From a bacterium (GTDB lineage: Bacteria; Bacteroidota; Bacteroidia; UKL13-3), in assembly GCA_034439755.1 (NCBI GenBank), contig JAWXAZ010000121.1, forward strand, positions 8,412 through 72,411: a DNA stretch of 64,000 nt, given 5' to 3'. Positions 1 to 64,000 of this stretch are shown in pieces. Positions within the stretch are counted from its first letter, which is position 1, and each line of letters starts with the position of its first letter. Under the pieces are notes generated by a model. That model saw only the letters and a list, made by a program, of their open reading frames with translations, did no database searches and was not told where the DNA came from. Position numbers and translations under genes: made by a program.

Positions 1-218
1 CACTAATTTAAAAAGCCTGCTTTTAATGGTCGGCTAAACAATCAAATAAAAATTTTAGTTTTAATAAAATCAGGAAAATCGGCATTTTTAAGGGTATTTT
101 AAGTAAAGTTTTTGAGGCCAAATTTTCTTTGTAAAAATATGGTCATTCAGCAAATAATTTCAAACATAGTTTAGCCGTTTTAGGTTTAATGCTTTTACTA
201 ATAAAAATAATTTAACAC

Positions 219-1160
219 ATGAAATCAAACATTTTAAAAGCGACCTTATTAAGCCTAAGCTTAAGCACATTACTATTGGCATCGTGTTCTAAAGACGATG
301 AAAAAACCCCCACCCCTGCTACACCAGCCCTAAAAAGCATTTATGAAGTGGCCAGCTCTGATACTACATTTAGTATTTTAGTAGCTGCCATTAACAAAGC
401 TGGTTTAAAGGAAACATTGTCGAATGCTGGCACATACACCGCTTTTGCACCAAACAACCAAGCATTCAGAAATGATGGTATTTCAGAAAGTGCTGTTAAT
501 GCAATTACAACACCAGAAGACATACTAGCATTAAAAAATCTGTTGCTATACCATGTTTTAGGTTCAAAAGTAAAATCAACAGATATTACCAATGCTTATG
601 TAGCTACCTTATTTACCGTTTCTGGAAATGGAGCTTCGTTAAGAACCAGCATTAACCCAGTAAAGTTAAACAACGAAACAAATGTAGTGGCTGCAAACAT
701 TGAAGCCAGCAATGGACTCGTTCATGTTATTGATCAAGTATTGGCTCCCCAATCACTAGTTGATATTGCATTAAACAACCCCGCATTTACCACTTTGGTT
801 TCGGCATTAAGCAAAGCAGAATTAGTTGCCACTTTAGAAGATATAACGATAGCAACTGTTTTTGCTCCTACCAATGATGCCTTTAATGCAATTAGTTTTG
901 ATTTAGCTAATTTTACAAAAGAGCAATTAACACCAATTCTAACCTCTCATGTTTTAAGTACTCAGGTTAGGGCTTCTCAAATCAATAATGGCGACCAGGT
1001 AACTACCCTAAATCCTTCCACTAAACTAACTTTTAACACACTTTCGGGAGTTAAGTTTAACGGCGGCGAAGTTACCGACATATCAGTTACCGCAGCCGAT
1101 ATTCAAGCAACTAATGGCGTGGTTCACGTAATCAATAAAGTAGTATTGCCTTTGAGATAA
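219..1160 (+). CDS. Fasciclin (FAS1) domain lipoprotein with two FAS1 repeats
   Basis: ORF-track translation has a lipoprotein-type signal (LLLASCSKDDE). Two repeated FAS1-like blocks are present (TAFAPNNQAF...LLYHVL and TVFAPTNDAF...LTSHVL). ATG at 219. Confidence 0.75.
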   Translation: MKSNILKATLLSLSLSTLLLASCSKDDEKTPTPATPALKSIYEVASSDTTFSILVAAINKAGLKETLSNAGTYTAFAPNNQAFRNDGISESAVNAITTPEDILALKNLLLYHVLGSKVKSTDITNAYVATLFTVSGNGASLRTSINPVKLNNETNVVAANIEASNGLVHVIDQVLAPQSLVDIALNNPAFTTLVSALSKAELVATLEDITIATVFAPTNDAFNAISFDLANFTKEQLTPILTSHVLSTQVRASQINNGDQVTTLNPSTKLTFNTLSGVKFNGGEVTDISVTAADIQATNGVVHVINKVVLPLR

Positions 1161-1213
1161 GGTTCAATAGCAATTGAGGTGAACTTTAGCAAAATCAATT
1201 TCTAAAATATAAT

Positions 1214-1897
1214 TCAGAAACAACAATAGGAGCCGTGTAAATTATTACACGGCTCTTTGTTGGGTAAATTTTTATTCAAAGGATTCTTCTCTGATTTTTT
1301 AATTCCAGCACAAATAACCCAATTCAGCAAGAATAGCAAAACCAAAAGTAACAGAAGTGTAATTACAAGCCCCATACCAGCTACAATCGACCCAAGAAGT
1401 GCTAAAAAAAGCAAAAAAGAAAGTGCTCACCCAATAATTAATCCAGTTACCGCCTTTCCTATTACCTGCTCTTTACTAAGCTTGATTTCCTTTAATGACT
1501 TTACTCCTAAATAAAATGCGAGAGGAGCGAGTGCAGCATGCAAAACCAATAGAAATACAAAAAGAGAAATTACACCTAAAATAAGTGCCCATTTAGCATA
1601 ATAATTCTTTGGCTCATTTCTTTTTGCCTGTTTGTTAGCAGATTTTAACGCTTGCGAGTTTCTAACAGTTTTGAACCAACTGAATCAGTTGTAATAGTTG
1701 AATGGTTATAATACCAATTTAGGATCAACCAGACTACCCAAACTAGCACTCAATTGAGGCACAGCGAGGTTGGAAAAAGCCACAGAAGATTCAAGTGTTA
1801 TGCTGCTTTTAGCGTCGGCCATTCCTTGCTCCCTCTTCCCTATCTGAACCTTTACACGATAGCCATAATGGGTATTGTAAGCCAAATTAAGCAGCAT
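1214..1897 (-). pseudogene. Possible decayed gene. One reading frame carries about 230 sense codons interrupted by TAA (1706-1708), TGA (1685-1687) and TGA (1427-1429). It encodes a two-TM small membrane protein fragment.
   Basis: Hand translation of the minus strand gives ...NEPKNYYAKWALILGVISLFVFLLVLHAALAPLAFYLGVKSLKEIKLSKEQVIGKAVTGLIIG* with no ATG start. It is in the same frame as track ORFs 1706..1897 and 1214..1414. Confidence 0.3.
1229..1263 (+). terminator. Rho-independent terminator after the fasciclin gene
   Basis: 10-bp inverted repeat GAGCCGTGTA / TACACGGCTC with an 8-nt loop, followed by a TTTGTTGGG T-run. Confidence 0.6.
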
Positions 1898-2112
1898 ACC
1901 TATCAGAATTAGAAAACTACCTAAATGCTTTAGACGTTGTATAATTTTTGGTAAATTAAAATCAATTGCTAAGGCAATGAATAGCGAAAGGCAATTATTA
2001 GATGGCAGTTGATTTTTTCTTTCTTAAAACAACTTTGATATAAAGGTTCGCTAAATTTGCGATCAATGCAATCTAAGACCAAATGAGATTAATGGAGGGT
2101 ATTACCAAACAA

Positions 2113-2150
2113 AAAAACACATAAAATGCTGTATTTCATGTGTTTTTTTG
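2113..2150. terminator. Hairpin plus T7 run, the likely terminator just 3' of tRNA-Arg (works in both directions)
   Basis: AAACACAT ... ATGTGTTT stem flanked by an A7 run upstream and a T7 run downstream. Confidence 0.55.
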
Positions 2151-2158
2151 TAAAAAAG

Positions 2159-2230
2159 TAGTCTCGACGAGAATCGAACTCATATCAAATGTTTAGGAAA
2201 CATCTATTCTATCCATTGAACTACGAGACC
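2159..2230 (-). tRNA. tRNA-Arg (anticodon CCT)
   Basis: The reverse complement folds as a cloverleaf. Acceptor GGTCTCG/CGAGAC(T), D-arm GTTC-AATGGATA-GAAT, anticodon stem GATGT/ACATT with loop TTCCTAA (anticodon CCT), T-arm ATGAG-TTCGATT-CTCGT. No encoded CCA. Confidence 0.8.
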
Positions 2231-2275
2231 AAGGGGCTGCAAATATAATGGAATTAGGTCCTCAGAAAAAAATGT

Positions 2276-4237
2276 TTACCGAATTATCAATTTTTCTTGA
2301 TGCACAGCACCGAATTCATTTAGCACTTGTAGAAAATAAACACCAGATTTTAATGCACTGAGGTCAATTAATTCGCCCTCTTTTTTAATGCCCACAAAAC
2401 AGGTTTTTCCTTGCTGGTCAAAAATGCTAATATTGGCCCAAGCGCCTCCAAATCCTTTCAAGTATAATTTTCCATCGCTCGGGTTTGGATAAGCAACAAA
2501 CTTAGTAAGCGAGTTCTCCATTCCTAAAGAAGACAATAAACTTGTATCGGCAACCACAGAAGAGTTCTTTAAAATCCAGTTTTCTGGATCAAACTTAACC
2601 GACAGTATTTTGCCTATAACAGGAACAAAGTAACCATTAGACAAAGCATTTTGCGTGAGATAAATGGTGCTATCGCCACTTAAGCGCGTAACCACAAAAG
2701 GCAATGGTAAATCAAATACATTGCTGCTTTGCTGCGCATTATTTTGTAAAATAGAAACTATAAACTGCCCATCAATTTGGTTCCATTTAACCGTATAATT
2801 TGGAAAACCTGCACCATAAATCCATTGGTTAAAAAAGTAATCATAATTTTTGCCGCTTAACTCATTTACCAGCAAGCGAAAATCATTGGTACTCGCAGTT
2901 GCATTGGCAAATCTAGTTTGGTAAGTTTTACAAACGTTAAAAAACATACTATCACCCAGTAAATAATGCAAAACCCTAATTGCAGAACCACCTTTGTTAT
3001 AGGTTAAATTGCTAGAAAAAATACGCGTTACATCGGTGGTATCTGTTACGTAAACAGACCCAATGCCCTTTTTTGCACTGGTATGCATGTCTTTCACCCA
3101 AGTACTTGTATACGCCGCCGATTTCAAATACTTGGCCGCCAAATATTCTGTATACGTAGCAAAGCCCTCATTTAACCAAATATCGCTCCAAGTAGCACAA
3201 GTTACATGGTCGCCAAACCATTGATGACCCAACTCATGCGCCACAATATCAAAATCAAAAATGCCCAAACTCGTCATGGTTTGATGCTCCATACCGCCAC
3301 TAAAAGGCGCCATTACATGTCCGTATTTCTCTTGGTGAAAAGGGTATAAACCAAACAAATCAGAAAACAATTCCAACTGAGGCAAAGCAGCGTCAATACT
3401 CGCTTTATTATTAGAATAAGCCAAAGGATTTGAGTAAATATAATGCTGTATTAAGATGCTATCTGCATAGTTTTTAGGCTTTGCATAACTCAAATATTCT
3501 GTATACTGTCCAACCGTTACCATCACCAAATAATAGGCTGTTGGGTAGTGCGATTCCCAATGATAAACATGCTTGTTGTTGCCCACATACTCTATGTTTT
3601 TCAAAAGGCCATTCGACCCAACCATATTGGCCACATCGGTAGTTACAGAAATAAAAACCGAATCGATTTTATCTTGCAAGGATTGCTTGCAAGGCCACCA
3701 CTCATAAGCGCTATAGGGCTGACTTAAACTCCAGGTTATTTGGTTGCCATAAGTAGGAGAGGCTCTGTTGCTAAAACCATTGCCTATGGCCGCACTAGCA
3801 CCACTTGGGGGCGTTCCGTGGTAAAATATTTGTGTAGTAAAATCTTTTCCGGTCTGAACCGATTGCGCCAATAAAACATAGGCAATATCGCCGGTTCGAA
3901 TAACACTCAACCTTTGGTTATTTGCGCCTAAAACAGAATCGATTGTAAAGTTTGCATGCAACTGAAAAACGAAAGTATCCAAATTTGCTGCCCTCGATTT
4001 AGCCTTAGTAATTACATTGCCAGAAATATAGGTGCTGGTTCTTTCAACGGATAAATTGAGGTGGTGAAAATACACGTCGTACTTTTCCATTTGAATCATT
4101 TCGGAAGGAGTAGCATTAGCCTTGTTGAGTGCACGGGATTGGGCACTCAGTTTGGTTTTAGCACATTGATGTTGCGCTTGTAATTGGTTCAGGCCGAAAA
4201 AAAACAAGAAAGCCAGAACAGATAAAAATTTTTGCAT
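2276..4237 (-). CDS. M1-family zinc aminopeptidase with T9SS C-terminal sorting domain
   Basis: HEXXH (HELGHQWFGD) plus downstream glutamate (WLNEGFATY). GAMEN-like GGMEH exopeptidase motif. N-terminal signal peptide. Por/T9SS-type C-terminal beta-sandwich (…GKLYLKGF…YFLQV…KLIIR). Confidence 0.85.
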   Translation of the reverse strand: MQKFLSVLAFLFFFGLNQLQAQHQCAKTKLSAQSRALNKANATPSEMIQMEKYDVYFHHLNLSVERTSTYISGNVITKAKSRAANLDTFVFQLHANFTIDSVLGANNQRLSVIRTGDIAYVLLAQSVQTGKDFTTQIFYHGTPPSGASAAIGNGFSNRASPTYGNQITWSLSQPYSAYEWWPCKQSLQDKIDSVFISVTTDVANMVGSNGLLKNIEYVGNNKHVYHWESHYPTAYYLVMVTVGQYTEYLSYAKPKNYADSILIQHYIYSNPLAYSNNKASIDAALPQLELFSDLFGLYPFHQEKYGHVMAPFSGGMEHQTMTSLGIFDFDIVAHELGHQWFGDHVTCATWSDIWLNEGFATYTEYLAAKYLKSAAYTSTWVKDMHTSAKKGIGSVYVTDTTDVTRIFSSNLTYNKGGSAIRVLHYLLGDSMFFNVCKTYQTRFANATASTNDFRLLVNELSGKNYDYFFNQWIYGAGFPNYTVKWNQIDGQFIVSILQNNAQQSSNVFDLPLPFVVTRLSGDSTIYLTQNALSNGYFVPVIGKILSVKFDPENWILKNSSVVADTSLLSSLGMENSLTKFVAYPNPSDGKLYLKGFGGAWANISIFDQQGKTCFVGIKKEGELIDLSALKSGVYFLQVLNEFGAVHQEKLIIR

Positions 4238-4295
4238 AATTTAGCTTAAAGAGATTGCCGCAAGTTAACAAAAAAACCTACATTTGCCAGCCTTT

Positions 4296-4383
<88 letters not shown>

Positions 4384-4419
4384 AAACAACTTAAGCCTAA
4401 TTTTGCAAAGCAAAATTGG

Positions 4420-4935
4420 GCTTTGTTGTGCAGAAGCGAGCCAAAACGCAGCGAAGCGAAGTTTTGAGTGAGCAAAGGCGCAACAAAGCCCGCTGCTTGG
4501 AGCGCAGCGGAAAGCAGCAGGCCAAAGTTGCTTTGAAGCCTCCCCCATTGGGATCACGCAGTAATCCCCACACCCCACAAATCCCAAAAAAAGCAAAACA
4601 AGCGAAGCAAAGTTTTGCCCGGGCAAACATCAAAACAAACTCAACCCGAAAATTCACTACCCATAAAAAAGCAAAAATCCCCACTCCCCACAAATCCCTA
4701 AAAAAAGCAAAACAAGCGAAGCAAAGTTTTGCCCGGGCAAACATCAAAACAAACTCAACCCAAAAATTCACTACCCATAAAAAAGCAAAAAGCCCCACTC
4801 CCCACAAATCCCAAAAAAAAGCAAAACAAGCGAAGCAAAGTTTTGCCCGGGCAAACATCAAAACAAACTCAACCCAAAAATTCGCTACCCATAAAAAAGC
4901 AAAAAGCCCCACTCCCCACAAATCCAAAAAAAAAG
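4420..4935. repeat. Tandem 114-bp repeat (three near-identical copies plus one degenerate 5' copy). Each unit carries the perfect palindrome TTTGCCCGGGCAAA.
   Basis: The block GCAAAACAAGCGAAGCAAAGTTTTGCCCGGGCAAACATCAAAACAAACTCAACCC recurs at 4593, 4707 and 4821, an exact 114-bp period. Both strands stay open across it. Confidence 0.85.
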
Positions 4936-4962
4936 GGCCAAATCACAAATGAGCTGGCCCCT
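4926..4962 (-). terminator. Rho-independent terminator of the giant T9SS gene
   Basis: On the minus strand, GGGCCAG...TGGCCC hairpin followed by a T9 run, immediately 3' of the stop at 4989. Confidence 0.6.
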
Positions 4963-4988
4963 TTCCTTACTACAAACGAACCAAGCAA

Positions 4989-7900
4989 TTACCTCTTAAC
5001 CAACTTCAACACATCAATATCATGAAACCGAATAACCTTCAAAAAATAAATGCCAGCAGAAAGTTCATTCATCTCTTGAACACCAATCGTTGAATTACCT
5101 TGCTCCAAATCCTTTGCAAAAGATAACACCATTTTTCCATTCAAATCAAGCACTTCAATTACCGCACTTCCACTTTCATTGTTGTTAAAGTTCAAAGTTA
5201 AACCGCTTTCAAAAGGATTAGGGAAAGCTTCCACAAAACCAGATAATATTTTACTTTCCTGAACCAACCTAATATCAGATAAGGTCTCCTGCCCGTCTAA
5301 ATCAACCTGACGAAGGCGATAATATAATTGGCTTGTTTGCGCATCAACAAATGAATTAACATCCTTAAAATTATAAGAAACTGCAGTATTGCTATTCCCC
5401 TTTCCAGCTACAAAATCAATGGCCGTAAAGATTCTTCCGTCCAAAGAACGTTCAACATAAAAACCGTGGTTGTTTTTCTCCGATGCCGTTACCCAATTTA
5501 ACAAAACATCACCCTCATTTGCCCTGGCAGAGAAGCTACTTAAAGTAACAGGCAAAGGATTGTTATTGCCATCAGTACCCGTAAAGATTCCAAACCCAGT
5601 TTGCGCAGCAGTAGTAAACATTGTGCCTAAAACACCATTGGTAGCAGAAGTATTAATAAGATTCCATGAAGTGCTATATTTAGCAATTTTGGTATTACTT
5701 AATCCAGAAACATCTCCCAAAGTTGAAGAGTCGGCCAACAGGGAGATATTGTAAGAATAACCGCTTCCACCAGTTGCCGCAACATCGAAATACGCATTAT
5801 AGCGTGTTTTGCCTGTTAACAAATTTGGTGCATTGCTGCCACTATAATACCTCAAAGCAACAGAACTAGGTAAGGTTCCTGCACTTCCCCAAGTGATGCT
5901 AGCTATTTGCCTACCACCATAAGTATAAGTTGTAGTGCCATTTGCACTTGGCGAGGCACTAGCAGTGGCCAAAGCAGGAATCACGGAAGGTGTAAATTCC
6001 TGAGAACCTAAATCTGTTGCACCAGATGCGATGCTTACAGACCGCAAAGCATTATTGAAGTCGGAATTTAAACCGCTCAAAGGCAATCCTTTTCCATTGG
6101 CATACCAAGAGTTTGCGTCACTGCTAACAATATTGAGATTGCCTACTAAGGTGTCTGTAAAGAATGTGCTAGCAGGCAAATCACTCGCTAATACATACCA
6201 GTTAGAAGGATAAGTACCTGCGTTGCTATACAAAGTATTATAAACACTTACGCTATTTGCGAAAGTTGCAGGACCTTCTGCCAATTTTGTGGTATCATTT
6301 ACCACATATAAATTATAGTTAACCACAGCAGGCGTAACGCCTGTTAACGAATTTGACCCTGAAGCATAATTTGCGCCAGTTCCATTGATAGTACGTTTGT
6401 TATAAAAGATATTGTTAAACGTTACTACGTTTGCTAAACCAGTACGCTGAATGCAATAGCTATTATTTGAACCAGAAGACACGTTTCCATTGATCAAAAT
6501 ACTGTTATAGTAGTAGTAATTATTGCCTGACCCAGAAACATCCTGGACACCATAAACACGCGTTTCACCGAGGGTGTTTTGCCCCAAGGTAACCTGATTA
6601 TTTCTTACCGTTGAGTTTCCAATTGCTGCATTGTAAATGCCGAAAACTTGATTAGAATTGGCTCCAGTACCTGTGCCATTACCCCATATTCTACTAATCC
6701 TGTTTCTATTGATTAACAAGTTTGTTGCACTTGTTACCGTAATGCCCGAAACAGTATATGCAGAAGTTGATGAATTGGTGTTTTGAATGTTATAAATTTG
6801 GTTGTTTTCTACCACATGGTTAATTCCACCACTCAACTGAATACCCGTAATTAAGAAAGTAAATGCTGTTCCAGAAGCGTTACCAGATATGTCTCTTATG
6901 GTATTTCCATTAATGTTTACAGTTCCACCAGAAACCGTAATACCACTTGTTCTATCGCCAGAGGCTCCATAATAAGCAATGTTTCCAATGGTATTATTAG
7001 AAACCGTTACCGTTCCGCCCGTAATGTTAATGGTTCCATTATCATATCCATTTCTAATGGTATCATAAGGCATTGCACCACCACCAATAGTATTGTTGGC
7101 AATGTTTACCAATCCGCCCGTAACATGAATGGCATTAACAGCTCTAGTTCCACCAGATATATTACTCAAAGTATTATTGGTAATTTGGGTAGCACTGTTT
7201 GAACCAACACTAATGTTCATGCCATAAAATCCAGGTGTAGTGGCTGTGGTTGTCTCAAATGCCGCACCACTTCTGTTTGGAGCAGAACCACCTATGCTAT
7301 TGTTATCAATAACATGTCCGTTTCCGCCCGAAACTTGAAACACATTAAAGATATTTGCCCTAGGTACATTGGTATAAACAGCATTGTTTAGAATTTTCCA
7401 ATTATCGCCCAATCCCGCAGCATTTAAGTTAATGGCATTGAATCCAAAATTGACGACCTCATTGTTAGAAATAACATTGGCATCATTTTCTAACCCTGCA
7501 GTACCAGACGAGCTAATACCCGTATTGTGAACATTGCTAGTGGTTACAGAGCCTAAGGTATCTCTAACAATACAAAAAGTAACCACATTAGAGTCGTTTC
7601 CAGTGCCACCAGAAACGTTAGATGTTGAGAACAGAATGGTGCCTACCGAATTGTTTACACTTTCTACATGACAATAAGCAACAGTATCCTTTTTAGCATC
7701 ATTTAAGAACGTAATGGCATGTCCAGTTTGCACCCTGTTTCTAATTCTCAAAAACCTTCCTGAACCATTAAACCTGCCATCCATTTTTACCCTGTCGGCA
7801 CCATTTAACCTAATTAGTCCAGCAGCATTGTTACCGGCAATTAAGCGCTCGGTTGTGCCATCAGGAATTATGTTAAACATATAATTTCCAGCGCCCGTTT

Positions 7901-10900
7901 CATTAATTTGGTTCAGACCGTTGGTGCCATCTTCTAATAAATCGCTGGTGATAACCGCATTTACATTACTTGTGATTGAACCATTATTAATGGCTTCAAA
8001 TAAACCGCCCACACCTGTTAAACTTGTGAAAGTTTGACCCACCCCTACGTTAATGGTGCCACCTAAACCAGCTACAATTCTGTAAGAAAATAGGGCACTT
8101 GGTGCAGATGTAATGGTGTTTACATTGCTTGCCACTACCCCACCAGGAAGGCTTCCTAAATTACTGCTCAAAGAAGAGTCCTGCGCAACTAAGAAAAAAT
8201 AAATTGAATCGCCCAAACTCAAACCACTTAAAGCTGCCTGAGAAATGGTAAAGTTATAATTGCCGTTTTGGGCATTTCCAAAAACCCTCATTGCCGAAGA
8301 CGATGTAAAAGAACCGGCAGCAAACTTTTTGTAATATACTTTTGGATCATTACCACTCGAAATAGGTATTCCTGTTTGATCTGTAATATTTGCCAAAAAC
8401 ACACGATCTCCTGTTGAAGAAGTATTGCTAACAGCAATATTTCCTATAATTGGTGCAAACACATCTAATTGAACAAAATTACCTGCATCTGCTCCCATAT
8501 CAGAAGGCGAAAAAGAACTGCGATTTTGCCCGTCAAAATCATCTGTAATGGTAGAAATTGCAACCGCACCTCCTTCAATAGGCGTAGCCTGCGTTGGATG
8601 GATATGCAAATCTCCACTTAAAAATGTACCATTGGGGTTAATAAATTGAGGGTTTGCAAAAGTGCTCGCATTATCTGTGCTTAACCAGCCCGTTTGAAAT
8701 GCCGTTACATCTGAAACGCCATTATTTAAACTGCCAAAAACAAAACCTGTTCCTGTACCAAAATAATCGTTGTTATTGAGTGTTAACCCAGTTCCATTTA
8801 ACAAGAAAACATCATAATGCTTGCCAGAACCGTTTGCATTTGATCGGTTATTTACAAAAATATTGTTGCGCACAATATCTGTTCCAGAGCCAGATCTTTG
8901 GAACGCAAAGGTATTGGCATTAGAGTTTGAAATATTTGAACCACCAATGTAAACGCTATTAAAATAAATGCTCAAGTTTCCACTGTTCTTTGTAATTCCT
9001 CTAAAAACACAAGGTACTTGTATGGCCGAACCAAATGAATCAATACCCAAACGAATCATGTTGTTTTGAATAACACCATTACCCGCCGCTATATCCATTC
9101 CCGAAATAAATGCCGATGGATTCATTGCAGCAATATTGATAGTATGAATGTTGTTTCTTCCAACCAAATTAGTGCCCGCACTTGGCGTTGAATAAAAAAT
9201 TCCAACCGCCGTTATGGCACCACTCATGCTTGAACCAATTAAATTGATGTTTGAAATTGAATTGCTTGTAATTATTGCGTTTCCAACGGTTTGATTAACT
9301 GCAATTCCAGCAAGAGTTGAATTTACACCGCCACCTGTTGTATTAGATGCTGTATATAAATTAAATATTCTATTGTTATTAACCGTATAAGACCCCGCAA
9401 TTGTTGGCAACAAGGCAACTCCTCTTGTACATGCAGCTTGCGCACCAGTTGCAGCATAGTAGTTTAAAAAATTGCAAATGATGTTGTTATAAACATTAAA
9501 AACCGGAGTACCTGCATTAGGGTTAATGAAAATTCCAGTAACACGTTGAGCAAATGTAGATGTAGCACTGGTGCTTAATAATTGAATGCTATTTGGCAAT
9601 AATGTATCACCAATCATGTTATTAAAGACATTTATATTAGTACCTGTAAAAAGGTTAATTCCAAAAAATTCAGCAGCATTGCTAGTTGCATTTCCATATA
9701 AATCAAAACCACTGATGATGTTGTTAGCTATATTAAAAGTATTACCAGTGCCACCACCCGTTCTTATTCCCATAGCTCCACCATTTATACCATTAGAAGT
9801 ATAAGTAATAGCCCCGTTTACACTTCTAGAACCAATTAAATTTCCTGTAAGCGTGCCACAATTTACATTTCCGTTTGCCAAATTGATACCCAAAAAATTA
9901 ATTGCGCTTCCGCCTGTACTCGCCACATTAACGTTGCTTATCGTATTTCCCTGAATAGAGGTTGGTGTACCCAAACCTACAGAAATGTCCATCACATTAA
10001 ACAAATAACCATTTGTACCAGTAAGGGTATAGCTACCAGTACCAGAGGCATTATTTCCACCAATAAAATTATGATGAATAATAAAACCACTTGCCGATGT
10101 CAAATTGGCTACGTTAGGTGTAATCCAAAGCACACGGTGCGTTACGGCCAATGTATAGTTTAGCGCATTGCTTTGGTAAAATTTGTTTGAATTGATTTGC
10201 CAGCTACCATTGTTTGCACCCAAATAAACAGCGGCCGTTGCAATACTTGGATGATAGAAATTATAAACTTCACAACTATCAATTATGTTATTGTCGTTAT
10301 TGGTTGCAACCGATGTGGCCGAACCTATGGAAGAAATATTCACAACTGGACTACCTCCAGCATTTTCATGAATATGGCTATAACGAATCAAGTTATTGTC
10401 GTTTCCATTAAACCCAGTTGTTGTTCCAAAACTAACCACACCGGCGCCAAAAACGCCTGTAGCCGTTAAATTATTGGCGCGCAAATCTGTATATAAAATG
10501 CTATTATTCGACGCTTCATTGATAAATCGCATAGCTGGCGCAGTGGTAGTAGCATTGCTAATGATTAGGTTATTTCCTAACATAAAACCTCCCGTTGCAC
10601 CCGGTCTTCCGTCAATCTTTAAATAATTTACCCCATTTAAATCAAGCGTAGCAACATTGTTAAAACTTTCAATCCTGGCAAAATTTCCTATACTAGGACT
10701 AATAGTGACCGTATTAGTAGAAGACGCCCCTGTATAGGAACCTATTGTTATTGGAAACACTTCCCCAGTGGCAGCATTATAAATTGTATCGGTTAAAATA
10801 AAAGTAACAGGACCAGATACGCCTAAAGAACCCAAGTCGCTCACCGCAGCAGTAACAGTTGAATACGTTTGGGTTGAACCAACCAAATAATTACCATTTA

Positions 10901-13900
10901 ATGGACCTAAAATTTTTCTTGAACCAATTGGATCACCATTAATTGGCGCAGTATTTAATCCACCAATAACTAAGCTATCCACGCGTACATCAATAAAGTT
11001 GTTAGGCGTTGAAGTTGGTTTGGTATCATACGTTACCCAGAAATAATTTACCCCAGAACTTAATGTGCGCGACCCATTTACATAAAAGGTTCCATTTGGC
11101 GCTGTTATGGTTGAACCAAACTGATTAGAGGCAGAAAATACCGGACTGTTTCCTGTGAAATAAACACGCGCGTTCTGAATATCTGCTACACTGCTGGTAC
11201 CCGAAGTATTCAGTTTCATGGAAGATAAATTGAGCGCGTTAAAATTGTTTTGTGTGTAAACTCGCAAAGCAACAACCGCTTGGTTTGTGGAATTGATAGG
11301 AACAGCGGCCGATATTTGATCAACATTACTAGAGTCGAGCACCATCGAAATACCCGTAAACTCACCTTCATCTGCACCAATATCAGGTGCCGAGCCAGTG
11401 CCCGTATAACCAACATTTCCCTGACGAATAACATTATCTACATCAAAAGGTACAGTGGCAATTACGCTGGCTCCACTTTCACATAAGGTTGAAATGCTTG
11501 GGTCCAAATGCAAGAAATTAGGGTCTGAACCAATCAAACTTAAAAAACTCGGATTTTGTGTAACCGACGCTTGCTCAAAGGTGCCTAACCTTACTTGAAA
11601 ATCAGCCAAAGTTGAATCGCTTACCGTTCCATTAAAGAAAATTAAACTTAAATTACTTGGCACCCCAGCATAAAACAAGTTCCGGTTTGAGGTAGTACCA
11701 TAATTATTAAAAACATTGGCAGACCTTCTTGTTGCAGCTGTTCTGCCACTGCCATTTGGCACCGATGTATTAACAATAATATTGTTACGTAAATCCAAAG
11801 TGGCAGTTGTAGCAGTTACATTGGCTGTATGGAAAATGCCTGCGCTGCTAAAATTTGCACCACTAGAAATGGCAGACAATAAAATGGTGTTGTGATAAAC
11901 AGCAATGGTAGTACTTGCCGTGGCCGCTGTTAAGTTTATTCCAATAACGGTAGCAACCGTTCCATTTGAATTAGGTGCAAAAATATTTGAAATCAAATTG
12001 TTGAAAATTTGAGCTGTACCCGCTGTTGTTGACGAAATACTGATAGCCGATACAATGGTGGTTCCAACATTATTTGTGGTTAAATTATATACCCTGTTGT
12101 TAAATATCCGCGGCACACTCGAGCTCATTAAAATGCCTGTAACGGTTGAAGCGCCTGTTAAATTATAAATATTATTGTAAGATACTGTTCTAACTCCCGT
12201 AGCAGTAAAGGCATATAGTCCATAAACAATTCCAGTTCCTATATGGGTTAAATTATAGATGTTATTATACCTATAATTTTCATTGGTAGGAGAGGAAATA
12301 TCATATATTCCATAAAGCGCTCCGGAACCGGTTGTTTTAGCTACATTTAAATTATAAATATTGTTGCTATCGCAAACAATAGTGGTTCCTGAGAGCTGAA
12401 TTCCATACATAGTAGAGGTAGTACCAGATCCCGTAATATAAAAATTTCGTATCGTATTGTTTCGTATATTCTGATTGGTGCCACTAGAAAAATAAATACC
12501 AATCGTTGTTCCTCCTATTGTGCCATTTCTGGTAAGACTATCCAATACATTTCCATTGGCATTTACCGTAGTTGAAGCGCCACTGTTAAAAATTGGATAC
12601 CACGTTCCAGCCCCTGTAGTAGATGAATTAAAGATCATTCTAGTAAGGGTGTTGTTATTAATATTGGTGGTGGTAGTGCTTGCCGTTACTCCAATTACAT
12701 ATTGGGTGGTAAATATCCCTGTTAAAGAAATTGAATCAATAATATTGTTGTTAATATTAAGTGTGCCTATGCCAGCAAACTGACTCAAAATTACCGTTGC
12801 AGCTCCAGTGGTAGAATTCTTTGAATAACCGTAAATATAGTTGTTGTTTACATTTACTGTGCTTGCTGCAGAATTTACCCAAATAGCGGTAAACTGCGCT
12901 GTAGTGCTTGGCGCACTAGTACAATTCAAAAACTGATTGTTGCTAATGCTTAATACATTTCCATTTGCGCCTGTTTGTGCCATCTCCATGTCTACACACC
13001 AATTAATAGCCGTTGTATTTGCACCACCAAATATGGTAATGGTGTTGTTGTTTACCGTACAACTTGCGCCTGGTGAATTGGCAAAAAGCCAAATTCCACG
13101 GTTCGACGTAGGGTGATTTGCGCCACCGCCATCATTATTATTTACCGTATTATAAGAAATATTTGAGCCATATTGATTGCTCACAAAAACCGCAGCACAA
13201 GCATTACCTGCACCTGATCCACCACCAAAATTTTTGATGAAATTTCCTGTGCTCGCTTGATTTCCTCCCACATCGTTGCTTTGATCGGCCAAGGTATAAG
13301 GTGAGGCTACAGAACCGCCTGCCAAGGCAATTCCTATATTACAATTTTGAATGGTATTACCATAAAACTTATTAAATGAACTGGCACCAGAAACCGCTGT
13401 GGGAATAATTGCCGTGCCTACTAAAGTGCGGGTACAATTAATTACCTCAATGGCGGTGGCACCTGCAATATTCGCCCTTGGTCCTGCGCCATTTGTAATG
13501 TTATTCCTATTTAAATTAATTACACAGTTTTTGATGCTTACATAATTTATGCCATCTGTAACACTCCTTTTATATAAACCATATCCTACCTCCATGGTGG
13601 TAATATTGGTGGTATTGGTGCTTGGGTCAAACAAATCAACACCATCTATGGTTACATAATCTGTTCCCGAAATAGCCCACATTATGTCAATTGAATCCGT
13701 TGAACTGGCAATTTTACTGCCAACAAAAGCCGTAATTAAAGGGCTTGCTAGGGCTAACCCAGACTTTTGAAAGGTAATGGTATTGGTTGCAGATACACTT
13801 GCATTGAGTACAGAACTTCCCAATAAAATTGGCGCCGTTAAAACCTCTGTATAAAAGTTACCTGCGCCAATATTAAAAGTCACTGCGCCACTCACACCAT

Positions 13901-14057
13901 TTTGGTTCAGGGCGGCTACCGCATCTTGGATGGTTGTATAACTACCCGGGATAGAATAGGTTCCAGACAAAGATTGCGCCCTTGTTATTGTTACATTAAT
14001 TGCCAGTAATAATACTACCAGCAAGATTCTCCTTTTACTTGTAAAAAATTGATTCAT
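4989..14057 (-). CDS. Giant (3022 aa) secreted cell-surface protein. Parallel beta-helix-like N/G/T/S-rich repeats with a T9SS C-terminal sorting domain. Putative adhesin.
   Basis: Uninterrupted 9 kb ORF. N-terminal signal peptide. Hundreds of NxxI/NNNxI beta-helix-like repeats. C-terminal T9SS CTD (…GIYFLKVIRFHD…LVKR). Confidence 0.85.
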   Translation of the reverse strand: MNQFFTSKRRILLVVLLLAINVTITRAQSLSGTYSIPGSYTTIQDAVAALNQNGVSGAVTFNIGAGNFYTEVLTAPILLGSSVLNASVSATNTITFQKSGLALASPLITAFVGSKIASSTDSIDIMWAISGTDYVTIDGVDLFDPSTNTTNITTMEVGYGLYKRSVTDGINYVSIKNCVINLNRNNITNGAGPRANIAGATAIEVINCTRTLVGTAIIPTAVSGASSFNKFYGNTIQNCNIGIALAGGSVASPYTLADQSNDVGGNQASTGNFIKNFGGGSGAGNACAAVFVSNQYGSNISYNTVNNNDGGGANHPTSNRGIWLFANSPGASCTVNNNTITIFGGANTTAINWCVDMEMAQTGANGNVLSISNNQFLNCTSAPSTTAQFTAIWVNSAASTVNVNNNYIYGYSKNSTTGAATVILSQFAGIGTLNINNNIIDSISLTGIFTTQYVIGVTASTTTTNINNNTLTRMIFNSSTTGAGTWYPIFNSGASTTVNANGNVLDSLTRNGTIGGTTIGIYFSSGTNQNIRNNTIRNFYITGSGTTSTMYGIQLSGTTIVCDSNNIYNLNVAKTTGSGALYGIYDISSPTNENYRYNNIYNLTHIGTGIVYGLYAFTATGVRTVSYNNIYNLTGASTVTGILMSSSVPRIFNNRVYNLTTNNVGTTIVSAISISSTTAGTAQIFNNLISNIFAPNSNGTVATVIGINLTAATASTTIAVYHNTILLSAISSGANFSSAGIFHTANVTATTATLDLRNNIIVNTSVPNGSGRTAATRRSANVFNNYGTTSNRNLFYAGVPSNLSLIFFNGTVSDSTLADFQVRLGTFEQASVTQNPSFLSLIGSDPNFLHLDPSISTLCESGASVIATVPFDVDNVIRQGNVGYTGTGSAPDIGADEGEFTGISMVLDSSNVDQISAAVPINSTNQAVVALRVYTQNNFNALNLSSMKLNTSGTSSVADIQNARVYFTGNSPVFSASNQFGSTITAPNGTFYVNGSRTLSSGVNYFWVTYDTKPTSTPNNFIDVRVDSLVIGGLNTAPINGDPIGSRKILGPLNGNYLVGSTQTYSTVTAAVSDLGSLGVSGPVTFILTDTIYNAATGEVFPITIGSYTGASSTNTVTISPSIGNFARIESFNNVATLDLNGVNYLKIDGRPGATGGFMLGNNLIISNATTTAPAMRFINEASNNSILYTDLRANNLTATGVFGAGVVSFGTTTGFNGNDNNLIRYSHIHENAGGSPVVNISSIGSATSVATNNDNNIIDSCEVYNFYHPSIATAAVYLGANNGSWQINSNKFYQSNALNYTLAVTHRVLWITPNVANLTSASGFIIHHNFIGGNNASGTGSYTLTGTNGYLFNVMDISVGLGTPTSIQGNTISNVNVASTGGSAINFLGINLANGNVNCGTLTGNLIGSRSVNGAITYTSNGINGGAMGIRTGGGTGNTFNIANNIISGFDLYGNATSNAAEFFGINLFTGTNINVFNNMIGDTLLPNSIQLLSTSATSTFAQRVTGIFINPNAGTPVFNVYNNIICNFLNYYAATGAQAACTRGVALLPTIAGSYTVNNNRIFNLYTASNTTGGGVNSTLAGIAVNQTVGNAIITSNSISNINLIGSSMSGAITAVGIFYSTPSAGTNLVGRNNIHTINIAAMNPSAFISGMDIAAGNGVIQNNMIRLGIDSFGSAIQVPCVFRGITKNSGNLSIYFNSVYIGGSNISNSNANTFAFQRSGSGTDIVRNNIFVNNRSNANGSGKHYDVFLLNGTGLTLNNNDYFGTGTGFVFGSLNNGVSDVTAFQTGWLSTDNASTFANPQFINPNGTFLSGDLHIHPTQATPIEGGAVAISTITDDFDGQNRSSFSPSDMGADAGNFVQLDVFAPIIGNIAVSNTSSTGDRVFLANITDQTGIPISSGNDPKVYYKKFAAGSFTSSSAMRVFGNAQNGNYNFTISQAALSGLSLGDSIYFFLVAQDSSLSSNLGSLPGGVVASNVNTITSAPSALFSYRIVAGLGGTINVGVGQTFTSLTGVGGLFEAINNGSITSNVNAVITSDLLEDGTNGLNQINETGAGNYMFNIIPDGTTERLIAGNNAAGLIRLNGADRVKMDGRFNGSGRFLRIRNRVQTGHAITFLNDAKKDTVAYCHVESVNNSVGTILFSTSNVSGGTGNDSNVVTFCIVRDTLGSVTTSNVHNTGISSSGTAGLENDANVISNNEVVNFGFNAINLNAAGLGDNWKILNNAVYTNVPRANIFNVFQVSGGNGHVIDNNSIGGSAPNRSGAAFETTTATTPGFYGMNISVGSNSATQITNNTLSNISGGTRAVNAIHVTGGLVNIANNTIGGGAMPYDTIRNGYDNGTINITGGTVTVSNNTIGNIAYYGASGDRTSGITVSGGTVNINGNTIRDISGNASGTAFTFLITGIQLSGGINHVVENNQIYNIQNTNSSTSAYTVSGITVTSATNLLINRNRISRIWGNGTGTGANSNQVFGIYNAAIGNSTVRNNQVTLGQNTLGETRVYGVQDVSGSGNNYYYYNSILINGNVSSGSNNSYCIQRTGLANVVTFNNIFYNKRTINGTGANYASGSNSLTGVTPAVVNYNLYVVNDTTKLAEGPATFANSVSVYNTLYSNAGTYPSNWYVLASDLPASTFFTDTLVGNLNIVSSDANSWYANGKGLPLSGLNSDFNNALRSVSIASGATDLGSQEFTPSVIPALATASASPSANGTTTYTYGGRQIASITWGSAGTLPSSVALRYYSGSNAPNLLTGKTRYNAYFDVAATGGSGYSYNISLLADSSTLGDVSGLSNTKIAKYSTSWNLINTSATNGVLGTMFTTAAQTGFGIFTGTDGNNNPLPVTLSSFSARANEGDVLLNWVTASEKNNHGFYVERSLDGRIFTAIDFVAGKGNSNTAVSYNFKDVNSFVDAQTSQLYYRLRQVDLDGQETLSDIRLVQESKILSGFVEAFPNPFESGLTLNFNNNESGSAVIEVLDLNGKMVLSFAKDLEQGNSTIGVQEMNELSAGIYFLKVIRFHDIDVLKLVKR

Positions 14058-14313
14058 GTGTTTTATTGCTTGTTTAATTTAGGATTAGGGTATGCTTAAA
14101 AAAATCACAAAATCATAAGTGGCATTTTCTCCTATTTCAATCTTTCAAATGAAATAATTAGCATGCACGTCTCATGATTTTAATAAGCATTTTACAACAT
14201 TTTTATGGCTTTTCTGACTTTTATAAATCTAAAGACCGCAAAAAGGATTAAACAGTTGCAACCCGACGAAAAACAGACAATTAGAGCAGCATCACATTAA
14301 AATGAAATGAAAG

Positions 14314-15021
14314 TTATTTGCCCAAAAATGCTTCCGTATTAAAAATAAAACCCACACCAAAAACATTTTCGATGTTAAGACTTGGGTCGTCCTTAATATA
14401 TTTCCTAATTTTAGTAATAAATACATCCAAACTTCTTCCCAAAAAGTAATCATTCTCTCCCCAAATTTCATTAAGCAAATCTTCTCGTTTCACCACCTTA
14501 TTTTGGTGTTTACATAAATACAAAAACACCTCACTTTCCTTCTCGGTCATGCGTTTCGTTATCCCATCCTTAAACAAAGATTGGTTCTCAAAATTAAACA
14601 CAAATTTCCCAACAAGAATGGGCGCTATTTCGCTATTAACAGCATCTGGTAACCGACGCACAATTGCCTTTATCTTCCAAAGCAATTCCTCCTCGTCAAA
14701 AGGCTTTGTAATATAATCATCAGCCCCCAAATCATACCCAATAAGCTTATCGGCCTTTTGAGATTTGGCAGTAATAAAAATTAACGGAATAAGCGGGTTT
14801 TGCAATCTAACTGCCTTTGCCAATGTAAACCCATCCATTTTTGGCATCATCACATCAAAAATACACAAATCAAATTTGCCCGCCTCAAAAGCCTTTAGCG
14901 CAATTTCCCCGTCCTTGCAAAGCCTCACCTCAAAGCCTTCATCTTCTAAATAATCAACCAACAACATACCTAAATTTAGGTCGTCCTCTGCCAACAATAT
15001 TTTAGTGCGCTTCTTAAGCAT
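14314..15021 (-). CDS. OmpR-family two-component response regulator
   Basis: Receiver domain (ILLAEDD…D…K) plus winged-helix trans_reg_C (…LLNEIWGEN…RSLDVFITKIRKYI). Confidence 0.85.
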   Translation of the reverse strand: MLKKRTKILLAEDDLNLGMLLVDYLEDEGFEVRLCKDGEIALKAFEAGKFDLCIFDVMMPKMDGFTLAKAVRLQNPLIPLIFITAKSQKADKLIGYDLGADDYITKPFDEEELLWKIKAIVRRLPDAVNSEIAPILVGKFVFNFENQSLFKDGITKRMTEKESEVFLYLCKHQNKVVKREDLLNEIWGENDYFLGRSLDVFITKIRKYIKDDPSLNIENVFGVGFIFNTEAFLGK

Positions 15022-16276
15022 TCTTTAAAGGTAATTTAAACAAAATGGTAGTACCCGCACCAAGTTCACTCGTTATCCCTACCGTTCCACCATGAAGTTC
15101 AATAATTTTTTTCACATACGATAAGCCCAGGCCAAACCCTTTAACATCATGCAAATTTCCTGTTGGCACCCTGTAGTATTTATCAAACACATGCGCCAAA
15201 TAAGCCTTCTCAATTCCAGTGCCCCTGTCACTTATTTTACAAACAATTGCTCCATTTTCAGCATAGGTTTCAACCACAATTGACAAACTCTCTTTTGAAT
15301 ATTTTATGGCATTGTCTAACAAGTTGCAAACAACATTGTTTAAGTGCGCCTTATCGCCAAATACCATGGCGTCTGCAGCCCGCAAGTTGCAGTCTATGGT
15401 GCCATTTTCATTTTCGGTCTGAACCGATATGCATGTTACAGCATTATTGATGAGGCTGTTTAAATCAATGTCCTCCTTTTGAAACGGAAACTCCTCGCGT
15501 TCCAAAGCCGTAATGCTTAAAACCTGCTCAACCCCTGCGCGCAATTTTTCATTCTCCGTTTTAATAATCCCCGCATAGTGTTTAACCTTTTCTTCCACCC
15601 CAATATTTGTTTCCTTCACCATCATTTTGCTGGCCAATCCAATATTGGTGAGCGGCGTCTTAAACTCATGCGTCATATTGTTTAGAAAATCTGTGGTGCG
15701 CGCAGCTAATTTTTTTTCTTTTATCAAGGTTCTAACCGTTTGCAAAAAAAGCAGAAAAACAACAACGATTAAGAGAATAGAGGATAAAAATATCAAGCCC
15801 ATCTCTTCAATAATAAATGCCTTTTTTTCCGGAAAAATAAGCTTCAATTCCAGTCCGCTTCTGTAGGCAATTTCCTCAATCCTTTTCTTATACACATTAC
15901 CCGCTTGGTTGCTCCTCTTGTGCTTTCCTGCGTGCTGCCCATGCTGAATAACTTCATAGGTATAATCTAAATGAAAGTTATAAAATCCCATATAAAAATT
16001 AAGCAAGGAATCAATTTTTTTGGCCTCCGTTTTTCCCAAAGCCAATCGACAATCTTTGTTGCTTTCCTCTACACAATAGGCATTCATTTTCTCACAGGTT
16101 TTTTTATCAGCACAAAGTTCCTGCGTGGTTCTAGACAAAACCATATTTGCCTTTTCATTAAACAATTCTTCCTTTACCAAGGCGGTTTTCATAAGCCAAA
16201 GAACTTGTATAACCAGCAATGCCACCAAAGCAAGTCCAGATAAAACAACAAAATAAAAGTTGCGGTCCTTCTTCAT
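15014..16276 (-). CDS. Sensor histidine kinase with periplasmic Cys/His-rich sensing domain
   Basis: HisKA H-box (MTHEFKTPLT). HATPase G-boxes (DRGTGI…GFGLGLSYVK…GGTVGITSELGAGT). Two TM segments flank a sensor loop with C-x4-C…C…C and HGQHAGKH. Overlaps the regulator by 8 nt. Confidence 0.85.
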   Translation of the reverse strand: MKKDRNFYFVVLSGLALVALLVIQVLWLMKTALVKEELFNEKANMVLSRTTQELCADKKTCEKMNAYCVEESNKDCRLALGKTEAKKIDSLLNFYMGFYNFHLDYTYEVIQHGQHAGKHKRSNQAGNVYKKRIEEIAYRSGLELKLIFPEKKAFIIEEMGLIFLSSILLIVVVFLLFLQTVRTLIKEKKLAARTTDFLNNMTHEFKTPLTNIGLASKMMVKETNIGVEEKVKHYAGIIKTENEKLRAGVEQVLSITALEREEFPFQKEDIDLNSLINNAVTCISVQTENENGTIDCNLRAADAMVFGDKAHLNNVVCNLLDNAIKYSKESLSIVVETYAENGAIVCKISDRGTGIEKAYLAHVFDKYYRVPTGNLHDVKGFGLGLSYVKKIIELHGGTVGITSELGAGTTILFKLPLKNA

Positions 16277-16413
16277 TTATAGCACAAACTTAGGTAAATA
16301 TTTCTTGCCAACTATCTGCTATAACAAGTCGTTAACAAGACAATAACTTCTCACTAACAAAATGAACCAAGGCATGGGTCTACATTTGTACCATACAATT
16401 AAACAAAACAACC

Positions 16414-16674
16414 ATGAAAAAATTAATTTTAAGCTCCGCACTAGTTGCTCTTTTTGCATTTTCGTCTTATGCTTGTGAAGGTGGAAAATGTGAAAAAGGA
16501 GATAAAAATTGTGCTAAGAAGGAGTGTGCTAAGGACAAAAAATGCGACAAAAAAGGTGGCCCAGGCGAATGCAAATTCGAGAAAAAAGGAAACAAGGATG
16601 GCGCAAATTGCAACAAGCCTTGCAAAGCAGAAACCAATAACAACCAAGTTAAACCAACTGTAATTATTAAATAG
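16414..16674 (+). CDS. Small secreted Cys- and Lys-rich protein (86 aa, about 10 Cys in the mature part)
   Basis: Signal peptide MKKLILSSALVALFAFSSYA. Mature part is CEGGKCEKGDKNCAKKECAKDKKCDKKGGPGECKFEKKGNKDGANCNKPCKAE…. Transcribed divergently from the kinase/regulator pair. Confidence 0.55.
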   Translation: MKKLILSSALVALFAFSSYACEGGKCEKGDKNCAKKECAKDKKCDKKGGPGECKFEKKGNKDGANCNKPCKAETNNNQVKPTVIIK

Positions 16675-16816
16675 CCTAAGCTATTTGATAATTTTACATG
16701 GATAAATGCCCCTTTAACAAAATATACTGTTCAATGAGATATCTCTCAAAATTGGACTATATTTTCTGCAATCGGTGCAAAATCCATCGAGAAAAAATAA
16801 ACTAAATCTCATAAAA

Positions 16817-16860
16817 AAGGAGGCTGTTTCAAATAATGAAATAGCCTCCTTTTTCTTTAA
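16817..16860. terminator. Bidirectional hairpin terminator between convergent genes
   Basis: GGAGGCT…AGCCTCC stem (7 bp) with an A-run on one side and TTTTTCTTT on the other. Confidence 0.55.
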
Positions 16861-19667
16861 TTTGAACCAATCAACACCTTCTTCAAAATGCTTCCTTGAT
16901 TAGACTTAAGCTTCAAAAAGTAAAGGCCAGGTTGAATATCAGATACATTTATTTTGTGCGAAAAGGCGCTTTGGTTCAGACCGAAAGCACCTACCAATTT
17001 GCCATTTAGATCGAACAATATTGCTTCTTCCAACAACAATCCATCAGCATCAATATACATGATTCCTTGCGCCGGATTTGGGTAAATTTGCACCAACTCA
17101 TTCTTATCAAGTTGTTTTAAACCAACTGTTACCAAAGGATTTTGGTTGATTTTTTTATCTGTGAAAACCTTGTAATCTCCTGCCTTTAAAGCCACTTCTT
17201 GGTTCACATCCAACACTTCTATAGAATCGCCATAGATATAATTGTACCACCAACCCGTGTGTTGAAAAACAGGTTTTGCCACTCCGGCAACTACATCAAA
17301 ATTGCCCGCTATCACCGTATTCATGCTATCGTGCGTTACCTTGAGTGTTTTAATTACGCCAGATACATTGTAATCATAATTGTTCGAACCCAATGACACA
17401 TGCTGTTTCAAGGCTGCCAACAGTGCAATTTCATTTCGCACAGCAAGCCTTTCTGGAACATTTAAATAATCCCACTTAAAGGGCTTATTTCCCAACCTAC
17501 CATTGGTGTTAATGCTAACTTCATAACCCAACTCCCCGCCTTGCCAAAGCATCTTTGGACCGCGCAATGGCAACAACAACGCATGATAAGCCGCCACGCG
17601 TCTCAAAGCCGTATTCAATGTTTTGGTAGAATAATTTGCATTTGCATTGCCATACGTTAGGCAAGAAAACATTACCCTTTCCTCGTCGTGACTCTCTGCA
17701 TAGGTTACTAAATTGGGTTTAGAAAAGCCGCGCGACTTATAATTTCCCCAACTTAAATTAGCCTTAGAATTGCTATAACCCATCATAGACTCGGCATAAG
17801 ACTCGGTCATTTTACCCCACATAATAAAACCCGAATCGGCCAACACTTTTTCCTCTTGGTTGTCTCCCAAATGCTCTAAAATCAAATACGCATCGGGCGA
17901 ATATTTTAAAATCTCTCCCCTAATTCTATTCCAAATATCTAAACGACCTTGGTCAAAGGCACTCCAAGCACCCACATCTGAACCCGAATTTTTTTGCGTA
18001 AAACCTTTCGATAAATCAAACCGGTATCCATCAATTTTATATTCTGTAATCCAGAATTTAATAACCCTATCCACAAAATCACGCGTGGGCTGTGCATTGT
18101 GGTTATAATCATAACCAACCCCAAATGGATGCTTATCAACTTGGTTAAACCAAGGATTATTTGCAGTGGGCTCACCATACAAACCAGCAGCCGCATCAAA
18201 GTACATGCGCACCTGCGGGTTCTGGCCAAAAGAATGATTCAAAGCAATGTCTAAAACTACTGCCATATTCTCTTGGTGACAAGCATCCACAAAGGCTTGC
18301 AAGTCGGCCTTTGTACCATAATATTTATCCAAAGCAAAATAAAACATCGGATTATAACCCCAACTTTCATTCCCTTCAAACTCCATTATTGGCATCAATT
18401 CAATGCAATTTACACCCAACTTTTTAAGGTATCCCAAAGTATCCTTTAAGGTTTTAAAATCGTGCTTTCCAATAAAATCGCGAAGCAACATTTCATATAC
18501 CACCAAGCGCTCTGCCTCTGGCTTTTTATAGTTGCTCGACTTCCACAAATAAGGAACCCGAGCCGTTTGTAAAACAGAAACCACCTCGGTTGTTTTACCC
18601 ACCGGATAAGGCTTTAAATTTGGATAGGTGGAAGGCAAAATATAACTGTCGTTATAGGGGTCTAACAGCTTCTCTGCATATACATCTGCCACCTTCATTA
18701 ACCCTTGGTCAATTGAATATTGAAACGCATATTCTTTGCCCTTTTCCAAACCACCTATGCTTAACCAAAAATGAAGTCCATCACTGCTCTTATTCATAAA
18801 ATAAGTAGGGCTCAATTCCCAATTATTAAAATCCCCAATTACATAAATAAAATTTTTAAAAGGAGCATAAATCTTTAAAAGAACCGCGGTGTCATTTATA
18901 TAATTTATGCCATTCTCCATTCCCGCTGGAAGCTCTACAATACTGGGGTTTCGGCGCTCCATTATATAACTAGAATCGAATGCCTTTTCTCCGTTAACCT
19001 CCCCCATCAACACCAAATTAATTCGGTTTGAACCAAGGCTCGAAAACAAACGATTCAACAACAAAACACTGTCGCTATATAACGAGTCAACCAATTGGTT
19101 ATTGGCAAACAATTTTAAGGTACAAGTTTGTGAGGCCGAAGCAATAAAGCGAACCGTATCTGCCGCATTGTAAAAAGACATTTTTGCCGGACTGTTTAAC
19201 TTTACCTGAAACACCCCCTGATTAATATCCAAAAAGATGTCGCCACCCGAGCTGGTTTTACCCGTTTTACTTCCATCCGAATTCCTGAAAACTATTGCCA
19301 ATTTTAAAATTTGTTCATTGGCAGGAACACCATAATAACTGCGAATATTGCCAATATTTAAAGTGTATTTATTGCTCGAACCAATGCGCGTTAACAAAGC
19401 CTTAGGCAAATTGGTGGTCCAAGTGGTTAACACATATTTCCAATCGCTAGACGAAGTGCTTAAATTGGTAATAACCCCTGTATGCGCATAAATGATAGAC
19501 TCTCCCAACAAACCCGCATTTCCTTGCGAAGCATCAAACGTAAGAACCACATTAGCGGTGTTTGCATTGGCAAAAGCCGGACTAATACTAACAATTTGCT
19601 GGGCCCATAAGCCCGAAGCAAAACAAAACAAAAAGGCAATTGCCAAAATCTTTCCGGTTTTTTTCAT
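16857..19667 (-). CDS. GH13 alpha-amylase-family glycoside hydrolase with T9SS C-terminal sorting domain
   Basis: GH13 conserved regions (DGYRFDLSKG; EHLGDN; AESHDE). Signal peptide at the internal Met (MKKTGKILAIAFLFCFASGLWAQQ), so the start is moved to 19667. T9SS CTD at the C-terminus (…GLYFLKLKSNQGSILKKVLI). Confidence 0.8.
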   Translation of the reverse strand: MKKTGKILAIAFLFCFASGLWAQQIVSISPAFANANTANVVLTFDASQGNAGLLGESIIYAHTGVITNLSTSSSDWKYVLTTWTTNLPKALLTRIGSSNKYTLNIGNIRSYYGVPANEQILKLAIVFRNSDGSKTGKTSSGGDIFLDINQGVFQVKLNSPAKMSFYNAADTVRFIASASQTCTLKLFANNQLVDSLYSDSVLLLNRLFSSLGSNRINLVLMGEVNGEKAFDSSYIMERRNPSIVELPAGMENGINYINDTAVLLKIYAPFKNFIYVIGDFNNWELSPTYFMNKSSDGLHFWLSIGGLEKGKEYAFQYSIDQGLMKVADVYAEKLLDPYNDSYILPSTYPNLKPYPVGKTTEVVSVLQTARVPYLWKSSNYKKPEAERLVVYEMLLRDFIGKHDFKTLKDTLGYLKKLGVNCIELMPIMEFEGNESWGYNPMFYFALDKYYGTKADLQAFVDACHQENMAVVLDIALNHSFGQNPQVRMYFDAAAGLYGEPTANNPWFNQVDKHPFGVGYDYNHNAQPTRDFVDRVIKFWITEYKIDGYRFDLSKGFTQKNSGSDVGAWSAFDQGRLDIWNRIRGEILKYSPDAYLILEHLGDNQEEKVLADSGFIMWGKMTESYAESMMGYSNSKANLSWGNYKSRGFSKPNLVTYAESHDEERVMFSCLTYGNANANYSTKTLNTALRRVAAYHALLLPLRGPKMLWQGGELGYEVSINTNGRLGNKPFKWDYLNVPERLAVRNEIALLAALKQHVSLGSNNYDYNVSGVIKTLKVTHDSMNTVIAGNFDVVAGVAKPVFQHTGWWYNYIYGDSIEVLDVNQEVALKAGDYKVFTDKKINQNPLVTVGLKQLDKNELVQIYPNPAQGIMYIDADGLLLEEAILFDLNGKLVGAFGLNQSAFSHKINVSDIQPGLYFLKLKSNQGSILKKVLIGSN

Positions 19668-19852
19668 ATCTATTTCTTTATCAAAAATATTATGCCTACA
19701 AATTACGCCATTTCCTTTCTTTAAAAAAACGCCTTTCTTAATGCGCAATGTCAATTTAAGGCCCATATAAGACATATTGCCAAAAAAATAAGACATAAAT
19801 CGCCGATAGCCTAATTTGAATTGCCATTATTTGCCAATTAAAATTATTTTGC

Positions 19853-21190
19853 ATGATGGAATATTTCATTGCCTATTGTTTTGTTTCTCTCCTCGGCTCC
19901 ATTATGTGGATTTACTATTTTATGTTAATCGATGTGTTTGAGCCAGAAAAATTAGGGCCACTTACTATCTCTTTTATCTTAGGTCTTGCCTCACCCTTTT
20001 TGTTATTCCCCGTTTATCCTTTGCTTAAAAACCTTGGCCTAGATGCCCAAGAAGAGCTGCAAAATGCGCTTGTAGAGAGTTTTCTAACAGCTGGCTTATT
20101 AGAAGAAGTCTTAAAGGCATTTACATTCTTTTGCTCCTTTCTTATTATTCGCAAAACACTTCATGAACCCATAGATTATTTGATTCATATTTGCCTCTGT
20201 GCTTTGGGGTTTTCGGCAACCGAAAACGTGATGTACTTTGTAGCAAACGGAGCCGAAATTATTGATTACAGATTTATATTTTCATCTTTCGGACATATTT
20301 TCGATAGCTCTATTTTTGCATATGGTGTTATTTATGGAATCTACAAAGCCAAAAAAAACACCCTGTTTTATGCAGTAAGCTTTATTCTACTAGCGGCTAT
20401 TTTTCATGGCATTTTCGACTTTCTACTCATTTATAAATTTACTGGAAATATCCTTGTTTTTGCAATTTACTTTTTCTTTACTGTTTCAATTTTTAGTGTA
20501 ACACTCAATAACGCACTCAACAATTCGAGCTTGTTCACTTATAAAAGACTAATTTTTCCTGATCCAATTTTTTTGCGTATGATGGTGTTCTATGCTGCCC
20601 TTCTAACTATTAAAACAATCATCTTAGGGTTTCAAGTTTCATTTATGTATGCCCTAAAAAACCTTTACGGGAGTGTTCTTATTTCATTGCCTATTGTACT
20701 AATTGTCTTCCAAAGAATTTCTCGCTTTACCTTAATTAAAGACCATTGGATGGATTTTTCACTTGAGCTTCCTTTTACCAGCATTACTTATTTTTCGCAA
20801 ACAGGTGTAGCCAACAAAATAGTTGTAAAAGGTCACGGACAAACAGAAACAGTTGTTGGCTCATTTCTTGGAACAAACAACATGCTATGCTCCGTTTCTG
20901 AACGAAACGCCTGGTTTGATGAAACGCCCCAAGTTAAAATTAGCCACAAACTATTCTTGGAAAACTACAACATCTTTTACCGCATAAACTTACTTGATGA
21001 AAGTCTAGATGAAACCAATTACTTTATTAAAGCAAAAATCTTTGGCAATACAAACATAAATAACCAATACCCAATTGTGGCCTTGCTATCTTCTAAAGAA
21101 AAGGATGCCAAAAAACAAGACTTAAATAATTTCGACGACTTTGATTTCCTGTGTTGGTGTTATTTAAAACCAACAAAAACACTTATTTAA
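19853..21190 (+). CDS. PrsW-family intramembrane metalloprotease homologue with about 200-aa C-terminal extension
   Basis: Multi-TM protein with PrsW motifs EExxK (EEVLKAF), FxxxE-N (FSATENV) and HxxxD (HGIFDF). Confidence 0.5.
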   Translation: MMEYFIAYCFVSLLGSIMWIYYFMLIDVFEPEKLGPLTISFILGLASPFLLFPVYPLLKNLGLDAQEELQNALVESFLTAGLLEEVLKAFTFFCSFLIIRKTLHEPIDYLIHICLCALGFSATENVMYFVANGAEIIDYRFIFSSFGHIFDSSIFAYGVIYGIYKAKKNTLFYAVSFILLAAIFHGIFDFLLIYKFTGNILVFAIYFFFTVSIFSVTLNNALNNSSLFTYKRLIFPDPIFLRMMVFYAALLTIKTIILGFQVSFMYALKNLYGSVLISLPIVLIVFQRISRFTLIKDHWMDFSLELPFTSITYFSQTGVANKIVVKGHGQTETVVGSFLGTNNMLCSVSERNAWFDETPQVKISHKLFLENYNIFYRINLLDESLDETNYFIKAKIFGNTNINNQYPIVALLSSKEKDAKKQDLNNFDDFDFLCWCYLKPTKTLI

Positions 21191-23312
21191 CTGCGCTACC
21201 CGGTTCAATATCTCGCTCTGGCGCCACATTGAATAGTTTGCCAAAATCATTACCTGCCATCAAAAGCATACCCTGACTTTCAATGCCACGAATTTTTCTA
21301 GGTGCTAAATTGGCTACCACGGTTACCAATTTTCCCAATAAATCTTCGGGTTTATAATATTCGGCAATGCCGCTTAAAATAGTGCGTTGCTCAAATCCTA
21401 AATCAACCGTTAGGTTCAACAATTTATCTGCCTTGGGTACTTTAACCGCCGCAATTACCTTGCCTACGCGCAAGTCTAATTTCTCAAAATCTTCGTAGTT
21501 TATATTAGGCTTTAACTCATTTAACGCAGGTGCTAAAGGCTGCTCCAAATTTGCCTTTTTTATTTCTTCCAAACGCGTAAGTTGCTTGTTAATCTCCTCG
21601 TCTTCTACTTGCTTATACAATATGGCCGCCTTGCCCAATTGATGGCCTGAACCAATTATTTCTTCATCGAACAATTGATTCCAGCTTAAGTTGGATAGGT
21701 TTAACATCAATGAAAGATTCTGGGAGGTATGTGGCAAAAATGGCAAGGCCGCAATACTCAATTTAGCACAAATTTGAAGGGCATCAACCAAAATATGTTT
21801 CACACTTTCTTCATCGGTTTTTATGAGCTTCCATGGCTCTGTGTCGGCCAAAAACTTATTACCTGCTCTAGCTATATTTATAAATTCGGCTTGCGCATCG
21901 CGCAGTTTTATGGCTTCTAAATTTTCATTTAGGTTGGCAATGCTTTTCTTTACTTGATCAAAGCAAAGTGTGCGCGCCGCAATTAACCTATCATCGCTTA
22001 AACCGCCTGAAACGCTTGGGATCAAACCGCCATAATATTTATCACATAACACCAAAACACGGTTTACAAAATTGCCAAAGATGCTTACCAGTTCGCTGTT
22101 AACGCGTGTTTGGTAGTCTTTCCATGTAAATTCACTGTCCTTAGTTTCTGGTGCAATGCTGGTTAAAACATAACGCAACTCGTCTTGTCTGTTGGGAAAA
22201 TCTATCAAATACTCGTGCAACCAAACCGCCCAATTTCTAGAAGTAGAAATCTTATCTCCTTCTAAATTGAGAAACTCATTTGCTGGCACATTGGTAGGTA
22301 AAATAAAATTGCCGTGGGTCATCAACATCATAGGGAAAATGATGGCGTGAAAAACAATGTTATCCTTGCCAATAAAATGAACCAAAGAGGTTTCTTCATC
22401 TTGCCACCAATCTTCCCAAGTTAGGCCTTTGGCTTCGTTGTTCGCCGTAGCTTTGCGAAGGTGATTTGGCTGTTGGCCATTGGCCAATAAGGCTTCCTTG
22501 GTTGCGCTGATATAACCTATTGGCGCATCGAACCAAACATATAAAACTTTTCCTTCTGCGCCTTCTATGGGAACGGGTACACCCCAGTCCAAATCCCTTG
22601 TCATGGCCCTGCTTTGAAGGCCTTCTGTTAACCAACTATTGCATTGGCCTTTTATGTTCGACTTCCAATCGTCGAAGCGTTTTATATAATTTTGAAAGGC
22701 CTCTGTTTGCTGAATTTCTCCCATGGGTAAAAACCAGTTTTTGGTTTCACGCATTACGGGCACAGCACCACTTAAGGCCGATTTGGGGTTTATTAAATCG
22801 GTTGGACTTAAAGCTGTTCCGCATTTTTCGCACTGGTCGCCGTAAGCACCAGGGTTTCCACAACGCGGACAAGTTCCAGTGATGTACCTATCGGCCAAAA
22901 ACTGTTTGGCTTCCACATCGTAATATTGCTGGGTAATTTCTTCTTTAAAAACACCCTTATCATATAGGTTTCTGAAGAAATCTTGAGCCGTGGTTTTATG
23001 GGTTTGTGAGCTGGTTCTGCCGTAATATGAAAAGTCGATGCCAAAATCTTTGAAGGCATTTTTCATGATGCCATCATATTTATCTACCACCTGTTGCGGC
23101 GTAATGCCTTCTTTTTTAGCCTTAATGGTAATAGGCACGCCATGCTCATCGCTGCCACAAATAAACATCACCTCTTTACCAATGGCGCGTAAATATCTTA
23201 CATAAACATCGGCTGGTAAATAACAACCTGCAAGGTGACCAATATGCACCGGACCATTGGCATAAGGCAAGGCCGCAGTAACTAAATATCTTTTGAAATC
23301 TTTGCTTATCAT
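21183..23312 (-). CDS. metG: Methionyl-tRNA synthetase
   Basis: HIGH (PVHIGHLAG). KMSKS (KISTSRN). Zinc knuckle CPRCG…CEKCG. C-terminal EMAP/tRNA-binding domain. Start placed at internal ATG 23312 (MISKDFKRYLVTAALPYANG…). Confidence 0.9.
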   Translation of the reverse strand: MISKDFKRYLVTAALPYANGPVHIGHLAGCYLPADVYVRYLRAIGKEVMFICGSDEHGVPITIKAKKEGITPQQVVDKYDGIMKNAFKDFGIDFSYYGRTSSQTHKTTAQDFFRNLYDKGVFKEEITQQYYDVEAKQFLADRYITGTCPRCGNPGAYGDQCEKCGTALSPTDLINPKSALSGAVPVMRETKNWFLPMGEIQQTEAFQNYIKRFDDWKSNIKGQCNSWLTEGLQSRAMTRDLDWGVPVPIEGAEGKVLYVWFDAPIGYISATKEALLANGQQPNHLRKATANNEAKGLTWEDWWQDEETSLVHFIGKDNIVFHAIIFPMMLMTHGNFILPTNVPANEFLNLEGDKISTSRNWAVWLHEYLIDFPNRQDELRYVLTSIAPETKDSEFTWKDYQTRVNSELVSIFGNFVNRVLVLCDKYYGGLIPSVSGGLSDDRLIAARTLCFDQVKKSIANLNENLEAIKLRDAQAEFINIARAGNKFLADTEPWKLIKTDEESVKHILVDALQICAKLSIAALPFLPHTSQNLSLMLNLSNLSWNQLFDEEIIGSGHQLGKAAILYKQVEDEEINKQLTRLEEIKKANLEQPLAPALNELKPNINYEDFEKLDLRVGKVIAAVKVPKADKLLNLTVDLGFEQRTILSGIAEYYKPEDLLGKLVTVVANLAPRKIRGIESQGMLLMAGNDFGKLFNVAPERDIEPGSAVK

Positions 23313-23454
23313 AAAGGATACAAATGTAATAGATAGCGGCAGAAGAATAGCAATGGAACATACAATTTTGAAATAGCAGAATAGTGCTAAAAAGAAATAA
23401 CCAAAGACAGCCAAAGAAGTACCAATATTATCTAGCTAATAGCATTACTTAAAT

Positions 23455-23580
23455 TAGCCCAAAGGGCAATTTGAGTTTATTATGGAAAATGCCAAATGAC
23501 AAGATGTTTAGCCAAAATACTTTTGGACTATTACATATTGCGTATCGGTATAATTATTAAAAAGCAGCTTGTGGCAATAA
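23455..23580. repeat. Conserved intergenic element, family A, copy 1 (about 125 bp). The core is TTTGGACTATTACATATTGCGTATCGGTATAA.
   Basis: About 80% identical over about 110 bp to 49020-49130 (copy 2). Lies between divergent metG and the SPFH gene. Confidence 0.6.
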
Positions 23581-23674
23581 GCAAAGCAAAAAAAATTGTG
23601 TAAAATTTTCTTTTTTACTTGTTTATGTGAAAAAAATAAAAATATCTTTGTGATATCATTTTAATATCAAAAAC

Positions 23675-24526
23675 ATGAAACAAGAAAACACCATTAAACC
23701 AAGCGGAGGGTTTTTAGCCTTAGCCATGCTTTTTATCATGCTAATAGGAGCAGCCGCGTTTATTCCGTTTTTTTTACCCGCCACCTTTGTGTTGGGTTTT
23801 TTAGCCTTTATGATGTCGCCAGGGTTCTTTATCAACAACCCAAATGAATCTACCTTACTGGTGCTTTTTGGAGAATACAAAGGTTCTGCCAAGGAAGATG
23901 GTTTTTTCTGGGTGAACCCATTTTTCACGAAGACAAAAATCTCCTTGCGTGCCAAAAATTTAGATAGTCAGCCCATCAAGGTTAACGACAAACTGGGCAA
24001 TCCAATTATGATTGGAATTGTTTTGGTTTGGCGTGTGGCCGATACTTTTAAGGCCGCGTTTGAGGTAAACAACTATGAGAGTTTTGTAAAAATACAAAGT
24101 GAGGCTGCCATTCGCAAATTAGCAGGCACTTATCCCTACGATACTTTTGACGATGAACAAGCGGAAATTTCATTGCGTTCTGGTAACAACGAAGTGCACG
24201 AAGAACTGATGAAGGAATTAACAGAGCGTTTGTCTATTGCAGGAATAGAGGTAATGGAAGCACGCATTAGCAACTTGGCTTATGCGCAAGAAATTGCGGG
24301 CGCCATGCTTCAAAGACAACAAGCCACAGCCATTGTAGCTGCAAGAACTAAGATTGTTGAAGGTGCTGTTGGCATGGTTGAACTTGCTTTGAATGCCTTG
24401 TCTAAAAAACAAATTATTGAGCTAGACGACGATAAAAAAGCCGCTATGGTCACCAACCTTATGGTAGTGCTTTGTAGCGACAAAGCAGCCAATCCAGTTA
24501 TCAATACCGGAACCTTAAATAACTAA
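23675..24526 (+). CDS. SPFH/band-7 (stomatin/prohibitin-like) domain membrane protein
   Basis: N-terminal TM helices followed by SPFH-like core (…IKVNDKLGNPIMIGIVLVWRVADTFKAAFEVNNYESF…). Confidence 0.55.
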   Translation: MKQENTIKPSGGFLALAMLFIMLIGAAAFIPFFLPATFVLGFLAFMMSPGFFINNPNESTLLVLFGEYKGSAKEDGFFWVNPFFTKTKISLRAKNLDSQPIKVNDKLGNPIMIGIVLVWRVADTFKAAFEVNNYESFVKIQSEAAIRKLAGTYPYDTFDDEQAEISLRSGNNEVHEELMKELTERLSIAGIEVMEARISNLAYAQEIAGAMLQRQQATAIVAARTKIVEGAVGMVELALNALSKKQIIELDDDKKAAMVTNLMVVLCSDKAANPVINTGTLNN

Positions 24527-24528
24527 AC

Positions 24529-25029
24529 ATGGAAAGCTATTACGAACAACAAAAATTCAATAAATGGTATATTTGGGTGGTATTATCCATTCCTTTCATC
24601 ATTTTCTTATTTGGCGCTATAACAGGAAAAATGCAGGGCGAGGAACAACACTCCATGCTTATTGCCAATGTAATTGTTGCTTTTGTTTTCGTATTATTCA
24701 TTTTCACCAAACTCGAAACGAGAATAGACGAATTGGGCATCACCATTCGTTTCTTCCCGTTTCAAAGAGTATATTACTATGTTAAATGGGAAGATGTAGA
24801 AAGTTGCAGCGTAAGAACCTACAAGCCACTTCGCGAGTATGGTGGTTGGGGCTTAAGGTATAGCTTTAAAAATGGCAAGGCCTATAACGTTGCCGGAACA
24901 AAAGGCCTCCAATTGGTGCTAAAAAGTGGCAACAAATTTTTAATTGGCACGCAAAACAACAAAGAATTAAGTAGCTTTTTGGATCAGCTTAAAACAAAAC
25001 ACGGCATTACGGCTATTGAAGTTGGGTAA
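24529..25029 (+). CDS. Membrane-anchored bacterial PH (bPH)-like domain protein
   Basis: Two N-terminal TM helices then a soluble domain. Starts 2 nt after the SPFH stop. Confidence 0.4.
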   Translation: MESYYEQQKFNKWYIWVVLSIPFIIFLFGAITGKMQGEEQHSMLIANVIVAFVFVLFIFTKLETRIDELGITIRFFPFQRVYYYVKWEDVESCSVRTYKPLREYGGWGLRYSFKNGKAYNVAGTKGLQLVLKSGNKFLIGTQNNKELSSFLDQLKTKHGITAIEVG

Positions 25030-25031
25030 TT

Positions 25032-25199
25032 ATGGTAGATAAGGAAAAAAAACCTTTTGCTTTGCGGCTAAACAAGGAAACCATGGAGGCCATTGAAAAA
25101 TGGGCGTCCGACGAGTTTAGAAGCACCAATGGGCAATTAGAATGGATGCTCACCAAAGCGCTAAAAGACGCTGGGAGGCTAAAGCAAAAAAAGAATTAA
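25032..25199 (+). CDS. Arc/MetJ-type ribbon-helix-helix DNA-binding protein (55 aa). Not in the ORF track because under 60 aa.
   Basis: Hand translation MVDKEKKPFALRLNKETMEAIEKWASDEFRSTNGQLEWMLTKALKDAGRLKQKKN. Beta-strand (FALRL) plus two helices, with an RS-N…LEW pattern typical of Arc-family RHH. Starts 2 nt after the bPH stop. Confidence 0.5.
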   Translation: MVDKEKKPFALRLNKETMEAIEKWASDEFRSTNGQLEWMLTKALKDAGRLKQKKN

Positions 25200-25201
25200 A
25201 A

Positions 25202-26434
25202 CTACAATTCGGCCGCTGCTGCTTTGCCAGCAATAAAGCCTGTTGTCCAAGCTGCTTGAAAATTAAAACCGCCTGTAATGCCATCAATATCCAATACTTC
25301 TCCTGCAAAATACAAGCCTTTTATCCGCTTACTCTCCATACCTTTAAAATCTACATCGTCTAGGTTCAGACCGCCACAAGTAACAAACTCTTCTTTAAAG
25401 GTTGTTTTGCCTTTTACCTGGTAGGTATCATATAATAAACATTGAATAATTAAGTTTACCGATTCCTTGCTCACCTCTCCCCACGTAGCATTTTCTGCAA
25501 TTCCTGCCTTGTCTAACAAATAAGCATTTAACCGCTTAGGCAAGGTAAATGGAAAAAGATTAGCCATTTGCTTGGCCGGATTAGCTGCCTTTAAATTAAA
25601 TAATTCTTGGCGCACAGAATCTTCCTTTTTATTGTCGAGCCAAGAAACTTGCACGTCAAATTCGTAATTTTTTTCAGACAAAATTCTTGCACCCACAGAA
25701 GAAGTACGCAATACAACTGGGCCGCTTAAGCCCCAATGGGTAATCAATAATGGACCATTGCATTCTAATTTCGTGTTCAAAATTCTAACCCTTGCACTTG
25801 GCACCGAAATGCCTTGCAATTCAATCAATGGATCGTTTGGAATATTAAAGGTAAACAAACTAGGTACCGGCGCTTCAATTCTATGTCCAAGATCCTTTAG
25901 CCAATTCAAGCCATCCTCTTTTGGACTGCCGCCCGAGGCCACAATAACTTTATGACAAAAAACTTTCTCCCCACTGTCCAACAACAAATCAAATCCACCA
26001 TGAAAATTCGGTGTAATTTTTTTAATGCCCTTTTCAAGCTCAATTTTTACCTTGCACTTCTTTATTTCCTTTTCTAAACAATCGATTATGGTTTGCGAAT
26101 CATCCGAAACGGGAAACATTCTACCATCCTTTTCGGTCTTTAACTTAACTTTTCTGGTCTCAAACCATTCAATAGTATCTTTCGGGCTGAACCGAGCGAA
26201 TGCGCTTTTTAACTGTTTTTCTCCCCTTGGGTAACTAAGCGATAATTGTTTAAGGTCAAAACAAGCATGCGTAACATTGCATCTGCCACCACCAGAAACT
26301 TTTACCTTTTGTAAAACCTTACTAGATTTTTCGTAGAGGACAACCTCTGCGTTTTTATTCGTTTGAGCACATTGAATAGCAGAAAAATATCCTGCAGCGC
26401 CCCCTCCAATAATCACTACTTTATGTAACACCAC
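25202..26434 (-). CDS. HI0933/BaiN-family NAD(P)/FAD-dependent oxidoreductase
   Basis: N-terminal Rossmann VVIIGGGAAGYFSA. HI0933-like internal and C-terminal motifs (…GRMFP…; GLYFAGEVLDIDGITGG). Confidence 0.8.
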   Translation of the reverse strand: MVLHKVVIIGGGAAGYFSAIQCAQTNKNAEVVLYEKSSKVLQKVKVSGGGRCNVTHACFDLKQLSLSYPRGEKQLKSAFARFSPKDTIEWFETRKVKLKTEKDGRMFPVSDDSQTIIDCLEKEIKKCKVKIELEKGIKKITPNFHGGFDLLLDSGEKVFCHKVIVASGGSPKEDGLNWLKDLGHRIEAPVPSLFTFNIPNDPLIELQGISVPSARVRILNTKLECNGPLLITHWGLSGPVVLRTSSVGARILSEKNYEFDVQVSWLDNKKEDSVRQELFNLKAANPAKQMANLFPFTLPKRLNAYLLDKAGIAENATWGEVSKESVNLIIQCLLYDTYQVKGKTTFKEEFVTCGGLNLDDVDFKGMESKRIKGLYFAGEVLDIDGITGGFNFQAAWTTGFIAGKAAAAEL

Positions 26435-26635
26435 GCTATTCTCCTAATTTTAACCTCAGCAAAAATAAGTAGATATAGCCATATTTCCTGATAATTATGC
26501 GAAAGAGGCGCAAATTGGCCGCTTTTAAAAACTAAAAAAACTCTTAAACTTCTCTTAAGATAGTTGTTTGTTGGTTTGCTAAAATCATTTATGTTTGCCA
26601 TTTAGCGTTAAACCCTCAAAAATCACATACAGAGA

Positions 26636-29600
26636 ATGAGTAAATACAATCAAATTAACAGTGTGCTGGGATGGCTTTTATTTGCCATTTCGCTGGTTAC
26701 CTACACACTTACCCTTGAACCAACAGTTAGTTTTTGGGATTGCGGCGAGTTTATTTCCGCTTCTTATCGCCTTCAAATTTGTCACCCGCCTGGGGCGCCA
26801 CTCTTTCTTATGATCGGAAGAGTCTTTAGTTTAATGGCATCAGACCCAAGCAAAGTGGCATTTTGGGTAAACATGGTTTCTGCCTTAACAAGTGCATTAA
26901 CCGTTATGTTTATGTTTTGGACTATTACCCATTTGGCTAAAAAAATATTGGCAAAAGTTGGTCAGGAGTTGGAAGTATGGCAAACCATTGCCATTATGGG
27001 AGCAGGTGCCGTTGGTGCTTTAACCTTAACCTTTTCTGATACCTTTTGGTTTTCGGCTGTGGAAGCAGAGGTGTATGCCTCTTCTAGTTTCTTTACAACC
27101 TTAACATTTTGGTGCATTCTTAAATGGGAAAACATTGCCAATGAAAAGCATTCTAACCGTTGGTTAGTCTTAATTGCCTACCTAATTGGCTTGGCAATTG
27201 GCGTCCATTTATTGAATTTGTTGGTTATACCTGCTATTGTTTATGTGTACTACTTTAAGAAATATACGCCAACCCGCAATGGCTTTTTAGGCGCATCTGC
27301 CATTGCAATTCTAACCATTGGCGTAGTTCAATTTGGCATCATACCTGGCTTACCAGGCATTGCTACTAAACTAGATTACTTTGCAGTTAATACCCTTGGA
27401 TTAAACTTTAACTCGGGCGCTTTAATCATGATTTTCTTGTTAATCACGGTTCTTGCTTCTTTCATTCATTATACGCATTCAGAAAGCAAAACAAGCCTGT
27501 ATGTTGCCATTGGCTCCTACGCCATGCTTGCAATGAGCACCTTTTTTGTAAACAGTAGCTTAAGCGGCGTTATTTCTTGGGCTATCATTACCGGTATTCT
27601 TTACTTTTTTATCTTCTACCGCAAAGCGGCAATGGATGTGGTAAACTTAGTGGTATTGTGTTTCTCTTTTGTGGTAATTGGCTACTCTTCTTATTCCATG
27701 ATTATCATTCGCTCGTTGGCCAACCCGCCAATTGACATGAACGACCCAGAACAACCTTTTTCTTTGCTTAGCTATTTAAACCGCGAACAATATGGCGAAA
27801 ACCCTCTTGTTTATGGTCAATATTTCTACGCAAAAGTAATCGACTATAAAAAAGGTGCCTATCAATATGCAAAAGGCGATAATGGAAAATATGTAGAAGT
27901 TGGACAAAAAATTGAACGCATTTACGATCCAAAAGATTGCACCATTTTCCCTCGGATGTGGGCAGATAGAGCAGATTATGTGAACGCCTACAGAACTTGG
28001 GAGAAAATTCCTGAAGGCAAACGCGCTAACATGGGCAAGAACATCGACTTCTTGTTGAGCTATCAGCTAGGCTTTATGTATTGGCGATATTTCTTCTGGA
28101 ACTTTATTGGAAGGCAAAATGATTTGCAGGGTTATGGCGATGTTACCAATGGCAACTGGATAAGTGGAATAGGTTTTATAGACGATTGGCGCCTTGGCCC
28201 TCAAAGCACCATGCCCGATGCCATGAAAAGTAACAAGGCAAAAAACACCTACTTCTTCTTGCCTTTAATTCTTGGAATAATTGGTTTGATATACCATTTC
28301 AAGAAAGCCAAAGAAGATGCTACTGTTGTAATGACCTTGTTCTTATTTACCGGATTTTTCATTATCCTTTATTTGAACTTCCCGGCGCATCAGCCACGTG
28401 AGCGCGACTATGCCTATGTGGGTTCATACCAAACCTTTATCATTTGGATTGGATTGGGCGTTTTGGCAATTGTAGATTGGCTGTCTAAGAAAATAAATAA
28501 AACCACTGCAGCGGCCGGCGCAACCATCATTTCACTGGCAGCAGTGCCTATTCTTATGGGCTTTCAAAACTGGGACGATCACGACAGAAGCAACCGTTTT
28601 ACCGCGTTACATTTTGCAGAAAACTACTTAAATTCTTGCGAAAAAGATGCCATCCTTTTCACAAATGGCGATAATGATACCTATCCATTGTGGTATGCGC
28701 AAAACGTAGAAAACATTAGAAGTGATGTGCGCGTAATTAACATGAGTTTGCTAAATACAGATTGGTATGCAGACGGTTTAAAGCGCCAAGCATACGATAG
28801 TAAACCAGTAGATTTCTCTATGCGTTCAGATCAATACAAGCAAGGAAAAAGAGACTATGTAGTTTATTATGAAAACCCTGAGTTAGAAAGAAGGTATGGC
28901 ATTAATAAAAACGATTACTATCCATTAAAAAATGTAATTGCCTTTATTAACGACGACAAAGACCCAATGGGGAATGTGCAAACACAAGGTGGAGAGGCTT
29001 TACGCTATTATCCTACCAAGCGTTTTAGCATTATTGTAGACCGCGAAGCTTGTTTAAAAAATGGGGTAGTAAAAGCAAAAGATGCTCCTTATATGCTCGA
29101 TTCAATTAAGTGGGAAATTGGTAACAACAACCTCATGAAAGCAGATTTGATCCTGTTAGACATCATTTCTTCTAATATCAATACGCGCCCTATTTATTGG
29201 GCAATAACTACCGGCTCAGATGTGTACATGAACCTACAAGCTTACTTCCAATTAGAAGGACTTACCTATAGATTGGTTCCTATTTCAAACAATATACAAA
29301 GAGATGGAACCACCGGAAGAATAAATACCGACATCCTTTGGACCAACCTAATGGAGAAATTCAAATGGGGAAATATGGGCGAAGAAAAAGTTTATTTAGA
29401 CGAAACTATTTTAAGGCAAACAAAGAACTTTAGAAACATCTTCTATCGCCTAGCCGAGACATTGGTGTTGGAAGGCAAAAAAGATTCGGCCATTAAAGCC
29501 ATCGACTACTGTTTACAAGTGATTCCAAACAACAAAGTTCAATACGATGTGTTTGTGGTTAGGTTAATTGAAGGCTATTACCAAGCTGGTGCACCAGAAA

Positions 29601-29815
29601 AAGCAAACAACCTTGCTAAAGAACTCATGAAAATACACGACGATAAAGCGCGTTATTTTATGAGCTTTAAGAGCAAGCGCAATGCTGTTAAAACAGACAT
29701 CGAAGACAATATCCAAATCATGAACTATATACAACAAGTGGTAAAGGGATACGGTCAAGATGCCTTGTCGAGTGAGTTTGAAAAACAAGTTACTGCCGCA
29801 CAAACTGGCATGTAA
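26636..29815 (+). CDS. Large DUF2723/GT39-like polytopic membrane protein with C-terminal TPR-like region
   Basis: At least 12 TM helices in the N-terminal 650 aa and a soluble C-terminal part. Typical Bacteroidota architecture. Confidence 0.55.
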   Translation: MSKYNQINSVLGWLLFAISLVTYTLTLEPTVSFWDCGEFISASYRLQICHPPGAPLFLMIGRVFSLMASDPSKVAFWVNMVSALTSALTVMFMFWTITHLAKKILAKVGQELEVWQTIAIMGAGAVGALTLTFSDTFWFSAVEAEVYASSSFFTTLTFWCILKWENIANEKHSNRWLVLIAYLIGLAIGVHLLNLLVIPAIVYVYYFKKYTPTRNGFLGASAIAILTIGVVQFGIIPGLPGIATKLDYFAVNTLGLNFNSGALIMIFLLITVLASFIHYTHSESKTSLYVAIGSYAMLAMSTFFVNSSLSGVISWAIITGILYFFIFYRKAAMDVVNLVVLCFSFVVIGYSSYSMIIIRSLANPPIDMNDPEQPFSLLSYLNREQYGENPLVYGQYFYAKVIDYKKGAYQYAKGDNGKYVEVGQKIERIYDPKDCTIFPRMWADRADYVNAYRTWEKIPEGKRANMGKNIDFLLSYQLGFMYWRYFFWNFIGRQNDLQGYGDVTNGNWISGIGFIDDWRLGPQSTMPDAMKSNKAKNTYFFLPLILGIIGLIYHFKKAKEDATVVMTLFLFTGFFIILYLNFPAHQPRERDYAYVGSYQTFIIWIGLGVLAIVDWLSKKINKTTAAAGATIISLAAVPILMGFQNWDDHDRSNRFTALHFAENYLNSCEKDAILFTNGDNDTYPLWYAQNVENIRSDVRVINMSLLNTDWYADGLKRQAYDSKPVDFSMRSDQYKQGKRDYVVYYENPELERRYGINKNDYYPLKNVIAFINDDKDPMGNVQTQGGEALRYYPTKRFSIIVDREACLKNGVVKAKDAPYMLDSIKWEIGNNNLMKADLILLDIISSNINTRPIYWAITTGSDVYMNLQAYFQLEGLTYRLVPISNNIQRDGTTGRINTDILWTNLMEKFKWGNMGEEKVYLDETILRQTKNFRNIFYRLAETLVLEGKKDSAIKAIDYCLQVIPNNKVQYDVFVVRLIEGYYQAGAPEKANNLAKELMKIHDDKARYFMSFKSKRNAVKTDIEDNIQIMNYIQQVVKGYGQDALSSEFEKQVTAAQTGM

Positions 29816-29859
29816 TACCAAACGGCAATCGGTGTAATTTAATCTTCTATTATGCTATA

Positions 29860-29899
29860 AAGCAAAAAAGCTGCGCTAATGGGCAGCTTTTTTGTTTTA
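29860..29899 (+). terminator. Rho-independent terminator
   Basis: AAAAAGCTGC-GCTAATGG-GCAGCTTTTT stem-loop followed by a T-run. Confidence 0.65.
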
Positions 29900-29918
29900 T
29901 TTGCACCACAATTACAAC

Positions 29919-30662
29919 ATGAGTCAATCTGCAATATATGGCGTGCACGCCATTAAAGAAGCCTTTACCGCGGGTAAGGAGCTAATAAAAGTAATGGTCC
30001 AAAAAGGCCTACAAAGTCAACAATTGGACGAAATTATGAGCCTTTGTCGCAAAAACGAGGTGCCCATTCAATACGTTCCAAGAGAAAAATTCTATTCTTT
30101 TAAAGATAAAAATCACCAAGGGGTGGTTGGCTACATTTCGCCCATCACCTATTTTAGCATAGAGCAAATTGTGCCGCAATTATTCGAAGAAGGCAAAACA
30201 CCTTTCATTGTGGTTTTAGACAAATTAACCGACGTTAGAAATTTAGGCGCAATTGCCAGAACCGCCCTATGTGCTGGCGCACATGCCATAGTAATACCAC
30301 AAACGGATAGCGCACAAGTAAGTGACGATGCCGTAAAAACCTCGGCAGGCGCCCTTCTCCAAATCCCAGTTTGCAGAGAAAAACACCTTAAAACAGTGGT
30401 AGAATTCCTCAACCAATGCGGATTTACCACCATGGCCTGCACCGAAAAAGCAAAAGAAAATATAGATCAGTTAGACCTAAGCGGCCCCTTGGCCATCATA
30501 ATGGGAAATGAAGAAACAGGAATTAGTGCTGAAGTGCTGAAAAAATGCACCCACTTTGGCAAAATTCCCATGGATTTTGGCTTGGCATCCCTCAATGTTT
30601 CAGTTGCAGCCGGAATTGCCCTTTACGAAAGCATGATTCAAAGAAAATTATCAGGCAGTTAA
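29919..30662 (+). CDS. rlmB: 23S rRNA (guanosine-2'-O)-methyltransferase RlmB (SpoU/TrmH family)
   Basis: N-terminal IYGVHAIKEA (SpoU substrate-binding). SPOUT motifs (VLDKLTDVRNLGAIART…; AIIMGNEETGIS; LNVSVAAGIALYE). Start moved to ATG 29919. Confidence 0.85.
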   Translation: MSQSAIYGVHAIKEAFTAGKELIKVMVQKGLQSQQLDEIMSLCRKNEVPIQYVPREKFYSFKDKNHQGVVGYISPITYFSIEQIVPQLFEEGKTPFIVVLDKLTDVRNLGAIARTALCAGAHAIVIPQTDSAQVSDDAVKTSAGALLQIPVCREKHLKTVVEFLNQCGFTTMACTEKAKENIDQLDLSGPLAIIMGNEETGISAEVLKKCTHFGKIPMDFGLASLNVSVAAGIALYESMIQRKLSGS

Positions 30663-30675
30663 ACCGCTCCCAATA

Positions 30676-31680
30676 TTAACTAAGCATAATTTTCTGCTTC
30701 ACCACATCTATTTTGTCGCGCAATACCCTAAAAAACTGATTGCGCTGCTTCTCTCCTACACCGCTTATTAAGGTAGATTTTCGCAATAAATTATTCAGCC
30801 AAAGCTCGTTCTCATGCACAAATTCTGCACTGGTAGTGCTCATCATATTAAAGGTATTGTTACTCACATAAGCAATTTTGGTTGAACCAATATTTGCCAA
30901 TATACTGTTGTTGCCAATCATTACCTCACTCTTGTATAGTTTAAAGTTTTCGCGGCCCGATTCACCCTTTTCTATTAGCTTACTGCTCTTTGTCGCCTTC
31001 TTTAACACCAAGTTCAGCTCTTCCACAAACAAATCACAAATGCGCAAAGCGTCCTGTTTACTGTTAAAAAATCCCGATTCAAAAAAGTACTCTACCTGCT
31101 TTAAATTGCTGTTTAAAGTGTCTTCGGTCCAAATCTCCACAGAATTAATTTCATTGTAATTTTTCAACATCTCCATGGCACTATCTAACATTTCCTGGTC
31201 TATTAACCGAGGATCAAAATTCACGTCTGCATAATCAGGCGAATTAAGTATCGATTTCAACCAATAAAACAACTTAAAGGCAATCAACTCCGAACTAAAA
31301 AAATGATGCCAAATGGGCACATCGTCTGCCCCATAAATAATTTGATTGTTTATAGAAGAGCCAATCTTTTTAACATCGCTAGAAATGAACATCAACCACA
31401 ATTTAAAATTCTCTTTCTTATCGTCCAACTTCAGATAATCAAAAGTAACCTTGTTACTCATATGCTGAACTTCTGGGTCAAATGACACCCTAAAATGCTT
31501 ACAGATTAAGGTAATTTCTTCTATGTTAAATAAGGTTTCACACCTTATTCTTCTATAAGCACTGTCTGTACTTAACTTTAACAAATCTGCCAATTCATCT
31601 ACAAAAGATACATTAGCTGCCAAGGCCGATTTCACCCGCTGTAGAAACTGCTCTTGTATCAATTTTGATTTCTGTTCCAT
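30676..31680 (-). CDS. Hypothetical protein with N-terminal helix-turn-helix and about 250-aa uncharacterised C-terminal domain
   Basis: HTH-like segment VSFVDELADLLKLSTDSAYRRIR near the N-terminus. Start placed at internal ATG 31680. Confidence 0.4.
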   Translation of the reverse strand: MEQKSKLIQEQFLQRVKSALAANVSFVDELADLLKLSTDSAYRRIRCETLFNIEEITLICKHFRVSFDPEVQHMSNKVTFDYLKLDDKKENFKLWLMFISSDVKKIGSSINNQIIYGADDVPIWHHFFSSELIAFKLFYWLKSILNSPDYADVNFDPRLIDQEMLDSAMEMLKNYNEINSVEIWTEDTLNSNLKQVEYFFESGFFNSKQDALRICDLFVEELNLVLKKATKSSKLIEKGESGRENFKLYKSEVMIGNNSILANIGSTKIAYVSNNTFNMMSTTSAEFVHENELWLNNLLRKSTLISGVGEKQRNQFFRVLRDKIDVVKQKIMLS

Positions 31681-31759
31681 GATAAACTTTCTTGAATTGC
31701 CTTGCAATATTTAAACCAATTAATTGCAAGATACGCAAATTTTTAAAATCAAAGAACGG

Positions 31760-33142
31760 CTATTTCACCGCCATTGCCTTTAACTCAGATTCCTTAATTA
31801 CTTTACCCCATTTAACAATACCCTTTGAATCAAAACAAGTTAAGGTTAATTCGCGCGAGCCCCTTGCAGCGCCAGCAATGCTAATGGTGCAATAATTGTT
31901 CTCCACAACCAAGGTATTGGCCTCTCGCATTGGGTTTTTTGCCTCCAGAGAACTAGCTAAATTGCTAGCACCAGCTGTAAGCGCACTGCAGGTTAAATCG
32001 TACAAAGGATAACCCAATTTAGCCACAACACCCTCATCCTTTAACAACTCCGTGTGGTGCCTATCCCCACTTAAAAAAACCACCCCACTAATTTTTTGGT
32101 CCACTATAAAACGAATAATCTCCGCACGCTCCTTCTTATACAAATTAAACGACTCCTTGTCTGTAACCTCATTCAAAAACTGTCCGCCCACACAAACAAA
32201 TTTAAACGAAGCCCTGCTATGAACAAGTTTGTTTTTTAACCAACTCATTTGCATAGAACCCAACTGCGACTTTGCATCAAACTGCTCCTTTATTTCAGAC
32301 TCATCCCTAAACCAGCGGTCATCCAACATAATAAACTCTGCATCGCTATACCTAAAATTATGGTAAACCCCCTCGTCGTTTTCGCCAGCAGTTTTGTTTC
32401 CCCAATACGCATTAAATAAACTCCGAGCCGTTTGCTTAAACTCAAAATGCTTATTGGCATCATTGTCGCCATAATCGTGGTCGTCCCAAGTGGCATAATT
32501 ATTCCGAACCGCCAACAACGGCTGCAAATTTGGTTCAGACCGAGTGTGTAAATACCGGTACGTCATAGCGCTTTTACTGCTGTAATCTACCTCACGCATA
32601 TAGGTATTATCGCCCATCCAAAGCATAAAATCGGCAGGCGTATTATACATGGCCTTTAAAATTTCTGTGCTGCCGCCGTACGGCTTGCCCGGCCTATCAT
32701 AGGCACTGTCGTTAATGTATAAACAAGACCCCAACATAAAAGTAAAATTAGGCGGAGAGCTGCGCCATTCCCACAAAACCTTGGTCTTAAATTGCAACGG
32801 GTAATTAAAGCGCTGCACCACCGAATCCAATACAATTTGATATTCGTATGTGCTGCCCATTTTTAAGCCACTCAACACAAATTTTTTTATGTTTTCCTGG
32901 CAATATTCTTGACCCCAATTCGCCAAGCGCTCGCTTTTCCAAGCCTCCTTGCTGCCCAACAACCTATACCTTACCTCGGTGCTAGCGTTGCATCTTGTCT
33001 GAACCCAAATTAAGCATTCTGTGTGTTCTGCATACCCCAACATTGGGCCCGCAACTACTTTTCCAACTTGGTTTTTTTGTGCCATTACGGTCTGAACCAA
33101 AGCCATGCTGAAAAATAAAATAAACGATAACTTTCTTTTCAT
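31760..33142 (-). CDS. PhoD-like phosphatase / metallophosphoesterase, secreted
   Basis: Signal peptide. WDDHDYGDND and GDRHHTEL metal-binding motifs. Confidence 0.7.
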   Translation of the reverse strand: MKRKLSFILFFSMALVQTVMAQKNQVGKVVAGPMLGYAEHTECLIWVQTRCNASTEVRYRLLGSKEAWKSERLANWGQEYCQENIKKFVLSGLKMGSTYEYQIVLDSVVQRFNYPLQFKTKVLWEWRSSPPNFTFMLGSCLYINDSAYDRPGKPYGGSTEILKAMYNTPADFMLWMGDNTYMREVDYSSKSAMTYRYLHTRSEPNLQPLLAVRNNYATWDDHDYGDNDANKHFEFKQTARSLFNAYWGNKTAGENDEGVYHNFRYSDAEFIMLDDRWFRDESEIKEQFDAKSQLGSMQMSWLKNKLVHSRASFKFVCVGGQFLNEVTDKESFNLYKKERAEIIRFIVDQKISGVVFLSGDRHHTELLKDEGVVAKLGYPLYDLTCSALTAGASNLASSLEAKNPMREANTLVVENNYCTISIAGAARGSRELTLTCFDSKGIVKWGKVIKESELKAMAVK

Positions 33143-33206
33143 TTGTATGTCAAATGTACAGTTAAAAATAGTTTAGCAAAAATCTTTAATTAGGTTTGCA
33201 CACAAC

Positions 33207-33617
33207 ATGAACCAAAATACAGATAAGCCAGATTCTTACCAAGCATTTATGCTCGATGATGCCACCAAGGGCAAGTGGTACAGAATTGTATTCGATTTAA
33301 AAAAGCAATTTGGCAAGAAGCCAGATATGAACGGAATTCTCTTCCTTATTGGCATGAGAGAATTTGGCCAAATGCGAGAATTTGCCAAAGACGAAAAAAT
33401 GGACCTCATGCACATTGCCACTTGTAAACTACTAAGCTACGAAGGTTATTATAAGCTAGACTTTGTAGACGAAGACGGTTGGCCACACTACCAAATGATC
33501 AAAAACCTGCCCTACGTTGATTTGCTTAGCCAAGAAAACCGACTAAAAAAACTGGTGGTAGATTACTATATAGACAATGAATTGTTCGAAGACGAAGTTC
33601 AAGCAGAAACCGCATAA
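33207..33617 (+). CDS. Hypothetical protein (136 aa)
   Basis: Clean ORF with ATG start and no recognisable motif. Confidence 0.4.
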   Translation: MNQNTDKPDSYQAFMLDDATKGKWYRIVFDLKKQFGKKPDMNGILFLIGMREFGQMREFAKDEKMDLMHIATCKLLSYEGYYKLDFVDEDGWPHYQMIKNLPYVDLLSQENRLKKLVVDYYIDNELFEDEVQAETA

Positions 33618-34795
33618 ACCTCATCCAAAGCAGCCTTTATAATTTCACATGCTAGGTCAATTTCTTCTATGGTAATTGTAAGCGGCGGCGCCATGCGCAA
33701 TCGATTAGAAGCAAACAAAAACCAATCGCTTATGAGGCCTCTGCGCAAGCAAGATTGAACCACCATCAAGGTGTTTTCAAAACTGTCTAACTCCAACGCC
33801 AACATCAATCCTTTGCCAGAAATACTCACAATGGCATTATGCTGCAAATTAGCCCTAAACCTTGCTTCTTTTAGCACAACCTCGTCCATAAAATTCCCGT
33901 CCAAAAGCACTTTTATTCCGGCCAAAGCCGCCGCTGCCACCACCGGGTGACCACCAAAAGTGGTTATATGACCCAAAATGGGCTTGTCTGCCAATAAATC
34001 CATTTTTTCCTTTGCCGAAACTACTGCGCCAATAGGCATTCCTGCGCCCAAAGCTTTGCCCAACAACAAAATATCGGGCACCACACCGTAATGCTCAAAG
34101 GCAAACATTTTCCCTGTTTTACCCATGCCACTTTGTATCTCATCAAAAACCAAAAGGGCACCAATTTCATCGCACTTGGCCCGCAAAGCTTTTAAAAACG
34201 CGTCATTTGCCGCAATATAACCCGCCTCTCCTTGAACCACCTCCGTGATTACACAAGCGGTACCCACTTCTATACGCGTAACATCCTCCAAATTGTTAAA
34301 CTGTATAAAAGAAACGCCCGGCAACAAAGGCCTAAAGGCCTGCTTATAATACTCATCGCTATTTAAACTTAAGGCAGCATGACTACTCCCGTGATAGGCG
34401 TTTTTACACGCTACAAGGCCCCACTTACCCGTAACACGCTTCGCCAATTTTAGCGCCAAATCGGTAGCCTCAGCACCCGAATTTAACAAGTAAACACTGT
34501 TGAGCGAGCTAGGCAGCAAATCACATAAGCGCTGAGCCAATTGCGCCTGGGCAGATTGCACAAACTCGCCATAAACCATCACATGCTGATGCAAATCCAT
34601 TTGGGCAATCATGGCATTTTTAACCGCTTGGTTTCCATGCCCAAGGTGGTTTACACTGATTCCAGAAATTAAATCCAGGTATTTCTTTCCCGTAACATCA
34701 AACAAATAATTCCCCTCGGCCCTAGCAATTTCAAGCATCATCGGAAAATGGGTGGTTTGCGCTTGGTGCATTAAGAAGCTTTGTCTGTTATTCAT
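33599..34795 (-). CDS. Class III pyridoxal-phosphate-dependent aminotransferase (acetylornithine/ornithine aminotransferase-like)
   Basis: DEIQSGMGKTGKMFAFEH (PLP lysine region). GHITTFGGHP. Overall AT-III layout. Confidence 0.75.
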   Translation of the reverse strand: MNNRQSFLMHQAQTTHFPMMLEIARAEGNYLFDVTGKKYLDLISGISVNHLGHGNQAVKNAMIAQMDLHQHVMVYGEFVQSAQAQLAQRLCDLLPSSLNSVYLLNSGAEATDLALKLAKRVTGKWGLVACKNAYHGSSHAALSLNSDEYYKQAFRPLLPGVSFIQFNNLEDVTRIEVGTACVITEVVQGEAGYIAANDAFLKALRAKCDEIGALLVFDEIQSGMGKTGKMFAFEHYGVVPDILLLGKALGAGMPIGAVVSAKEKMDLLADKPILGHITTFGGHPVVAAAALAGIKVLLDGNFMDEVVLKEARFRANLQHNAIVSISGKGLMLALELDSFENTLMVVQSCLRRGLISDWFLFASNRLRMAPPLTITIEEIDLACEIIKAALDEVYAVSA

Positions 34796-34849
34796 CTTTC
34801 GTTTTTTTTCGATTCAAACCAAAATGTTTTTACCGCCACAAAAGTAATA

Positions 34850-35480
34850 CCTCACCAAACCTTATCAAAACCTTAATTCTCTAAACCTCTTTGCAATAAT
34901 TTTACTAAATTTCCTTAATTACAAGTCGTCAAATACCCTTATCAAAACTCAAATTCTTTTTAAACTTATACCGACTATACAAAATATATTGTCCAATTTC
35001 GACAAATATCCATTGTGCTATTATTTTGTTATATGGGCATTTACCATGGTAAATTTATCAAATAGCTTTGGGTTATTTAATAATTGCAATTGGTATTACG
35101 GGTAATTGGTCTGCCAAAATTAAATCCAGAGCCTGAAGGCACGTAGGCATAATAGTCTTAATTCTACCCACTATATTCCACATAGAGCCAATTTTATAGA
35201 AATCTAAGGTAATTGGTTAGCTAAAATTAAACCAATGAAAAAGCCTAAACTGCTATTATCCAATGCCTAATTCCTATAAAAACACCGCAGCGCATTTTTT
35301 GTAAAAATTATCCCAATTTCAAACCACCAACTAACCTCATTAAAGGCCCAATTCTCTTAAAACCTCCTTGCAATAATTTTGCTAAAAATTAACCAATGAA
35401 AAATTGCTAATCAACCTCATCAAAACCCTCATTCTTTATTGACCTTATGCGCAATAGTTTTGTAAAAATTAATTTAAAAA
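34850..35480. repeat. Composite intergenic element. Family-B core (about 34990-35105, contains AATTGCAATT palindrome) is flanked by direct repeats of a roughly 55-bp motif (…CTCATCAAAACC…TTGCAATAATTTTGCTAAAAATT).
   Basis: The core is about 75-80% identical over about 115 bp to 55925-56035. The flank motif occurs at 34856-34912, 34931-34958, 35328-35390 and 35411-35470. Confidence 0.6.
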
Positions 35481-35536
35481 TATCTCCTTCTGCTAAAACA
35501 GAATAGGCCATGTGCTACCTTCGCAGTTCTAAAATT

Positions 35537-37000
35537 ATGATAAATAAACAAAAAATAGCCGTTGCAAATGGCGATGGAATTGGTCCGGAAATTATGGACG
35601 CCGTATTAAAAATTTTCCAAGCTGCCAATGTACCCCTTGAGTATGAAATGATTGACATGGGTAAAGCCTATTACGAGAAAGGTTTTAGCACCGGTATGAC
35701 CCCAGAGGCAAAGGAAAGTGTAGAGTCGCTCGGAATTTTATTTAAAGGTCCAATGGAAACGCCCAAAGGAAAAGGCGTAAAATCAATTAATGTAACTGCC
35801 CGTAAAACTTGGAGCACTTACGCAAACCGCCGCCACTTTAGGTCAATTAGTGGCGTAAACACCGTGTTTTCTAAAGCAGGAATTCCCATAGACCTCACCA
35901 TCGTGAGAGAAAATATTGAAGGCACATACGGCGGCATAGAACACATGCTTACCCAAGATGTTGCCCTTTGCAGAAGGCTTATCACCAGACCCGGCAGCAT
36001 TCAGGTGCATAAATTTGCCTTCGAAATGGCCAAAAAAGAAGGCTTCAAAAAGGTTACATGCGCACACAAAGCCAATATCATGAAGCTAACCGATGGCCTT
36101 TTTCTAGAAACCTTTTACGAGGTGGCTAAAGACTATCCAGAAATTGAAGCCAACGATATTATTGTAGACGATTTGGCCATGAAATTGGTGAGCAAACCAC
36201 AACAATTTGAAGTAGTGGTTTTAACAAACCTACAAGGCGATATCATGAGCGATTTGTGCGCAGGATTAGTGGGTGGTTTAGGCTTTGCCCCATCGGCAAA
36301 TATTGGCGATCAAATTTCAATTTTTGAGGCTGTTCACGGAACCGCGCCCGACATTACGGGTAAAAACCTGGCAAACCCAACTGCGCTTTTATTGAGCAGT
36401 TTTATGATGTTGCGCCATTTAGGACTAATGGACCATGCAGATTCCATTGAAAACGCATTGCTCTTTACCTTAGAAAACGGGCAACATACTGGCGATTTTG
36501 GCGAGAAGTCGAAACCGTCATTAAGCACCACAGAATTTACCCAAGCTATCATTGAAAACCTAGGCAAAAAGCCTACGCAACCAGTAAATCGCAACAGTGC
36601 TATTTCTGCTACCTTTCATTTGCCACAGAAACCGCAACAACAAAAAATGATGCTGGGCAATGCCCGCAAAGAGGAAAAAATTGTGGGTGTAGACCTCTTT
36701 ATTCAATCAGAAAAAACCGGGCTAGAAATTGCTCAGGCCATCCAAAAACACAACACTGCCAATTGCGAGCTACTCATGATTTCGAACAGAGGAACGCAAG
36801 TTTGGCCAACAGGCTCCGTTTTCACAGAATGCGTAGACCAATATAGGGTTCGTTTCGAAACCCAAAATAACAGCCCACTCACCTTAAGCCAAATGCTTAG
36901 ATTAAGCGAAAGTGTAGGCGGCGAATTCTTTGTATCCTCCGTGGAAATCCTTCGCCAGTTCAACGGCAAAGCGGCCTATTCATTGGCACAAGGGCAATAA
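35537..37000 (+). CDS. icd: Isocitrate dehydrogenase (isocitrate/isopropylmalate dehydrogenase family) with C-terminal extension
   Basis: GDGIGPEI. NIMKLTDGLF. NLQGDIMSDL. GLGFAPSANIG…FEAVHGTAPDITGKNLANP. Start moved to ATG 35537. Confidence 0.7.
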   Translation: MINKQKIAVANGDGIGPEIMDAVLKIFQAANVPLEYEMIDMGKAYYEKGFSTGMTPEAKESVESLGILFKGPMETPKGKGVKSINVTARKTWSTYANRRHFRSISGVNTVFSKAGIPIDLTIVRENIEGTYGGIEHMLTQDVALCRRLITRPGSIQVHKFAFEMAKKEGFKKVTCAHKANIMKLTDGLFLETFYEVAKDYPEIEANDIIVDDLAMKLVSKPQQFEVVVLTNLQGDIMSDLCAGLVGGLGFAPSANIGDQISIFEAVHGTAPDITGKNLANPTALLLSSFMMLRHLGLMDHADSIENALLFTLENGQHTGDFGEKSKPSLSTTEFTQAIIENLGKKPTQPVNRNSAISATFHLPQKPQQQKMMLGNARKEEKIVGVDLFIQSEKTGLEIAQAIQKHNTANCELLMISNRGTQVWPTGSVFTECVDQYRVRFETQNNSPLTLSQMLRLSESVGGEFFVSSVEILRQFNGKAAYSLAQGQ

Positions 37001-37003
37001 AAA

Positions 37004-38419
37004 TTATTCAATATAACCAATTTCCACTCCGTCTAAATTTTCGATGGAGCGGAAATTACTTTGTAATTTTCCAAAATCTGCCTCCATTACGGCATCTCTG
37101 CTGCTGTCTTTAAACCAAATCAAGACCTTGCCTTTTAGCACGCCCCGCTTTTCATAATCGCGTTTGGCCTCGCCCAAAAACGGACTATATTGGCATTTTT
37201 TGCCCGTTAACCACCAAACCATATCAGGGAAATTTGACACCAAATCGCCCTCCTGCAAGCGCTGCAAGTGGCCCATGCCTTTGTAAGCCTGCCATTTTGG
37301 GGCGTTAAATCCGCCCGCGCCCGCTATGCGGCAGTGGTATTGTTGTTTCCAAACGCCTACGGTCTGAACCAAAATCATGGCAACAAGCACCCATTTTCCT
37401 TGAGTACCCATGCGTGTCCAATGAAGTAAAAAGAGGGCGGGCAAAAGCATCAAAGGCATCCATAAAATAGACAAATAACGTGGCAATTGTGCCATTGACA
37501 AGTGTTCTTCCAAAAGTAATAACAAGAGAAAACCCAAACCCATAAGTAAAACCAGCAGGTTTACCTTGCGCATTTTCCCATGAAGTATTTTTAGGTTCCA
37601 AAAACCAAAGGCCATGCAAACAAGAAACATCAAAATAGCCGCAAATAATTTATTACCCGAGAGTATGCCCTGCAAGATTGCTTTCGTGTTTTCGCCAAAG
37701 GCCAATAAATTGAGTTTAGAGGCCACTTGATGTTCGCCTAAAGCGTTTGTGCCAAGCAGCGCATTTCGACAAAACCAAAGGCCTGCTAGCATCATTGCTG
37801 GAAGCAAATGCCAAACAAGGTCCCAAGCGCGTCTTTTCTCCAAAAACCAAAACAAGGCAATTCCGGGTAACAAAAACCAACCTACATACCGCTGCAAAAC
37901 CAATAAAGAGAAAAAGACAGCCCCAAACCACAAATCTTTTGGTTTAGCCCGAACCAAAAAAAACAAATATGCCAGGAGAAAAGTAACAGCGCCAGCTTCG
38001 GAAAGGGCAAACAAATAAACGTGTGCAAAGTTAAAGTAACTTCCCGCGCCAAATCCAAAAACCAATAGAAGATGCCACCCACTAAACCACAAACGCAATA
38101 TTTTGACATAGAAAAAAAGACTAAGGTTAAAGAAGGCAAATTGCAAAACCAGCGCAAAACTGAGGGGGTTTAGGCCTAAAAAGTAAGCCGTACTTAATAA
38201 AATAGGGTAAAGAGGTGGGGCATTGAGGTAGGCAAAATTGTCGAATTGAAGAAACCCCTTGCCCTCACTTAAACTTTGGGCTACAGAAAAATAATTTGCC
38301 GAGTCTACGCTTAAACCTATTCCGTACCCCGAAAAGCCTATCCACAAAAGGAAATTCAAGAGTGCGACAATTGCCAGTAGCAGCAAATTCTCTTGGTTAA
38401 TTAGCGTCTTCTTCTCCAT
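37004..38419 (-). CDS. Polytopic membrane protein, GT39/ArnT-like (PMT_2-type) putative glycosyltransferase
   Basis: At least 10 TM helices. Start uncertain. An internal Met at 38419 reduces the overlap with the upstream gene to 19 nt. Confidence 0.4.
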   Translation of the reverse strand: MEKKTLINQENLLLLAIVALLNFLLWIGFSGYGIGLSVDSANYFSVAQSLSEGKGFLQFDNFAYLNAPPLYPILLSTAYFLGLNPLSFALVLQFAFFNLSLFFYVKILRLWFSGWHLLLVFGFGAGSYFNFAHVYLFALSEAGAVTFLLAYLFFLVRAKPKDLWFGAVFFSLLVLQRYVGWFLLPGIALFWFLEKRRAWDLVWHLLPAMMLAGLWFCRNALLGTNALGEHQVASKLNLLAFGENTKAILQGILSGNKLFAAILMFLVCMAFGFWNLKILHGKMRKVNLLVLLMGLGFLLLLLLEEHLSMAQLPRYLSILWMPLMLLPALFLLHWTRMGTQGKWVLVAMILVQTVGVWKQQYHCRIAGAGGFNAPKWQAYKGMGHLQRLQEGDLVSNFPDMVWWLTGKKCQYSPFLGEAKRDYEKRGVLKGKVLIWFKDSSRDAVMEADFGKLQSNFRSIENLDGVEIGYIE

Positions 38420-38925
38420 AATTGGCCCCATATTATCATCATTGCACAAGGAATACCAATCCAAATAAGTTCAGATTTTATGACCGCCAGGCCTTTGCCT
38501 TTAAAGAAACTTACCGCGCTCATGGGCGAAACCTTGATGGGTCGAAATGGGAAAAAATAACGGGAATTCTCGAAAGGAGAAAAAAACGCAACGCCCAAAC
38601 CGCCTGTTGTCATTGCGTCTAGCATAGAATGCGACAAGCACGACATAAAGAGAAATAAAAAGCTTTGCAGGCGTGTATTGGGTTCAAACCGAAATAAAAG
38701 CGCAACAATTAGGCTAATTATAAAAGCAAAGAAAATGGAATGCGAAAAACCACGGTGTCCCCAGAAGGAATTGTAGGGAATGCCGGCGTAAAAACCAATG
38801 GCGTCGAAATCTGGGAGAACAGACAAAAAGACGCCCATGCCTAAAAGGAAGGTATTGGGTTTGCTTATAAATCCTAATTGGCTGAAGCCAAAAGCTGCGG
38901 CTGCATGTCCAAATGCAGAGGCCAT
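38401..38925 (-). CDS. YdjM/DUF457-type membrane-bound metal-dependent hydrolase
   Basis: N-terminal MASAFGHAAAAFGF… and HRGFSHS histidine motifs. Three or four TM segments. Start overlaps the purQ stop. Confidence 0.45.
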   Translation of the reverse strand: MASAFGHAAAAFGFSQLGFISKPNTFLLGMGVFLSVLPDFDAIGFYAGIPYNSFWGHRGFSHSIFFAFIISLIVALLFRFEPNTRLQSFLFLFMSCLSHSMLDAMTTGGLGVAFFSPFENSRYFFPFRPIKVSPMSAVSFFKGKGLAVIKSELIWIGIPCAMMIIWGQLWRRRR

Positions 38926-39620
38926 TATACTGCCAAACTAGCTTTCATTAAACTATCGAACAAGCCTCTGCCATCTGTATTGTAAAGATTGGCATCTATA
39001 ACGCGTTCTGGGTGTGGCATCATGCCAAAAACATTTCTGCCTTTATTGCAAATTCCAGCTATATTTTCTAGCGAACCATTTGGATTGGCAAGCTCATTAT
39101 ACTGGGCATTTTCATCGCAATAGCTAAACAGAATCTGGTCGTTTGCCTTTAAATCTGTTAGGGTTTGCGTATCGCAATAAAAACGGCCTTCGCCATGTGC
39201 TACCGGAATTTTATAGGCCTTTGTTAGGCTCAACTCACTTGTGATATGAGAATTATTGGTTTCGGGTTTGATAAAAACGTTTTTGCAATTAAACTTTTGG
39301 TTCTCGTTGTGCAACAATGCGCCTGGCAACAAATGGCTTTCACAAAGAATTTGAAATCCATTACAAACACCCCAAACCAATCCGCCTTTACTTGCAAACT
39401 CAATTACATTTTGCATGATGGGCGAAAAACGGGCAATGGCACCACTTCTTAAGTAATCGCCGTAACTAAAGCCCCCGGGCAAGAAAACCAAGTCTACGCC
39501 TTGTAAATCGTGGTCTTTGTGCCACAGTGCTACTGTTTCGCAACCAAATTGATTTTGAAATGCATAAATGGCATCTTGATCGCAATTTGAACCTGGGAAA
39601 ATAACTACGCCTACTTTCAT
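38925..39620 (-). CDS. purQ: Phosphoribosylformylglycinamidine synthase subunit PurQ (glutaminase)
   Basis: MKVGVVIFPGSNCDQD. Catalytic GVCNGFQIL. HPER histidine. Confidence 0.85.
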   Translation of the reverse strand: MKVGVVIFPGSNCDQDAIYAFQNQFGCETVALWHKDHDLQGVDLVFLPGGFSYGDYLRSGAIARFSPIMQNVIEFASKGGLVWGVCNGFQILCESHLLPGALLHNENQKFNCKNVFIKPETNNSHITSELSLTKAYKIPVAHGEGRFYCDTQTLTDLKANDQILFSYCDENAQYNELANPNGSLENIAGICNKGRNVFGMMPHPERVIDANLYNTDGRGLFDSLMKASLAV

Positions 39621-39670
39621 GTGCTGGTGATTTTATCTTGCACAAATTTAAGGCGAATAAATCAAATCGC

Positions 39671-40174
39671 CTATTTGATATACAAGAAAAATGCAATCGG
39701 CAGCATTCCTGGGGCTAAAGTATGCTTTGAGCCTGGTGCTTGTTGCACGGCAACGGGCAAGGTTACGTTCAGAGAAACCTCAGAAAAGGTGATTTTACTT
39801 TGCGAAGGCAACAGGGTGATATATTGCTTACATCCACTGCTAAAATTAGGCGATGGGGTGGCAAATATTTTATTTTGAATGGCAGGATCACTTGGTTCAA
39901 CCATAAGGGTAAATGAATTTAACAGGTTTTTCTTGCTGCGGTCGTTCTTATCGTAAATAATTAACCGGGGATTGCCCAAATTGAAGAAAGATTTATCAAT
40001 GGTACCCACTTTCATTAAATCAATGGTTTCGAAGCCGTTCTCCAAAAAATAGCTGAATTTCTGCGCTATTTCTATGTTTCTTGGATTTGGAGTTGGTTGC
40101 TGAGCCAATACCTGGTTGGTATAAAAAGCGGCAAACAGCAACACGATGTTTAAAAGGATTTTCTTCATGTTCAT
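39671..40174 (-). CDS. Hypothetical secreted protein (167 aa)
   Basis: Signal peptide MNMKKILLNIVLLFAAFYTNQVLAQQ. Confidence 0.4.
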   Translation of the reverse strand: MNMKKILLNIVLLFAAFYTNQVLAQQPTPNPRNIEIAQKFSYFLENGFETIDLMKVGTIDKSFFNLGNPRLIIYDKNDRSKKNLLNSFTLMVEPSDPAIQNKIFATPSPNFSSGCKQYITLLPSQSKITFSEVSLNVTLPVAVQQAPGSKHTLAPGMLPIAFFLYIK

Positions 40175-40233
40175 GGTACCTGCAAAATAAGTGCCTTTCT
40201 TTCTAAAAATTATCTTTAATCTTTTTGCAACAT

Positions 40234-40587
40234 TTAACTTAGGGTAAAAAACTCTGCTTTTTCTGTTTGGTGCGACCTAATTACGCCGGCACTTACCAAA
40301 GCTGCTAGCATGCGCTGGGCGCGCCACCTGGAAATATTGAGCAGTTTACAAATTTCTTTTAGGGTGGCTCGGTGGTTTTTTTCTAAATGCTTTAAAACAC
40401 CTCGCTCATGGTCGGTATATTTTATAATATTGGGTATGTGGCCGTGACTTCTTTTAAGAACATCTACCACAATTTTACTTGCCAACAACGATTGGTCCTT
40501 AACCCTAATATGCGCCCACCAATTGCCCTCTTCATCTTTGGCATAATAAGGCTTGCTTTTCCCTTCAGGGATTCTGGCTTCAAGCAC
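40234..40587 (-). CDS. Hypothetical protein with C-terminal winged-HTH-like segment. Possibly a remnant of a longer gene.
   Basis: C-terminal …LKEICKLLNISRWRAQRMLAALVSAGVI. The upstream overlapping ORF 40464..40652 is in another frame. Confidence 0.3.
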   Translation of the reverse strand: MLEARIPEGKSKPYYAKDEEGNWWAHIRVKDQSLLASKIVVDVLKRSHGHIPNIIKYTDHERGVLKHLEKNHRATLKEICKLLNISRWRAQRMLAALVSAGVIRSHQTEKAEFFTLS

Positions 40588-40660
40588 TGTTTTGTCTCCA
40601 AAATATCATTCTCACCGCCTGCAATCCTTAATAATAGTGGGTGAACAGCCATTTATCTCC

Positions 40661-42103
40661 TTAATCTTTTTTAATAAGCCAAAGGCCAAAAAACGTTAAA
40701 GCCCCATTTAAAACCAACAGCTCAATGCCAATTTGATAAGTCCAACCCATATAGGCCGGCATAAAATTTTGAAAGAGGTAACACAACAATGGCGAAAGAA
40801 TACACACAACGGGAGTATACAAATCTTTCACTTGGTGTTTGGTTAAAATGCCAAAAGCAAATAAGCCCAGTAACGGCCCATAGGTATATCCCGCAATGTC
40901 TAATAAAATGCCAATAATGGATTTGTTGTTTAGAATTTTAAAATAATAAACCATCAATAAAAACAAAAAGGCAAACCCCAAATGCACCATTTTCCGGGTG
41001 TTCGACTGTTGCACTTCACTTAGGTTTTTATTGCGTTGTATGCCCAAAATATCTAAACAAAAAGAAGAGGTAAGCGCTGTTATTGCGCCATCTGCCGAAG
41101 GAAATAATGCCGATATTAACCCAATTATAAAAATCAATGAAACCCAAACTGGCAAGTGACTTAAAGCAATGGTTGGAAACAAGTCGTCTCCTTTTACCGT
41201 AATTCCTTTGCTGGTGGCGTATAAATATAAAACGCCTCCCAAAAGAAGGAATAAAAAATTAACCAAGACCATCACAGAGCTAAACAAAACCATGTTCTTT
41301 TGAGCGCCGCCCAACGTCTTTACACTAATGTTTTTTTGCATCATTTCCTGATCCAAACCTGTCATGGCAATGGTAATAAATGCACCACCAATAACTTGTT
41401 TTATAAAATATTTTTTATCCAAAACATCAAAATTAAAAACCTGAAGATGCCCGCTATCTCCTAAGCTGCTGAGGGTTTCTGTAAAGCTCATGTGAAGATC
41501 GTCCATGATATAAAAAACACAAACCACCAAAGCCAACAGCATAAAAAATGTTTGCAGTGTATCTGTCCAAACAATGGTCTTTACGCCACCCTTAAATGTA
41601 TATAACAAAATCATGAGCAAAATGATTAGGGTGGTTGTATGAAAATTGATTCCTAATTGATTTAGCACAAATATTTGCAATACATTAATCACCAAATAAA
41701 GCCTTAAGGTAGCGCCCAATGTTCTTGAAATGATAAAAAATATGGCGCCCGTTTTATAGGAAGCCATGCCAAAACGCTGACCTAAATAATTATAAATAGA
41801 GGTAAGTTTCAAGCGATAATAAAGCGGCAACAAGACAAAGGCTACCACAAAATATCCAATAAAGTACCCAATAACAACCTGAAAATAACTAAACTTAGCA
41901 AACTCAACCGTGCCAGGAACAGACACAAAGGTAACGCCCGACAGAGAGGTGCCAATCATTCCAAAGGCCACTAAAGCCCAATGACTGCTTTTGTTGCCAA
42001 TAAAAAACGTCTCGTTATTGGCATTTCTTGAGGTATAGTATGCTACGCCCAAAAGAACTAAGAAGTAGACTAAAATAACGGTTAAAAACAAGGCAGATTC
42101 CAT
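40661..42103 (-). CDS. Sodium:solute symporter (SSF) family transporter
   Basis: About 13 TM helices with SSF-like layout. Confidence 0.55.
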   Translation of the reverse strand: MESALFLTVILVYFLVLLGVAYYTSRNANNETFFIGNKSSHWALVAFGMIGTSLSGVTFVSVPGTVEFAKFSYFQVVIGYFIGYFVVAFVLLPLYYRLKLTSIYNYLGQRFGMASYKTGAIFFIISRTLGATLRLYLVINVLQIFVLNQLGINFHTTTLIILLMILLYTFKGGVKTIVWTDTLQTFFMLLALVVCVFYIMDDLHMSFTETLSSLGDSGHLQVFNFDVLDKKYFIKQVIGGAFITIAMTGLDQEMMQKNISVKTLGGAQKNMVLFSSVMVLVNFLFLLLGGVLYLYATSKGITVKGDDLFPTIALSHLPVWVSLIFIIGLISALFPSADGAITALTSSFCLDILGIQRNKNLSEVQQSNTRKMVHLGFAFLFLLMVYYFKILNNKSIIGILLDIAGYTYGPLLGLFAFGILTKHQVKDLYTPVVCILSPLLCYLFQNFMPAYMGWTYQIGIELLVLNGALTFFGLWLIKKD

Positions 42104-42174
42104 AAGGCAAAACTAATCAGTTACCTTAATCAATCAAGTGAAGTTAACCACAAATAGCTTGATGCGTCTATTAT

Positions 42175-42582
42175 TTATTGCGGCGTTAATGGCACTCCAG
42201 TCAATTGCATTAAAGAAAGAATCACCAGAATAACCAAGAACGACACAATTAACGGCTTCCTCATGGTTTTTTTAGGATAGTCGTCTTCGTTCGTAAAATA
42301 TTTTCTAAAAACAAACTCCACCAACAAAGCCCCCTGAATAAAGTTTAGGGCAAAAGTAGTACCTGGTCCGCGCCATTCTGTTGAAGAAACCAAGGCCGTA
42401 ACCAGGGCCATGGCAAATGAAACCAATAATGCCAAGTTTCCTGCAGCCTTCAGGCCTTTATCGTACAAGTTTTGCCTTAGCAGAAATCCGCCAAAAACCG
42501 GACTAAAAAACACGCAAAAACCCAGCACCACCCAACGCGAATAAATAGCAAATAACGCGGGTTTTCTCTCCTCTTGTTCCAT
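42175..42582 (-). CDS. Hypothetical small membrane protein
   Basis: Three or four TM helices. Confidence 0.35.
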   Translation of the reverse strand: MEQEERKPALFAIYSRWVVLGFCVFFSPVFGGFLLRQNLYDKGLKAAGNLALLVSFAMALVTALVSSTEWRGPGTTFALNFIQGALLVEFVFRKYFTNEDDYPKKTMRKPLIVSFLVILVILSLMQLTGVPLTPQ

Positions 42583-42626
42583 TTTCTAAAAACTTTTTTA
42601 ATAATTATTTTGGTTCGAACCGACCT

Positions 42627-43460
42627 TTAATAAAAGTGTTGACGGTTGCTTTTGTTCCATATTTTTATGAGGATAAACCCAAATAGCATGCCGCCCAAAT
42701 GCGCAAAATGGGCCACATTATCGGATGGATTGGCCGAAATCCCTTGGTACAATTCAAGCGCGCCGTACATAATCACAAAATACTTGGCTTTAATTGGAAA
42801 TGGAATAAACAACATCATTAAAGTAGTATTTGGAAACAACATGCCAAAGCCCAATAAAAGCCCAAACACCGCGCCACTGGCACCCACCATGGGTACATTC
42901 ATTTTGCGCGAAAGCATGTAATCGGTAATCTCTTTGGCGCTAGATAAAAATTCTGGGTTATTGGGTTCGCGTTGCCAACCAGTTAAAAAATCTACCACAT
43001 GAATGTCATTTGCCAAAAAGGAATCTCGCTGAATTAGCTTAAGAAACGAGTCATAATCTGCCTGTAAATAAAAATCAGAAATAGCAGCCTTCACTTGATA
43101 TATTTCAATGGCATTGATGCCAATTTGTAAGGAAGCAGCGCCAAATGCGGTTACAAAATAATAGATAAAAAACCGCTTTGCACCCCAGTAATTCTCCAAT
43201 ACACTGCCAAACATCCACAAGGAAAACATATTAAAAAACAAATGCGTGAAAGAGCCATGCATAAAAACATGGGTAAGGAGCTGATAAGGTTTAAAAAACT
43301 TTGATTCTGGATAGTATAAACCAAGCACTTGGTTCATGTTAAAAAACCCTCTGCTTTCTAATGCTAAATAAGCCAGAAAACAAAGTCCATTTATAATCAA
43401 TAAATTCTTTACTACCGGTGGAAAATTGGAAAAGCTACTTGGTCGGTTCGACTGATACAT
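42627..43460 (-). CDS. Rhomboid-family intramembrane serine protease
   Basis: GASGAVFGLL (GxSG). HFAHLGGMLFGF (catalytic His). Six TM core. Confidence 0.8.
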   Translation of the reverse strand: MYQSNRPSSFSNFPPVVKNLLIINGLCFLAYLALESRGFFNMNQVLGLYYPESKFFKPYQLLTHVFMHGSFTHLFFNMFSLWMFGSVLENYWGAKRFFIYYFVTAFGAASLQIGINAIEIYQVKAAISDFYLQADYDSFLKLIQRDSFLANDIHVVDFLTGWQREPNNPEFLSSAKEITDYMLSRKMNVPMVGASGAVFGLLLGFGMLFPNTTLMMLFIPFPIKAKYFVIMYGALELYQGISANPSDNVAHFAHLGGMLFGFILIKIWNKSNRQHFY

Positions 43461-43536
43461 GAAATTTTTTTTTGCAAAATAAGTCTAAAAAAAGGAATAG
43501 TCTATGTTACCCTATAAAGTGCGGCATCAAATTGAG

Positions 43537-45348
43537 CTAAAACATTTTGCCAATGTCTTGCAAAGTAAGCTTGCTAACACATGGTCGGCCATCTGGCGAA
43601 TACTGCGGCTCCGAGCAGGCAAACAGTTCATCCACCAATCTATTCATCTCCTCTAGTTTTAGTCGCAACCCTTGCTTTATAGCCGCCTTTTTGGCGAGTG
43701 TTTTTGCCACATTTTTATGCTTTCCAATTTCACTTTGCTTATTAACCTTATACATTTCAATAATGCCCATTAGCAGTTCTTGCTCATCTTCGAGGTGCAA
43801 TTCGGCCGGCAAACCATTGATAACAAACGCGTTTTTTCCAAATGCATTTACGGTAAAACCCAAGGCTCCCATTTCGGGCAAAATCTCTTCTAAAATGGCC
43901 TCATCACCTACCGACAGGTTAACCACCTTTGGAAACAACAATTGTTGACTCGCTATGGGATTGTGCTCCAAGGCATTTAAATATTTTTCGTATAAGATTC
44001 TTTCGTGGGCGGCTTGCTGATGAATCAACATCAAACCGCTTTTTATGGGCGTAACAATATATTGATTGTTTAACTGAAAAAAAACGCGAGAATCAACAAT
44101 GTCTTCTGTATTTGTTGGCAACAAAGAGACTTGCGTATGCTCATTAATTAGCACTTCAGATGACTTCTGAAAAAGCGTCTCCCAATGTTGCGCGTTTTGT
44201 TTTCTTTGCTCTTGGTAAATCTCCTTAAAGCCACCCCAATCTGGCTTGCTAACAGTAGCATTCATGCTCGAAAACGACTTAAGCTCATTGGTACTTGGTG
44301 GATTTAACTGCAATTGCATAAAACGGTTGTCGTCAAAACGCTCCTCCCCCGGACTCTGCACATATTCGCCCAAAGCCTTTCTCACCACTGCCCTCAAAAT
44401 CTGATACACATTTCTATCATCCTCAAATTTTACCTCTGTTTTTGTAGGGTGAATGTTAATGTCTATTTGAGCAGGGTCTATGTCTATTTGTATCACATAT
44501 AACGGAAATTGTTCCTTGCTAATGGTTCCTTCAAAGGCATTGCTAACAGCATGGTTGAGATAAGGATCTTTAAAAAATCTTCTATTAACAAAGAAAAACT
44601 GCTCCCCCCTAATTCGTTTGGCAAATTCTGGCTTGCCAATAAAACCCTTTACGTGTATAATACTGGTTTGCTCATCCAATTCAATTAAATCTTCCTCGGC
44701 GCGACCACCAAATACGGAACAAATGCGCTGTTTAAGGGTTTCGCTTGGGTAATCCAATTGAACTTCATCGTTGTGATACAGTTGAAATTTTATGCTCGGA
44801 TTAGCCAAAGATGCCCTGTTAAATTCCTCCGCTATATGTTTCCACTCAACCGGATTAGATTTCAAGAAATTTCTCCTAGCCGGAATATTATAAAACAGGT
44901 TTTTTACGGTGATATTGGTTCCAACAGCCGTTGCAACTGGCTCTTGTTTCTTCACAGAAGAGCCCTCCACCAAAATATAAGTACCCAACTCATCAGATTC
45001 CCTTTTAGTCTTCATTTCCACGTGAGCAACAGAGGCAATACTTGCCAATGCTTCTCCCCTAAAACCCATGGTATTTATCTTGAAAATATCCTCTGTCTGA
45101 ACAATTTTCGACGTTGCATGTCGCTCCCAACACATGCGGGCATCAATTGCACTCATTCCACTCCCATTATCTACGATCTGAACCAAGGATTTTCCTGCGT
45201 CTTTTATGAACAAGATAATTTCGGTACTCCCTGCGTCGATTGCATTGTCGAGCAATTCCTTCACAATAGAGGATGGCCTTTGAATAACCTCCCCTGCTGC
45301 TATTTGACTCGCCACATGGTCTGGCAAAAGTTTTACTATATCTGTCAT
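43537..45348 (-). CDS. mutL: DNA mismatch repair protein MutL
   Basis: N-terminal GHKL ATPase (IAAGEVIQRPSSIVKELLDNAIDAG; DNGSGM). C-terminal dimerisation domain. Start moved to internal ATG 45348. Confidence 0.9.
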   Translation of the reverse strand: MTDIVKLLPDHVASQIAAGEVIQRPSSIVKELLDNAIDAGSTEIILFIKDAGKSLVQIVDNGSGMSAIDARMCWERHATSKIVQTEDIFKINTMGFRGEALASIASVAHVEMKTKRESDELGTYILVEGSSVKKQEPVATAVGTNITVKNLFYNIPARRNFLKSNPVEWKHIAEEFNRASLANPSIKFQLYHNDEVQLDYPSETLKQRICSVFGGRAEEDLIELDEQTSIIHVKGFIGKPEFAKRIRGEQFFFVNRRFFKDPYLNHAVSNAFEGTISKEQFPLYVIQIDIDPAQIDINIHPTKTEVKFEDDRNVYQILRAVVRKALGEYVQSPGEERFDDNRFMQLQLNPPSTNELKSFSSMNATVSKPDWGGFKEIYQEQRKQNAQHWETLFQKSSEVLINEHTQVSLLPTNTEDIVDSRVFFQLNNQYIVTPIKSGLMLIHQQAAHERILYEKYLNALEHNPIASQQLLFPKVVNLSVGDEAILEEILPEMGALGFTVNAFGKNAFVINGLPAELHLEDEQELLMGIIEMYKVNKQSEIGKHKNVAKTLAKKAAIKQGLRLKLEEMNRLVDELFACSEPQYSPDGRPCVSKLTLQDIGKMF

Positions 45349-45479
45349 ACCAATACAAATCACCCGCTTTTTTTTCAGACTTTTTATACTGTGGAGAACT
45401 TTCAACTAAAACATCGTTAATAAGTTATGTTTAGGTGCAATGAAAATGTGCCACTTATTTTGCTTTTTTGTAAAGTAAA

Positions 45480-48407
45480 ATGCTAAAAACCACCCACCTT
45501 ATATTATTTGCGCTGCTCGTTTCCTTGATTTCCAAAGTAACATTTGCCCAAAATCATGTCATCAATTGGCAAAAGAACAATCCTTGGGTAGATTCTGTGA
45601 TGAATACCCTCACCTTAGACGAGAAAATAGCACAGCTTTTTACCGTTGCCGTTTGGACACAAAGAGACAGCAATTACTTAAAAGACATTGAAAAACTGGT
45701 AAAAGATAATAAGATTGGTGGCCTAATGTTTATGAAGGGCACACCACATAAGCAGGCTGTTTTAACCAATAGATATCAAGCTGTGGCCAAAGTGCCACTG
45801 CTCATTAGCATTGACGGAGAATGGGGCTTAAACATGAGACTAGATAGCACGCCCGTGTTTCCAAGACAAATGATTCTAGGTGCCGCTAACAATGCAAGCC
45901 TAACAGAAGAAATGGCCGCAGAAATTGCCAAACACTGCAAGCGACTGGGCATTCATGTAAATTTTGCGCCAGATATAGATGTAAATAACAACCCTGCTAA
46001 CCCTGTTATAAACGACCGAAGTTTTGGCGAAAATAAATATGTGGTGGCAAAACAAGGTATAGCTTACATGAAAGGGCTTCAAAACAACCATGTCTTGGCC
46101 ACCGCAAAACACTTTCCCGGCCACGGAGATACCGAATCTGATTCGCATTTTAATTTGCCTGTAATCAAAGGAAACAGAAAGCGACTAGATTCGTTGGAAT
46201 TATACCCTTTTAAAGAGTTAATAAAGAACGATGTTGGTAGCATTATGGTTGGGCACTTGTTTGTGCCCGCAATAGACACTACCAACAATAGGGCCAGTTC
46301 AATATCGCCCTTAACCGTAAAAAAACTGCTAAAAGAAGAGATGGGTTTTGAAGGCCTTATTGTAACCGACGGACTAAACATGAAAGGGGTTGCAAATTAT
46401 GCGGCGCCTGGAGAAGTGAGCGCTAAAGCCTTGGCCGCAGGAAACGAACTTTTGCTCTTTGTAGAAGAAGTACCACAAAGCATTTTTTGGATCAAAGATT
46501 ATATGAGCTGTGGTTTAATTTCGGAGGCAGAGGTAAACAATGCCTGCCGAAAAATATTAATCACTAAACATTGGGCAGGACTAAACAAATACAAGGCCAT
46601 TGAATTGGCCAATTTGAATCAAGATTTAAATTGTTGTGCAACCGATTTACTCATTAAAAAAGTGATTAAACAAGGCATTGTGGTTGCCAAAAACATGGAC
46701 AACCTCATTCCTTTCGAATCGCCCGAAAAGTATAAAATTGCCAGCCTTGCGGTGGGCAATAATCAGTTCACCAGCTTCCAACAAACGCTTTCTAATTATG
46801 TAAAAGCCGATTATTATTCTATCGATAAAAGCGAAAGTTTGGCCGCATTTGATTCCATGTTTTCTAACATGCAGCGCTATAACCTAGTGATTATTAGCCT
46901 ACATAATACCAGCAGGTTTGTGAGCAGAAAATTAGGCCTCACACAAGCTCAAATCTCCTTTATCAATCGCTTAATTCTTGATAGGAAGTGCATTTTGGTG
47001 AACCACGGCAATCCATACATTTTACAGTATTTTACCCAAGCAAGAAATGTAATAGTTGCCTATGAAGATTTGCCCTTATATAATCAATTAGCCGCACAAG
47101 TTTTAATGGGGGCAATTCCTTCTAAAGGTAAAATGCCCGTTTCGGTAACAGCCGCCTTTCCGCTTGCTTCAGGAATTATGACTGAACCCATTCAACGCTT
47201 CGAATATGTGATGCCAGAAGAAGTGGGTGTTGACCATTTTGCCTTAAGTTTTATAGACACCATGGTGTTGCAAGGAATTAAAGAAAAGGCAATGCCTGGT
47301 TGCCAGGTTTTTATTGCACAAAATGGCAAAGTAATTTATAACAAATCATTCGGCTCTTTTACCTACGATACAAGTTCAACTAAAGTCCAGAATTACCACC
47401 TATACGACTTAGCCTCACTCACAAAAGTGTTGGCCACCACCCTTGCCATCATGAAGTTGTATGATGAAAAGGCCATTGGATTAAATGACAAGCTAGGCCT
47501 TTACTTGCCATTCTTAAGAGGCACCGCAAAAGAAAAAATCAGCATCAAGGATGTTTTGCTCCACCAAGCGGGCTTCCCTGCCTTCATTCCATTTTACAAA
47601 AGAACCATTATCAATGGAAAGCTCGATACAGCGTGGTATAGCAATAAAAAAACAGATAAAAATTGCCTGCAATTAACAGATAGCCTTTGGATTGATAAAA
47701 ATTGTGAGCAAGAGATGTTCAATGTTATTGCCATGGCCGATTTAAGAACTTCGGGTGAATATTTATATAGCGACTTGGGATTTATTTTACTCAGAAAACT
47801 AGTCGAAAATGTAAGCAATATGCCATTCGAAGCCTTTATGAATGAACATTTCTACGACCCCCTCTCTATTGCAAATTTATCCTTTAATCCGCTTAAAAGT
47901 GGAGTGCCTAAAGCAAGCATAGCCCCAACAGAAATGGATACCGCCTTTAGAAAGCAATTGTTGCAAGGTTATGTTCATGATCCAGCAGCTTCAATGTTAG
48001 GTGGCGTAAGCGGGCATGCAGGTTTATTTGGCAATGCAAACAGCGTGGGCATTTTAATGCAAATGTTGTTAAATGAAGGAATATACGGCAATGTGCGCGT
48101 CTTAAAAGCCTCAACCGTTCAACTATTTACAAGCAAACAAAACAAAAAATCAAGGCGCGGACTTGGTTTTGATAAGCCAGAAACAAATCCGTTAAAGCCT
48201 TCCCCAACAGGTTCGGAATGCTCTCCACTCACCTTTGGTCATACCGGCTTTACAGGGGTTTGTGCTTGGGCTGATCCAAAAACGGATTTGGTTTATGTGT
48301 TCTTGTCGAACCGCGTTTACCCCAATGCAGAAAACAACAAATTGGCTCAATCCAATCTTCGCACGCGCATTCAGGACTATATTTACGAAGTAACCCGTAA
48401 GAAATAA
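45480..48407 (+). CDS. Fusion protein combining a GH3 N-terminal (NagZ-like beta-N-acetylhexosaminidase) domain with a class-C/AmpH-like beta-lactamase-fold serine hydrolase domain
   Basis: GH3 motifs (KHFPGHGDTESDSH; VTDGLNM). Signal peptide. C-terminal SxxK (ASLTK), YSD and HTG-like motifs of the beta-lactamase fold. Confidence 0.75.
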   Translation: MLKTTHLILFALLVSLISKVTFAQNHVINWQKNNPWVDSVMNTLTLDEKIAQLFTVAVWTQRDSNYLKDIEKLVKDNKIGGLMFMKGTPHKQAVLTNRYQAVAKVPLLISIDGEWGLNMRLDSTPVFPRQMILGAANNASLTEEMAAEIAKHCKRLGIHVNFAPDIDVNNNPANPVINDRSFGENKYVVAKQGIAYMKGLQNNHVLATAKHFPGHGDTESDSHFNLPVIKGNRKRLDSLELYPFKELIKNDVGSIMVGHLFVPAIDTTNNRASSISPLTVKKLLKEEMGFEGLIVTDGLNMKGVANYAAPGEVSAKALAAGNELLLFVEEVPQSIFWIKDYMSCGLISEAEVNNACRKILITKHWAGLNKYKAIELANLNQDLNCCATDLLIKKVIKQGIVVAKNMDNLIPFESPEKYKIASLAVGNNQFTSFQQTLSNYVKADYYSIDKSESLAAFDSMFSNMQRYNLVIISLHNTSRFVSRKLGLTQAQISFINRLILDRKCILVNHGNPYILQYFTQARNVIVAYEDLPLYNQLAAQVLMGAIPSKGKMPVSVTAAFPLASGIMTEPIQRFEYVMPEEVGVDHFALSFIDTMVLQGIKEKAMPGCQVFIAQNGKVIYNKSFGSFTYDTSSTKVQNYHLYDLASLTKVLATTLAIMKLYDEKAIGLNDKLGLYLPFLRGTAKEKISIKDVLLHQAGFPAFIPFYKRTIINGKLDTAWYSNKKTDKNCLQLTDSLWIDKNCEQEMFNVIAMADLRTSGEYLYSDLGFILLRKLVENVSNMPFEAFMNEHFYDPLSIANLSFNPLKSGVPKASIAPTEMDTAFRKQLLQGYVHDPAASMLGGVSGHAGLFGNANSVGILMQMLLNEGIYGNVRVLKASTVQLFTSKQNKKSRRGLGFDKPETNPLKPSPTGSECSPLTFGHTGFTGVCAWADPKTDLVYVFLSNRVYPNAENNKLAQSNLRTRIQDYIYEVTRKK

Positions 48408-48522
48408 CCTAAGTGCTTCAAAAATAAATTATTGCGAATTTTGCAAATTTGTGAATTAATGGTGCACAACATTTGGATTTGATACAAATTAATCTACCTT
48501 TGAATTTCATATTATTTTATTC

Positions 48523-48831
48523 ATGAACATCTACATTGGAAATTTAAACTGGAGCACAACTGAAGATGAGTTGCGCGGCCTGTTTTCGCAGTATGGCGAA
48601 GTATCAAGTATTAACATCGTTAATGACAAGTTTACTGGCCGTAGCAAAGGATTCGGATTTGTTGAAATGCCAGAAAACACTGGCGCACAAAACGCAATCA
48701 ACTCTCTAAATGGTCAATCTTTCAAAGACAGAAACATTACCGTTAACGAAGCTCGTCCACGCGAAGAAAGACCTAACCGTGAAAGAAGGTCTTTTAACAA
48801 CGACAGAGGAGACAACAGAAGATCTTATTAA
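48523..48831 (+). CDS. RRM-type RNA-binding protein
   Basis: RNP-2 (IYIGNL) and RNP-1 (KGFGFVEM). R/G/D-rich tail. Confidence 0.9.
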   Translation: MNIYIGNLNWSTTEDELRGLFSQYGEVSSINIVNDKFTGRSKGFGFVEMPENTGAQNAINSLNGQSFKDRNITVNEARPREERPNRERRSFNNDRGDNRRSY

Positions 48832-48854
48832 TATTCTTAATTAAGAACTCAACA

Positions 48855-48890
48855 AAAAAGCCGATCAGAAATTCTAATCGGCTTTTTTTA
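48855..48890 (+). terminator. Rho-independent terminator
   Basis: AGCCGAT-CAGAAATTCTA-ATCGGCT hairpin followed by a T7 run. Confidence 0.7.
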
Positions 48891-48999
48891 TGCTAGTTAT
48901 GCAATTTCATTATGCCCTTGATAAATTATTCCGATAAACCTGTTTTCTTCAAACCATTTTCCTGCAAAAAACACAAAACGAAAACTACCCTACTCATAC

Positions 49000-49130
49000 A
49001 ATTACTAAAATCAAATTAGGCCAAATGGCAATTTGATTTTAGTGGGATAAATGCAGAAAGACAAGGTTTTTTGTCTACATACATTTGGACTATTAAATAT
49101 TGCGCATCGGTATAAATTACAATTAATTGG
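49000..49130. repeat. Conserved intergenic element, family A, copy 2. It is preceded by a 14-bp perfect inverted repeat (ACTAAAATCAAATT / AATTTGATTTTAGT).
   Basis: See copy 1. Shared core TTTGGACTATTAAATATTGCGCATCGGTATAA and upstream GCAATTTGA…AAATGC…GACAAG…GTTTT. Confidence 0.6.
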
Positions 49131-49142
49131 TTTTAGAGGCTA

Positions 49143-50354
49143 TTAGTCTTTCCTTTTTATCTTGTTTTTCTGGGCTAAGCTCATTAAATTTATCTTTTTG
49201 TAATAGCCAACTTTGCTCCCTTCTACCCAAACAATTAGCTTTTGACCATATTTTAAGTTGTTGCTCTTAAGCTTGTTCCAAGATTTAATTTCCTTTGCCG
49301 TTACATCAAACCAATCGGCCATATCGCCCAGGTTATCCCCTTTTTTAACGGTATACAAAAGTTTCTTTTTGCTAAATTTTGTTGTATTCTGTTTTGCTCC
49401 AGCAAGGGTGTCTATAGATTCCTCCTGAATCTTTTTGATTGGATCAGCCAGTATTTCGCTGCTGTTTATGGGCCTATAAACCGAATCCTTTAGGAGAATA
49501 AATTCTTTAGATTTGCTTTTTGGAACCCTAATAAAATAACCTTCTACCGAAAACGGAATAATATCTTTCCTAAAAACCGGATTTAACTCGCGCAGTTCTT
49601 CAATGCTCACGCCTGTTACAGACGATATTTGCTGAAAAGAAAGCCATTTATTCACAAGCAAAGAATCGGTCTCCACATCCACCTTCATATCTACCAAGGT
49701 AATTCCATGCTCCCGGTAATAATTCATGATATAGGCTGTTGCTATTACCCTTGGGTATAAATCCTTGCAAAAGGAAGGCATGTGCGGATAAATGTCCCAA
49801 AAATACAAACTGTTGTTGCTTATATGAATGCATTTATTTAAGGTAACAGGAGAACAACCATAACTTGCAATAGCCAGAGGCCATGATTTATAAATGCTAA
49901 ACAAATCCTTAAAATGTTGTGCAGCAATCGATGTAGATTTTAACGGATCTCTGCGCTCGTCGATATACGTATTTACCTTAAGTTTATACATTTTGCTTAT
50001 GGGATAGGCCATCATCCAAATGCCGCTTGCACCAGAGGCGTTTAAAGCAGATGGGTCCAACTCCGACACAGCAACGGCTAAATATTTTAATTCGGTTGGA
50101 ATACCCTTTGCGCGCAAGCCTTTTTCCAACATTGGAAAATATCGCCTACTTTTACTTATTAAGGACTTTGTTTTTTCTGGATTATTTAAATAATCCTCAA
50201 TAAACTGTTTAACTTGTGGATTATACGTTAATTCCAAAGGGCTCTTCAGTGCAGCCAAACGTGCTTGGTAAACCTCGTCAACACCCGCCTTGGCAATACC
50301 CACCGCACCCAAAACAAACACAAATATCACCAGTCTTTTCAATAATACTGCCAT
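49143..50354 (-). CDS. Lytic transglycosylase (MltD-like) with C-terminal LysM domain(s)
   Basis: Signal/TM anchor. SLT-domain-like core. C-terminal LysM (YTVKKGDNLGDMADWFDVTAKEIKSWNKL). Confidence 0.7.
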   Translation of the reverse strand: MAVLLKRLVIFVFVLGAVGIAKAGVDEVYQARLAALKSPLELTYNPQVKQFIEDYLNNPEKTKSLISKSRRYFPMLEKGLRAKGIPTELKYLAVAVSELDPSALNASGASGIWMMAYPISKMYKLKVNTYIDERRDPLKSTSIAAQHFKDLFSIYKSWPLAIASYGCSPVTLNKCIHISNNSLYFWDIYPHMPSFCKDLYPRVIATAYIMNYYREHGITLVDMKVDVETDSLLVNKWLSFQQISSVTGVSIEELRELNPVFRKDIIPFSVEGYFIRVPKSKSKEFILLKDSVYRPINSSEILADPIKKIQEESIDTLAGAKQNTTKFSKKKLLYTVKKGDNLGDMADWFDVTAKEIKSWNKLKSNNLKYGQKLIVWVEGSKVGYYKKINLMSLAQKNKIKRKD

Positions 50355-50489
50355 AAACGCAATTTAATCCTTATGTAGCAACACAAGGTAATAAAGTAAT
50401 CAAGATTTTAACATGAATTAGGCCCGTTTGGCCTCTAATAGAAACACCCTAAGCCAAACTAATGGCGAGGACTATTTTAGTTTCGTGCC

Positions 50490-51902
50490 CTAAGCCAAAC
50501 CCTCGGCTAGGGCGAGCAACTGCGAATCTTCATGCATCTTAGCCATAATTTGAACGCCAATTGGCATCCCATTTTCATCCTTTCCAAAAGGAATGCTTAG
50601 AGCCGGAACACCCGCAATATTTGCATGTACGGTAAATATATCAGCCAAATACATGGCCAATGGATTGTCAGATTTCTCGCCAATTTTAAACGCAGTTGTG
50701 GGCGAAGTAGGAGAAAGAATGAAATCAAACTCCTCAAATATTTTTGAGGTTTTCTCCTGAACCAAACGCCTTACTTTCTGTGCTTTGCTATAATACGCAT
50801 CATAATAACCAGCAGACAACACAAAGGTTCCTAACATAATTCTTCGTTTTACTTCTGGGCCAAAGCCTTCAGAACGCGATTTGCGCACTGTACTTTCTAA
50901 ATCTACCGCCTTTTCACTTCTAAACCCATAATGCATGCCTGCAAAACGAGATAAATTAGAAGAGGCTTCCGCCGTGGTTAACGTATAATAAACCGGAATT
51001 AAATATGGCAACAAATCAAAGCTTACTGGCTCCACTTGGTGACCAGCATCCTTCAATTTTTGTATATAAGCTTCCATAGCCAATTTAACCGCAGGCTCTA
51101 CCCCTTCGGTCTCCATGGTTTCTTTAATATAGGCAAATTTGTGCTTTTTATTTGTTTTTGGCAATCCAACAAATTGTCCAACTGGCCTTTCAGAAGCCGT
51201 AGCATCATGCTCATCTATACCAGCAATCACCTCCATCAACAATTGAATATCCTCAACGCTTTTTGCGATAGGCCCAATAATATCAAAAGAAGAAGCATAG
51301 GCAATTAAGCCCCAACGAGAAATTTTTCCATAGGTTGGTTTGAACCCATACAATCCACAAAAAGAGGCGGGCTGCCTGATACTTCCCCCCGTATCGCTTC
51401 CTAAACTGGCCAAACACATGTCTGCCTGAACTGAAACCGCCGCGCCACCAGAAGAACCACCCGCAACTCGCGTTGGATCAGCATGATTTAACACAGGCCC
51501 GTATGCCGAATTTTCATTAGATGCACCCATCGCAAATTCATCGCAATTTAGGCGACCAATGATAATGGCATCTTCGGCCAGCAAACGCTCAACCACAGTG
51601 CTCGAATATACAGAGATAAAGCCCTCTAAAATTTTAGATGAAGCAGATACTCGGTGATCCTTGTAACAAATATTGTCCTTTAAACCAATCACCATCCCTG
51701 CTAGTCGACCCGCTTTACCCGATTCCAATTTGGAATTAATAAGTTGTGCCCTTTCTTTTGCTTCATCTGTGTAAACCTCTAAAAAAGCATTTAGGTGTTT
51801 ATTCGACTCAATATTAGAAAGATAATAATCAACCAATTTTGGCAAAGAAATTTTGCCCAATTGTAAATCGGTTTGTATATTTGATAAGCTAGAATAGGTC
51901 AT
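50490..51902 (-). CDS. gatA: Glutamyl-tRNA(Gln)/aspartyl-tRNA(Asn) amidotransferase subunit A
   Basis: Amidase signature GGSSGGAAVSV…GSDTGGSIRQPASFCG. Confidence 0.9.
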   Translation of the reverse strand: MTYSSLSNIQTDLQLGKISLPKLVDYYLSNIESNKHLNAFLEVYTDEAKERAQLINSKLESGKAGRLAGMVIGLKDNICYKDHRVSASSKILEGFISVYSSTVVERLLAEDAIIIGRLNCDEFAMGASNENSAYGPVLNHADPTRVAGGSSGGAAVSVQADMCLASLGSDTGGSIRQPASFCGLYGFKPTYGKISRWGLIAYASSFDIIGPIAKSVEDIQLLMEVIAGIDEHDATASERPVGQFVGLPKTNKKHKFAYIKETMETEGVEPAVKLAMEAYIQKLKDAGHQVEPVSFDLLPYLIPVYYTLTTAEASSNLSRFAGMHYGFRSEKAVDLESTVRKSRSEGFGPEVKRRIMLGTFVLSAGYYDAYYSKAQKVRRLVQEKTSKIFEEFDFILSPTSPTTAFKIGEKSDNPLAMYLADIFTVHANIAGVPALSIPFGKDENGMPIGVQIMAKMHEDSQLLALAEGLA

Positions 51903-51920
51903 TTCAGAATAAGGCTTCTC

Positions 51921-52130
51921 TTATTTGGTTTCTTGGTCTTTGGTTTTCATGCCTTCTTCAATCTGGTCTTTCACGTTCTTTTTAGCGTCGTTGAATTCTC
52001 GCACACCCTGCCCAATGCCACGCATCAATTCAGGTATTTTTTTACCGCCAAATAAAAACACGATAGCCAATAAAATAATTAGCCACTCTCCACCACCTAG
52101 GTTTCCAATAAATAACAATGTAAAGTTCAT
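51921..52130 (-). CDS. tatA: Twin-arginine translocase subunit TatA/E
   Basis: Single TM followed by an amphipathic helix (GEWLIILLAIVFLFGGKKIPELMRGIGQGVREFN). Confidence 0.85.
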   Translation of the reverse strand: MNFTLLFIGNLGGGEWLIILLAIVFLFGGKKIPELMRGIGQGVREFNDAKKNVKDQIEEGMKTKDQETK

Positions 52131-52190
52131 TTTTTAATGAATTAATGTTGCGAAATTAGTATATTTTTTTAATTAATGGGGTTCAATGGT

Positions 52191-54245
52191 CTATTTAAGA
52201 TGCACACTCTTTTTTAATGCTTTCAACTCCTTGTCGTTTAGCTCTCTCCACTCACCACGCTTAAGCGCACCTTTTTCCATACCAGCATATAAAACCCTGT
52301 CCAACTTGTCTAATGTATAGCCTAGATGCTCAAACATTCTATGTATAATTCTGTTTTTTCCGCTGTGAATTTCAATTCCAACCACGTTTTTGTTCTTCGC
52401 ATCAGATTGAGCAATCGCATCTGGTTTAATAAAACCATCTTCCAACTCAACCCCGTTAGATAGCGTCCACAAATCTGCAGGCTTCATGTTCTTATTTAAA
52501 GTAGCCTTATAAACCTTTTTGATTTCATATTTAGGATGCATCAATCGCTGAGCCAACTCGCCATCATTGGTTAATAAAAGCACGCCAGTCGTGTTTCTAT
52601 CTAAGCGACCAATTGGGTAAACTCGCTCTCTCATTTTTCCTTCAAACATATCCATTACAGTATTTCTACCATCTGGATCATCTAAGGTGGTAATTGCATC
52701 TTTAGGCTTATTCATCACCAAATATACCTTTGCCTCAACGGCCAATTTTTCGCCATTAAAACGCACCACATCCCCAGCTTTAACCTTGGTTCCCAATTCG
52801 GTTGCAACCGCGCCATTTATGCTCACCAAACCTGCACCAATTAGTTCATCAGCTTCTCTTCTTGAACAAACGCCGGCATTAGAAATAAAACGGTTTAGTC
52901 TAACAGATTCGCCTACACTAAGCGCCTCCTCGGTAACTCTTTCTTTCGATTGTGATTTAGACTTAGAAATAAACTCCTTGTCCTTACCTAAATCAATTCT
53001 TTTGCCCCTAGATCCTGGCGTTTTGAACCTAAAATCATCGTCGCTATATTCTTTAACCTCACGCGGCTGAATGCCCTTAAGTTCCGATTTTTTAGTGAAT
53101 TTTCCTTTGCCCAAAGTGCCTTCAGAAAAATCCCTAGATTTCCTCGTTCTTGTTCCTGGCTTCCTTTCGTCAAACGCCGGCTTATCTAAAAAGCTAGGAG
53201 CCTCTTTTCTTTCTTTGTAAGTATCTGCAGATCCAAAAGCCTTTTTTTCCCTTTCGGCAAAGTCTTTTTTGTCTCCACGTTTTGCGCCTGGTCCAGTTCT
53301 TTTACCCGCCTCAAAATTATCTTCCTTATTGAATCTATCGCCGTCTCTCTTATATCCTTCGCCATCTCTCTTAAACCCATCCCCACTCGTTTTGCGGGCA
53401 TAAGGCCTGCTTTCGCCATCTCTCTTAAACCCCTCGCCGCTAGTTTTGCGGTCGTAAGGTCTGCTTTCGCCGTCTCTCTTAAAACCATCCCCACTCGTTT
53501 TGCGGGCGTAAGGCCTGCTTTCGCCATCACTCTTAAACCCATCGCCACTAGTTTTGCGGGCGTAAGGTCTGCTTTCGCCATCACTCTTAAAACCATCCCC
53601 ACTCGTTTTGCGGGCGTAAGGCCTGCTTTCGCCGTCTCTCTTAAACCCATCGCCACTCGTTTTGCGGGCGTAAGGCCTGCTTTCGCCATCTCTCTTAAAC
53701 CCATCCCCACTCGTTTTGCGGGCGTAAGGCCTGCTTTCGCCATCACTCTTAAACCCCTCGCCGCTAGTTCTGCGGGCGTAAGGCCTAGTTCCATCATTAT
53801 CCTTCTTGAAAAAGTCGCCACCACCCGTTTTGCGGGCGTAAGGTCTACTCTCTCCATCTCTCTTAAATCCGTTGCCACTCGTTTTACGGGCGTAAGGTTT
53901 GCTGCTATCGCCATCTTTCTTGAAGAAATCGCCACCACTCGTTTTGCGTGCGTAAGGCTTATCTCCCGTTTTGCGTGCATAAGGCCTGCTTTCGCCGTCT
54001 TTTTTAAACCCGTCGCCACTTGATTTGCGGGCATATGGCCTACTGCCATCACTATCCTTCTTGAAGAAATCGCCACCACTCGTTTTGCGTGCGTAAGGCT
54101 TATCTCCCGATTTGCGTGCATATGGCTTATCTCCCGATTTTCTTGGTCCTGCCGAAGATCCCCCTCTTGGTGAACTACTTTTCCTTGGTGCGCTCGAACT
54201 CGTTCTTGGCCTTGCCGACTTATTCCCTGACTGCTCTCTTTTCAT
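52191..54245 (-). CDS. rluB: RluB-like rRNA pseudouridine synthase. S4 domain plus RsuA/RluB catalytic domain, with a roughly 450-aa N-terminal low-complexity extension of about 20 tandem 19-aa repeats.
   Basis: S4 domain (RLNRFISNAGVCSRREADELIGAGLVSING). Catalytic motif (YPIGRLDRNTTGVLLLTNDG). N-terminal repeats SRPYARKTSGDGFKRDGE repeated about 20 times. Confidence 0.8.
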   Translation of the reverse strand: MKREQSGNKSARPRTSSSAPRKSSSPRGGSSAGPRKSGDKPYARKSGDKPYARKTSGGDFFKKDSDGSRPYARKSSGDGFKKDGESRPYARKTGDKPYARKTSGGDFFKKDGDSSKPYARKTSGNGFKRDGESRPYARKTGGGDFFKKDNDGTRPYARRTSGEGFKSDGESRPYARKTSGDGFKRDGESRPYARKTSGDGFKRDGESRPYARKTSGDGFKSDGESRPYARKTSGDGFKSDGESRPYARKTSGDGFKRDGESRPYDRKTSGEGFKRDGESRPYARKTSGDGFKRDGEGYKRDGDRFNKEDNFEAGKRTGPGAKRGDKKDFAEREKKAFGSADTYKERKEAPSFLDKPAFDERKPGTRTRKSRDFSEGTLGKGKFTKKSELKGIQPREVKEYSDDDFRFKTPGSRGKRIDLGKDKEFISKSKSQSKERVTEEALSVGESVRLNRFISNAGVCSRREADELIGAGLVSINGAVATELGTKVKAGDVVRFNGEKLAVEAKVYLVMNKPKDAITTLDDPDGRNTVMDMFEGKMRERVYPIGRLDRNTTGVLLLTNDGELAQRLMHPKYEIKKVYKATLNKNMKPADLWTLSNGVELEDGFIKPDAIAQSDAKNKNVVGIEIHSGKNRIIHRMFEHLGYTLDKLDRVLYAGMEKGALKRGEWRELNDKELKALKKSVHLK
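53300..54140 (-). repeat. About 20 tandem 57-bp repeats inside the rluB-like N-terminal coding region
   Basis: The unit GGCCTGCTTTCGCCATCTCTCTTAAACCCATCCCCACTCGTTTTGCGGGCGTAA is reiterated nearly identically on the plus-strand text. Spurious alternate-frame ORFs arise from it, such as 53186..54121. Confidence 0.85.
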
Positions 54246-54946
54246 CTAATCTAATTTGTTTTTCTTGGCCCTTCAAATCGCTCCATTTTGTGCACTCACA
54301 ACCATGTTTGGGTCAACCAGAGCGGGCTAATGTTAATAATAGCCTGCAAAGATAGCTATAATTTAAGGATTTATCCTATTTATCCACAAAAAGAAACCGA
54401 CTCTTTTGGGGATAATCCTTCATGGGCAGGTTCCTAAAAATTTTACTCGTAACAAAACGACATGTCATTATGGAAACAAAACCTCAAAAAGACAAAATAC
54501 ACTTTATAAATACGGTGATGGTGTTTTGTGTTTATGCATTAAATTATGCCATATTAAGAACGCTAAACCCAAATTCAGCATTAAAAAATGCTGAATCGAA
54601 TAAATCAAATCATTCGGTTTTTCAAGCCTCCTATTGATTAATTTGGGCTAAACCGACAAAAACATTTGATCGAAATTGGTCTGAATATTAAGTGTAAGTT
54701 GTTGTATATTTAGCTATTAAAACTCACAAACGAGTAATCACCCTCACAAAACTAAGATTGCAATTGTTTCGGACCCAAATGGATAATTTGGTGACTATCT
54801 TGCTCTTTTCCAATTTAACCGAGAAAACTAGAAAATGCCTTTTTGATAAAATCTTATCTGTGGGGCGCTTTAAAGCTACGGGCCTTTTTCTTTCATTAAT
54901 TATAGTTGTCAATCCTTATAAACCACAAAGCGATTACTTATCGATT

Positions 54947-55856
54947 GATGCGCTGCCGCATCATTGCATTAAACCCAAAAAAAAGCTTTGCGTTAGATTG
55001 CTGCGCTGCCGCACCATTGCATCAAACCGAAAAAAGCTTTGCGTTAGATTGCTGCGCTGCCGCATCATTGGTTCAAACCGAAAAAAGCTTTGCGTTAGAT
55101 TGCTGCGCTGCCGCGCCATTGCATTAAACCCAAAAAAAGCTTTGCGTTAGATTGTTGCGCTGCCGCACCATTGGTTGAAACCGAAAAAAGCTTTGCGTTA
55201 GATTGTTGCGCTGCCGCATCATTGCATTAAACCAAAAAAAAGCTTTGCGTTAGATTGCTGCGCTGCCGCACCATTGGTTCAAACCGAAAAAATCTTTGCG
55301 TTAGATTGATGCGCTGCCGCACCATTGCATTAAACCCGAAAAAAAACTTTGCGTTAGATTGATGCGCTGCCGCGCCATTGGTTCAAACCGAAAAAAGCTT
55401 TGCGTTAGATTGCTGCGCTGCCGCACCATTGGTTCAAACCGAAAAAATCTTTGCGTTAGATTGTTGCGCTGCCGCGCCATTGGTTCAAACCGAAAAAATC
55501 TTTGCGTTAGATTGCTGCGCTGCCGCACCATTGGTTCAAACCGAAAAAAGCTTTGCGTTAGATTGTTGCGCTGCCGCATCATTGGTTCAAACCGAAAAAA
55601 GCTTTGCGTTAGATTGTTTCGCTGCCGCACCATTGCATTAAACGCGAAAAAAGTTTTGCGTTAGATTGCTGCGCTGCCGCATCATTGGTTCAAACCGAAA
55701 AAAGCTTTGCGTTAGATTGTTGCGCTGCCACTTCATTGCATTAAACCCAAAAAAAGCTTTGCGTTAGATTGCTGCGCGGCCGCACCATTGCATCAAACCG
55801 AAAAAAGCTTTGCGTTAGATTGCTGCGCTGCCGCGCCATTGGTTGAAACCGAAAAA
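54947..55856. repeat. Non-coding tandem array of 18 copies of a 51-52 bp unit. Two sub-variant cores occur, …CATTGCATTAAACCC… and …CATTGGTTCAAACCG…, embedded in the constant GCTGCGCTGCCGC…AAAAAAGCTTTGCGTTAGATT.
   Basis: Counted directly. Unit starts are 51-52 bp apart from 54947 to 55856. The length variation comes from the poly-A tract. No unique spacers. Every frame is open, and the four track ORFs across it are artefacts. Confidence 0.9.
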
Positions 55857-55869
55857 GAAAATTCTAAGA

Positions 55870-56035
55870 GCCTTAAGAGTTTGCTATAAAATTATTTATA
55901 CAGATATAACAAAACAACGGCTCTATTTCGAGACATATCTCATTGTGCTTTTATTTTGTTATACCTGCATTTACCCTAATAAATTTGTCAAATTGCCACG
56001 GGCTTTTTGATAATTGCAATTGGCATTATTTTTTT
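55870..56035. repeat. Conserved intergenic element, family B, copy 2 (contains ATAATTGCAATTGGCATTA)
   Basis: About 75-80% identical over about 115 bp to 34990-35105. Here it lies immediately 3' of the lipoprotein gene stop. Confidence 0.6.
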
Positions 56036-56826
56036 CTTGAGAACGTTTTGGTGCGGCCGTTAACGGAAACGGTTACTAAGCCATTGCAGGCTCCATTGCC
56101 AAAATCAATTTTGCGTAAATTTTTGCCTTCTGGTGTTACTTCAATAACGCCACTTACGATGCGCCAATCACAGGCTAATTCTACGCGGAGTTTGGTGGTA
56201 ATTTGTGCCGCATAATTTATGCCATTGCGGTTGGTTCCGCTTGTTGTACCTGTAATTTCGTAAACATCGTCTAGGGCTGTAAGGGTGTTCTGGCCAGCTA
56301 CCCAAGTACGGGTTCTATTGCTATTCCAACTATGCGATTGTAAGGATGGGTTGGTAATTTTTCCATTTACCACTATGGTATAGCTAAGCTCGCCAAGTGC
56401 ATTGGGTCCGTTATTGGTAATTGATTTGGTGCCTTCCACTAGGTTGTTGTTTTGATAAAATCCATCGAAACCAACCTGTATTGCCGTGCCTGCATCTCTG
56501 TATCTGCCTGTCCAGCTAACTAAGATAAGCCCGCGGCGGTAGTTGCCATCTAAACACAGATAATTGCTTGTGCCATAGTTGATGCGCATGGTTTTGGGAT
56601 TGGCAAAGGTATCTTTGGTAATAATGGGATAAGCTCCTTTTTTTAAGCCTTCATCACCGGCGGCTTGATCTACCTGTTTAAAAATTTGATCGTAAACCAA
56701 CTCCCCCTCACTTTGGTCTTCGGCAGATGTAATATCGGTATCAAGTTCTTTGTTCTTTTTGCAACTTGAAAACAAAAGGGTACTAAATAGACATAGCGTC
56801 AATACCCAAATTATTGTTTTTTTCAT
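56026..56826 (-). CDS. Hypothetical lipoprotein
   Basis: Signal peptide with a lipobox-like sequence (LLFSSCKKNKE). No catalytic motif recognised. Confidence 0.5.
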   Translation of the reverse strand: MKKTIIWVLTLCLFSTLLFSSCKKNKELDTDITSAEDQSEGELVYDQIFKQVDQAAGDEGLKKGAYPIITKDTFANPKTMRINYGTSNYLCLDGNYRRGLILVSWTGRYRDAGTAIQVGFDGFYQNNNLVEGTKSITNNGPNALGELSYTIVVNGKITNPSLQSHSWNSNRTRTWVAGQNTLTALDDVYEITGTTSGTNRNGINYAAQITTKLRVELACDWRIVSGVIEVTPEGKNLRKIDFGNGACNGLVTVSVNGRTKTFSRKK

Positions 56827-56925
56827 GTGTTAAAATTTTGTTTTGTGAATCTAAGACCGAAAATAAGGTATAAGGTTTAAGGGGCAAGTTTATTTTTTGA
56901 GGATTAACTTTCTTATGTTTGACCA

Positions 56926-58281
56926 ATGAAGGCAAAAAGATTACTTATAGCAACACTTTCGTTTTTGGGATTATTTTCGGTTTTATACTTTCTGAACCAA
57001 AATCATTCTATAGAATTACCTGCTCCTATTTTACAAATTCTGCGCTGGGTCGCACTAGGCTTAGCGGTATGGTTTGCGATAGAAAAGCGGCATTTAACGG
57101 CGTGGATTTTGGTTGCCATGTTTATTGGGATTGCTTTAGGAAGCGACTTCCCCGAAATAAGCAAACCCCTGAAAGTTTTAAGTGATATTTTCCTGCGATT
57201 AATCAAGACAATCATTGCTCCTTTAATTTTTAGCACCCTGGTGGTGGGTATTGCTGGTCACTCCAACATTAGACAAGTTGGAAGAATGGGTTTAAAATCC
57301 ATCATATATTTTGAAGTAGTGACCACTGTCGCACTCGTAATAGGACTTTTTGCTATCAACCTTTCGCAGGCTGGAGTAGGATCAAAACTAGAGGCTCAAA
57401 GTTCCCAAATTGAGAAAGCCAATAGTTTGCTTTCGCAAAAGCAAAGTCATGATGTAATTCTCGACATTTTCCCAGAAAACATTGCCAAGGCTGTTGCCGA
57501 GAACCAAATACTTCAAATTGTGCTATTTAGTATTCTTTTTGGAATTGGTTTGGCCATGGTAAAAAACGAGGAGAAAAAGGCAGCAATTCTTTTGTTTTCA
57601 GAGGGATTAAGTGAGGTAATGTTTAAGTTTACCCATATAGTAATGTTATTTGCGCCTTTGGCAGTTGGGGGTGCAATGGCGTATTCAGTTGCCAGTTTAG
57701 GAATGGGTGTTTTAGGCAATTTACTTAAACTGGTACTCACTTTATATGGGGCATTATTTGCATTTGTCGCACTGGTGCTGGTGCCAATAGGGCTGATGGT
57801 TAAGCTGCCTTTTAAGAAGTTTATTGATGCCATTTCGGAACCAGTGTCTATTGCCTTTGCTACGGCAAGTTCTGAGGCCGCTCTTCCTAAGGCCATGGAA
57901 AAGTTAGAGCAAATGGGCATTCCAAGAAAAGTGGTGGCCTTTGTTTTGCCCACAGGTTACAGTTTTAATTTGGATGGAACCACCTTGTACTTGTCTCTCG
58001 CCTCAGTTTTCATTGCACAGGCATCTGGATTTGACCTCACCATTGGCGAACAAATTCAAATGTGTTTAATTTTAATGTTAACCAGTAAAGGTGTTGCTGG
58101 GGTGAGGGGGGCTTCCTTTTTAATTTTGGTAAGCACGGTTTCCTCTTTGGGCCTCGACCCTACCAAAGCCTTTGCGATATTGGCTGTTGATGCCTTGATG
58201 GACATGGGCAGAACATCGATTAATGTAATTGGAAATTGTTTGGCAACGTATGTAATTGCCAAATGGGAGGGTGAGGTTTAA
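56926..58281 (+). CDS. Dicarboxylate/amino-acid:cation symporter (DAACS, GltP/DctA-like)
   Basis: DAACS-type TM/hairpin layout with conserved stretches (…AFVLPTGYSFNLDGT…; …MDMGRTSINVIGNC…). Confidence 0.75.
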   Translation: MKAKRLLIATLSFLGLFSVLYFLNQNHSIELPAPILQILRWVALGLAVWFAIEKRHLTAWILVAMFIGIALGSDFPEISKPLKVLSDIFLRLIKTIIAPLIFSTLVVGIAGHSNIRQVGRMGLKSIIYFEVVTTVALVIGLFAINLSQAGVGSKLEAQSSQIEKANSLLSQKQSHDVILDIFPENIAKAVAENQILQIVLFSILFGIGLAMVKNEEKKAAILLFSEGLSEVMFKFTHIVMLFAPLAVGGAMAYSVASLGMGVLGNLLKLVLTLYGALFAFVALVLVPIGLMVKLPFKKFIDAISEPVSIAFATASSEAALPKAMEKLEQMGIPRKVVAFVLPTGYSFNLDGTTLYLSLASVFIAQASGFDLTIGEQIQMCLILMLTSKGVAGVRGASFLILVSTVSSLGLDPTKAFAILAVDALMDMGRTSINVIGNCLATYVIAKWEGEV

Positions 58282-58380
58282 GGCATACAATTCACAATAT
58301 ATTCTGCATAGTTGTGATTAGGGCGTATGCAATGAGCGCTTTAGCTTGACTATTTTTGTGGGTAATAAAACACCCATCCT

Positions 58381-59619
58381 TTGATTAATTACAACCAATT
58401 TAAACTGGATAATGGGCTTACTGTTATCCATCATTTTGATGATTCTACGCAGTTATGTGCGCTGAATATCCTTTATAACGTAGGCTCCAGAGACGAAGAT
58501 CCATCCAAAACGGGATTTGCACACTTGTTTGAACACCTCATGTTTGGGGCTTCAACGCATGTAAAAGAGTTCGATGTTGAATTGCAAATAGCTGGCGGAG
58601 AAAGCAATGCTTTTACGAGCAACGACATAACCAACTATTATGTAACGTTGCCAGCAAACAATATTGAAACCGGATTTTGGTTGGAGAGCAGCCGCATGCT
58701 TAGCTTAGATTTTAACCAAAAAAGTCTGAATGTTCAGAAAAATGTGGTGATAGAGGAGTTTAAGGAGCGCTATCTCAATCAGCCTTACGGCGATGTTTGG
58801 TTGCATGTTCTTCCTTTAGCATATCAAAAGCACCCTTACAACTGGCCTACTATTGGAAAAGAAATAGCTCATATTGAGCAGGTTAACTTGGATCAGGTTA
58901 AAGATTTTTTCTTTAACTACTACGCTCCAAATAATGCGATATTGGTTCTTGCGGGCAAGATTAGTTTGGAAGAAACGAAGCGACTTTCAGAAAAGTGGTT
59001 CGGGCCAATTGAAAGAAGAGGGACACAAAGAAATCCATACGAGCAAGAGCCGGTTCAGACCGAAGCTAGAAGCAAACACATATACAACGATGTGCCTTTA
59101 GATTTGTTGGTTAAAGCCTACCACATGGGGGGCAGATTAGACGCTGATTATTATTCGTGCGATTTGCTTTCTGATATTTTGGGGTCTGGGAAATCTGCGC
59201 GATTTTATAATCGCTTGGTAAAAGAGCGACATTTGTTTAGTGAACTCGATACTTATATTAGTGGTGATGCCGATCCTGGCTTGTTTTTAATTGAGGGAAA
59301 ACTGATGAAGGGTGTCAGTTTTGAAGTGGCAGAACTGGCCATTTTAGAGGAGTTAGAATTTTTAAAAAACAATCCAATTGATCCAAATGAATTGACCAAG
59401 GTTTTGAATAAAACTGAAACCAATATTCGCTTTGGGGATTTGAGCCTTTTGAATAGGGCTATGAAGCTGGCTTTTGCAGAGTTTCTAGGCGATTTAAGCC
59501 TCGCAAACACCGAAATTGACCACTATCTAAGCGTAACAACAGATTCGCTCTTAGAGGTTTCAAAATCGATGTTCGTTGAGAGCAATTGTTCCACTTTATA
59601 TTATCACGCCAAAATATGA
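58381..59619 (+). CDS. M16-family zinc peptidase (pitrilysin/insulinase-like), active subunit
   Basis: Inverted zinc motif HxxEH (HLFEHLMFGAS) and downstream E (…NAFTSND…). Confidence 0.85.
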   Translation: MINYNQFKLDNGLTVIHHFDDSTQLCALNILYNVGSRDEDPSKTGFAHLFEHLMFGASTHVKEFDVELQIAGGESNAFTSNDITNYYVTLPANNIETGFWLESSRMLSLDFNQKSLNVQKNVVIEEFKERYLNQPYGDVWLHVLPLAYQKHPYNWPTIGKEIAHIEQVNLDQVKDFFFNYYAPNNAILVLAGKISLEETKRLSEKWFGPIERRGTQRNPYEQEPVQTEARSKHIYNDVPLDLLVKAYHMGGRLDADYYSCDLLSDILGSGKSARFYNRLVKERHLFSELDTYISGDADPGLFLIEGKLMKGVSFEVAELAILEELEFLKNNPIDPNELTKVLNKTETNIRFGDLSLLNRAMKLAFAEFLGDLSLANTEIDHYLSVTTDSLLEVSKSMFVESNCSTLYYHAKI

Positions 59620-60893
59620 TTTTAGATAGAAATATTGCGCCTGCATTTCATGCGGTTAAATCGCTAAACTTTCCAGACTATCACACCTATGAAGTAAGAG
59701 ATGGGCTATTGTTATACGGTTTAAATGCTGGCACACAAGAGGTTATTAGGTTAGACTTAATATTTAACGCGGGATTAATTAAGCAAATCAGCTTAGCACA
59801 ATCGGCATTTACGGCTAGCATGTTAAGCGAGGGCACCTCTCACAAGAGTGCGAAGGATCTTGCAGAGGCCTTAGATTATTATGGCTCCTATTTTCAAACC
59901 CGCAACAATGCAGACGATGCCGTTGCTACGCTATACTGTTTAGAAAAACACTTAAGTAAGTGCTTGCCTTTGTTTATTGAGGCGCTAACCGATTCGATAT
60001 TTCCTGAAAAGGAATTACAGATTCAAAAGAAGAATAGCATTCAGAAACTAATGGTTAATGAAAAGAAAAACAGCTATTTGTGTAAGAAAAGTTACTATGC
60101 AAACATGTATGGCAAAGAGCACCCGTATTCTTCTTTTAGCACTAAAGAATCGATAGAAGCCGTTAACAGGGAATCGCTGCAAAGCTTTTATTCTAGCAAC
60201 TATATACTGGGTTTAAAATACCTGATGATATCTGGGAAATACAAAGATGAAATTATAAATCAGATTATAGAGGAAATGAGGAGTACGCCCTTTCAATTAG
60301 ACTCTTCTGAAAACCTCGACATACAAGGCAAGAGCAATCAAGGAAAACATTTCATTGAAAAAAACGACTCAGTTCAATCGGCCATTAGAATAGGCAAGCA
60401 AAGCATTTCTAGGTCGCACCCAGAGTTTAGAAAACTACAGTTTCTTAACCTAATTTTTGGCGGATATTTTGGATCAAGATTAATGAAAAATATCAGGGAA
60501 GACAAAGGCCTTACCTATGGTATTTATTCCGTTATTGAGCCAAATTTAATAGGCTCTTCTTGGTATATTGACTCTGATATAAACACAAAAAACAGGAGTC
60601 TGGGCTTAGAGGAAATCTACAAGGAGATGGCCAAGATTAGGGAGGAGCTAATTCCTGAGGCAGAAATTGAAACAGCTCGAAACTACTATCTAGGCTCGTT
60701 TCTTAGGAGTTTGGACGGACCCTTTTCATTGGCAGATCGCCTTAAAATACTAATCGATTATAAGTTGCCCAATACTTATTACCCAGAATTTGTAGAAATA
60801 TTAAACTCCCTTGGCGCAAAGGAGTTACAGGAACTTGCACAAAAATACTTCTCAGAGCAAAATATCGTTGAGGTAATAGTAGGTAAAAAGTGA
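59616..60893 (+). CDS. M16-family peptidase-like protein lacking HxxEH (non-catalytic partner subunit)
   Basis: M16 C-terminal-type fold signatures without the zinc motif. ATG at 59616 overlaps the upstream TGA (ATGA). Confidence 0.7.
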   Translation: MILDRNIAPAFHAVKSLNFPDYHTYEVRDGLLLYGLNAGTQEVIRLDLIFNAGLIKQISLAQSAFTASMLSEGTSHKSAKDLAEALDYYGSYFQTRNNADDAVATLYCLEKHLSKCLPLFIEALTDSIFPEKELQIQKKNSIQKLMVNEKKNSYLCKKSYYANMYGKEHPYSSFSTKESIEAVNRESLQSFYSSNYILGLKYLMISGKYKDEIINQIIEEMRSTPFQLDSSENLDIQGKSNQGKHFIEKNDSVQSAIRIGKQSISRSHPEFRKLQFLNLIFGGYFGSRLMKNIREDKGLTYGIYSVIEPNLIGSSWYIDSDINTKNRSLGLEEIYKEMAKIREELIPEAEIETARNYYLGSFLRSLDGPFSLADRLKILIDYKLPNTYYPEFVEILNSLGAKELQELAQKYFSEQNIVEVIVGKK

Positions 60894-62614
60894 AAAAAAT
60901 TCTCGTCATCATAATGCTCTCTCTCATGTCTGGAAATGTTATGGCCCAGAAAATAGTCTTTGCTAGAGTATGTAATGGTGGAAACAACAATAATCTTTAT
61001 TGGCAAATTCATGCTAATGCCTGCATCATTGTAGGGAATTTAAAACTCTACTCGAAAGATGCGGATGCTTTGCCATTTTTTTTGTTGGATTCTGGAATTC
61101 TTGTGGCAAGTAAAACCTATAGCCACGTCAATGCTAATGTGCCCAGTACAAAAGACTGGAGCTACTTCTTCACCTACCAAATAATTTGCGGAATTGACAC
61201 AATTTTGGCATCAACAGATACCTTAAAAATAGATGATCAAAAACCTGACTCTACGATCTTAGATTCGGTTAGCATTGATCCCATAACCAATTCGGTAATG
61301 CTGGGGTGGACATCAAACAAAACACCCGACTTTAGTTCCTATTATTTATACAATTATGACAGGGCTGATCCAAGATTAATTGAAAACTATAAAGACACGT
61401 TTTACGTTGACAACAGTACAATTAACCCAAAGTCAAAATCCTTAAGCTACGACATTACGAGTTCGGACAGTTGCGACAATAGGAAGGAATATGGCAATTA
61501 CCAGCATAAAACAATCTGCCTAAAAGGAAGCATAGACACATGCGAGAATAAGATAAGCCTAAATTGGAATGCATATGTTGGGTGGCCAGTAAGAGTATAT
61601 GAGCTTTACCGCAGAATTAACGGAAATACTTTTCAATTGGTAGATTCATTTGCTTCATCGGTGTTATCATTTAATGAAAACATTAATATGGTAAATACAA
61701 AAGTGGAATACTTTGTAAGGGCAAGAAAACTTGGTGTGCCCCATTCTTCGTCTAGTTCCAACATGTCGAGTCTATTCAACACTGGCTTTTCAATAAACCC
61801 ATTTGACACAAAAATTTCTTATGTGAGCAACAATATTGGCAATAATATAGAAGTTAAGGTTGAAAGAAACCCCTTATCTAACTATTTAAGCATAGACCTA
61901 TATAGAATAAGTGAGGCAATGTTTCCTGTATTGGCCCATAGTTTTGCTAGTACAGAGTCGGTCTATATTGACAATGATGCTATCAACACGCTTAAGCACA
62001 CATACTATCTTATGAGCAGAAACATGTGTGGGATAATAACGGACACGAGCGAACTGTCAAACAACATCGTCTTAAAATTATCTGACCTAAACAGCCAACT
62101 GGGTCTAAATTGGGGTCCCTATTTCACGTGGAACACCGGCGTTAAAGAATATATAATTTACAGATCATCAGGAAGTACTGTAGCTGAGGCGAGCAATTTC
62201 GTGGCATTGTCCAATAGTGCAATTGATACAATATACATAGACGATAAGGGTGCTCTTGGGGCCTATTGCTACTATATAAATGCCATTGAGAATGCCGGTT
62301 CAAACACAAGTCAGAGTAACAAAGTATGCTACATCAAGACAGGAAACATATACTACCCTAACGCTATTGTTCCCAATGGGGTAAATAATATTTTCAACTT
62401 TATTGGCGATGGAATAGACCTTTCTAAAAGCTCGTTTCAAGTATATAATAGGTGGGGGCAATTAGAGTATAATACAGAGAGCATGTCTTTAGGCTGGAAA
62501 GGAATAAACAACGCGGGCCAAGATATCCCTGGCGATGTTCTTTTCTTTACTGCACAGATAAGACAGGGCACAGAAACAGTAAATATTAAGGGGAATATAA
62601 CCATAATAAGATAA
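60890..62614 (+). CDS. Secreted protein with T9SS type-B (gliding-motility-associated) C-terminal domain
   Basis: Signal peptide. C-terminal roughly 90 aa YYPNAIVPNGVNNIFNFIGDGIDLSKSSFQVYNRWGQLEYNTE…GWKGIN…GDVLFF… matches the type-B CTD pattern (FxPNGDGxND…YNRWG…W.G). The GTG start overlaps the upstream stop. Confidence 0.65.
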   Translation: MKKILVIIMLSLMSGNVMAQKIVFARVCNGGNNNNLYWQIHANACIIVGNLKLYSKDADALPFFLLDSGILVASKTYSHVNANVPSTKDWSYFFTYQIICGIDTILASTDTLKIDDQKPDSTILDSVSIDPITNSVMLGWTSNKTPDFSSYYLYNYDRADPRLIENYKDTFYVDNSTINPKSKSLSYDITSSDSCDNRKEYGNYQHKTICLKGSIDTCENKISLNWNAYVGWPVRVYELYRRINGNTFQLVDSFASSVLSFNENINMVNTKVEYFVRARKLGVPHSSSSSNMSSLFNTGFSINPFDTKISYVSNNIGNNIEVKVERNPLSNYLSIDLYRISEAMFPVLAHSFASTESVYIDNDAINTLKHTYYLMSRNMCGIITDTSELSNNIVLKLSDLNSQLGLNWGPYFTWNTGVKEYIIYRSSGSTVAEASNFVALSNSAIDTIYIDDKGALGAYCYYINAIENAGSNTSQSNKVCYIKTGNIYYPNAIVPNGVNNIFNFIGDGIDLSKSSFQVYNRWGQLEYNTESMSLGWKGINNAGQDIPGDVLFFTAQIRQGTETVNIKGNITIIR

Positions 62615-63047
62615 GTGAGGATATGTCTGTAAAAGAATCTGTCGATATTACAATCAATTAAAATAGACAAAGCATTAGATGAGCTGCATAAAGGTTTGAT
62701 AAGTTATTAGGAGACAGTAGAACAAGGAAAATGGGGTGTTTATTAGTTAAAGACAAGTTATGGTTCGTGTTCAATCTTATAAACTTAAGAGAATAGGGGC
62801 CGTATTGTTTCCTATAGATAAAACAATCCATTATCACAAATTTAAGAGGCGGGTAATTATATTCATTGATGGCCCTTGTTGTTTGTATTAATAATAAACG
62901 GAATAACAATATTGTAGTGGCCTTTAGTTAAAAGAAATAAGATGCGGTGGATTCAACAATAATTTAAATTGGTTTGGTGATGGGCGCGGTTATAAAATGG
63001 GTCAGGAGCGTGTATTATAAAGAGAAATGGCGTTGAAAATAAGGTAG

Positions 63048-63100
63048 TGTTCCACGTGGAATGGCAAATAGCAAAAACCAAACTGTTCCACGTGGAATGG
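63048..63100. promoter_or_regulatory. Two direct copies, 36 bp apart, of TGTTCCACGTGGAATGG. Each contains the 12-bp perfect palindrome TTCCACGTGGAA. Candidate operator upstream of ybeY.
   Basis: Exact 17-bp matches at 63048-63064 and 63084-63100, about 125 bp upstream of the ybeY start. Confidence 0.5.
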
Positions 63101-63224
63101 TAAAACTTTTAGTGGCTATAGGTTAATGGTGTAAGTAATGATTAATTAGAAAACAATTGCTATTATATGGTATCAAAACAAATTTCTATTGTTCATTGGC
63201 ACACACTTAAAGAAAGGATAAAAC

Positions 63225-63650
63225 ATGATAGTGACAATAACGTTTAATAATATAAAGAAGGTTGTGAGCCTAAATAAAACCAAAACTAAGTTGTGGCTTA
63301 TGAGCGTTTCGATGTCACACAAGGCGGAGATAAAAGAATTAAGTTTTAACTTCTGCTCAGATGAATATATTCTTGAAATGAACAAGGAGCATTTAAACCA
63401 TGATTATTACACAGACATAATAACATTCGACATGGGCGAGCCTGGTGGGGCAATTGAAGGGGATATTTATATTAGTATAGACAGGGTAAAGGAGAATGCA
63501 AAACTAAATAACACAAAGTATGACATGGAACTAAATAGGGTAATGGCACATGGGCTCCTACATCTTATAGGTTTTCAGGATAAAACTATAGACCAACAAA
63601 AAGAGATGCGGTTGGCAGAAGACGGGGCCTTAAAACTTCTAATTGCCTAG
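63225..63650 (+). CDS. ybeY: Endoribonuclease YbeY (rRNA maturation factor)
   Basis: Zinc-binding H-x3-H-x5-H motif (MAHGLLHLIGFQD). Size and layout match YbeY. Confidence 0.85.
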   Translation: MIVTITFNNIKKVVSLNKTKTKLWLMSVSMSHKAEIKELSFNFCSDEYILEMNKEHLNHDYYTDIITFDMGEPGGAIEGDIYISIDRVKENAKLNNTKYDMELNRVMAHGLLHLIGFQDKTIDQQKEMRLAEDGALKLLIA

Positions 63651-63663
63651 TTTCACGTGAAAC
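63650..63663. promoter_or_regulatory. 14-bp perfect palindrome GTTTCACGTGAAAC overlapping the ybeY stop codon, with the same CACGTG core as the upstream sites
   Basis: Read directly from the sequence. Confidence 0.45.
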
Positions 63664-63753
63664 AATGATTTAATTAATTAGTTACAAGGCATTTAGGCTA
63701 GACTTGTATTAATGGGTGGTTACCTCTAATTTTGCCTGCAAATAAAATAAAAA

Positions 63754-64000
63754 ATGTTTAAAGAATACGATGTGATAGTAGTGGGGGCGGGCCACGCGGG
63801 TTGTGAGGCGGCAGCGGCGGCGGCGAACCTTGGTTCTTCTGTTTTACTCATCACAATGGATATGAATAAAATTGCCCAGATGAGCTGTAACCCTGCAATG
63901 GGAGGAATAGCAAAGGGACAAATTGTAAGAGAAATTGATGCCATCGGTGGGTATTCGGGAATAGTGTCTGATAAATCTACAATACAATTTAGAATGCTGA
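63754..64000 (+). CDS. mnmG: tRNA uridine-5-carboxymethylaminomethyl modification enzyme MnmG (GidA), 5' fragment truncated by the window end
   Basis: Hand translation [66 protein letters not shown], the canonical MnmG N-terminal FAD-binding region. Confidence 0.9.

Follow-up and report, generated by a model that had tools for sequence, protein, structure and literature searches.

The gap between rluB and a lipoprotein-like gene

In the window (the whole stretch of DNA analysed, 64 kb), the gene of an RluB-type pseudouridine synthase and that of a 266-aa lipoprotein-like protein are separated by a gap of 1.78 kb (54246-56025), of which 914 bp form a tandem array. An earlier note on this DNA had described the gap as devoid of any credible coding sequence, and this description holds: the open reading frames (ORFs) of the gap do not exceed 130 aa and none is credible as a CDS, the two gap ORFs outside the array have no Pfam match, and the frames of the array have no homologue. 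The features of the locus, in window coordinates, are the following.

52191 to 54245, minus strand: RluB-type pseudouridine synthase (S4 and PseudoU_synth_2 domains; Pfam), left flanking gene
54335 to 54397, minus strand: conserved element (~60 nt) preceding rluB; it delimits the variable site on the left and lies outside the array (alignment of relatives, motif scans)
54400 to 56025, no strand: lineage-specific segment, comprising the array and its unique flanks, absent in relatives (alignment of 12 syntenic intergenic regions; blastn against 80 loci)
54567 to 54600, minus strand: 10-bp hairpin AUUCAGCAUU/AAUGCUGAAU followed by UUUGGGUUU, terminator-like (sequence and fold)
54943 to 55856, no strand: tandem array of 17 full units (51-53 bp) and a 39-nt truncated unit, consensus GATTGCTGCGCTGCCGCACCATTGGTTCAAACCGAAAAAAGCTTTGCGTTA (Tandem Repeats Finder, unit table, junction pattern)
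55898 to 55970, minus strand: long hairpin with a 20-bp stem in the RNA fold and 29-nt inverted-repeat arms (inverted-repeat search and RNA fold)
56026 to 56826, minus strand: 266-aa protein with a lipoprotein-like signal, right flanking gene (ORF and translation; no Pfam family)

The rluB gene has a long N-terminal extension made of 54-bp coding repeats (53358-53958, period 54, 10.9 copies in Tandem Repeats Finder, TRF), and the lipoprotein-like gene is found in many relatives that lack the array (49-78% identity; tblastn). The conserved element upstream of rluB is 91-97% identical in 12 relatives, with diverging flanks. On the minus strand it contains a perfect Bacteroidota -7 box, TATCTTTG, at 54354, with no -33 TTG at the standard spacing, as well as two tandem ATTTATCC motifs, one of which gives a perfect DnaA box, TTATCCACA (54380-54388). 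Terminator-like minus-strand hairpins flank the array on both sides: the one at 55898-55970, immediately downstream of the lipoprotein gene, folds with z = −3.4 (0 of 200 shuffles equally stable) and is likely a terminator, predicted to halt lipoprotein transcripts before the array, and the one at 54567-54600 is located between the array and the rluB upstream element (z = −2.3 for the minus-strand fold of 54555-54745). T9SS sorting domains and CHU_C are also encoded in the window.

TRF places the array at 54943-55856, with a period of 51, 17.8 copies, 88% matches and a score of 1364, and returns 103 and 154 as alternative periods. Split by hand, the 914 bp resolve into 17 full units arranged head-to-tail, of 51 bp (n = 11), 52 bp (n = 4) or 53 bp (n = 2), and a truncated last unit of 39 nt; the mean period is 51.47 bp. 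A 28-nt junction pattern has 17 matches in the window, all within the array, against an expectation of 0 from 100 shuffles, and no second locus or solo unit was found within the 64 kb at ≤3 mismatches. The earlier note's report of a tandem array in this gene-free gap is thus borne out by TRF, the hand split and the junction pattern. Its count of 18 units of 51-52 bp is about right in number, but the lengths reach 53 bp and the last unit is truncated; its start at 54947, compared with the TRF start at 54943, is a mere choice of phase.

Comparison of the units shows that 38 of the 53 alignment columns are invariant, and that the 14-nt block TTTGCGTTAGATTG is invariant at 17/17 junctions. Two 15-nt cores had been described, and these are the main forms, with GCATTAAACC-type cores in six units and GGTTCAAACCG in eight, but the remaining four are intermediate, units 2 and 17 having GCATCAAACCG and units 5 and 18 having GGTTGAAACCG. 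Units of 52 or 53 bp associate with one core type, which indicates that they are genuine variants rather than random errors. A short dyad, GGTT-CA-AACC, occurs in most units and is absent from one third, AAAGCTTT occurs in many units, and the best inverted repeat within a unit has 6-7 pairs with one mismatch (simple inverted-repeat count). Each unit has one A6-A8 tract, that is, about one every five helical turns. The spacing had been proposed to place any bound protein on one face of the DNA; this is approximately so, but 51.47 bp amount to 4.90 turns at 10.5 bp per turn, a drift of ~35 degrees per unit.

The units differ from one another by a mean of 6.0 differences at lag 1, 4.2 at lag 2 and 4.1 at lag 10, two pairs of units are identical (3 and 15, 7 and 10), and two 300-nt blocks ten units apart share 94% identity. 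This lag pattern, a two-unit higher-order repeat combined with the duplication of a ten-unit block, is a signature of unequal recombination or slippage. Both array edges are sharp, and no degenerate edge units or local progenitor were found, the flanks resembling the unit no better than shuffles do, as is consistent with a young array. The existence, boundaries and higher-order structure of the array are established. Window positions 55812-64000 recur with 100% identity in a Logan contig assembled independently from short reads (SRR6448212), which ends 45 nt into the array. This excludes an assembly artefact at the right edge of the array; for the interior and the copy number, the source is a single assembly.

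Distribution of the array

The host is not a Firmicute, its relatives being Bacteroidota MAGs. The gene order amidase-rluB-gap-lipoprotein-SDF is conserved in relatives with 79-93% identical SDF, in which the rluB-lipoprotein spacer is about 280 bp long and lacks the array. In a blastn comparison of the gap with 80 related loci, the conserved part is confined to 54139-54399. Given that the relatives keep the gene order with a short spacer, the segment 54400-56025, bounded by the rluB upstream element on one side and by the 3′ end of the lipoprotein gene on the other, is an insertion at a hypervariable junction. At the same rluB-lipoprotein junction, three relatives carry 5-8 kb of unrelated cargo genes, and several related MAG contigs terminate within ~2 kb upstream of the SDF gene. 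None of the sampled relatives has the array.

The absence extends beyond the syntenic loci. Exact-pattern scans with the junction motif gave 0 matches in 185,579 species-representative genomes and 0 matches in viral contigs, and blastn of 54400-56025 found no match in 72,556 plasmids or 50,697 phages. A unit profile (nhmmer) run against 1.28 Mb of related loci recovered the Logan copy alone, plus marginal matches of 18-20 nt, and the full RluB protein, queried to find further strains, had no record. Seven junction-motif matches in metagenome contigs were all single and in unrelated contexts, and were attributed to chance; likewise, kinship with a 112-bp array upstream of SDF in one relative (L040) was not significant, 14 of 300 shuffles being as good. 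These results agree with the earlier note, which knew of no described Bacteroidota element with this unit: the array is missing from the 80 related loci, and the searched genomes, viral and metagenome contigs, plasmids, phages and protein clusters hold no sequence relative. In one subclade of relatives, the promoter region of rluB-SDF contains a conserved single copy of a 19-nt stretch of the unit, TTTTTCGGTTTGAACCAAT.

Possible functions of the array

The sopC site of the F plasmid consists of 12 direct repeats of 43 bp, each with a SopB-binding inverted repeat. Like sopC and plasmid iterons, the array has tandem direct repeats of roughly 40-50 bp, a constant segment and a short dyad per unit, and a period near whole helical turns, and it could be a functional protein-binding array of the same kind, with one putative site per unit and cooperative loading, every ~five turns, of a DNA-binding protein of the nucleoid-associated, partition or regulatory type, the whole acting as a loading platform or a titrating decoy. 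Direct repetition at ~4.9 turns, the invariant 14-mer and columns, and the dyad and AAAGCTTT copies would suit such a role, and a location at a GC-skew switch of origin polarity would be apt for partition or titration. Polymerisation of protein on DNA is also what the authors on Firmicutes 52-nt repeats favour (PMC8161180). Furthermore, three relatives, L011, L013 and L015, have in their rluB-SDF promoter region a single-copy, conserved 18-19-mer that the v2 core resembles (nhmmer E = 0.06-0.09; exact 18-mer in L015), and the single copy of TTTTTCGGTTTGAACCAAT in this region hints that the core may be a protein-binding site.

We nevertheless consider a binding array unlikely. It is missing in every relative with the same gene order, and the single-copy motif of the relatives is inversely oriented, has marginal statistics and is matched by comparable 2-mismatch occurrences inside coding regions. 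In contrast to iterons and sopC, no rep, par or regulator gene lies in or adjoins the gap: no gap ORF has a Pfam match, and the neighbours are rluB, the lipoprotein-like gene and the SDF transporter. Nor does the array match any plasmid or phage replicon, its context being housekeeping and chromosomal. The dyad, in contrast to that of sopC, has only 4+4 bp and is absent from one third of the units, and the putative core, with its two forms and intermediates, is not strictly conserved. The likeness to iteron or operator arrays that had been suggested is therefore a formal one, lacking a nearby cognate gene, a strong dyad or a plasmid match, and absent in relatives.

A second proposal of the earlier note was a repetitive RNA. 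Searches against Rfam returned two tRNAs only at the gathering score over the whole window, and noise only, with no family for the array, over the gap at E ≤ 10. Whether 4-unit blocks or the entire array were folded, as DNA or as RNA and on either strand, the result was never stabler than that of shuffles; the RNA folds were less stable on both strands (z = +2.5/+1.9 for 4 units and +4.9/+2.2 for the array as a whole). Scans for a Bacteroidota-type promoter, TTG-N(15-24)-TAnnTTTG, and for a sigma-70-type promoter directed into the array found none. From these sequence-based predictions we infer that the array is probably neither transcribed nor a source of structured RNA, and the proposal finds no support, with no Rfam family, a fold weaker than that of shuffles, no inward promoter and hairpins on both sides.

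A long, deliberately unstructured repetitive RNA, made for example by read-through from the lipoprotein gene and either serving single-strand RNA-binding proteins as a platform or sponge or being cut into small RNAs, would be compatible with the low structure relative to shuffles, a property useful in a platform for single-strand binding. Read-through would traverse the array, since the genes on either side are both encoded on the minus strand; a gene for an RRM-domain protein lies ~6 kb away, and 52-nt arrays of Bacillus coagulans are reported to be transcribed (PMC8625621, PMC8161180). We judge this reading quite improbable, in view of the missing Rfam match and Bacteroidota-type promoter, the strong 20-bp hairpin that stands between the lipoprotein gene and the array, the second hairpin past the array, and the lack of conservation in relatives; moreover, low self-complementarity is expected for any direct-repeat array without internal palindromes.

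The array also lies where the composition of the strand changes. The cumulative GC skew has its minimum at 54-56 kb and the skew changes sign at 54-57 kb, with the polarity of an origin. Left of the gap, the mean per-gene skew is −0.017 for plus-strand and −0.157 for minus-strand genes; right of it, it is +0.093 for plus-strand genes and +0.015 for the single minus-strand gene. The array might thus belong to the chromosomal replication origin or be accessory to it, for example as an origin-proximal regulatory or titration element. In line with this reading, the per-gene values separate the strand effect from the effect of position, genes diverge from the gap, the same sign change of skew is found in syntenic relatives, and mnmG (gidA) begins ~8 kb rightward. 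The 64 kb contain a single perfect DnaA box, the one at 54380; it is part of a highly conserved element, is 560 bp distant from the array, and is accompanied by a 1-mismatch box at 54407, 19 bp apart. Set against these points, the skew evidence is thin, since just ~8 kb lies to the right of the switch, the array units contain no DnaA box, and neither dnaA nor dnaN was seen among the scanned genes of the window. In the array we did not find what characterises oriC, a conserved cluster of DnaA boxes with an AT-rich unwinding element, and the conserved element is also compatible with a plain rluB promoter. The relatives, with ~150-280 bp of intergenic space and no array, have too little room for an array-dependent origin and make an essential origin role unlikely. 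All told, we regard an origin function as very improbable.

Still harder to sustain is the view that the array is what remains of a pseudogene, its 17-codon units being decayed protein-coding repeats comparable to those of the neighbouring rluB. The commonest unit length (51 bp) is indeed equal to 17 codons, three of the six frames are open within the unit, with ORFs up to 130 aa, and 54-bp coding repeats are present in the adjoining rluB. However, the units of 52 and 53 bp are true variants and break every reading frame, and the variable sites are split 5/5/3 by position modulo 3, with no three-base periodicity and no third-position excess. No match to the three open array frames was found among 5.8 billion protein clusters, neither an ORF body nor a start context is present upstream, and the relatives have no gene at the locus and no intact homologous repeat protein in the 80 loci. 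When the 110-aa minus-strand ORF was compared exhaustively with 1.84 billion representatives (HMMER), 16 weak matches emerged (20-37% identity), which are other 17-aa-periodic repeats and were taken as chance. Two of them were traced to DNA: one (L091) is unrelated to the array, and the other (L092) is a 51-bp × 7 array of hairpin elements with 16/19 nt in common with the unit, which we treated as chance because it was picked from an enormous search and lacks the remainder of the unit. The array is non-coding, as the earlier note had claimed, on the evidence of the frame-breaking lengths, the 5/5/3 split and the lack of any homologue of its frames.

An assembly artefact, a spurious expansion or chimeric join that the earlier note had named as what could undo its observation, is scarcely credible: although the interior and copy number come from one assembly and short-read contigs break at the array, the right junction, with 45 nt of array sequence, recurs without a mismatch in the independent contig, the flanking DNA agrees at 100% over 19.5 kb, and the differences between units have a higher-order structure that assemblers do not invent.

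Origin of the array and comparison with known repeats

The array being real, non-coding and absent from the sampled relatives, it is most likely young satellite DNA rather than a new functional system. The reading that we favour, and hold to be probable, is a young, lineage-specific non-coding minisatellite ("satellite") on the chromosome of a freshwater Bacteroidota, at an intergenic junction that is hypervariable. Starting from a single 51-bp unit, it would have expanded in situ through replication slippage and unequal homologous recombination; this most likely began with steps of two units (103 bp), followed by the duplication of a block some ten units long, with exchange among units homogenising the array. 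The evidence against a protein product, a structured RNA and a dedicated transcript suggests that any effect of the array is probably exerted at the DNA level and incidental: it lengthens the spacer between the lipoprotein terminator and the rluB upstream element by 0.9 kb, and its phased A6-A8 tracts could favour bent DNA or cooperative binding of nucleoid proteins. We infer that the array has no selected function.

Several observations fit a young satellite less well. The invariance of 38/53 columns and of the 14-mer, together with lengths confined to 51-53 bp, could reflect constraint instead of homogenisation, and a non-coding array of 18 copies and 0.9 kb is unusual in a compact genome, where pure neutrality predicts fast loss. 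The single-copy conservation of TTTTTCGGTTTGAACCAAT in the relatives' rluB-SDF promoter region and the position at a GC-skew sign change with origin polarity are further points of this kind.

As for known systems, the array shares with CRISPR arrays a regular period and a constant segment joined to a more variable one. Its units, in contrast, abut without unique spacers, the variable part consists of two recurring forms and intermediates, the repeat is non-palindromic, and the 51-bp period is shorter than a CRISPR repeat plus spacer; among the 30 window proteins scanned with Pfam, none belongs to a Cas family. The earlier exclusion of CRISPR, made because nothing is unique between the units, was correct. 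MIRU of Mycobacterium tuberculosis and similar families are dispersed over many loci, often in operons with small overlapping ORFs, whereas the 64 kb examined here hold no second locus or solo unit. With bacterial satellites and VNTR minisatellites, part of the satellites described for prokaryotes generally in "Satellites in the prokaryote world" (PMC6749651), the array has in common head-to-tail repeats of tens of bp in intergenic position, its 18 copies and 0.9 kb being at the high end. Such arrays change in size by slippage or unequal recombination and vary among strains (PMC6749651).

The closest likeness in size is to a class of 52-nt repeats. The paper that defines this class is reportedly one by Subirana and Messeguer in J Bacteriol in 2020. 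As these authors describe them, they are non-coding tandem repeats of constant length (52 nt; 51-53 nt) in Bacillus, Paenibacillus and other Firmicutes (Int J Mol Sci 2021, PMC8161180; Genes 2021, PMC8625621), usually of 4-10 copies, with occasional arrays of 25-37, and their function is given as unknown (PMC8161180). In that account they are reported solely from Firmicutes, a genome has many arrays and families of equal length with other lengths rare, the sequence is species-specific and only partly conserved even among strains, and short signature sequences often occur with their reverse complement in the same unit (PMC8161180). The present array is likewise intergenic and non-coding, with units of 51-53 nt, a species-specific sequence and a constant and a variable part. 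It differs in its Bacteroidota host, in a commonest unit of 51 rather than 52 bp, and in that the 64 kb contain one 51-bp array, the other non-coding array having a 114-bp unit; in addition, 16 of 24 published consensus units of the class have an inverted repeat of 7-12 pairs, compared with 6-7 pairs with a mismatch here. The array therefore fits the size class of the Firmicutes repeats descriptively, the multi-array hallmark being genome-wide and the examined DNA 64 kb. The element had been put forward as a candidate for something undescribed: its sequence and its phylum are new, but constant 51-53-nt non-coding satellites were already known in Bacillus and other Firmicutes (PMC8161180).

That the array is the first Bacteroidota case of the length-constrained 52-nt class, beside an origin region and reusing a core, CGGTTTGAACCAAT, kept singly in the neighbouring promoter region of relatives, is a reading to which we give little weight. 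If true, a period of ~five turns would have been selected independently in distant phyla, possibly because a nucleoid, partition or regulatory protein polymerises on the arrays. If the complete genome has many 51-53-bp arrays, the Firmicutes phenomenon would extend to another phylum and the case for a selected ~52-bp period would be stronger. As a young satellite only, the array would be of modest practical value, as a marker of a hypervariable junction. It breaks short-read assemblies, and it is a good prospective strain-typing (VNTR) marker for the freshwater lineage. TRF finds further tandem arrays in the 64 kb, one non-coding (114 bp × 3.3) and one coding (54 bp × 10.9), which suggests that this genome is prone to tandem repeats.

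Structure and history of the array

Tandem Repeats Finder (TRF) reports positions 54943-55856 as one array with a period of 51, 17.8 copies, 88% matches and 1% indels (score 1364), and also fits it with periods of 103 and 154, the 103-bp period scoring higher than the 51-bp period. When cut at the invariant GATTG, the array falls into 17 complete units (51 bp in 11 cases, 52 bp in 4 and 53 bp in 2) and a truncated final unit of 39 nt. Across units, 38 of the 53 alignment columns are invariant, the invariant 14-mer TTTGCGTTAGATTG is present at every unit junction, and a 28-nt junction-spanning pattern has 17 matches, all within the array (0 in 100 shuffles). The array is real and was accurately described in the earlier note, whose division into two cores is a fair summary, except that 4 units carry intermediate forms (GCATCAAACCG and GGTTGAAACCG, twice each), so that the cores look like a short mutational series and not like two modules. 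The GCATTAAACC-type core always goes with a longer A-run and an extra base or two; the second type is GGTTCAAACCG. Because the 52- and 53-bp units are confined to one core type, they are not random homopolymer errors. The unit's internal inverted repeat reaches 6-7 pairs with one mismatch.

The mean number of differences between units is 6.0 for neighbours, 4.2 for units two apart and 4.1 for units ten apart; a pair of 300-nt blocks offset by ten units share 94% identity, and the unit pairs 3/15 and 7/10 are identical. Such a pattern would result if a dimeric higher-order repeat had formed first and a block had then been duplicated, through unequal recombination or slippage accompanied by homogenisation. 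The array has sharp edges, neither flank being more unit-like than shuffles, which fits a young array or a ready-made arrival. The best-supported reading, which we regard as reasonably probable, is that of a young, lineage-specific non-coding minisatellite without a dedicated product. Its effects are likely incidental: it adds a 0.9 kb spacer that separates a terminator from the rluB upstream element, and contributes an A6-A8 tract, which recurs once per 51.47 bp along the array.

Over 41559-52873 and 55812-64000, an independent Logan short-read assembly (SRR6448212) matches the window at 100% identity, and its right-hand contig ends 45 nt inside the array. Since this assembly reproduces it, the right junction is real, and the array shows the usual behaviour of repeats in short-read graphs; its copy number is taken from the window's own assembly alone.

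The junction in relatives and comparison with known repeats

The window is ordinary Bacteroidota chromosome (metG, icd, mutL, amidase, rluB, peptidase M16 pairs, ybeY, mnmG) that also encodes proteins with T9SS sorting domains. The genes on either side are both encoded on the minus strand, which puts the array upstream of rluB and downstream of the lipoprotein-like gene.

Features around the array, in minus-strand order
55898-55970, minus strand: hairpin with a 20-bp stem directly after the lipoprotein gene (z = -3.4)
Between array and conserved element, minus-strand order: 340 nt of unique AT-rich sequence
54754, minus strand: Bacteroidota-type promoter match (TTTG-21-TAGTTTTG) within the 340 nt, pointing away from the array
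54567-54600, minus strand: 10-bp hairpin followed by UUUGGGUUU, within the 340 nt
54335-54397, minus strand relative to rluB: conserved element of ~60 nt, beyond the AT-rich stretch

Searching 185,579 species-representative genomes through the neighbouring SDF transporter, we obtained 80 loci (L-numbers below), all from freshwater or other environmental Bacteroidota MAGs (57-93% identity), many of which preserve the gene order amidase-rluB-spacer-lipoprotein-SDF. The rluB-lipoprotein spacer is only ~280 bp in L003, L007, L019, L017, L009, L010 and L012, and is made up of ~100 variable nt, a 60-nt element, a short GC hairpin and the lipoprotein stop codon. This element (AGCCnGCAAAGATAGCTATAATTTAAGGATTTATCCTATTTATCCACAAAAAGAAA) is 91-97% identical and near-invariant over 12 relatives, while its surroundings diverge. 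It holds a perfect -7 box (TATCTTTG) facing rluB, with the -33 TTG absent at standard spacing, and two tandem ATTTATCC motifs, one of which makes the window's only perfect DnaA box; it may serve as a regulated promoter or as a site for DnaA binding. The window departs from the relatives' plan exactly after the element, so that 54400-56025 is an insertion relative to them. At the same junction, L005 (1262-9106), L006 (3267-9106) and L059 (4887-9791) have 5-8 kb of unrelated cargo, comprising TauE exporter, GH53, cytochrome c peroxidase and MFS transporter genes in one such relative, and lycopene cyclase/BCD, a GT2 glycosyltransferase, a Schlafen-like helicase and traces of S24 peptidase and GIY-YIG in another; in some relatives the lipoprotein gene is altogether missing. 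The junction is thus hypervariable, an insertion hot spot. The evidence points to recent local expansion of the array at this variable site.

No 51-bp array was found at the junction or elsewhere in the 1.28 Mb fetched from relatives (TRF, nhmmer). The junction motif has 0 exact matches in species-representative genomes and 0 in viral contigs, and the 7 hits among metagenome contigs are single matches due to chance. The unit is thus without a sequence relative in anything searched, and the earlier note's "undescribed" holds for the sequence of the array, which is new, but not for the kind of object, which is known.

Two other arrays were noted in other genomes. L040, a distant relative (SDF 71% identical), has its own non-coding array just upstream of SDF (8723-9188; 112-bp unit, 4.2 copies), with an extra separated copy at ~9420-9560; its unit is unrelated to that of the window, 14 of 300 shuffles aligning equally well. 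L092, a locus from a GC-rich bacterium (ENA ERZ27233560) that was reached through the protein search with the array's 110-aa ORF, has a 51-bp array of ~7 units at 4975-5340, called as a 203-aa ORF, each unit being an imperfect hairpin (CATTGCGAGCCGCCC-AGA-GGGCGGCGAAGCAATC). Its unit has 16/19 nt in common with the window unit (GTGAGATTGCTTCGCCGCC), probably by chance given the size of the search behind the match; 51-bp non-coding arrays do, with L092, occur in other lineages. Several related MAG contigs (at L002, L004, L009, L010, L016, L017 and others) break off within ~1.5-2.2 kb of the SDF gene on its upstream side, at the lipoprotein gene or just past it. The lipoprotein-rluB region may be hard to assemble in relatives also, which could be caused by rluB coding repeats or other arrays, and arrays in relatives may therefore be under-sampled.

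The closest described kind is a group of tandem repeats known from Bacillus, Paenibacillus and a few further Firmicutes, which are non-coding and species-specific in sequence, keep a constant unit length of 52 nt (51-53 nt), and are "only found in Firmicutes" according to the authors (PMC8161180); those of B. coagulans are transcribed (PMC8625621). In general surveys, long-unit satellites that are non-coding turn out to be rare in bacteria (PMC6749651). The proposed roles of the 52-nt repeats are protein polymerisation on DNA and small RNAs. Our array resembles this class in unit length, non-coding nature and species specificity, but its host belongs to the Bacteroidota, and its inverted repeat is weaker than in most published units (16 of 24 reach 7-12 pairs). 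The hallmark of the class is many same-length arrays per genome; the 64 kb of the window hold one 51-bp array. We therefore class the array as a bacterial non-coding satellite that agrees with the 52-nt group in size, and not as a proven member of that group. Its likeness to plasmid iteron and sopC-type centromere arrays is one of form only.

Protein binding, transcription and the replication origin

The main rival to a minisatellite without a product is a functional protein-binding array, which we consider unlikely. The invariant blocks and the near-integral number of helical turns per unit favour binding, although the suggestion that bound proteins would share one face of the helix is approximate, since 51.47 bp corresponds to 4.90 turns at 10.5 bp/turn (a drift of ~35 degrees per unit); units would come close to phase only with a local helical repeat of ~10.3 bp. 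L011, L013 and L015 each have a single copy of the minus-strand core TTTTTCGGTTTGAACCAAT, conserved in position, in their rluB-SDF promoter region, which also favours binding, but these matches are marginal (nhmmer E-values 0.06-0.09) and in opposite orientation, comparable 2-mismatch matches also lie inside genes, and the nearby genes include no candidate for a binding protein.

A repetitive RNA transcribed from the array, also proposed in the earlier note, is somewhat less likely still; nothing in the sequence argues for it. A promoter-motif scan found no TTG/TAnnTTTG promoter into the array from either side, and the array would appear to have no transcript of its own. Separately, 54565-54790 (minus strand) may be a small transcription unit inside the lineage-specific segment, with the full promoter match (TTTG, 21 nt, TAGTTTTG), ~150 nt, and then the hairpin and UUUGGGUUU (fold z = -2.3; no Rfam match).

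Similarly improbable is a Bacteroidota member of the length-selected 52-nt class acting as an origin-proximal protein-loading array. The cumulative GC skew has its minimum at 54-56 kb, and the skew turns from negative to positive at ~54000-57000, where gene orientation also diverges. Per-gene skew, which separates the coding-strand effect from the positional effect, was -0.017 for plus-strand and -0.157 for minus-strand genes left of the gap, and +0.093 and +0.015 (one gene), respectively, to its right; the positional component flips in the direction that a replication origin would give. Syntenic relatives show this switch too, the perfect DnaA box (54380) has a one-mismatch box 19 bp away, and mnmG starts ~8 kb right of the switch. 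It is nevertheless very unlikely that the array is essential to an origin, because only 8 kb lies right of the skew switch, the conserved element also holds the rluB -7 box, relatives have a spacer of only 150-280 bp, and the units contain no DnaA box.

Excluded readings and other repeats in the window

The 1.78-kb gap is without a credible gene: its ORFs are <=130 aa, the two outside the array have no Pfam match, and the array's three open frames have 0 matches among 5.8 billion protein clusters. A protein-coding repeat is excluded, in agreement with the earlier note, by the 52- and 53-bp units, which disrupt every reading frame, by the spread of variable columns over codon positions (5/5/3), and by an exhaustive search with HMMER, in which the longest ATG ORF (110 aa) had only 16 weak matches among 1.84 billion representative proteins (20-37% identity), all to other 17-residue-periodic repeats, periodicity inflating the score. 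CRISPR, likewise rejected from the outset, is excluded by directly abutting units and the absence of cas families among the 30 window proteins scanned. A known or structured RNA is excluded by Rfam (no match at gathering score, noise only at E <= 10) and by folds less stable than dinucleotide shuffles on both strands (z = +2.5 plus and +1.9 minus for four units; +4.9 and +2.2 for the whole array); as single-stranded DNA, the array folds no differently from shuffles. A similarity search gave no sign of derivation from a plasmid or phage.

The N-terminal extension of RluB (~430 aa; 53358-54140, minus strand) consists of basic 18-aa repeats (SRPYARKTSGDGFKRDGE; 54-bp period, 10.9 copies), which also break short-read contigs. 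Relatives' RluB proteins share the extension, built from periods of 45, 69, 87, 90 and 126 bp, so this coding repeat is evolving fast. Between tRNA-Ser(GGA) and the 3' end of a 3022-aa gene there is a second non-coding array (4566-4935), with 3.3 copies of a 114-bp unit at 97% identity; its plus strand is very rich in C and A. With these two further arrays in the same 64 kb, the genome is prone to tandem duplication.
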